A stretch of DNA of 32,000 nucleotides from an uncultured Melioribacter sp. (GCA_964539605.1 CAZIJK010000001.1:1106729-1138728); one strand, 5' to 3'; shown: positions 1 through 32,000, counted from the stretch's first letter. A program made the numbers and translations. The notes: generated from the sequence alone by a model not told the origin.

Positions 1-1
1 A

Positions 2-1060
2 GCGGGCAACGGATATAATTTTTACGAATGCTACCTGTGGCTAAAAAATAGAGATAATTCCAGACCGGTTCAATACGAAAGAGCAATTGTAGATTACCGT
101 TTTAATATGGAGTGGAATTCCGACATTATTCCTCCAATGTATCCTAGTCCGGCAGATCTAGTTTCCTATTCCGATAAGAGTAAAGAACACATTAAGCCAT
201 TAATAATGTGTGAATATGCTCATGCAATGGGCAACTCCATGGGAAGCTTTAAAGATTATTGGGATATCATCCGCAGCAATCAGCCAATACTCCAAGGGGG
301 ATTTATTTGGGATATGATTGATCAGGCTCTTTATAAGGTAAACTCTAGCGGCGATACCATTTATGCTTACGGAGGGGATTACGGTCCTGCCAATGTTCCA
401 AGCGATAGAAATTTTATGTGCAACGGGGTTTTTCATCCAAATAGAATTGCCAATCCTCACGCATACGAAATGAAAAAAGTCTATCAGAATATTTTAACAA
501 AGCTTACTAACACTAAACCTTCTATAGAAGTTTTTAACGAATTCTTTTTTAAAACTATTGATAATGTAAAACTGGTTTGGTCTTTAATTGTAAATGGAAA
601 AGTAACCGATAAGGGAATAGTAGAGAATTTGGATATTCTGCCAAGACAAAAAAAACAATTTGATATTCCAGTTGAAATTCCAAATGGCAATAACCAGGAA
701 GTATTTTTGAATATAAGTTATCAGCTAAAAAATGATGAACCTTTATTGCCCACCGGATTTGAAATTGCATCTGAGCAGTTAAGCATAATGGGCACCTATA
801 CAAACAATTTAGCTTTAGAAGCAGCCGGCCAAATTAGTATTGCCGAAAATGATAATGGAATTGAACTGGCTTCTTCAAAAATGAAAATAGTGTTTAACCG
901 TAAAAGCGGTTTAATAGAAAAATATGAAATTGGTAAAAATTCAATTCTAGAACCGGGATATACAATTAAACCAAATTTCTGGCGCGTTCCAACAGATAAC
1001 GATTACGGCGCCAATTTGCCTGTTAAGCTAAAAGCCTGGAGAGAGGCTTCCTCCTTTTAG
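2..1060 (+). CDS. beta-galactosidase (GH2) fragment; 5' end lies outside the window and it ends at an in-frame TAG (probable pseudogene, part 1)
   Basis: Frame 2 is open from nt 2, upstream of the ORF-track Met at 107. The translation 'AGNGYNFYECYLWLKNRDNSRPVQYE', 'PLIMCEYAHAMGN' (nucleophile-Glu motif), 'QGGFIWDMIDQ' and 'NFWRVPTDNDYG' is colinear with the intact GH2 copy at 13955..17128. TAG at 1058..1060. Confidence 0.85.
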   Translation, partial: AGNGYNFYECYLWLKNRDNSRPVQYERAIVDYRFNMEWNSDIIPPMYPSPADLVSYSDKSKEHIKPLIMCEYAHAMGNSMGSFKDYWDIIRSNQPILQGGFIWDMIDQALYKVNSSGDTIYAYGGDYGPANVPSDRNFMCNGVFHPNRIANPHAYEMKKVYQNILTKLTNTKPSIEVFNEFFFKTIDNVKLVWSLIVNGKVTDKGIVENLDILPRQKKQFDIPVEIPNGNNQEVFLNISYQLKNDEPLLPTGFEIASEQLSIMGTYTNNLALEAAGQISIAENDNGIELASSKMKIVFNRKSGLIEKYEIGKNSILEPGYTIKPNFWRVPTDNDYGANLPVKLKAWREASSF

Positions 1061-1087
1061 GAACTTGTTACCATAAAAACCGAAGAG

Positions 1088-1750
1088 ATGATTAAAGGAA
1101 AAGTAAAAATTAGTACAGTTCATTATCTTGGCAAAAAACTGGATGCGAATGTTTTTACGGATTACATTATTAACGGCAATGGAGAGCTTGAAATTTTTGA
1201 GCAGTTAAAAGTAAACAAAGCAATTGCTAAGACTAAAAAAGATGAGGAAACTGCAGATGGAAATTTGAGCATGCCTAAATTTGGAATGCAAATGGTACTG
1301 CCAAAAATATTCAAAGAAATTCAATTCTACGGAAGAGGCCCGGTTGAAAATTATATTGATAGAAACTACGCATCTCATGTTGGAATATATTCGCAATCAG
1401 TAGACAAACAGTGCTTCGATTATATTAGGCCGCAAGAGACCGGTAATAAAACCGATGTTAGATGGTACAAGATATTTGCTAAAGATGGACTTGGAATTAA
1501 AATAGAATCCGACACCCTAATGAGCATTACAGCGCGCAAATTTTTAGATAACGATTTGGATGAGGGGGATAAAAAAAACCAGGCGCACACCCGTGAAATT
1601 AAACCAAGAGATTTCTCGGTTCTATCTATTGATTATAAGCAGATGGGAGTTGGTGGAATAGACAGCTGGGGGGAATGGCCATTGGAAAAATATAGACTGC
1701 CCTATGGCAATTACAGTTTTCGATTTAAGATTACTCCCATTTTTAATTAG
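1088..1750 (+). CDS. beta-galactosidase C-terminal (small-chain / Bgal_small_N-type) domain fragment, same frame as the upstream fragment (probable pseudogene, part 2)
   Basis: Same reading frame as 2..1060. Only the TAG plus 9 sense codons separate the two ORFs. 'PKFGMQMVLP', 'YGRGPVENYIDR', 'IRPQETGNKTDVRW' and 'DYKQMGVGGIDSWG' match 'PRFGMQIKL', '[11 protein letters not shown]', '[14 protein letters not shown]' and '[14 protein letters not shown]' of the intact copy. Confidence 0.8.
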   Translation: MIKGKVKISTVHYLGKKLDANVFTDYIINGNGELEIFEQLKVNKAIAKTKKDEETADGNLSMPKFGMQMVLPKIFKEIQFYGRGPVENYIDRNYASHVGIYSQSVDKQCFDYIRPQETGNKTDVRWYKIFAKDGLGIKIESDTLMSITARKFLDNDLDEGDKKNQAHTREIKPRDFSVLSIDYKQMGVGGIDSWGEWPLEKYRLPYGNYSFRFKITPIFN

Positions 1751-1904
1751 TGATTACTGGTGAGCATTAAATAGCTCTTAGAAGAAAAATAAGCTAGCTG
1801 CAGGTTAATTGGGAATGCTGAAGTAATTATAAAAACTTCACATTCCTATTAAACTTTATGGCTAAAAAATGCATCTAAGTAATGCACTTTAACTTGGGTA
1901 AATA

Positions 1905-4748
1905 ATGTACAAATATGCTTTTGCTATTTTGCTTCTTTTTTCACAATTGCAATTCTCCCAATCGAATAAGCTTTTTGGAACGGTGGCAGATTCTGTTACC
2001 CGTCAGGGATTATTTGGAGCTAGTGTAACAATATCAACTGTTAACAATGTTTTTGTAAAGGGAATGGCAACAGATTCCAAAGGAAAATTTCTTTTCGAAA
2101 GCGTTCTAGCCGGTAAGTATATTCTTAAAGTGAGCAATGTTGGTTACAAAACTTTTAGCTTAAGATTCGAGATGAAAAATGTTCCGGTGGATTTAAAAGT
2201 AATAAGGCTTTCACCCAACGACGTTAAGCTTGGAGAAGTTCAGGTAATTGAAAAACCTCCATTGGTAATTATTAATAAAGACACTACAGAATTTATTGCA
2301 GACGCAATTCAAACAAATAAAGATGCCAATGCCGAAGATTTAGTTTCTAAAATGCCCGGCGTTTTAGTTCAGGATGGTAAGGTACAAGCCCACGGTGAAG
2401 ATGTAAAAAATGTTCTAGTTGATGGTAAACCTTTTTTTGGTGACGATCCTACCAGTGTATTAAAAAATATTCCTGCCGAAATTATTGAAAGAATTCAAGT
2501 GTTCGATAAACAAAGCGAGCAAGCGGAGTTTACCGGATTTGATGATGGCAATACAAACAAAACCATTAACATTATTACCCGAATGAATTTTAGGAATGGA
2601 ACATTTGGAAAGTTTGCCGGCGGATATGGAGATCAAAGTAAATATGCCAGCGGGGGCAATATCAATTTTTTTAACGATAAACAAAAAATTACTCTGCTGG
2701 GACAATTTAATAATACAAACGAACAGAATTTTGCAAGTGAAGATCTTCTTGGAATTATGAGCGGAAGCGGTGGAAATAGACAGGGGGGAGGAAATGTAAG
2801 AAGACCCGGCGGTGGAGGGGGCGGCGGTGGAGGAAGACCACCCGGAGGTATGGAAGGTGGGGGCGGCGGTGGTGGAAGAGGTGGCGGAGGAAGTGACGCC
2901 AGCGATTTTTTAGTAACTGCTAAAAACGGATTGACAAATACAAAGGCAGCGGGTTTAAACTATGCCGATTCGTGGAACAGAAGGGATGAAATTAACGCAA
3001 GCTATTTTTTCAACAATACAGATAACAACAGCTACTCGGTTTTAAATAGAGACTACTTTACAAACATTGCTGCAAATCAAAAATATTCCGAAGATAACAG
3101 AGCCAATTCCCAAAATACAAATCACCGTTTTAATGCAAGACTCAATTACCAGATCGATACTCTCAATTCAATTTTGATTTCTCCAAAACTAACAATTCAA
3201 AAGAATGATGGAATTAGTAATATTAAGGGAGGTACTTATTTCGGCTCGTCCAATCTAAATTCCACAGATAATTCTTACACAACAAATCTTATAGCCGTTA
3301 ATGCATCTACACAGTTGCTATACCGAAGAAGATTTGAAGCTCGAGGTAGAACAATATCTGTTAGGTTAAATGCTACTTATAATTCAAGCCAGGGAGATAA
3401 GCGCTTATATTCCGAAAATTTATATTTCGATGGACTTACCCATTCCGATACTGTAAATCAAAATTCGAACTTAGATAAAAAAGGATATGGGTTATCTACC
3501 AATTTATCTTACACCGAACCCTTAACAGAAAATGGAATGCTTCAGTTTAACGCTTCTTATTCATTTGCTACGGATGAAAGTGATCAGAAAACTTACTCCT
3601 ACTTAAATTCTCAAAATAACTATTCGGTGTTGGAAAACAGTTTAAGCAACGTTTACGATAAAATTTCCAAGGTTCAAAATTACGGAATTAGTTATAATTA
3701 CAGATATAACGAAATGATGATTAATGCCGGACTAAGCTACAATATATCCAAACTATCAAATCAGCAAACATTTCCTCTAACAAGTAATACAGCTAAAAAC
3801 TTTTATTCTATTTTGCCCTCTGCCATGGTTCGCTACAGCATAGATAAGGGGCAGAATTTAATGTTTAACTACCGGGTTAATAACAACGAGCCTTCTGTAG
3901 ATCAGCTTCAGAATGTTCTCGACAACACAAATTCCCTTCAATTAAGTATTGGAAATCCTAATCTTGCTCAAGATACAAGGCATAACCTTTCTTTAAGGTA
4001 CACTTTAACAGATAGCGAAAGTATGAGCGCTTTTTTTATACTTCTTAACAGCACATTTACAAATAACTATATAGGCTCTAAAACAATAATTGCAGATGTT
4101 AAGGCAGTTACATATAAAGGCATTGTACTTAATCCGGGAACACAATTAAGAACCCCCGAAAATTTTGACGGTTATTACAATTTACGCACCATGCTTACAT
4201 ATACATTCCCAATTGGATTTTTATCATCAAACATGAATTTGAATTTAAATGGGGGACTAACTAAAACTCCAGGAATGATAAACGAAATTTCAAACGATTC
4301 AAAAAATTTGCAGGCTGGCCTAGGGTTTGTATTAAACAGCAACATTAGCAAGAACTTAGATTTTTCTATCTCCAGTACGGTAACTTCAAATAATGTTACA
4401 AACTCTTCTCTGGCCAGTTTAGACCAGACTTACTTAAATTACCGCAGCCGTATTAAATTTTACGCATTGTTTTGGGAGGGGATAGTTCTTCAAACAGATT
4501 TTGAGCATAGATATCAGGGAGGACTTGGAACATCTTACGATCCAAATTCATACTTGTGGAATTTTAGCGTTGGCAAAAAAATGTTTAAAGACGATACGGG
4601 GGAATTACGATTAACATTTTACGATATAATGAATAAGAGTAACAATACAACAAGAAGCAGTACAGATTATTATATGGAGGATAGCCGTACAAATGTAATT
4701 GGAAGTTACATTATGCTTTCGTTTGTATATAATTTAAAAACATTTTAA
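1905..4748 (+). CDS. outer-membrane beta-barrel protein, TonB-dependent-receptor-like (CarboxypepD_reg N-domain + plug-like region + Gly/Arg-rich insert + large barrel)
   Basis: Signal peptide 'MYKYAFAILLLFSQLQFSQS'. 'LFGTVADSVTRQGLFGASVTIS...GKYILKVSNVGYKT' is a CarboxypepD_reg-like fold motif. 'EDLVSKMPGVLVQDGKVQAHGEDVKNVLVDGKPFFG' is plug-like. The long C-terminal part is rich in N/S/T/Y with alternating hydrophobics and ends in an aromatic residue ('NLKTF'). It resembles the Bacteroidota OMP_b-brl_3 type family. Confidence 0.75.
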   Translation: MYKYAFAILLLFSQLQFSQSNKLFGTVADSVTRQGLFGASVTISTVNNVFVKGMATDSKGKFLFESVLAGKYILKVSNVGYKTFSLRFEMKNVPVDLKVIRLSPNDVKLGEVQVIEKPPLVIINKDTTEFIADAIQTNKDANAEDLVSKMPGVLVQDGKVQAHGEDVKNVLVDGKPFFGDDPTSVLKNIPAEIIERIQVFDKQSEQAEFTGFDDGNTNKTINIITRMNFRNGTFGKFAGGYGDQSKYASGGNINFFNDKQKITLLGQFNNTNEQNFASEDLLGIMSGSGGNRQGGGNVRRPGGGGGGGGGRPPGGMEGGGGGGGRGGGGSDASDFLVTAKNGLTNTKAAGLNYADSWNRRDEINASYFFNNTDNNSYSVLNRDYFTNIAANQKYSEDNRANSQNTNHRFNARLNYQIDTLNSILISPKLTIQKNDGISNIKGGTYFGSSNLNSTDNSYTTNLIAVNASTQLLYRRRFEARGRTISVRLNATYNSSQGDKRLYSENLYFDGLTHSDTVNQNSNLDKKGYGLSTNLSYTEPLTENGMLQFNASYSFATDESDQKTYSYLNSQNNYSVLENSLSNVYDKISKVQNYGISYNYRYNEMMINAGLSYNISKLSNQQTFPLTSNTAKNFYSILPSAMVRYSIDKGQNLMFNYRVNNNEPSVDQLQNVLDNTNSLQLSIGNPNLAQDTRHNLSLRYTLTDSESMSAFFILLNSTFTNNYIGSKTIIADVKAVTYKGIVLNPGTQLRTPENFDGYYNLRTMLTYTFPIGFLSSNMNLNLNGGLTKTPGMINEISNDSKNLQAGLGFVLNSNISKNLDFSISSTVTSNNVTNSSLASLDQTYLNYRSRIKFYALFWEGIVLQTDFEHRYQGGLGTSYDPNSYLWNFSVGKKMFKDDTGELRLTFYDIMNKSNNTTRSSTDYYMEDSRTNVIGSYIMLSFVYNLKTF

Positions 4749-4999
4749 AAATTCTATGAGCGGTTGTTCTATGGTTATTGATCTTTGAATAAACTCAAAG
4801 CTTTTTTGCCATATATAAAACCCGCTTACTCCAATATTTTACCTTTCGCAACTTTAATTTGGCTTTTAGTATTTATTTGTGCCATTTTAAAACCGAAAAG
4901 TGATTCAGACCACAGTTGTAATACTATTATAGAATTTATTATTAGATATCTTTGTTTTAACGGATATAAAAGTAAAAGATTTTTTTATTTGGAGAAACG

Positions 5000-5827
5000 A
5001 TGAGTAAAGAAGATACAACCAGGAAAGAAATTATTATCGATGGGTCGAAAATTGTTTACAGCCAAACCGGAGAAGGGGAAATAATTATTTTACTACATGG
5101 CATTACAACATATTCCTTTATCTGGAAAAACATTATTCCTAGTTTGGCCAAGCATTATAATGTTATTGCGCTGGATTTGTTAGGATGCGGCGAATCGGAT
5201 AAGCCATTAAACAAAAGTTATTCATTAGCCAGTCATGCCCAGTTAATCTATAAATTTGTTACGCAGCTGGGAATAACAAAATTTCATCTTGTTGGTCACG
5301 ATCTTGGAGGAGGAATAGCTCAAATTTTTGCGGTTAAATATCCACAATTGCTTATTGATTTTACACTTATAAATTCTGTGGCTTACGATTTTTGGCCGGT
5401 TCAGCCAATAATTGCAATGCGCACTCCAATAATTAGGCAGTTTGCAATGGCCACGCTGGATTTTGGTATATTTAAACTGATAGTTAAACGTGGGGTCTTT
5501 AATAAAGAAAGAGTAGATGATGAAGTGATGGAATATTTTTGGAAGCCGATGAAAACTCCCGAAGGTAGAAAAGGTTTTCTTCACTTTGCCGAATGTCTGA
5601 ATAATAAAAATCTTACAGATATCTCCGAAGAGCTTCATAATACTGAATTGCCTTTGCTTGTAATTAGAGGAGACTGCGATGTTTACCTAAGCACTCAAAT
5701 TGCTTCAAGTCTCCATGGCAATATTCCACGCAGTAAGCTGGTTATAATTCCTAATGCCGGTCACTTTATTCAAATAGACGAGCCGCAACTTGTGGCAAAC
5801 AATCTAATAGAATTTTATAAGAACTGA
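5000..5827 (+). CDS. alpha/beta-fold hydrolase with Asp nucleophile elbow (epoxide hydrolase / dehalogenase-like subgroup)
   Basis: 'LLHGITTYSFIW' (HG oxyanion motif), 'LVGHDLGGGIA' (Sm-x-Nu-x-Sm-Sm elbow with Asp), 'IRGDCDVY' (acid) and 'NAGHFIQIDEP' (catalytic His). GGAG lies 6 nt upstream of the ATG. Confidence 0.85.
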   Translation: MSKEDTTRKEIIIDGSKIVYSQTGEGEIIILLHGITTYSFIWKNIIPSLAKHYNVIALDLLGCGESDKPLNKSYSLASHAQLIYKFVTQLGITKFHLVGHDLGGGIAQIFAVKYPQLLIDFTLINSVAYDFWPVQPIIAMRTPIIRQFAMATLDFGIFKLIVKRGVFNKERVDDEVMEYFWKPMKTPEGRKGFLHFAECLNNKNLTDISEELHNTELPLLVIRGDCDVYLSTQIASSLHGNIPRSKLVIIPNAGHFIQIDEPQLVANNLIEFYKN

Positions 5828-5831
5828 TAAA

Positions 5832-8552
5832 ATGATTGAAGGTAACGACATAAATGCATTGTTAGCTAAGATTCAAATTCTTGAAGAGGAGAATGAAGCC
5901 CTCTCTCAAAATTCCGAGGATCTTCTTTTAATTAATACTCTTCTGGACGAAATTACAAAACCTATTTCGCAGGAGTCTTTGTTTCAAAGTGTGCTCGAAA
6001 AAATTTCTATTTTAAAAAATATTCCTCTCTGCGCATTCTTTTCTGAAACAGATAATGGATTGAGGCTCGAGGCATATTATGCTTTGTTCGATATTAATTC
6101 CAATTCAAAAATTATTATTAATCTACTGCCAGATTCTGCTGGACTGATTAACAGCGACCCGGTTTTTCTAAATAAGCAAAATATTAATTCTGTAATGCAG
6201 CAGTTATCTGTTAATAAAGAAGATTTTGATTGCACCGAAATTCTTTTAATTCCCTTTACATCACTAATGATTGAAAATGGAGTTCTATTCCTTGCAGATA
6301 AAGATCCTTCGGGCAACAGATTAAGCAAGAATATTACCTTTGTTACCTATGTGCTTAAAAGAATAACCGAACGATTCAATTCTCTTTTTTATCAGGGGGA
6401 ACTCGAAAAAATAAATTACGAACTTGAGGGAAGAGTAATTGAAAGAGCCAACGAATTATTCGAACTGAATAAACAGCTTAGATTGGAAATAGAAGAAAGA
6501 AGGAGTAAAGAACTAAAGCTTAATCAGCAGACCGAAGAATTATTTTTCTTAAACCGTTTTGTGGAAATAATAAGATTTGCAAATTCTGTAGATATTATTT
6601 GCAAGACAGCACTCGATTATTTAATTGACCATTTAAAGTTGGATATAGCATTTATTTTTATAAAAAATGGAGATTTGCTGGAGCTGATGCATGTAAGCGC
6701 TAAAGAGCAAATTAGGGAGTTGATAAATATTCCGGTGCATAAAGTTGGGGAGTGCATGTGCGGAATGGCTGTTGCGCAAAATAGAAGCCTCTTTTCGAAA
6801 AACATTTTTGAGGATGAAAGATGTACTTGGGAAGAGTGCAAGAAGTCTGGATTCAAATCTTTTGCCTCCCTTCCATTGCATAACGATACAGAAGTTATTG
6901 GTGTTCTTGGAATTTCATCTTTTGAAGAAACCGATTTTGAATTGCAGAGTCAATTTTTGGAAACAATTGCTTCTGAATTATCTCTGGCATTTGTACACGC
7001 AGATACCCACCAAAAAATTATTGCGGCCGAAGAGAAAATGAGAGTGATTGTAGAAGGAACCCCTCATCTTTTCTTTTATACTCAAGATAAAAATGCGCTT
7101 GTAAATTATGTCTCTCCAACAGTAGAAATTATAACCGGCCACACAGTGGAAGACTGGCTAAACCAGAAGCATTGGTTCATTACAGATAGCCAAATAAACG
7201 AGATTGCTAAAGAGAGAACTCTGCAAAATTTGGAAGGAAAGGTTAATACAGAACCTATTATTGTTGAAATTTTACATGCAAACGGTAATCCAATTTTACT
7301 GGAGGTTTTTGAATATCCTATTTACAAGTCCGGAACAATTATAGGTCTGCAGGGAGTAGCTCACGATATAACCGAGCGAAGAAGAGCCGAATTAGAAATA
7401 ATTAAAGCAAAAGAACATGCCGAAGAGATGAACCGTCTTAAAAGCAATTTTCTTGCAAATATGAGTCACGAACTTAGAACCCCTTTAGTTGGGTTATTAG
7501 GTTTTTCCGAAATTCTTAGTGGTGAGCTTTTAGGGGAACATAAATCTTTTGCGCAAAAAGTATACTCCAGTGGTAAAAGACTGCTTTATACACTCAACCG
7601 GTTGTTAAATTATTCCGAAGTTGAAAGCAACCAGGTCAAAATAAAATTACAAAACGTTGACGCGGTAAATGTTGTAAAAGAGTGTATAGATTCCAATAAA
7701 AATATGGCTTTGGAAAAGGGGCTTTATATCAATCATAATTTTAACGGAAGTAATTTAATTATAGAGACAGATGAACAATTGCTCTTTAGCATAATAGACA
7801 ATCTATTAAACAATGCAATTAAATATACGCTTGATGGCGGAGTAACAGTTGCACTTGAAGAAAAAGTGGATTCTGTAATTTTTACAGTTGAAGATACCGG
7901 AATTGGAATTCCCAAGGATAAGCATAAATTTATTTTTGAAGAGTTCCGCCAGTTAAGCGAGGGGATGGGACGCTTATTCGACGGTACTGGTTTGGGGTTA
8001 TCCATTGTAAAAAAATATACCGAGCTACTAAATGGTACTATTACACTCGAGAGTAAAATAAATAGTGGCTCAAAATTTAATGTCACAATTCCTAAAAATA
8101 GTATTGTCAAAAAAGAGCTTAAGCAAAAACAAATTAGTAAGGTAAACCGCAATAAGCTCGATTATTCAAATATTGCTAAAAAAATTCTAATTGTGGATGA
8201 TGAGCCGGTTAACCTGGATGTTATACGCTACTATTTATTAAAGCATTTTACAATCAATATTGCTTCATCGGCAGCAGACGCAATTTTGCAGTCCAATCAA
8301 ATTAAGTTCGATTTAATTCTGATGGATATTAATCTAAAACATGGCATGGATGGTCTTAAGGCCGCAAACGAAATTAGAAAGATAAAAGGCTATCAAAATA
8401 TTCCCATTGTGGCAATGACTGCCTATGCAATGGAAGGGGATAAAAAAGAATTTTTAAGCTCAGGGTGCACTCATTACCTGGCAAAGCCATTTTCAAAAAA
8501 TAGCTTACTTAACTTGTTGCACCAAATATTCAACGGTAATGGAACAAGCTAA
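5832..8552 (+). CDS. soluble hybrid sensor histidine kinase / response regulator (GAF-like, coiled coil, GAF, PAS, HisKA, HATPase_c, REC)
   Basis: H-box 'MSHELRTPL', N-box 'DNLLNNAIKYT', G1 'EDTGIGIP', G2 'GTGLGLSIVK'. Receiver: 'KILIVDDEPVN', 'DLILMDINL', 'AMTAY', 'LAKPF'. 'GVAHDITERRRAE' is a PAS C-terminal motif. No hydrophobic TM stretch. It starts 4 nt after the hydrolase stop. Confidence 0.9.
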   Translation: MIEGNDINALLAKIQILEEENEALSQNSEDLLLINTLLDEITKPISQESLFQSVLEKISILKNIPLCAFFSETDNGLRLEAYYALFDINSNSKIIINLLPDSAGLINSDPVFLNKQNINSVMQQLSVNKEDFDCTEILLIPFTSLMIENGVLFLADKDPSGNRLSKNITFVTYVLKRITERFNSLFYQGELEKINYELEGRVIERANELFELNKQLRLEIEERRSKELKLNQQTEELFFLNRFVEIIRFANSVDIICKTALDYLIDHLKLDIAFIFIKNGDLLELMHVSAKEQIRELINIPVHKVGECMCGMAVAQNRSLFSKNIFEDERCTWEECKKSGFKSFASLPLHNDTEVIGVLGISSFEETDFELQSQFLETIASELSLAFVHADTHQKIIAAEEKMRVIVEGTPHLFFYTQDKNALVNYVSPTVEIITGHTVEDWLNQKHWFITDSQINEIAKERTLQNLEGKVNTEPIIVEILHANGNPILLEVFEYPIYKSGTIIGLQGVAHDITERRRAELEIIKAKEHAEEMNRLKSNFLANMSHELRTPLVGLLGFSEILSGELLGEHKSFAQKVYSSGKRLLYTLNRLLNYSEVESNQVKIKLQNVDAVNVVKECIDSNKNMALEKGLYINHNFNGSNLIIETDEQLLFSIIDNLLNNAIKYTLDGGVTVALEEKVDSVIFTVEDTGIGIPKDKHKFIFEEFRQLSEGMGRLFDGTGLGLSIVKKYTELLNGTITLESKINSGSKFNVTIPKNSIVKKELKQKQISKVNRNKLDYSNIAKKILIVDDEPVNLDVIRYYLLKHFTINIASSAADAILQSNQIKFDLILMDINLKHGMDGLKAANEIRKIKGYQNIPIVAMTAYAMEGDKKEFLSSGCTHYLAKPFSKNSLLNLLHQIFNGNGTS

Positions 8553-8624
8553 AAAGTAATTTATATCTTATTTGTAATTTCTCTTAGAACTCACCAATAA
8601 TTATCTCTTCTGCCTATTTAAAAT

Positions 8625-8666
8625 TTGACTTAAATAGTGCAATAACATAAGTTGCAAACGTTTGCG
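8625..8666 (+). promoter_or_regulatory. candidate sigma70-like promoter (TTGACT-N17-TAAGTT) followed by a LacI/GalR-type palindromic operator, GCAAACGTTTGC at 8654..8665
   Basis: The perfect 12-bp palindrome with central CG at 8654..8665 (14-mer tGCAAACGTTTGCg) fits the TGnAAnCGnTTnCA operator pattern of LacI-family repressors. It lies 20 nt upstream of the LacI-family gene ATG at 8685. The -35 and -10 assignment is weak: TTGACT at 8625..8630 and TAAGTT at 8648..8653. Confidence 0.6.
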
Positions 8667-8684
8667 GGAACGTGTGTGCTAATT

Positions 8685-9692
8685 ATGAAGAATACTACAA
8701 TTACAGATATTGCTAATAAACTGGGAATCTCAACTTCCACTGTTTCGCGTGCTTTAAGTAACCATCCAGATATTAGCGCGGCTACTAAAAAACGGGTAAA
8801 GCAGCTGGCCTTGGAAATGAATTTTTCTCATAATCCTATTGCCCAAAACTTAAAAAGCAACCGCTCCTCAACAATTGGGGTAATTGTCCCCGAAATTAAA
8901 CACGACTTTTTTTCTTCGGCAATTAGCGGTATTGAAGAAATTGCAAACGAAAATGGCTACACAATTATTCTTTGCCAGTCCAACGAAAGCTACGAGAAGG
9001 AGGTAATTAATACCAACGTGCTTCTCAATCACCGAGTTGCAGGTATAATTGTTTCCATTTCTCAAAAGACAATCGACAGTTCCCATTTTCAAAATATATT
9101 AAACCGTAAAACCCCTTTAGTTTTTTTTGATAGATCCTGCGAAGATATTGCCGCGTGCAAAGTAATTATAGATGATAAAAAAAGCGCAAAGGTTGCCGTT
9201 GAATATTTGATTAAAAAGGGATACAAGAGAATTGCTCATTTCAAAGGACCGGATAATGTTGGAATTAGCAATAACCGTTTTGCCGGTTATAAAGAGGCAA
9301 TATTAGATGCCGGCTTAAATTTTGATGAAGAGTTGATAATAACCGGCGGTTTTAACGAACAAGATGGTTATTGCGCAATGGAAAAATTATTGGCTGCTGG
9401 AATAAAAGCGGATTCAATTTTTGCCGTTAACGATCCGGTTGCAATTGGTGCCTTTCAAAAAATTAAAGAATCTGGGCTAAAAATTCCGGATGACTATGCC
9501 ATTGTAGGTTTTTCGAATAATAAAATTACCTCTCTTGTAGATCCCTCTATTACTACTGTAGACCAGCCTTCAAGAGAAATGGGAAAAATGGCAGCCAAAA
9601 TTTTAATAGAAATTATAGATAAAAAATGTGATAACCAGGAAAACCGGAATATTGTTTTACCTACCGAGTTGATTGTTAGAAACTCGACCTGA
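8685..9692 (+). CDS. LacI-family transcriptional regulator
   Basis: N-terminal HTH 'TITDIANKLGISTSTVSRALSNHPDIS' followed by a periplasmic-binding-protein-like sugar-binding core ('TIGVIVPEI', 'DSIFAVNDPVAIGA', 'PSITTVDQP'). I chose ATG 8685 rather than the ORF-track TTG at 8652, because the TTG lies immediately upstream of the operator and the extension would read through it. Confidence 0.9.
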   Translation: MKNTTITDIANKLGISTSTVSRALSNHPDISAATKKRVKQLALEMNFSHNPIAQNLKSNRSSTIGVIVPEIKHDFFSSAISGIEEIANENGYTIILCQSNESYEKEVINTNVLLNHRVAGIIVSISQKTIDSSHFQNILNRKTPLVFFDRSCEDIAACKVIIDDKKSAKVAVEYLIKKGYKRIAHFKGPDNVGISNNRFAGYKEAILDAGLNFDEELIITGGFNEQDGYCAMEKLLAAGIKADSIFAVNDPVAIGAFQKIKESGLKIPDDYAIVGFSNNKITSLVDPSITTVDQPSREMGKMAAKILIEIIDKKCDNQENRNIVLPTELIVRNST

Positions 9693-9775
9693 AAAAAATA
9701 TTGAATACATAATTAATAAGTACAATTGGTAAAAAAGTAATTAACTAAATAAAACAACTAAGTAAGGATTCCAAA

Positions 9776-11452
9776 ATGGAGGCTATAGGTCTTAGTTTAA
9801 TCGATTGGGTAATTATCCTGGTCTATTTTGCATTTGTAATTGGCATTGGTTTTTATCTTCGAAAGTTTACTACAAGCGAAGAAGATTTCTTTTTAGCCGG
9901 AAGAAAAAATTCCTCTTGGGTTGCCGGCTTGGCATTCTTAAGTGCTAACCTGGGAGCTCTTGAACTTTTAGGAATGGCGGGAAACACTTTTAAATATGGA
10001 ATGTACGTTGCTCATTTTTATTGGATTGGCGCAATACCGGCAATGTTATTCCTTGGTATTTACATGATGCCATTTTATTACAGCAGTAAAATAAAATCCA
10101 TTCCCGGTTACTTAAAGGTTCGTTTTGACGAAAAGACCCGTGTCTTAAATGGAATTGCATTTGCAATTATGACTTTACTTGTCTCCGGAATAAATCTTTA
10201 CGCAATGGCATTAGTGCTTCATACTTTCTTAGGATGGAATTGGGATGTGGCTATGTGGGTTAGTGCAATAACTGTTGCAGGCTATGTTGGTTTAAGCGGA
10301 TTGATGAGCGCAATATTTACCGAAATAATTCAATTCTTTTTAATTTGGTTTGGTCTCTTTCTTGTTTCCATTCTTGGAATTCTTGAGATTGGCAGCCTTA
10401 AAGAAATTATGAGCCGCATTAACGAAATTAGCTCCCAGGTTTCTTTTACCACACTATGGTCCACTTCATCCAATCCAATGGAAAATGGAATGTTTATTCA
10501 TTGGGGAGGAATTGTTTTAGGATTGGGATTTGTTCTTTCGTTCGGTTACTGGACTACCGACTTTTTGGTAGTTCAAAGAGCTTTTAGCGCAAAAGATTTA
10601 CGCGCCGCCCGTATGACTCCTATTGTTGCATCATTCTTTAAAATGGCCTTGCCATTTTTGGTAATTCTAACCGGATTGATTGCAATTGTACTTTCAAACG
10701 ATCCTAAAAGCGGATTCAAATTGCTTGAAGATGCCGGTCAGGTAAATTACGATTCCGCTCTTCCACTTTTAATTGCACGATATTATCCTTCAGGTTTGGT
10801 AGGATTGGGTGTTACCGCATTGCTCGCCGGATTCATGGCTGGGCAGGCGGGAAACATAAGCGCATTCAATACTGTTTGGACCTACGATATCTACAAATCT
10901 GTTTTGAATAAAAATGCAACAGATAAACACCTGTTATGGATGGGAAGAGTTTCAACGGTTGTTGGAGTATTTCTTTCTTTGGCAACTGCTTATTGGGCAA
11001 AAAGTTTTCCAAGCATAATGGATTATATGCAGGCAATTTTTAGTTGGGTTAACGCTCCTTTATTTGCAACAATGCTTTTGGGAATGTTTGTTTGGTGGAT
11101 TACTCCCAACGGCGCATTTTGGGGTTTGGTTGTTGGTATGTCTTCTTCATTTTTTATGTATCTGGCTGTAAAGTTTCAATGGTTCAGCGAAAGTATTATT
11201 ACAATGTCGAGCGTACAAAGCGATATGGCCGCTAACTTTTGGCGCGCCTGGTGGGCATGGTTAATTTGTGCGGTAGTTACTGTTGTAATAAGCTTATTCA
11301 CTAAGAAAAAACCGAAAGAGGAATTAATTGGTTTTGTTAAAGGTCTTACTAATGAAAAGCACGATCAGCATTTGCCATTTACTAAACGTCCCGAGTTTTA
11401 TGCAATAATTGCTTTAGTAGTGCTTGTTATTCTAAACATATTATTCTGGTAA
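9776..11452 (+). CDS. sodium:solute symporter family transporter (SGLT-like, probable Na+/galactose or glucose symporter)
   Basis: 558-aa polytopic membrane protein. 'GYWTTDFLVVQRAFSAKDLRAARM' matches the SGLT-family 'YWCTDQVIVQRCLSAK' region. 'FFLAGRKNSSWVAGLAFLSANLGA' is typical of an SSS N-terminus. It sits directly upstream of galK and galT. Confidence 0.85.
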   Translation: MEAIGLSLIDWVIILVYFAFVIGIGFYLRKFTTSEEDFFLAGRKNSSWVAGLAFLSANLGALELLGMAGNTFKYGMYVAHFYWIGAIPAMLFLGIYMMPFYYSSKIKSIPGYLKVRFDEKTRVLNGIAFAIMTLLVSGINLYAMALVLHTFLGWNWDVAMWVSAITVAGYVGLSGLMSAIFTEIIQFFLIWFGLFLVSILGILEIGSLKEIMSRINEISSQVSFTTLWSTSSNPMENGMFIHWGGIVLGLGFVLSFGYWTTDFLVVQRAFSAKDLRAARMTPIVASFFKMALPFLVILTGLIAIVLSNDPKSGFKLLEDAGQVNYDSALPLLIARYYPSGLVGLGVTALLAGFMAGQAGNISAFNTVWTYDIYKSVLNKNATDKHLLWMGRVSTVVGVFLSLATAYWAKSFPSIMDYMQAIFSWVNAPLFATMLLGMFVWWITPNGAFWGLVVGMSSSFFMYLAVKFQWFSESIITMSSVQSDMAANFWRAWWAWLICAVVTVVISLFTKKKPKEELIGFVKGLTNEKHDQHLPFTKRPEFYAIIALVVLVILNILFW

Positions 11453-11488
11453 AATACTTTACCAAAAAGTTTATAAGGAGAAAATAAA

Positions 11489-11704
11489 ATGAGTGAACAT
11501 AAAATGAAACCTATTTGGTTTTTTGTAGGATTAATTTTGATGATAATTGGGGGATTAATATTCATGTCTGGTATTTATCAGCTAATAGTGCCTCCAACTA
11601 AAATTACAGTACTTGGCCAAACTCATCCAAATATTTGGTGGGGATTAATTATGATGGCATTTGGTGGTGTAATGTATTTAAAAACAAAAAACCAAACAGT
11701 GTGA
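11489..11704 (+). CDS. small two-TM membrane protein of unknown function (possible symporter accessory subunit)
   Basis: 71 aa with two clear hydrophobic helices ('IWFFVGLILMIIGGLIFMSGI' and 'IWWGLIMMAFGGVMYL'). AAGGAG lies 8 nt upstream of the ATG. It is packed between the symporter (36-nt gap) and galK (7-nt gap). Confidence 0.6.
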   Translation: MSEHKMKPIWFFVGLILMIIGGLIFMSGIYQLIVPPTKITVLGQTHPNIWWGLIMMAFGGVMYLKTKNQTV

Positions 11705-11711
11705 GCTTCTA

Positions 11712-12869
11712 ATGGATCTTGTTCGGAATATTGAAAATAAATTTTTGGAATTGTTTAACCAAAGGCCTCTGTTAGTTCGTTCACCCGGAAGAGTAAATCT
11801 TATTGGTGAACATACGGACTATAATATGGGTTATGTTCTTCCGGCCGCAATAGATAAGGCAATTTACTTTGCTATTACAAAAAGAGGTGATAATAATTGC
11901 AAGCTATTTGCCTCAGATCTAAATGAATCGTTCGAATTCTCGATTGGCAGCTTAAACAAAACTCCAAAAGGATGGCCTAATTATTTGATGGGAGTGGTGG
12001 ATCAATTTGTTAAGAATGGGTTTAACATTTCCGGATTCAATTGCGTATTCGGTGGTGATATTCCAATTGGCGCGGGGCTTTCTTCATCTGCCGCGGTGGA
12101 AGCCGGCTTGGCCTTCTCCTTAAATCATATTAACAATCTTAACATAGACAGCCTTTCTTTAGTTAAGATGGCGCAAAAGGCCGAGAATGAATTTGTTGGA
12201 GTCAACTGCGGAATTATGGATCAGTACATTAACATTTTTGGCAAAAAGGGAAATGTTCTGCGCATAGACTGCCGCACTCTTCAAAGCAGTTTATTCCCAT
12301 TCGATTTTCCGGATGTTTCCATTGTATTATTCAACACTAATGTTGCTCACTCGCTTGCGGCATCCCAGTATAATTTAAGAAGAATGGAATGCGCCAAAGG
12401 AGTAAAACTAATAAATGAAAAATATCCTTCTGTTCAAAGCCTTAGGGATGTTACCATTGAAATGCTTGTTAATTCCCAAATTGCTTTAGAACCTGTTATT
12501 TATAAAAGATGCAAATATGTTGTTGAAGAAAATTACAGAATGGAAAATGCCTGCAGCTCTTTAACAAATAAAGATTTGCACTCATTTGGAAAACTGATGT
12601 ACCAAACCCATTATGGTTTAAGCCGAGATTATGAAGTTAGCTGTAAAGAATTGGACTATTTGGTTGAAGCGGTAAAAGATAATAGTGAAGTTTACGGCGC
12701 CCGAATGATGGGTGGTGGTTTTGGCGGATGCACAATTAACTTAATAAAAAATAATTTTGTAGAACCAATTTGCAAAGAGGTGCTGCAAAAGTATAAAGCC
12801 CATTTTAAAATTGATGCAGATTATTACATAACTTCTTTAAGCGGCGGAACCGGCATTATAAGTGAATGA
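11712..12869 (+). CDS. galK: galactokinase
   Basis: Galactokinase signature 'GRVNLIGEHTDYNMGYVLP', GHMP ATP-binding motif 'PIGAGLSSSAAVE', and 'GARMMGGGFGGC'. Confidence 0.95.
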   Translation: MDLVRNIENKFLELFNQRPLLVRSPGRVNLIGEHTDYNMGYVLPAAIDKAIYFAITKRGDNNCKLFASDLNESFEFSIGSLNKTPKGWPNYLMGVVDQFVKNGFNISGFNCVFGGDIPIGAGLSSSAAVEAGLAFSLNHINNLNIDSLSLVKMAQKAENEFVGVNCGIMDQYINIFGKKGNVLRIDCRTLQSSLFPFDFPDVSIVLFNTNVAHSLAASQYNLRRMECAKGVKLINEKYPSVQSLRDVTIEMLVNSQIALEPVIYKRCKYVVEENYRMENACSSLTNKDLHSFGKLMYQTHYGLSRDYEVSCKELDYLVEAVKDNSEVYGARMMGGGFGGCTINLIKNNFVEPICKEVLQKYKAHFKIDADYYITSLSGGTGIISE

Positions 12870-13921
12870 TTATGAAAGAGAATAAATTAAATATCTATCC
12901 CCATCGAAGAAAAAATATTTTAACTGGTGAATGGGTTCTGGTTAGTCCTAACAGAACCCAAAGACCCTGGCAGGGGGAAGTTGCAAATATTGAAGAAACC
13001 ATAAGAAATGAGTATGAGCCAAACTGCTATTTGTGCCCTGGAAATGTTAGGGCAAACGGGGAAGTAAATCCTAACTACAAAAACACATTTGTATTTACAA
13101 ACGATTTTTCGGCCTTGGTGCAAAGCACGCCAGATATTTCATTTAATAAAAATGATCTGCTTGTAGCCAACAGCCAACAGGGAATTTGCCGTGTTGTTAA
13201 TTTTAGCCCCAAGCATAATTTAACCTTGGCACAAATGAATGCAAAAGATATTGAAGATGTAATTACAACTTGGCAAAATGAATTTAGAAGCCTGGCCGAA
13301 AATCCAAAAATTAAATATGTACAGATTTTTGAAAACAAGGGGGGAATGATGGGTAACAGCAATCCTCATCCCCATGGACAAATTTGGGCGCAAAGCTCCA
13401 TTCCAAACGAGCCGGCTAAGGAGCTTAAAAACTTCAAGGCATATTTTAAGAAGAATAAGAAAAGCCTGCTTGAAGATTACCTTAAATTAGAGTTGAAATT
13501 AAAGGAAAGAATTGTTTATCAGAATTCCTCCTTTGTTATTTTGGTTCCATACTGGGCAGTTTGGCCATTCGAAACAATTATTATTTCCAAAAGAAAAATT
13601 GCCTCCATAATGGAATTTAATAAAACCGAAAAAAAAGATTTTGCAAAAGCTCTTAGCGTAATTACAATTAAGTACGATAACCTCTTTAAAACCTCGTTTC
13701 CTTATTCAGCCGGGTTGCATCAGGCGCCAACAGATGGAAAGCAATATCCAGCTTTTCATTTTCATATGCATTTTTATCCGCCACTGCTTCGCTCTTCTTC
13801 AATTAAAAAATTTATGGTCGGCTACGAAATGCTTGGTGAGCCTCAAAGAGATATTACACCGGAGTATAGCGCCAAAGTTCTGCTTGGTTTACCAGTTAGG
13901 CATTATAAAAAAATGTTATAG
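12866..13921 (+). CDS. galT: galactose-1-phosphate uridylyltransferase
   Basis: 'CYLCPGN' (Zn-site CxxC) and the 'NPHPHGQIWA' His-Pro-His active site. ATGA start/stop overlap with galK. An alternative ATG lies at 12872. Confidence 0.95.
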   Translation: MIMKENKLNIYPHRRKNILTGEWVLVSPNRTQRPWQGEVANIEETIRNEYEPNCYLCPGNVRANGEVNPNYKNTFVFTNDFSALVQSTPDISFNKNDLLVANSQQGICRVVNFSPKHNLTLAQMNAKDIEDVITTWQNEFRSLAENPKIKYVQIFENKGGMMGNSNPHPHGQIWAQSSIPNEPAKELKNFKAYFKKNKKSLLEDYLKLELKLKERIVYQNSSFVILVPYWAVWPFETIIISKRKIASIMEFNKTEKKDFAKALSVITIKYDNLFKTSFPYSAGLHQAPTDGKQYPAFHFHMHFYPPLLRSSSIKKFMVGYEMLGEPQRDITPEYSAKVLLGLPVRHYKKML

Positions 13922-17128
<3,207 letters not shown>

Positions 17129-17149
17129 TTACAATTAAATACTTGTTGA

Positions 17150-19174
17150 ATGATGAAAACGAATAAAAAAATATTCACTTTAGTAATTATTCTGTTAATG
17201 CTTGTTCTAAATGTTGTAGTAAATGCGCAATCAAAAAATCAATTTCTTCCTAACCGGCTGAATTATCCCGATATGCTAAATGTTAAAAACGTTCCTCTTA
17301 AGCCGGTGGATTGGAATTCATTTTTTTATTCCGACTTAGGCGCGTGGTTTGGCTTTGCATTGCCGTCGGATAGCAGCAAATCTTTTTTAGGTGGATTTAT
17401 TGGCCCCTTTTTAATTACCGAAGGAAAGTGGTTAAGCAATTCCTTTGCCCAACTTGTAATAATTGATAAAAGTACAAAGGAGCAAATTGATTTATCTAAA
17501 GCTCTTGATGTGAAGGTGAATTATTATCCAGGAATGCTTACACAAAGTTTTACCATAAAAGAATTAAGAATAGAGCTCAAACAAATATTCACTTCAAACT
17601 CAACTTCCCTTGAGCATATAAAAATTAAAAACATAGGCAAAAAACCTGTGGAAATTTCAATTGGGTTCAAAGGCAATTTGCTAATGGAAAACTCCAAATT
17701 TGTTGTCAGTCAAAATGGAATTGATGCTTTCTTTGGTAGCGGGGGAATGAAAGCGCGCTTGTCATTCAACAATAATATAGGAAAGATAAATGTGGTGAAT
17801 ATTGATTTGAAAGATTATTCCCTGATGGGAGATAATTCAATAAAAATAAATTCATCAAATGAGTTTAATACGGTCTTAGCATTTAATCTGGATATGAATG
17901 ATAAGAAGGATAGGAATATAATTCCCGAACTGCTTAATAAGCCGGAAATATTCTTTAAGAGAAATGAAAACAGATGGAACGGATACCTAAAAAAGGTTTT
18001 TGCAAATATTCGAAAAGATTTTTTTAGCAAGGAGTATTATTGCTTATCTGTAAAAGCATTGCAAACATTAATTATGAATTGGAGAAGCCCTTACGGTCAT
18101 TTAACTTACGATGGTCTCTTTCCCTCTTCGGCAATAAGTTATTTCAATGGCTTCTGGTCGTGGGATTCATGGAAGCATTCGGCCGCTCTTGCAATATTTG
18201 AACCGGAGCTAGCTAAAAATCAGATACGCGCTTTATTCCAATATCAATCGTCAAATGGAATGATACCGGATGTTATTTATGCAGATAGCTCCCAGAACAA
18301 TTGGCTGGATACAAAACCTCCTCTTGCCGCGTGGGGAGTCCAAAAGGTTTATAAGCACTCTAACGATAAATTATTTTTAAAAGAGATCTATCCAAAACTT
18401 GTTAAATATCATTACTGGTGGTATAAAGATAGAGATAACGATTCAAACGGATTGTGTGAATATGGTTCTACAGCAGATTCTTTAATTGCCGCAAAATGGG
18501 AAAGCGGAATGGATAACGCAATTCGTTTTGATGAAAGAAAATTGGTAAGGAATGGCCTTAACGCTTTTTCTATTAATTTGGAATCTGTGGATCTTAACTC
18601 GTACCTATATAAAGAAAAAATTATTCTTGCTTCGATGGCAAAACAGCTGGGATTAATTAGCCATCAATTGAAATTTGAAAATGAAGCCGAGCTTCTGAAA
18701 GAAAAAATACATGCTCGTATGTTTAATTCCTCCAGAGGATATTTTTACGATATAGATTTAGAAACTAAAAAGTATCTTAACGTTCAAGGTCCCGAAGGAT
18801 GGATTGCTTTATGGGGAAAAGTTGCAACTGATGAACAGGCAAAAAGTGTTAAAAATATTATTATGGATTCAACAAAATTTAATTCCTTCATACCTTTTTC
18901 AACGGCTGCAATAGACAACCCAAAATTAAAAGCTAATGGTTACTGGCGTGGACCGGTATGGTTAGACCAGGCTTATTTTGCAATTAAGGGATTGGCAAAT
19001 TATGGGTTTATGGAAGAATCTTTATTCTTAACAAAAAAACTATTGAAAAACGCAAAAGGTTTGTTAAACAGCAATGCTCCAATTAGAGAAAACTATAATC
19101 CAATAAATGGAGAGGGGCTCGAAGCAAATCATTTTAGCTGGTCTGCCGCTCATATTTTAATGATGCTTCACTAG
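17150..19174 (+). CDS. secreted (alpha/alpha)6-barrel glycoside hydrolase, GH63-like (YgjK/MGH1/trehalase-like clan)
   Basis: Signal peptide 'MMKTNKKIFTLVIILLMLVLNVVVNA'. Motifs 'FWSWDSWKH', 'WESGMDNA', 'VDLNSYLY', 'GYWRGPVWLDQAYF' and 'HFSWSAAHIL' are typical of GH63/GH37-type six-hairpin hydrolases. The exact family and substrate cannot be determined from sequence alone. Confidence 0.65.
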   Translation: MMKTNKKIFTLVIILLMLVLNVVVNAQSKNQFLPNRLNYPDMLNVKNVPLKPVDWNSFFYSDLGAWFGFALPSDSSKSFLGGFIGPFLITEGKWLSNSFAQLVIIDKSTKEQIDLSKALDVKVNYYPGMLTQSFTIKELRIELKQIFTSNSTSLEHIKIKNIGKKPVEISIGFKGNLLMENSKFVVSQNGIDAFFGSGGMKARLSFNNNIGKINVVNIDLKDYSLMGDNSIKINSSNEFNTVLAFNLDMNDKKDRNIIPELLNKPEIFFKRNENRWNGYLKKVFANIRKDFFSKEYYCLSVKALQTLIMNWRSPYGHLTYDGLFPSSAISYFNGFWSWDSWKHSAALAIFEPELAKNQIRALFQYQSSNGMIPDVIYADSSQNNWLDTKPPLAAWGVQKVYKHSNDKLFLKEIYPKLVKYHYWWYKDRDNDSNGLCEYGSTADSLIAAKWESGMDNAIRFDERKLVRNGLNAFSINLESVDLNSYLYKEKIILASMAKQLGLISHQLKFENEAELLKEKIHARMFNSSRGYFYDIDLETKKYLNVQGPEGWIALWGKVATDEQAKSVKNIIMDSTKFNSFIPFSTAAIDNPKLKANGYWRGPVWLDQAYFAIKGLANYGFMEESLFLTKKLLKNAKGLLNSNAPIRENYNPINGEGLEANHFSWSAAHILMMLH

Positions 19175-19386
19175 GTAAATATTTGACCAAGAATTAAAGA
19201 ATAAAAACTGGGTCACTCTTTTTCTGGCTAAATAGTAAGTAAACAATTTGCTAAATTCATTATTCACAGCTATGTCTCCTGGTCATTTTAATATATCGAT
19301 TCTTAAAGAAAAAGTGAATTAAAGGGAAAAGAGATTATGAATTACAATGAAAGGCATTCTCAAAAAGCATGAACTATTTAAAACAA

Positions 19387-19409
19387 AAAAGCTCCTTTTA
19401 GGAGCTTTT
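19387..19409. terminator. bidirectional Rho-independent terminator hairpin
   Basis: aaaaGCTCC-tttta-GGAGCtttt: a 5-bp GC core extendable by A/T pairs. An A7 run on the left gives a U-run for the minus-strand tRNA, and T4 on the right serves the plus-strand operon. Confidence 0.6.
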
Positions 19410-19414
19410 AAGTG

Positions 19415-19504
19415 CGGAGGGAGAGAGATTCGAACTCTCGGTACCAGTTTACCCAGTACGACGGTTTAGCAAACCGTTGGTTTCAGCCACTCACCCATCC
19501 CTCC
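19415..19504 (-). tRNA. tRNA-Ser (anticodon GCU), class II with long variable arm
   Basis: Reverse complement folds as a cloverleaf. Acceptor GGAGGGA/TCCCTCC. D stem of 3 bp (GGT/ACC) with loop GAGTGGCTGAA. Anticodon stem ACGGT/ACCGT with loop TTGCTAA. Variable arm of 7 bp (GTACTGG/CTGGTAC). T arm GAGAG-TTCGAAT-CTCTC. Discriminator G. CCA is not encoded. Confidence 0.93.
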
Positions 19505-19587
19505 GTGGCTAAAAAATCTTGTTACTTGTCACTAAATAAAGTACAAATAGCTTTAATTTTTGCTGCGCCAATATAATAACTGTACAA

Positions 19588-21819
19588 TTAAAACAAAAAT
19601 TTATAATTAATTTTGATGCTTCTTCCCGGCATTAGGGCAAAATCTTTAATTGCGCTTAAATGATCTCTGTAAGCTGTATTCAATATATTATCTGCCCGTA
19701 TGGTAACCATATGGAGATAACCGTAGGTCATCATCTTAACTCCAAAATATAAATCCAAAAGAGTAAAGCCGCTTGTTGCAGTCTCATATTCATTAATTGT
19801 ATTTTGAGCCCCGGTTAGTTTTAACAATACTCCTCCAAAATAATTATCATCGTTATAGCGCTGTTCAATTCCAAAACGGAAGGGGGGCATTTGTGGAATA
19901 TTTTGATTGGAAAATGAAAGCTTGCCTCTTACATAATCTGCCGTAACAGTTGTAGAAATATTTCTGCTAAATTCATATAAGGCTTTTAATTCAAATCCAT
20001 AAATCTGCGCGTCGTTTTGAACATACTTAAATACCGGCAGCCCCGTTGTTAAATTAATTTTACTCTCCTCAGATTCGGAATTGTAAAACAAATTAGTCGG
20101 CTCTCTGTAAATGTAATTGTTAAAAGAATTATAAAACGCGCTAACCTCAACGGTATGGTTAGCTTTTCTTACACGCAACCCGGCGTCTATACCAATATTA
20201 TTTTCATTACTCAATAATCTGCTACCAATATCAAAAGAGGCAGTTGCTTCATGTATTGAGTAGGAAGATAATTCCTCTATTGTGGGGGAGCGGTATGCAT
20301 TTGCTATATTGGCAAATAAAGAAATTTGGTCGCTAATGTTATAAACAAATCCAAAGCTGGCGCTAAAAGCATTAAATGTTTTTTTCTCGGCATCAAAGTC
20401 CACACCCGAAATTGTAGCTTTGGGAATATCTATGCTGTTTCTTTCAATTCGCAATCCAAGCTGAACATTAACATTATTAAATTTTGCCTGTTCAAATAAA
20501 TAGGCGGCAAATGCCGAATAGGTAGAGTTAGGTGTTAAAGCTTCTTCCCCCTCAACATTATATTTTTGATTCATTCCCCATATGCCTAAAACCCCTTGAA
20601 AAGTTTGTGCAATTAAAGCGTGCCTTAACGAAAAATCGAGGCTATAGTTTTTAAGAGCAAACGAGGTTCCAATTTCTCCGCTGGTTTTTATTATTTCCTG
20701 ATGAGAATAATCTTGATATCCCCCCTTAATACTAAAATTCTGGAACAAAGAGTTTTCAATTGAACTTTCGGCAGTAAAGCGAAATTCATCCTTCTTCATT
20801 CGAATTTCAATTGGCCCCTCTCCGTCGCCATTGCTGTTAAAAGGAATTCCATAATTGTTATTATAATTGGAATAACTTATTCCGGCGCGCCCGAAAGAGG
20901 GAATTAAAGAAATACCCATTTGATAGCCATTGCTTTCTACGCCGGTATTTAAAACCTTGGCGCCATTGCCGTCGGAATAATCACCATTTTTTCTGTCGAA
21001 GTAGTTTCCATGAAATGCCACTATTGATGCGCCGTAATGCATGTCCATACTTTTATTAATTTCATTGTTAACGCCGGAATATCCAACTTGAATATCACCA
21101 TCAATTTTTTGAGGAATGTAATTTGGAATAGCTTCGTTAATAATATTTATTACCCCTCCAATGGCATTATTTCCATATAATAAACTTGCAGGTCCCCGCA
21201 GAACTTCAACCTTTTCTGGTGAACTGCCGTCTGAAGAAACGGCATGATCGTCTGAAGAATTAGATAAATCTCCAATCCTCAATCCGTTTTCTAAAATTAA
21301 AACCCGGTTGTTGCTAAATCCTCTTATTACAGGTCGCGCAGTAGCCGAGCCGTTAGAGCGCATCGAAATACCGGGCTGAAAATTTAATAGCTGACCAATA
21401 TTGCTTACCGGATTAATTTGCATCTCCATACTGTTTATCAACAATGTACTTTGCGAAATTTGTTTTGGATCTTGAATTAATGGATTGCCGGTTACAACAA
21501 CTTCATCTAAATCCACATTGCTGTTTTCCATTACAAAATCAATTTCGGTGTCTTTAAAAATTTCAATCGACTTAACAATAGTTTTATGTCCTATGTAAGT
21601 AATCTTTATCTTGTAACTTCCCGAAGTTATATTATTAAATAAGAACTCGCCGCTATCATTTGTTTGCGTACCAATTTTAAGATCTTCCAAATAAACGTTG
21701 GCCCCAATAACAGGGTCTTTTGCTTCTATGTGAGTAACTTTCCCTTTTAACGAATAGTTCTGCGCAAGTAGTGGAACCGGAATAATAATCAGTAACAATA
21801 AAATTATTTTTTTTCTCAT
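19588..21819 (-). CDS. TonB-dependent receptor (CarboxypepD_reg + plug + 22-strand-type barrel)
   Basis: Signal peptide 'MRKKIILLLLIIIPVPLLA'. 'LKGKVTHIEAKDPVIGANVYL...GSYKIKITYIGHKT' (CarboxypepD_reg). 'LDEVVVTGNP' is TonB-box-like. Plug: 'RGFSNNRVLILENGLRIGD' and 'VEVLRGPASLLYGNNAIGGVINII'. The C-terminus 'SIKINYKFLF' ends in an aromatic residue. Confidence 0.9.
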   Translation of the reverse strand: MRKKIILLLLIIIPVPLLAQNYSLKGKVTHIEAKDPVIGANVYLEDLKIGTQTNDSGEFLFNNITSGSYKIKITYIGHKTIVKSIEIFKDTEIDFVMENSNVDLDEVVVTGNPLIQDPKQISQSTLLINSMEMQINPVSNIGQLLNFQPGISMRSNGSATARPVIRGFSNNRVLILENGLRIGDLSNSSDDHAVSSDGSSPEKVEVLRGPASLLYGNNAIGGVINIINEAIPNYIPQKIDGDIQVGYSGVNNEINKSMDMHYGASIVAFHGNYFDRKNGDYSDGNGAKVLNTGVESNGYQMGISLIPSFGRAGISYSNYNNNYGIPFNSNGDGEGPIEIRMKKDEFRFTAESSIENSLFQNFSIKGGYQDYSHQEIIKTSGEIGTSFALKNYSLDFSLRHALIAQTFQGVLGIWGMNQKYNVEGEEALTPNSTYSAFAAYLFEQAKFNNVNVQLGLRIERNSIDIPKATISGVDFDAEKKTFNAFSASFGFVYNISDQISLFANIANAYRSPTIEELSSYSIHEATASFDIGSRLLSNENNIGIDAGLRVRKANHTVEVSAFYNSFNNYIYREPTNLFYNSESEESKINLTTGLPVFKYVQNDAQIYGFELKALYEFSRNISTTVTADYVRGKLSFSNQNIPQMPPFRFGIEQRYNDDNYFGGVLLKLTGAQNTINEYETATSGFTLLDLYFGVKMMTYGYLHMVTIRADNILNTAYRDHLSAIKDFALMPGRSIKINYKFLF

Positions 21820-21968
21820 AACTTTTCCTTTGGGTAAATTAAAATCGTATGTATATCTAAAAAAATATTTATGAACATTATTAACATCAGCTAAAAAATG
21901 ACCTGGATATTAAATACACCAGCCAATAAAATATTTATTTAGAAGCCTGCTAAATTAAAAAGTAGTTA

Positions 21969-22304
21969 CTACGATATTTTAGGGGGAGCCCTTAATGAGG
22001 TGTAAAATAAATTTTGAGATTGAATGAACTTCTGGTCAACAAAATATTCAAGTAGTATAAATGAACTTTGGAATTGATAGTTATGCTGATTCAGAACAAT
22101 TGAAAAACTGCTTTGAATAAAAAAATCTAACTGACATGTATCTTTACCAAAACTAAATGGATCAGTAACATTTTGGGAACCGTATGCGGTTATCACTTCA
22201 TCATAATCAATTGAATGATTATGAGAGTGTAGAGCTACCGAAAAGAATAAAAGCGCATAGGCGGCAATTAAGGTACAACTTATATGTTTAGTAAACTTTT
22301 TCAT
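21969..22304 (-). CDS. small secreted or membrane-anchored protein with His cluster, unknown function
   Basis: I chose the internal start 'MKKFTKHISCTLIAAYALLFFSVALHSHNHS', an ATG at 22304..22302. The longer ORF-track version (to 22493) would overlap the divergent acs start. The protein has an N-terminal hydrophobic segment, an 'HSHNHS' cluster and the C-terminus 'SLRAPPKIS'. It lies upstream of the TonB-dependent receptor on the same strand. Confidence 0.5.
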   Translation of the reverse strand: MKKFTKHISCTLIAAYALLFFSVALHSHNHSIDYDEVITAYGSQNVTDPFSFGKDTCQLDFFIQSSFSIVLNQHNYQFQSSFILLEYFVDQKFIQSQNLFYTSLRAPPKIS

Positions 22305-22426
22305 TTTTAAGTGAGGCAAATATAAATTATAAAATAATTTAAGACAAACAGTCTCTTGATTTTTCTCTTTTATGCACCTAATTTGATATAGAATTAAAAT
22401 AAATTCAAAATTCAACAAGAGGACAC

Positions 22427-24319
22427 ATGGACAACAATAAATTATCGGGAGAAGTTTACTATCCATCTCAAGAAGTTTTAGATAAAGCAACAATCAAAAA
22501 CTGGGATGAGCTTAATGAGCGGGCTGCTAATAATTACGAGGCCTTTTGGGAAGAGCAGGCCGAAGAACTACACTGGTTTAAAAGATGGGATAAAGTATTA
22601 AACGAAACCGAAAAGCCATTTTATAAATGGTTCGAAGGGGGCTTAACAAATATTGCTTATAATTGCCTTGATGTTCATGTAAAAACCTTTAGAAGAAATA
22701 AACTTGCTTTAATTTGGGAAGGGGAAAATGGGGATAGTAAAACGTTCAGTTATTTTGCTCTTCACCGAGAAACTTGCCGCTTTGCAAATATTCTTAGAAG
22801 TCTTGGTGTTAAAAAAGGGGATAGAGTAACAATCTATATGGGAAGGGTTCCCGAAATTATGATTGCTATGCTTGCATGCGCTCGAATTGGTGCAATTCAT
22901 AGTGTTGTTTATGGAGGTTTTTCGGTTGAGTCGCTAGCCGAAAGAATTGAAGACAGCAACTCAAAAGTTCTAATAGTTTCCGATGGCGCATATCAAAGAG
23001 GTAAGATTGTTCCTTTAAAACAAATTGCAGATGAAGCTCTGCAACGCTGCGGTACTGTTGAGCATGTTCTTGTAGTTAAAAGAACCGGTGTGGAAGTTAA
23101 CATGGAATTTGGAAGAGACATGTGGTACCACGAACTGATTAATCTTCCAATTGCCTCTAAAGAATGCGCACTCGAAAAGATGGATGCAGAAGATCCTTTG
23201 TTTATTCTTTACACTTCGGGTACTACCGGTAAACCAAAGGCTATTCTTCATACTCATGGGGGATACATGGTTGGTACATACACATCGTTAAAATATGTTT
23301 TCGATATTAAGGAAGAGGATAGATATTGGTGCGCAGCAGATCCGGGATGGATTACCGGGCACAGTTATATTGTTTATGGTCCTTTGTTAAATGGAACAAC
23401 ATCTTTCATGTACGAAGGAGCTCCTAATTTCCCATATCCTAACCGCTGGTGGCAAATGATTGAAAAGTATGGAATAAATATTCTTTACACGGCGCCAACT
23501 GCAATTAGGGGATTGATGCGCTTTGGAGAATCTTGGGTTAACCGTCACGATCTTTCCTCTTTACGTTTGTTAGGATCTGTTGGAGAGCCAATTAATCCGG
23601 AAGCGTGGCGTTGGTACAGCAAAGTTGTAGGAAGAGAGAAATGCCCAATAATGGATACTTGGTGGCAAACCGAGACAGGCATGTTTATGATTACTCCAAT
23701 GCCCTGCGTGCCTCTTAAACCGGGATCCGGGACTAAACCATTCCCTGGAATTGTAATGGATGTTGTGGATGATCATGGTAATAGTGTAAAACCAAACGAG
23801 GAGGGATTTTTAATTATTAAAACACCTTGGCCCGCAATGATAAGAACAGTTTACAAAGATCCCGAAAGATATATTCAGCAGTATTGGTCTAAATATCCCG
23901 GCTATTATTTAACCGGAGATAGTGTTAGAAGAGATGAAGATGGATATTTTTGGATTATAGGAAGAGTTGATGATGTTATAAAGGTTAGCGGCTACCGCTT
24001 AGGTACTGCCGAAATTGAAAGCGCTTTAGTTAGTCATTCTTCCGTTGCCGAGGCAGCTGCAATTGGTTTGCCCCACGAAGTAAAAGGAAATGCAATTTAC
24101 GCTTATGTAATTCTTAAAAACGGAATTGCAAAAAGTACAACATTGGTCGAAGAACTTCGTCAGCATGTAAGCCACGAGGTTGGACCAATTGCAAAACCGG
24201 AACATATTGAAATTGTTGAAAGCCTTCCTAAAACTAGATCGGGAAAAATTATGAGAAGAGTTCTTAAGGCTAGGGCATTGGGGCAAGACCCGGGAAATAT
24301 TTCTACCTTAGAGGAATAG
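22427..24319 (+). CDS. acs: acetyl-CoA synthetase (AMP-forming)
   Basis: 'YTSGTTGKPKA' AMP-binding motif, 'WWQTETG', 'YYLTGD' and 'PKTRSGKIMRR' (C-terminal catalytic/acetylatable Lys motif). Length 630 aa, with a typical Acs N-terminus 'FWEEQAEELHWFKRWDKVL'. Confidence 0.95.
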   Translation: MDNNKLSGEVYYPSQEVLDKATIKNWDELNERAANNYEAFWEEQAEELHWFKRWDKVLNETEKPFYKWFEGGLTNIAYNCLDVHVKTFRRNKLALIWEGENGDSKTFSYFALHRETCRFANILRSLGVKKGDRVTIYMGRVPEIMIAMLACARIGAIHSVVYGGFSVESLAERIEDSNSKVLIVSDGAYQRGKIVPLKQIADEALQRCGTVEHVLVVKRTGVEVNMEFGRDMWYHELINLPIASKECALEKMDAEDPLFILYTSGTTGKPKAILHTHGGYMVGTYTSLKYVFDIKEEDRYWCAADPGWITGHSYIVYGPLLNGTTSFMYEGAPNFPYPNRWWQMIEKYGINILYTAPTAIRGLMRFGESWVNRHDLSSLRLLGSVGEPINPEAWRWYSKVVGREKCPIMDTWWQTETGMFMITPMPCVPLKPGSGTKPFPGIVMDVVDDHGNSVKPNEEGFLIIKTPWPAMIRTVYKDPERYIQQYWSKYPGYYLTGDSVRRDEDGYFWIIGRVDDVIKVSGYRLGTAEIESALVSHSSVAEAAAIGLPHEVKGNAIYAYVILKNGIAKSTTLVEELRQHVSHEVGPIAKPEHIEIVESLPKTRSGKIMRRVLKARALGQDPGNISTLEE

Positions 24320-24348
24320 AACAATTTTTATTTAGAGTTGTTTTAACT

Positions 24349-24386
24349 AAGCCCGCTATGGATAATAATTCCTAGCGGGCTTTTTA
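24349..24386 (+). terminator. Rho-independent terminator downstream of acs
   Basis: AAGCCCGCT (24349..24357) pairs with AGCGGGCTT (24374..24382), a GC-rich 9-bp stem, followed by a T5 run. Confidence 0.7.
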
Positions 24387-24512
24387 CTGACTAATTGTTT
24401 TGAGTAAATTTACAATAATAAAAATAGTGTATAAATTATTGTACTTTATAAATGTAAATAGTCTCTTAATTTGTTTACGCATTTAACCACTCAGAAGGAA
24501 ATCTAAAACAAG

Positions 24513-26747
24513 ATGTTACAAGACAAAAAAGTTTTTATTGTCGCGGCATTTTTCCTCTTCAGTTCAATTATTTTTGCTCAGGAATTTGGAACATTAAGAG
24601 GGCTAGTTAGCGATTCCACATCCTCCGAAGCTTTGTCTTATTGCAATGCTTATATCAAAGAGTTAGGAAAAGGTGCTAATTCCGATTCCCGTGGGTATTT
24701 TTTAATCCCGGGCATTCCTCTTAATAAAGATTACACTCTTATAGTTTCTTATGTTGGTTACAGAACTAAATATATTCCCATTCGATTAAAAACTACAAAG
24801 GTTACCCAGTACAACATTGCATTAACTTCAACAGATATTCAGTATAAAACAATTGAGCAGACTGCAAAAAGAGTTACCGAAACAAACGAAACCAATATTA
24901 GCATACAAAGAATTTCTCCTAAGTATTTGGAATCTATTCCCAAAGGTGTGGAAACAGATGTTTTTCGATCTATTAAATACTTGGCCGGTGTGCAATCCAC
25001 CGGAGATGTTTCTGCAAAATATTATGTGCGCGGCGGCGCAAGCAATCAAAATTTAGTTCTCGTTGATGGAATAACAATTTACAATCCCTTTCATGCATTG
25101 GGATTATTCAGCGTTGTAGATCCGGATGTTGTTAACAGCATAGATTTTTACAAAGGGGGATTCGGAGCCCAATTTGGAGGAAGACTTTCATCTGTTATGA
25201 TGATTAATACAAAAGATGGAAACAGAAATAAATTTGGCAGTAAAGTTGGGCTGAGTTTACTCTCTACAAAATTATTAGTCGAAGGGCCTATACCAAACGG
25301 TTCATTCATTATTTCGGGAAGAAAGAGTTACTCAAACGAAATAACTAAAAAATTTCTGAACGAAAAAAGTGTTCCATTGGATTTTTACGACTTCTCTTTC
25401 AAAGCCAATTATGCCAATCCCAATTTTATAGAGGGAGCTAAATTTTCGGTAAACGGATTTGTAAGTAACGATAATTTATTTAGCAGCGATCCTTTGGTGG
25501 AAGATTATAAATGGTCCAACAATACATTTGGTTTCAAATGGTTTCAGGTAGGTGATGTTCCTCTGTTTTTTGAAATTGGTGTAACTGCCAGCTCTTTTAA
25601 GGGGGATAGAATTCCCAAATTCAGCGGAGTTTTTGAACTGAGTAATAAAGTTGAAGACATTGGAATCAATATGAATTTTACCTACATGTTCGAAACAAGG
25701 GATGAAATTAATATTGGATTTAATATTCGAAAAATATCTACTCAGCTAAATTTAGAAAATGCTGTTGGCGATCCAATTAAAGTTAATTCTTCCGGAACAA
25801 ACATTATTCTTTTTGGCCGTTATAATTTTCTTCAAATCGATCAGGTTAAATTCGATATCGGCGCGCGCTTAAATCTTATTTCAATTTCGCAAAGCGATAA
25901 AAAAATAAATTTTGAACCACGTCTTAATTTGTCTTACAAATTGCTCGAAGGACTTGTTCTTAAGAGCGCTTTCGGAATTTATCAGCAGGAGCTTACCACT
26001 TTAACAAACGAAAACGAAGTTATAAATATTTTTGAACCTTGGGTTGTTACACCTAATTATTTACCCCCTTCAAAATCTGTTCATTATATAGCCGGCATGG
26101 ATATAAGCTTGTTCGACAATCTTACAATTAATTTGGAAGGCTACTATAAAGATTCGAAAAATTTGGCAATACTTAACCAGAATAAAGTGTTTGTAAACGA
26201 TCAGGATTTTATTGTTAGCGACAGCGAATCTTCGGGATTAGAAATATCTTCACATCTGGATATGAATGTTTTTGCTTTTAATCTTGCTTACGCATATTCT
26301 CATTCCTACCGCAAATTAAACGACAAAATATTTTATCCCAAATATGATGTTAGGCACAGCTTAAACCTTTCGGTAGATTTGGATATTGGCTACGGATGGA
26401 CTGCAAGCACTGTTTGGGTTTATTCATCGGGACTTCCCTTTACTCAAATTATTGGCTATTACGATAAATATTATTTCAACAATTTTTTTACTACCTGGGA
26501 TAAAAACGATCCAAGAAGACCTTACACAATTCTTGGCGTTCAAAATTTGGGAAGACTACCCGATTATCACCGTTTGGATTTTACTGTTTCCAAAAAATTT
26601 AGACTTGAGCCATTTGGCTTTGACCTTAGCTTTAGTATTATTAATGCATACGACAGAAAAAACATTTTTTACTTTAAACGAGATACGGGGGAAAGAGTAA
26701 ATATGCTTCCATTTTTACCAAGTGCAACAGTTCGAGTTGAATTATGA
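24513..26747 (+). CDS. TonB-dependent-receptor-like outer-membrane protein (CarboxypepD_reg + plug + barrel), of the type usually paired with DUF4249 lipoproteins
   Basis: Signal peptide 'MLQDKKVFIVAAFFLFSSIIFA'. 'LRGLVSDSTSSEALSYCNAYIKEL...DYTLIVSYVGYRT' (CarboxypepD_reg). Plug: 'VFRSIKYLAGVQSTGDVSAKYYVRGGASNQNLVLVDGITIYNPFHALGLFSVVD' and 'FYKGGFGAQFGGRLSSVMMINTKDG'. Barrel-like C-terminal part. ATGA overlap with the next gene. Confidence 0.85.
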   Translation: MLQDKKVFIVAAFFLFSSIIFAQEFGTLRGLVSDSTSSEALSYCNAYIKELGKGANSDSRGYFLIPGIPLNKDYTLIVSYVGYRTKYIPIRLKTTKVTQYNIALTSTDIQYKTIEQTAKRVTETNETNISIQRISPKYLESIPKGVETDVFRSIKYLAGVQSTGDVSAKYYVRGGASNQNLVLVDGITIYNPFHALGLFSVVDPDVVNSIDFYKGGFGAQFGGRLSSVMMINTKDGNRNKFGSKVGLSLLSTKLLVEGPIPNGSFIISGRKSYSNEITKKFLNEKSVPLDFYDFSFKANYANPNFIEGAKFSVNGFVSNDNLFSSDPLVEDYKWSNNTFGFKWFQVGDVPLFFEIGVTASSFKGDRIPKFSGVFELSNKVEDIGINMNFTYMFETRDEINIGFNIRKISTQLNLENAVGDPIKVNSSGTNIILFGRYNFLQIDQVKFDIGARLNLISISQSDKKINFEPRLNLSYKLLEGLVLKSAFGIYQQELTTLTNENEVINIFEPWVVTPNYLPPSKSVHYIAGMDISLFDNLTINLEGYYKDSKNLAILNQNKVFVNDQDFIVSDSESSGLEISSHLDMNVFAFNLAYAYSHSYRKLNDKIFYPKYDVRHSLNLSVDLDIGYGWTASTVWVYSSGLPFTQIIGYYDKYYFNNFFTTWDKNDPRRPYTILGVQNLGRLPDYHRLDFTVSKKFRLEPFGFDLSFSIINAYDRKNIFYFKRDTGERVNMLPFLPSATVRVEL

Positions 26748-27712
26748 AAAATGCGCTATTAGTTTTATTTATTATGATACTAACATTTTCCTGCGAAGAA
26801 AATTTTAATCCCTACGGAGGTTTTAAAGAGAGATATATTTTAACTTGCATTCTTCGCGGAGATACAACATTTCAAACTGCATACTTAACCAAAACTTATA
26901 GTGTTAATAATTACGATCCCTATTCGTATGTTAACGATGTGCATGTTAAAGGGGCGCTGATTCGTGTATGGAACGGGGATTCCATTAATGTCTTTAGAGA
27001 TACTTCGGTTCAAAGAGCTCCAAATTCAAAATACACCTCTCCTAATTCTCTTTACTATACCAAAAATTTTAAGATTAACACCGAAAAACTTGTTGAAATA
27101 GAAGCAGTACTTCCGGATGGAAAAAGATTATCCTCCAGTTCACTTCCCCCTAGACCTATTAAACTGCAATACCTCGAAAAATCAATTCCTGCAAAAATCG
27201 GAAGCAATATTAAATTTACCTGGGATGCCGGAGACAGAAAACAATCTTTTGTTTCAAAGCTTTCTATCTTTTATGTAAAACACGAGGGGGGAAAAGAGCT
27301 TTTTAATCAAATTCAAATTCCTATGCAGTATGTTGCTTCGGGTAATAACAGTGTTCCAATTTATCCTCAGCCTTCAAACAGTAATTCTTTTGTTGCAGAT
27401 ATTGCAACGGTTGATAAAACAATGGAATTAATTTCGGCCGGCGATAGCGATAAAAGCAAATATGAAATTCTTTCCGCATTTTTAGAAATTATTGCTTTCG
27501 ATGCCAACCTTAGCGCTTATTTTAATGCAACAAGCCGAAGTTCCGATTCCTATTCGGTTAAATTGGATGAAACAGATTATTCCAACATAGATTATGCTTA
27601 TGGAGTTTTTGGAGTTTTCTTAAAAGAAAATTTCAATATCCCAATTACCGGACCATATATTAGGGGGTTTGGATATAAGCCGGGGCCTAGTGTTATAGAT
27701 TTTCCTTTGTAG
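26744..27712 (+). CDS. lipoprotein, DUF4249-like (partner of the upstream receptor), function unknown
   Basis: Lipoprotein signal 'MKNALLVLFIMILTFSC' followed by acidic 'EEN'. About 320 aa and predicted beta-rich. Position, size and N-terminal pattern ('ERYILTCILRGDTTFQTAYLTKTY', 'VKGALIRVWNGDS') match my recollection of the DUF4249 family found next to such receptors. Not verified by HMM. Confidence 0.6.
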   Translation: MKNALLVLFIMILTFSCEENFNPYGGFKERYILTCILRGDTTFQTAYLTKTYSVNNYDPYSYVNDVHVKGALIRVWNGDSINVFRDTSVQRAPNSKYTSPNSLYYTKNFKINTEKLVEIEAVLPDGKRLSSSSLPPRPIKLQYLEKSIPAKIGSNIKFTWDAGDRKQSFVSKLSIFYVKHEGGKELFNQIQIPMQYVASGNNSVPIYPQPSNSNSFVADIATVDKTMELISAGDSDKSKYEILSAFLEIIAFDANLSAYFNATSRSSDSYSVKLDETDYSNIDYAYGVFGVFLKENFNIPITGPYIRGFGYKPGPSVIDFPL

Positions 27713-27759
27713 GTATTTATATAATTATGTTAATTCTCAAAAGGACTTGTTAATTAGTT

Positions 27760-29217
27760 ATGAAAAAAAATTTTTATATAATCTTTTTATCTCTATCACT
27801 GTTTCTTTTATCCTGCGAAAAGGAAGTGTTCACTTCTATTGTAGAACCTGCAAATTATGCTATAGGTAAAATGCTGGTCGAAACTAATCCATCCGGATTT
27901 AATATTTATGTAGATAATAAAAATATGGGTTTAAAAACTCCGGATACTGTTAAGTGGCTTTTGCCAGGTCAACGTAAACTCACAATAAAAAACGAACTTT
28001 ACCCAGATACCTCAATTAATCTGAATGTATCGGAAGTTTCTTTAACAAAAGTAAAAATTGATGTTACTCTTAATCCCCGGTTCTATGCAAAACTTTATTT
28101 AAAGTCCAACCCAAATGCTTCTAGAGTATCTCTAAACGGTAAGCCAACTAATTTTATAACTCCAGCTTATTTAACAAGTTTAACACCTGGCAATTATAAA
28201 ATTACATTCTCAAAAAATGAATGCAGAAGCGACAGCGTTACACTTAAAATTAAAGGGGGAATGTGGACCGAATATGTAATGGAACTTGAAGACACATCAA
28301 ACGCGGTAGATTACCGTATCAAAAATTCTAAAATAATTAGCGACTATCTTTTATGTGTTCTAGTTGACAACAACAATATTAAATGGATCGGTTCTTCTGA
28401 TAAAGGATTATTCAGTTACGATGGAAAAGTATTCACCTCCTACAGCAATTATATTCCAAGCAACAGAATAAACCATTTATTCTTGGACAGTAAAAACCGA
28501 ATGTGGATTTCTACAAGCACCGGATTATATTATAAAGAGGGAAATAGTTTTAACAGCTTTGATGTTAAGTTGGCAAATAAATATATAACATATGTAAACG
28601 AAGATAAATTGGGTAATATTTGGATATGTACAACAGATGGTCTTTTCATATTCGAGAATAATATTCTTAAAGAAATCGACACTCACAACTCTTCTATTGT
28701 TTATAAAAGTTTTAGCTGTATTGTCTTCGATAAAAATAACAAGGCTTGGATCGGTACAGATTATTATCAGCTTGTTTCTTATTATAAAGGTTCATGGGTA
28801 CTTGAAAGCATAGCCTCACAGGAGGAATTGCCTGAAGGGTTGGGGCCTAGTGTTAGTTCGGTAATAGTGAATTCAAACCAAAATATTTTGGCATTTGTCT
28901 ATGGAGATCCACGTAATTCGGCGGCCAATAAGCTCATTCAATTCGATCCAACAAAATCATCATGGTCAGTATTCGATCTTAAACAGCAATTCCCAATTCA
29001 AATTGTATCGATGAAGCTCGATTCTAATAACGACTTATGGGCTAGTTCCAAGGAAGGTCTTTTAAGGTACAGCAATATAAAAGCACCAATTCTGTTTAAC
29101 ACTTACGATTACAGCTTTTATTCAAAATATTGCACCGGTTCGCATATGGATAAAAATAAAATTGTTTGGGTTACTACTATGGGAGGGGGATTAATAAAAT
29201 TAAAAAAAGGATTTTAG
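27760..29217 (+). CDS. lipoprotein with two PEGA domains and a seven-blade Reg_prop-type (two-component-regulator propeller) beta-propeller; no output domain
   Basis: Lipobox 'LFLLSC'. PEGA-like: 'LVETNPSGFNIYVDNKNMGLKTPDTVKWLLPGQRKLTIKNELY' and 'LYLKSNPNASRVSLNGKPTNFITPAYLTSLTPGNYKITFSKNE'. Repeats of about 40 aa: 'VDNNNIKWIGSSDKGLFSYDG', 'DSKNRMWISTSTGLYY', 'EDKLGNIWICTTDGLFIF', 'DKNNKAWIGTD', 'DSNNDLWASSKEGLLRY' and 'DKNKIVWVTTMGGGLIKL'. Confidence 0.75.
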   Translation: MKKNFYIIFLSLSLFLLSCEKEVFTSIVEPANYAIGKMLVETNPSGFNIYVDNKNMGLKTPDTVKWLLPGQRKLTIKNELYPDTSINLNVSEVSLTKVKIDVTLNPRFYAKLYLKSNPNASRVSLNGKPTNFITPAYLTSLTPGNYKITFSKNECRSDSVTLKIKGGMWTEYVMELEDTSNAVDYRIKNSKIISDYLLCVLVDNNNIKWIGSSDKGLFSYDGKVFTSYSNYIPSNRINHLFLDSKNRMWISTSTGLYYKEGNSFNSFDVKLANKYITYVNEDKLGNIWICTTDGLFIFENNILKEIDTHNSSIVYKSFSCIVFDKNNKAWIGTDYYQLVSYYKGSWVLESIASQEELPEGLGPSVSSVIVNSNQNILAFVYGDPRNSAANKLIQFDPTKSSWSVFDLKQQFPIQIVSMKLDSNNDLWASSKEGLLRYSNIKAPILFNTYDYSFYSKYCTGSHMDKNKIVWVTTMGGGLIKLKKGF

Positions 29218-29330
29218 TTATAAGAAAAAATGAAAAATAAAATTTCTGACCAGTTCTAAATGGTATTCTCATATTTTTTGCATATAAATTGTTGAGTAAA
29301 TAATTTTAACATATACATAAGGCCGGCAAT

Positions 29331-30818
29331 ATGAAAAATTGTTTAGGCAAAAATATTATTTATTCCCTTTTTGTTTTTTTATTACAAATCCTTGCAAACT
29401 CCTGCAAGTTAGATGTCACTCAAGAAATTCCAGAGCCTCTTTATCCAATTGCCAGCTATAAAATATTTATTAAAACAAATCCTGCAGGCTTTTCGGTTTT
29501 TTTAGATAATAAAAACATGGGTATTAATACCCCGGACACTATTAGATCTGTTACCGATGGAATTCACAGACTTGTTTTAAAACATCCCTATTTTATAGAC
29601 ACATTGATGAATATTAATACATCCTTAACAAAGAGTATATATGTAGACCTTTTAGAAAAAGAGGAAATGATGAGTTCCTTATTTGTTAACTCTATTCCAA
29701 TTGGGGCCAATATATATTACGATGGCAAAGATATAAGTAAAAAAACTCCAATTACATTGCGCGGATTGATGCCAGGAGTTCATAACCTTAAACTAACTGC
29801 AAACAGATGTCGGGATGACAGTGTGGAAGTTAAATTATATTCAAAAACCATGGCTCAGGTTACAGTTGAACTCGATGATACAACTTATGTAATTGTATAT
29901 AACACAAAAAATTCAACCATTATTTCCAATTCACTAAAAAAAATTGTTGTTGATATAGACAATACAATATGGATCGCTTCTGTAGATAAAGGATTGTTCA
30001 CTCATAAAAACCAAGTATTCACCCAAGTACGTTCTTTGGCAATTTTAAGTAATTCTGTTATTAACGACTTGTTGATTGATACAAAACATAAAAGACTTTG
30101 GGTTGCAACATCTTCCGGCTTAGCAATGTTTGATGGTGTTAAATGGACTCAGTTTGCCGAAGATTTTTTAGCTACTAGTATTACGGCCCTTGCCGAAGAT
30201 AAATTTGGGAATATTTTTGTAGGTACAAATAAAGGATTGGCAAAACTTAATAATTCATCATGGCAATTATTTAGCAAAGAGCAGGGAACAATTCCGGCAA
30301 ACGACATAACATGCATTACAATTGATAATTACAATAACATTTGGGTAGGCACTTCAAGTTTAGGTGCATTGATGCACAATGGAATAATTTGGCAGGTGTT
30401 CGACAATGCAAGCGGAATATTTCAAGAACTGTTTGTCGGCACCGCACAAATCTCAAATTACGTTCAGTCAATTTCGTACGATAAGTTTAACGAAGCCATT
30501 TATATTTACTTTAAAATATTTCCGAAAGATGAGGCTAAAGCTCTTGTGGCTAAGTATCAATTAAAAACTTGGTCGGTTTATTATCCATCTATTTTACCAA
30601 TCGATTTGGAAAATTTCTTTTTTTATAGTCCACAAACGTATTGGGAATTAAATGTTGAAAGCGGGGCAGTTAGAATAACGGCAGATGGATTACGAAAGTA
30701 CTACAATAAATCTAATACAAGATTGCTAGCAAATCATTTTACTTCTGCTGCAAAAGATTTGCAGGGAGATCTTTGGTTTACTACAATGGGGGGAGGTTTA
30801 ATGAAGTTAAAATATTAA
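29331..30818 (+). CDS. paralogous lipoprotein: two PEGA domains plus a seven-blade Reg_prop-type beta-propeller
   Basis: Colinear with 27760..29217. 'IKTNPAGFSVFLDNKNMGINTPDT' matches 'VETNPSGFNIYVDNKNMGLKTPDT'. Blades: 'DIDNTIWIASVDKGLF', 'DTKHKRLWVATSSGLAMF', 'EDKFGNIFVGTNKGLAKL' and 'DNYNNIWVGTSSLG'. The C-terminal 'DLWFTTMGGGLMKLKY' matches 'IVWVTTMGGGLIKLKKGF'. Probable lipobox 'ILANSC'. Confidence 0.75.
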   Translation: MKNCLGKNIIYSLFVFLLQILANSCKLDVTQEIPEPLYPIASYKIFIKTNPAGFSVFLDNKNMGINTPDTIRSVTDGIHRLVLKHPYFIDTLMNINTSLTKSIYVDLLEKEEMMSSLFVNSIPIGANIYYDGKDISKKTPITLRGLMPGVHNLKLTANRCRDDSVEVKLYSKTMAQVTVELDDTTYVIVYNTKNSTIISNSLKKIVVDIDNTIWIASVDKGLFTHKNQVFTQVRSLAILSNSVINDLLIDTKHKRLWVATSSGLAMFDGVKWTQFAEDFLATSITALAEDKFGNIFVGTNKGLAKLNNSSWQLFSKEQGTIPANDITCITIDNYNNIWVGTSSLGALMHNGIIWQVFDNASGIFQELFVGTAQISNYVQSISYDKFNEAIYIYFKIFPKDEAKALVAKYQLKTWSVYYPSILPIDLENFFFYSPQTYWELNVESGAVRITADGLRKYYNKSNTRLLANHFTSAAKDLQGDLWFTTMGGGLMKLKY

Positions 30819-30843
30819 TTCAGCATTGCGAAATAATTCCTAA

Positions 30844-32000
30844 TTAGTTTATCAAGTAATCGAGCTGAATATTCAAACGGTTATCTTTGTTGCCATTAAT
30901 CAGGTTATCGCCGCTTCCTAAAAACTTTTCATCCGGCTTATAAAGTTCGGAATATTTTAATGATAGGCTTAAACCAATAGGGAATGAATATTTTGCCATC
31001 AAATACCATCTTAACCCAACTCCATACAAAGGGGTATTTGTAACTATTCCTGCCAAATCATTTTCGAATTCATATACTCTGGATAAGTAGGAGTCGGTTT
31101 TAAAATAAATTATCCTTCCATAAACGTTAATGTGTTCCCCATATGAGTATCTAACATCCTGAAAACACAAAAATCCATATTCATTTGTACTTGTAAAATT
31201 TGTTTTAACCAGTTCAAACCTTGAGCGAAGATTAATATCTTTGAAAAGGGTATGCTGGTACTCTCCTCTAATGTTTTGCTTAGATAAGTTTGATAATATA
31301 TTTATCCCTTCAACTTTTGTCTCCTCTTCGCTCAATTCATATTTATATTTTACATTAATGCTGTTTTGCCCCTTTAACTTAAGAGTGTAGTTCAACAAAA
31401 AATCGTATCCATTAGAACTGAAAGGCAGCTTTTGACTGGTCGAGAATTTTTTATATTGGTCAAAGTAAAAGTTAAAATTGCCGAATGCGGTTGTTACTTT
31501 TGCACCTAAATAAAAACCCTCTTCATTTTGTGGGTGCGAGCTTTCTCCAAATGCGCCCGAGTGATTATTCCAATAATCCCTTCCATAATTTCTATAAGAA
31601 AAAATTATAGACATATTCTTGCTTAAGTAGATATCCAAAGTATTAAGAGTGGCTAGGCTATTCTTGTAAAATGAGGTTTCCCCAGTAATGTTTAACTTGC
31701 CAACATTAGCCGAATAACCGGAAGATAAATAGCTAAAGCTGTTTTCCATTTCCCGTAATGCAAAGTCACTTTCAAAATTATAGTTATAAGTGGAATTGTA
31801 ATAAAGCAATCCAACAGAGCCGATATTAAAATTATATTTAAGTGCCGAGCCAAATAGCCGTTCGGTCACCTTATCTTTTTTACTCTTTTCATTTTCGCTT
31901 CTATGATAGCCATCAACAAATAACGAGGTAATGCTTTGAGTCCAAGGATCTAAATTGGCATCCAAATATCGGTATGAATAAAATGTGTTCAAGGTAAAAC
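30844..32000 (-). CDS. hypothetical protein, C-terminal part with beta-barrel-like composition; 5' end beyond the window
   Basis: The reading frame stays open to the right window edge; the ORF-track start at 31992 is a TTG with sense codons upstream. The sequence is rich in Y/N/S/F with alternating hydrophobic pattern ('LKYNFNIGSVGLLYY', 'FNFYFDQYKKF', 'LSLSLKYSELY', 'RLNIQLDYLIN'), consistent with an OM barrel. I did not recognise a family. Confidence 0.45.
   Translation of the reverse strand, partial: FTLNTFYSYRYLDANLDPWTQSITSLFVDGYHRSENEKSKKDKVTERLFGSALKYNFNIGSVGLLYYNSTYNYNFESDFALREMENSFSYLSSGYSANVGKLNITGETSFYKNSLATLNTLDIYLSKNMSIIFSYRNYGRDYWNNHSGAFGESSHPQNEEGFYLGAKVTTAFGNFNFYFDQYKKFSTSQKLPFSSNGYDFLLNYTLKLKGQNSINVKYKYELSEEETKVEGINILSNLSKQNIRGEYQHTLFKDINLRSRFELVKTNFTSTNEYGFLCFQDVRYSYGEHINVYGRIIYFKTDSYLSRVYEFENDLAGIVTNTPLYGVGLRWYLMAKYSFPIGLSLSLKYSELYKPDEKFLGSGDNLINGNKDNRLNIQLDYLIN

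Follow-up and report, generated by a model that had tools for sequence, protein, structure and literature searches.

Positions 24513–30818 of the window, by which we mean the whole 32,000-nucleotide stretch of DNA analysed, hold four genes that all lie on the + strand, as a preliminary description had stated. They encode a TonB-dependent receptor (24513–26747, 744 aa), a DUF4249-family lipoprotein (26744–27712, 322 aa), and two PEGA-propeller lipoproteins, A (27760–29217, 485 aa) and B (29331–30818, 495 aa); all four ORFs were assigned with Pfam, supplemented for the DUF4249 lipoprotein and A by AF2 models. On the left, the module adjoins an acs gene (22427–24319), whose intrinsic terminator on the + strand (24349–24387) forms the boundary. 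This terminator consists of a 13-pair interrupted hairpin (24349–24382) followed by U5, with a folding energy (RNA fold dG) of −21.4 kcal/mol and z = −6.4; none of 200 shuffled sequences folds equally well. The right boundary, outside the module, is a convergent ORF of about 382 aa on the − strand (30844–31992), so that both limits lie where they had been placed. The convergent ORF has an outer-membrane beta-barrel-like sequence and matches no Pfam family. Its homologs in two other loci (L012 and L016) sit further downstream, past a cit/prpD/acn cluster.

The stop codon of the receptor gene and the start codon of the DUF4249 gene overlap in the four nucleotides ATGA, read directly as ...GAA TTA TGA AAA, in agreement with the translational coupling proposed earlier. 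The gap after the DUF4249 gene measures 47 nt, and that between A and B 113 nt. No convincing + strand terminator was found within the four-gene block, the single match, located in the receptor coding sequence, being at chance level. The ATGA overlap, the small gaps, the lack of a convincing internal terminator and the strong terminator just upstream suggest that the four genes form one operon. Between the acs terminator and the receptor gene lies an AT-rich promoter/5' region (24388–24512, + strand) containing nested inverted repeats, one at 24408–24422/24445–24459 and a second, TACAATAAT-N15-ATTATTGTA, at 24411–24443. Sigma-70-like matches in this region do not exceed the level of shuffled sequences, Rfam reveals no riboswitch, no metal-regulator box is recognisable upstream of the module, and no upstream motif shared with divergent modules was found. 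Within the four genes, Pfam and NCBIfam identify no enzyme, regulator or inner-membrane transporter, as had been claimed.

The receptor begins with a signal peptide (aa 1–22, cleaved between IFA and QEF), followed by a CarboxypepD_reg-like N-terminal domain (aa 27–111, nt 24591–24845; CarbopepD_reg_2, 1.9e-14) and a plug (aa 125–224, nt 24885–25184). The Plug match (PF07715, E = 7e-12, 46 bits, cut-off 23.9) supports assigning the protein to the TonB-dependent transporters (TBDTs). The plug is its most conserved part (0.82 across 100 homologs) and contains the motif SAKYYVRGGASNQNL, at least 90% conserved in the same homologs. The putative C-terminal barrel region, which would be 22-stranded in a TBDT, comprises approximately 500 aa after the plug, with a weak OMP_b-brl_4 match (18 bits, under the 30-bit cut-off); the PF00593 barrel profile does not match the window receptor in Pfam and is carried by some of its close homologs. 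A candidate TonB box, YKTIEQTA (aa 111–118), where the N-terminal domain gives way to the plug, departs from the classical consensus and lies in the stretch IQYKTIEQTAKR (aa 109–120), for which the family consensus is I-x-L-Q-T-I-E-K-I-G-E-R. The receptor has more than 2,349 homologs, with identities of 50–62% in the best 120. Assignment to SusC/RagA was ruled out by the lack of a TIGR04056 match in NCBIfam and of a SusD partner.

The signal peptide of the DUF4249 lipoprotein terminates at a lipobox cysteine (Cys17), giving the mature N-terminus C-E-E-N-F. It scores 26.2 bits against DUF4249 (PF14054), for which the gathering score is 28.5, with E = 7e-6 over 252 of 269 profile positions. The family is matched by 33 of 37 aligned homologs (best 3e-13), which supports membership for the homologs as a group, and among the 87 homologs of this lipoprotein NCBI uses the name "DUF4249 family protein". 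The AF2 model (pLDDT 86.3) predicts two tandem beta-sandwich domains, for which no close solved structure was found. This predicted all-beta fold and the lack of a SusD match in Pfam rule out a SusD identity, as the preliminary description had concluded. Price, Deutschbauer & Arkin (bioRxiv 2023, 10.1101/2023.03.17.533168; PLoS One 2024, PMC11003636) have proposed that a DUF4249 protein, BT2173, forms a lid on BT2172, a TBDT of non-SusC type, based on AlphaFold-Multimer contacts, RB-TnSeq cofitness and conservation over dozens of genera. By analogy with that pair, the window protein may be regarded as a putative extracellular lid of the receptor. The earlier statement that the role of DUF4249 proteins had not been established was thus overstated.

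Lipoproteins A and B complete the module and share their architecture. In A, a signal peptide with lipobox Cys19 leads into the conserved motif CEKEVFTS (nt 27814–27837), followed on the + strand by two PEGA domains (aa 36–101, nt 27865–28062; aa 110–175, nt 28087–28284) and a 7-bladed Reg_prop propeller (aa 182–481, nt 28303–29202). Pfam detects the two PEGA domains (1e-15 to 1e-18) and Reg_prop (1e-16) in both proteins; PEGA (PF08308) reaches 56.7 and 67 bits (cut-off 20.8), over two stretches in each, and Reg_prop (PF07494) 56.6 and 58.1 bits (cut-off 20.4). With these matches, the domain assignments made earlier for the whole module are borne out, the DUF4249 match lying just below its gathering score. 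The AF2 model of A (pLDDT 87.8) shows two beta-sandwiches and a 7-bladed propeller of four-stranded blades with velcro closure. PEGA1 and PEGA2 are homologous to each other (99.3%, hhalign). B is a paralog of A, 32% identical to it across 493 aligned columns (blastp, E = 1e-66). Its signal peptide has the lipobox at Cys25, and its mature N-terminus, C-K-L-D-V-T-Q-E, is deviant. All three non-barrel proteins thus have the signal peptide and lipobox cysteine of lipoproteins, as had been described. In the propeller family alignment, we found no catalytic-looking invariant residues, the invariants forming a repeated structural D/W/G motif, and the candidate top-face loops are more variable than the bottom-face loops (0.46 vs 0.57, p = 0.002).

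Using Foldseek, we found that the propeller of A is closest to the sensor propellers of the hybrid two-component systems (HTCS) BT4663, BT4673 and BT3049 (PDB 4a2l, 3ott and 3v9f; E ~1e-14), followed by PorZ. In sequence, it matches 4a2l and 3v9f (1e-20, phmmer), making these ligand-binding, oligosaccharide-sensing propellers its nearest relatives in both respects. HTCS proteins have two propellers, a YYY domain and a transmembrane segment, with kinase (HisKA/HATPase), receiver and AraC modules as their outputs, whereas A joins a single propeller to a lipid anchor and two PEGA domains and lacks any signalling output. A hybrid sensor identity for A was ruled out, since it has no PF07495, kinase or receiver match and nothing follows the propeller in its 485 aa.

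The mature N-termini of the propeller lipoproteins follow the pattern C-[ED]-K-[ED]-V-[FY]-T-G, with C-E-K-E-V-F near-universal in the family. Conservation along the protein peaks (0.74) in this post-Cys segment, where K occupies position +3 and an acidic residue position +4. The segment resembles Bacteroidota lipoprotein export signals (LES), in which the lipobox Cys precedes a polar or K residue and acidic residues at +2 to +6. In C. canimorsus the optimum for surface export is C-X-K-(D/E)2-X, and in F. johnsoniae the export signal is SDDFE. C-E-K-E-V-F fits the former in part and the C-E-E-N-F of the DUF4249 lipoprotein the latter in part; the C-K-L-D-V of B is a poorer fit. LES rules have been set only for Bacteroidia and Flavobacteriia, and the host belongs to the class Ignavibacteria, which GTDB includes in Bacteroidota. 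We infer that the propeller lipoproteins may be displayed at the cell surface.

To place the module in a wider context, we compared approximately 20 Ignavibacteria loci (labelled L001–L027). The order receptor, DUF4249 lipoprotein and one to five PEGA-PEGA-propeller lipoproteins recurs in 23 modules; gene order is conserved, although not as a fixed four-gene set, since the number of propellers varies. In the 14 complete triplets, the 4-nt overlap between receptor and DUF4249 genes is present in 12, and the gap from the DUF4249 gene to the propeller gene ranges from −4 to +47 nt. A co-directional DUF4249 lipoprotein adjoins the non-SusC TBDT in all 25 receptor–DUF4249 pairs examined. The modules stand in unrelated surroundings (che genes, LolCDE-like, mobile-like, nadA, TetR-RND); three loci (L001, L011 and L024) contain tandem duplicates, and one MAG carries at least three modules. 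The conservation of gene order, together with homologs numbering in the hundreds, places the module far beyond chance expectation. Across the ~20 loci, the modules lack a consistent neighbour of the CAZyme, regulator or inner-membrane transporter kind, and no conserved neighbour gene hints at a substrate.

Sequence identity falls along the module, from 58% for the barrel to 44% for the lid and 34% and 30% for the propellers. The three components diverge together, with Mantel correlations of 0.88 (receptor–DUF4249), 0.74 (DUF4249–propeller) and 0.62 (receptor–propeller), all confounded by shared phylogeny. Two more distant receptor–DUF4249 pairs (L021 and L022, receptors 45–47% identical) have no propellers, which indicates that the propeller is an accessory that is not essential to the pair. 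In the tandem modules of L011, the propellers are more alike (55%) than the barrels (44%) or lids (33%), which argues against strict one-to-one specificity.

The receptor and its neighbour parallel BT2172/BT2173: in both cases, the gene for a DUF4249 lipoprotein comes directly after that of a co-directional TBDT of non-SusC type whose N-terminus is CarboxypepD_reg-like, and many genera keep this adjacency (PMC11003636). The likeness, drawn from domains and gene order, ends with the pair, since the published system is two-component, with no mention of a PEGA-propeller partner, whereas a clade within Ignavibacteria adds one to five propeller lipoproteins. The preliminary description had called the whole module undescribed; this claim was too broad, because Price et al. 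had already proposed TBDT and DUF4249 protein as a receptor–lid pair. The propeller lipoproteins that follow the pair appear to be previously undescribed.

The module also resembles the Sus utilisome, made up of SusC/SusD, further surface proteins and surface enzymes (White et al., Nature 2023, PMC7618045), in which a TonB-dependent barrel and a lipoprotein lid are joined by extra surface lipoproteins; its surface glycan-binding proteins (SGBPs, SusE/F-like) consist of beta-sandwich stalks with a distal binding domain, and several diversified copies occur per genome in both systems. In contrast to Sus, the window barrel is not SusC, an all-beta DUF4249 protein takes the place of the alpha-helical SusD as putative lid, a Reg_prop propeller that of the CBM-like domain as accessory head, and the locus lacks a glycoside hydrolase or regulator. 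The SusE/F-like reading offered earlier for the propeller lipoproteins is plausible, since they combine an LES-like N-terminus with a head on a stalk and diverge faster than the other two components.

On balance, the four genes probably represent an operon for a three-tier outer-membrane capture and import module. We hypothesize that the TonB-dependent non-SusC receptor would serve as the gated channel, while the translationally coupled DUF4249 lipoprotein would cover its extracellular side, serving as a lid or as a cap that binds substrate and forming a pair of the BT2172/BT2173 type. The accessory lipoproteins, of which a module has one to five and the window two, would be lipid-anchored through their conserved N-terminus, with the two PEGA beta-sandwiches acting as a stalk that keeps the HTCS-sensor-type propeller off the membrane. 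The propellers may then act as surface ligand-capture heads that concentrate substrate and pass it to the lidded receptor in physical association with them, a hand-off akin to that of SGBPs in Sus utilisomes and of BtuH/BtuJ in the Bacteroides B12 relay. Specificity could be diversified through the number of paralogs and their sequences. For the substrate, our tentative preference goes to a soluble glycan, or another organic oligomer, over a single micronutrient, because the nearest relatives of the propeller sense oligosaccharides and because the module, as polysaccharide utilization loci (PULs) do, occurs in several diversifying copies. The guess is weakened by the lack, unlike in PULs, of a consistently adjacent CAZyme, regulator or inner-membrane transporter.

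The same architecture could instead scavenge a scarce metal chelate, cofactor or vitamin with high affinity, in the manner of BtuG/BtuH/BtuJ or XusB, a reading that we consider rather unlikely. In BtuB–BtuG(–BtuH/BtuJ) and XusA–XusB, TBDTs are likewise partnered by surface 7-bladed-propeller lipoproteins (PMC10404256, PMC6143338, PMC13616437, PMC13142918), with several lipoproteins relaying ligand to the transporter in the Bacteroides cobamide system and XusA–XusB serving siderophore piracy. TBDTs with alternative, non-SusD lids all have small substrates where these are known (Price et al., PMC11003636), which together with the lack of adjacent CAZymes favours a micronutrient. The propeller of BtuG/XusB is itself the lid, whereas here the putative lid is the DUF4249 protein and the propeller an added, stalked part. 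Neither A nor B appears as BtuG or XusB (DUF4374) in Pfam or NCBIfam output, their propellers have no sequence similarity to these proteins, and BtuG/XusB is absent from the best 50 Foldseek PDB matches. A ZnuD-like TBDR and/or ZnuABC lies near the module in many genomes, but this proximity is lost in five loci (L001, L023, L024, L026 and L027). The 5' region has neither a B12 riboswitch, which sets it apart from the Btu system, nor any recognisable metal-regulator box, and several divergent modules per genome, each with one to five divergent propellers, seem excessive for a single micronutrient.

A periplasmic site for the propeller lipoproteins is possible because HTCS propellers, including those of BT4663, BT4673 and BT3049, are natively periplasmic. 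With their anchor in the inner membrane or in the outer membrane's inner leaflet, they would face the periplasm and bind substrate past the receptor for hand-off or retention, or else would descend from HTCS sensor domains and act as sensor modules without an output; we regard these two variants, taken together, as doubtful. This reading is favoured by the lack of a periplasmic binding protein or inner-membrane transporter in the module and by the origin of the surface export rules in classes other than Ignavibacteria. Against it, the strongly conserved acidic, K(+3) motif looks like a surface export signal, whereas periplasm-facing outer-membrane lipoproteins of C. canimorsus have no conserved post-Cys residues. 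The propellers are, moreover, the fastest-evolving and most copy-variable component, as is typical of exposed proteins, and PEGA has no profile similarity to the periplasmic N-terminal domain of the receptor (hhalign probability 1–2%).

Least probable is that the propeller lipoproteins merely share the operon as adhesins, S-layer/envelope assembly proteins (PorZ-like) or Vgb-lyase/SGL-lactonase-type enzymes: PEGA domains occur in S-layer-type proteins, Foldseek matches include PorZ and virginiamycin B lyase, relatives show faint SGL matches and one solo copy lies apart from any receptor (L005), but the NCBIfam PorZ matches (NF052228; 51 and 47 bits against a cut-off of 260) are repeat matches only, PorZ needs two propellers and a C-terminal T9SS domain where the window protein has one propeller and no Por_Secre_tail match, the invariant residues are purely structural, and the place directly after DUF4249, kept in 23 modules with overlapping or near-zero gaps in unrelated contexts, argues for a receptor-linked function.

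Returning to the three-tier capture and import module, it is a fair possibility, short of probable, that the PEGA-PEGA-propeller lipoproteins constitute a new surface capture family, in which an HTCS-type propeller has been repurposed on a lipid-anchored stalk and works in a three-tier complex with a DUF4249-lidded receptor. If so, this complex would be an Ignavibacterial, non-Sus counterpart of the utilisome, multi-copy and tandemly duplicating, and the diversification of its propellers, both in how many there are and in their sequences, would let it handle many substrates.

The four genes of the module lie on the + strand of the window at exactly the places given in the preliminary description: a TonB-dependent receptor (TBDR; 24513-26747, 744 aa), a DUF4249-like lipoprotein (26744-27712, 322 aa), and two PEGA-propeller lipoproteins, A (27760-29217, 485 aa) and B (29331-30818, 495 aa). 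The receptor stop and the DUF4249-like start share an ATGA in the window sequence, which confirms the overlap reported earlier. The boundaries proposed there are also found, with the acs gene (22427-24319) ending on the left in a strong terminator hairpin followed by U5 (24349-24382; dG -21.4 kcal/mol, z = -6.4), and a convergent ORF on the - strand (30844-31992) lying 25 nt past the last module stop. Within the block, a terminator scan revealed no convincing + strand terminator, and promoter-like matches showed no excess over shuffles. The convergent ORF matches no Pfam family and has an outer-membrane β-barrel-like look. At two of the other Ignavibacteria loci compared (L012 and L016) its homolog sits past a citF-citE-prpD-acn cluster, so that this cluster appears to have been lost or relocated in the window's genome.

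Pfam profiles back every domain assigned from the sequence, the DUF4249 match being slightly sub-threshold. The receptor contains CarbopepD_reg_2 and Plug domains; its barrel region gives no PF00593 match in Pfam, and the protein gives no SusC (TIGR04056) match in NCBIfam. The barrel has more than 2,300 homologs, and the plug motif proposed as a hallmark of the subfamily is at least 90% conserved across 100 of them. Outer-membrane barrels usually carry an aromatic C-terminal residue; in this receptor family the conserved C-terminus, ...MLPFLP(S/T)AT-x-(K/R)VEL (window 26700-26747), closes with Leu instead. The 322-aa protein encoded downstream falls just short of the DUF4249 threshold (26.2 versus 28.5 bits). 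It has 87 homologs, and since 33 of the 37 aligned members match PF14054 (best 3e-13), it is most probably a divergent member of the DUF4249 family. The AlphaFold2 (AF2) model consists of two β-sandwich domains in tandem (pLDDT 86.3); sequence and fold searches of the PDB gave no close relative, the fold matches being weak ones to tandem FnIII/Ig-like structures (TM 0.2-0.3). All three non-barrel proteins carry a signal peptide with a terminal lipobox cysteine. The DUF4249 N-terminus, C-E-E-N-F, resembles SDDFE, the lipoprotein export consensus of F. johnsoniae (PMC5080379), with the reservation that Ignavibacteria may follow other rules.

Both propeller paralogs, which are 32% identical, comprise two PEGA domains and Reg_prop repeats in Pfam. 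In the AF2 model of protein A (pLDDT 87.8), the lipobox is followed by PEGA sandwiches at aa 36-101 and 110-175 and a seven-bladed propeller at aa 182-481, whose ring is closed by an N-terminal strand. The two PEGA domains are homologous to each other (hhalign 99.3%). Among solved structures, the closest are periplasmic propellers that sense ligands in the Bacteroides hybrid two-component system (HTCS) proteins BT4663 (heparin), BT4673 and BT3049, with PorZ ranking after them. Several candidate identities were rejected. The paralogs give only far-sub-threshold repeat matches to PorZ in NCBIfam, and they fall outside HTCS, BtuG and XusB, each of which was tested. The idea that PEGA mimics the receptor's periplasmic N-terminal domain was dismissed because the hhalign probability is 1-2%. 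An enzymatic role was likewise rejected because the propeller proteins lack a conserved, catalytic-looking set of residues; their invariant residues belong to the structural D/W/G repeat motif.

An exhaustive profile search with the propeller family was dominated by multi-propeller proteins, and the resulting counts are lower bounds: at least 33 full-length single-stretch representatives (50%-identity clusters) lie within the top 150 matches. Their public names are generic and indicate Ignavibacteria-type MAGs. The window itself comes from a bacterium of Ignavibacteria type, and homologs of its proteins are named Ignavibacteriales or Melioribacter. Five further, very large proteins from this search (P0245, P0250, P0282, P0308 and P0327; 886-2,320 aa) combine propeller repeats with many separate matches to the PEGA-PEGA part of the profile and so have a multi-PEGA/multi-propeller make-up.

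To place the module in its genomic context, we annotated 14 species-genome loci and contigs encoding homologs by running custom HMMs on six-frame translations. The order TBDR, DUF4249, PEGA-propeller is kept in 23 modules. The fixed set of four genes in the preliminary description did not hold, as the number of propellers varies from one to five. The upper extreme is L014 (3806-11455), in which one receptor-lid pair is followed by five consecutive propeller paralogs; one of these is broken up into ORFs at 8463-9200 and 9182-9964, which points to a frameshift pseudogene or else to misassembly. Of 14 complete triplets, 12 have the 4-nt TBDR/DUF4249 overlap; the gap between DUF4249 and the propeller ranges from -4 to +47 nt. 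The neighbourhoods are unrelated: acs/citF-citE-prpD-acn, chemotaxis, LolCDE-like, mobile-looking, nadA/nadC, and TetR-RND efflux. Tandem modules are present at L001, L011, L024 and on the ERZ27297709 contig, and the MAG GCA_001804605.1 carries at least three modules. On these grounds the triplet acts as a self-contained unit that duplicates, and not as inherited synteny.

Departures from the triplet were also found. Distant receptor-DUF4249 pairs at L021 and L022 (TBDR 45-47% identical) are without a propeller, and L027 has an additional propeller copy 5' of the receptor. At L005 (1635-3926), a solo propeller gene comes right after a 234-aa protein with a weak, sub-cut-off TonB_C match (E = 4e-4), and is followed by a gene for a CBM9/DUF5916 outer-membrane protein. 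Another member of this TonB-like family (c24) is encoded just upstream of the receptor at L017 (upstream of 789).

The components diverge to different extents, with identities to the window of 58% for the barrel, 44% for DUF4249, and 34% and 30% for the propellers. By the general rule of propeller topology, the B-C and D-A loops form the top face. This expected top face is less conserved than the bottom (0.46 versus 0.57, p = 0.002). Conservation over the full propeller protein peaks in the 8-9 residues after the lipid-modified Cys (0.74), which form a near-universal motif, C-[ED]-K-[ED]-V-[FY]-T-G; this fits only in part the export signal C-X-K-(D/E)2-X, defined by experiment in Bacteroidota, and Ignavibacteria may follow other rules. 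Distance matrices correlate most strongly between receptor and DUF4249 (Mantel r = 0.88), then between DUF4249 and propeller (0.74) and receptor and propeller (0.62), values to which shared phylogeny contributes. In the two tandem modules of L011 (3679-15918), the propellers are 55% identical, compared with 44% for the barrels and 33% for the lids, a pattern that suggests some propeller exchange or gene conversion between the modules.

RNA elements and upstream motifs were considered as pointers to the substrate. Scanning positions 24200-31000 against Rfam by E-value revealed no riboswitch, only a chance snoRNA match. By eye, neither a common operator nor a Fur/Zur-like box was evident upstream of 22 modules, and a generic TTTG...TAnnTT-like promoter pattern was common only to close orthologs. 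The receptor promoter region of the window (24408-24459) contains nested inverted repeats, ATTTACAATAATAAA/TTTATAAATGTAAAT and a perfect TACAATAAT-N15-ATTATTGTA. Together these could be an operator, but the divergent modules showed nothing comparable in their upstream regions. In Melioribacter sp. OK-6-Me (L020, 2350-5596), the interval separating acs from the receptor gene encodes a PAS histidine kinase, a sigma-54-dependent response regulator and a secreted protein of 138 aa, which may regulate the module in that lineage.

The acs/citF-citE-prpD-acn frame and a ZnuD-like TBDR are conserved in closer relatives only; their absence at the L001, L023, L024, L026 and L027 modules led us to reject this context as a functional linkage. 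The receptor in question, of ZnuD/heme type (19588-21819, - strand), has ZnuD as its best NCBIfam match (241 bits, sub-cut-off), and a small ORF with an HSHNH motif lies upstream of it (21969-22493, - strand). At other loci this receptor (neighbour family c8), followed by a small ORF, is again found next to acs (L016, L019) or directly upstream of the module (L013, L015), and ZnuABC is encoded nearby in another relative. Genes of families c9-c27 downstream of some modules were set aside as a separate TetR and RND efflux operon. No enzyme or transporter is consistently linked to the module in the loci compared.

The same window carries a galactose/lactose cluster (8652-19174, + strand) encoding a LacI-family regulator, an SSF sodium:solute symporter, GalK, GalT, a GH2 β-galactosidase and a GH63/YgjK-like hydrolase; it shows no linkage to the module in other genomes. 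Its intact GH2 LacZ (13955-17128) has a paralog in two adjacent + strand ORFs (107-1060 and 1088-1750), both matching C-terminal parts of GH2 β-galactosidase (Glyco_hydro_2_C, LacZ_4, and Bgal_small_N positions 3-55 then 83-248), which looks like a frameshifted or split gene whose 5' end is outside the window. A 947-aa outer-membrane protein (1905-4748, + strand) with a CarboxypepD_reg-like N-terminus, an OMP_b-brl_3 barrel and no Plug match resembles, in sequence, a TBDR without a plug.

Because the relatives of the propellers are oligosaccharide sensors and the module is multiplied much as PULs are, our tentative guess, by analogy, is a glycan-like substrate. The lack of CAZymes by the module and the small substrates carried by other alternative-lid TBDTs argue instead for a micronutrient, a scarce small molecule, which we consider somewhat less likely. 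Whether its cargo is glycan-like or not, the module is best read as an uptake system of three tiers. The barrel would be energised by TonB, DUF4249 would act as an extracellular lid, as in the proposed B. thetaiotaomicron pair, and the stalked propeller lipoproteins would serve as accessory heads that capture ligand. The analysis itself shows the operon structure, the architecture and modelled fold, a synteny that is conserved and autonomous, and the gradient of divergence; we infer that the components are surface-located, associate physically and bind ligand. The propeller tier may act like the SGBPs of utilisomes (PMC7618045) or BtuH/BtuJ in the cobamide relay (PMC13616437), and the module would work similarly to such accessory-lipoprotein systems, although it belongs to none of SusCD, HTCS, PorZ, BtuG or XusB.

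The architecture and the analogy drawn in the preliminary description therefore stand, whereas its claim of novelty for the DUF4249 pairing is overstated. The receptor-DUF4249 pair was described before by Price et al., who proposed the DUF4249 protein BT2173 as the lid of BT2172 on the basis of AlphaFold-Multimer contacts and RB-TnSeq cofitness (bioRxiv 10.1101/2023.03.17.533168; PMC11003636). The fast.genomics paper by the same authors reports that a DUF4249 gene almost always adjoins this TBDT subfamily, across dozens of genera. Full-text literature searches returned no account of PEGA-propeller lipoproteins with TBDTs.

Bacteria of the Bacteroidota/FCB group acquire nutrients mainly by lipoprotein-lidded TonB-dependent uptake, and to our knowledge almost all mechanistic understanding of this uptake comes from SusCD, BtuBG and XusAB. 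The module does not overturn this understanding. DUF4249-lidded receptors form a large family, one clade of which always adds one to five lipoproteins whose propellers are akin to oligosaccharide sensors. In these, a sensor domain would have been taken over for transport. Ligand screens with recombinant propellers offer a way to the substrate, and since cultured Melioribacter strains carry the module, it is experimentally tractable; cultured carriers are Melioribacter sp. OK-6-Me and Ez-97 and strain 4148-Me, with loci L020 and L023. The module would represent a second, independent "utilisome-like" multi-lipoprotein assembly beyond the Sus paradigm.
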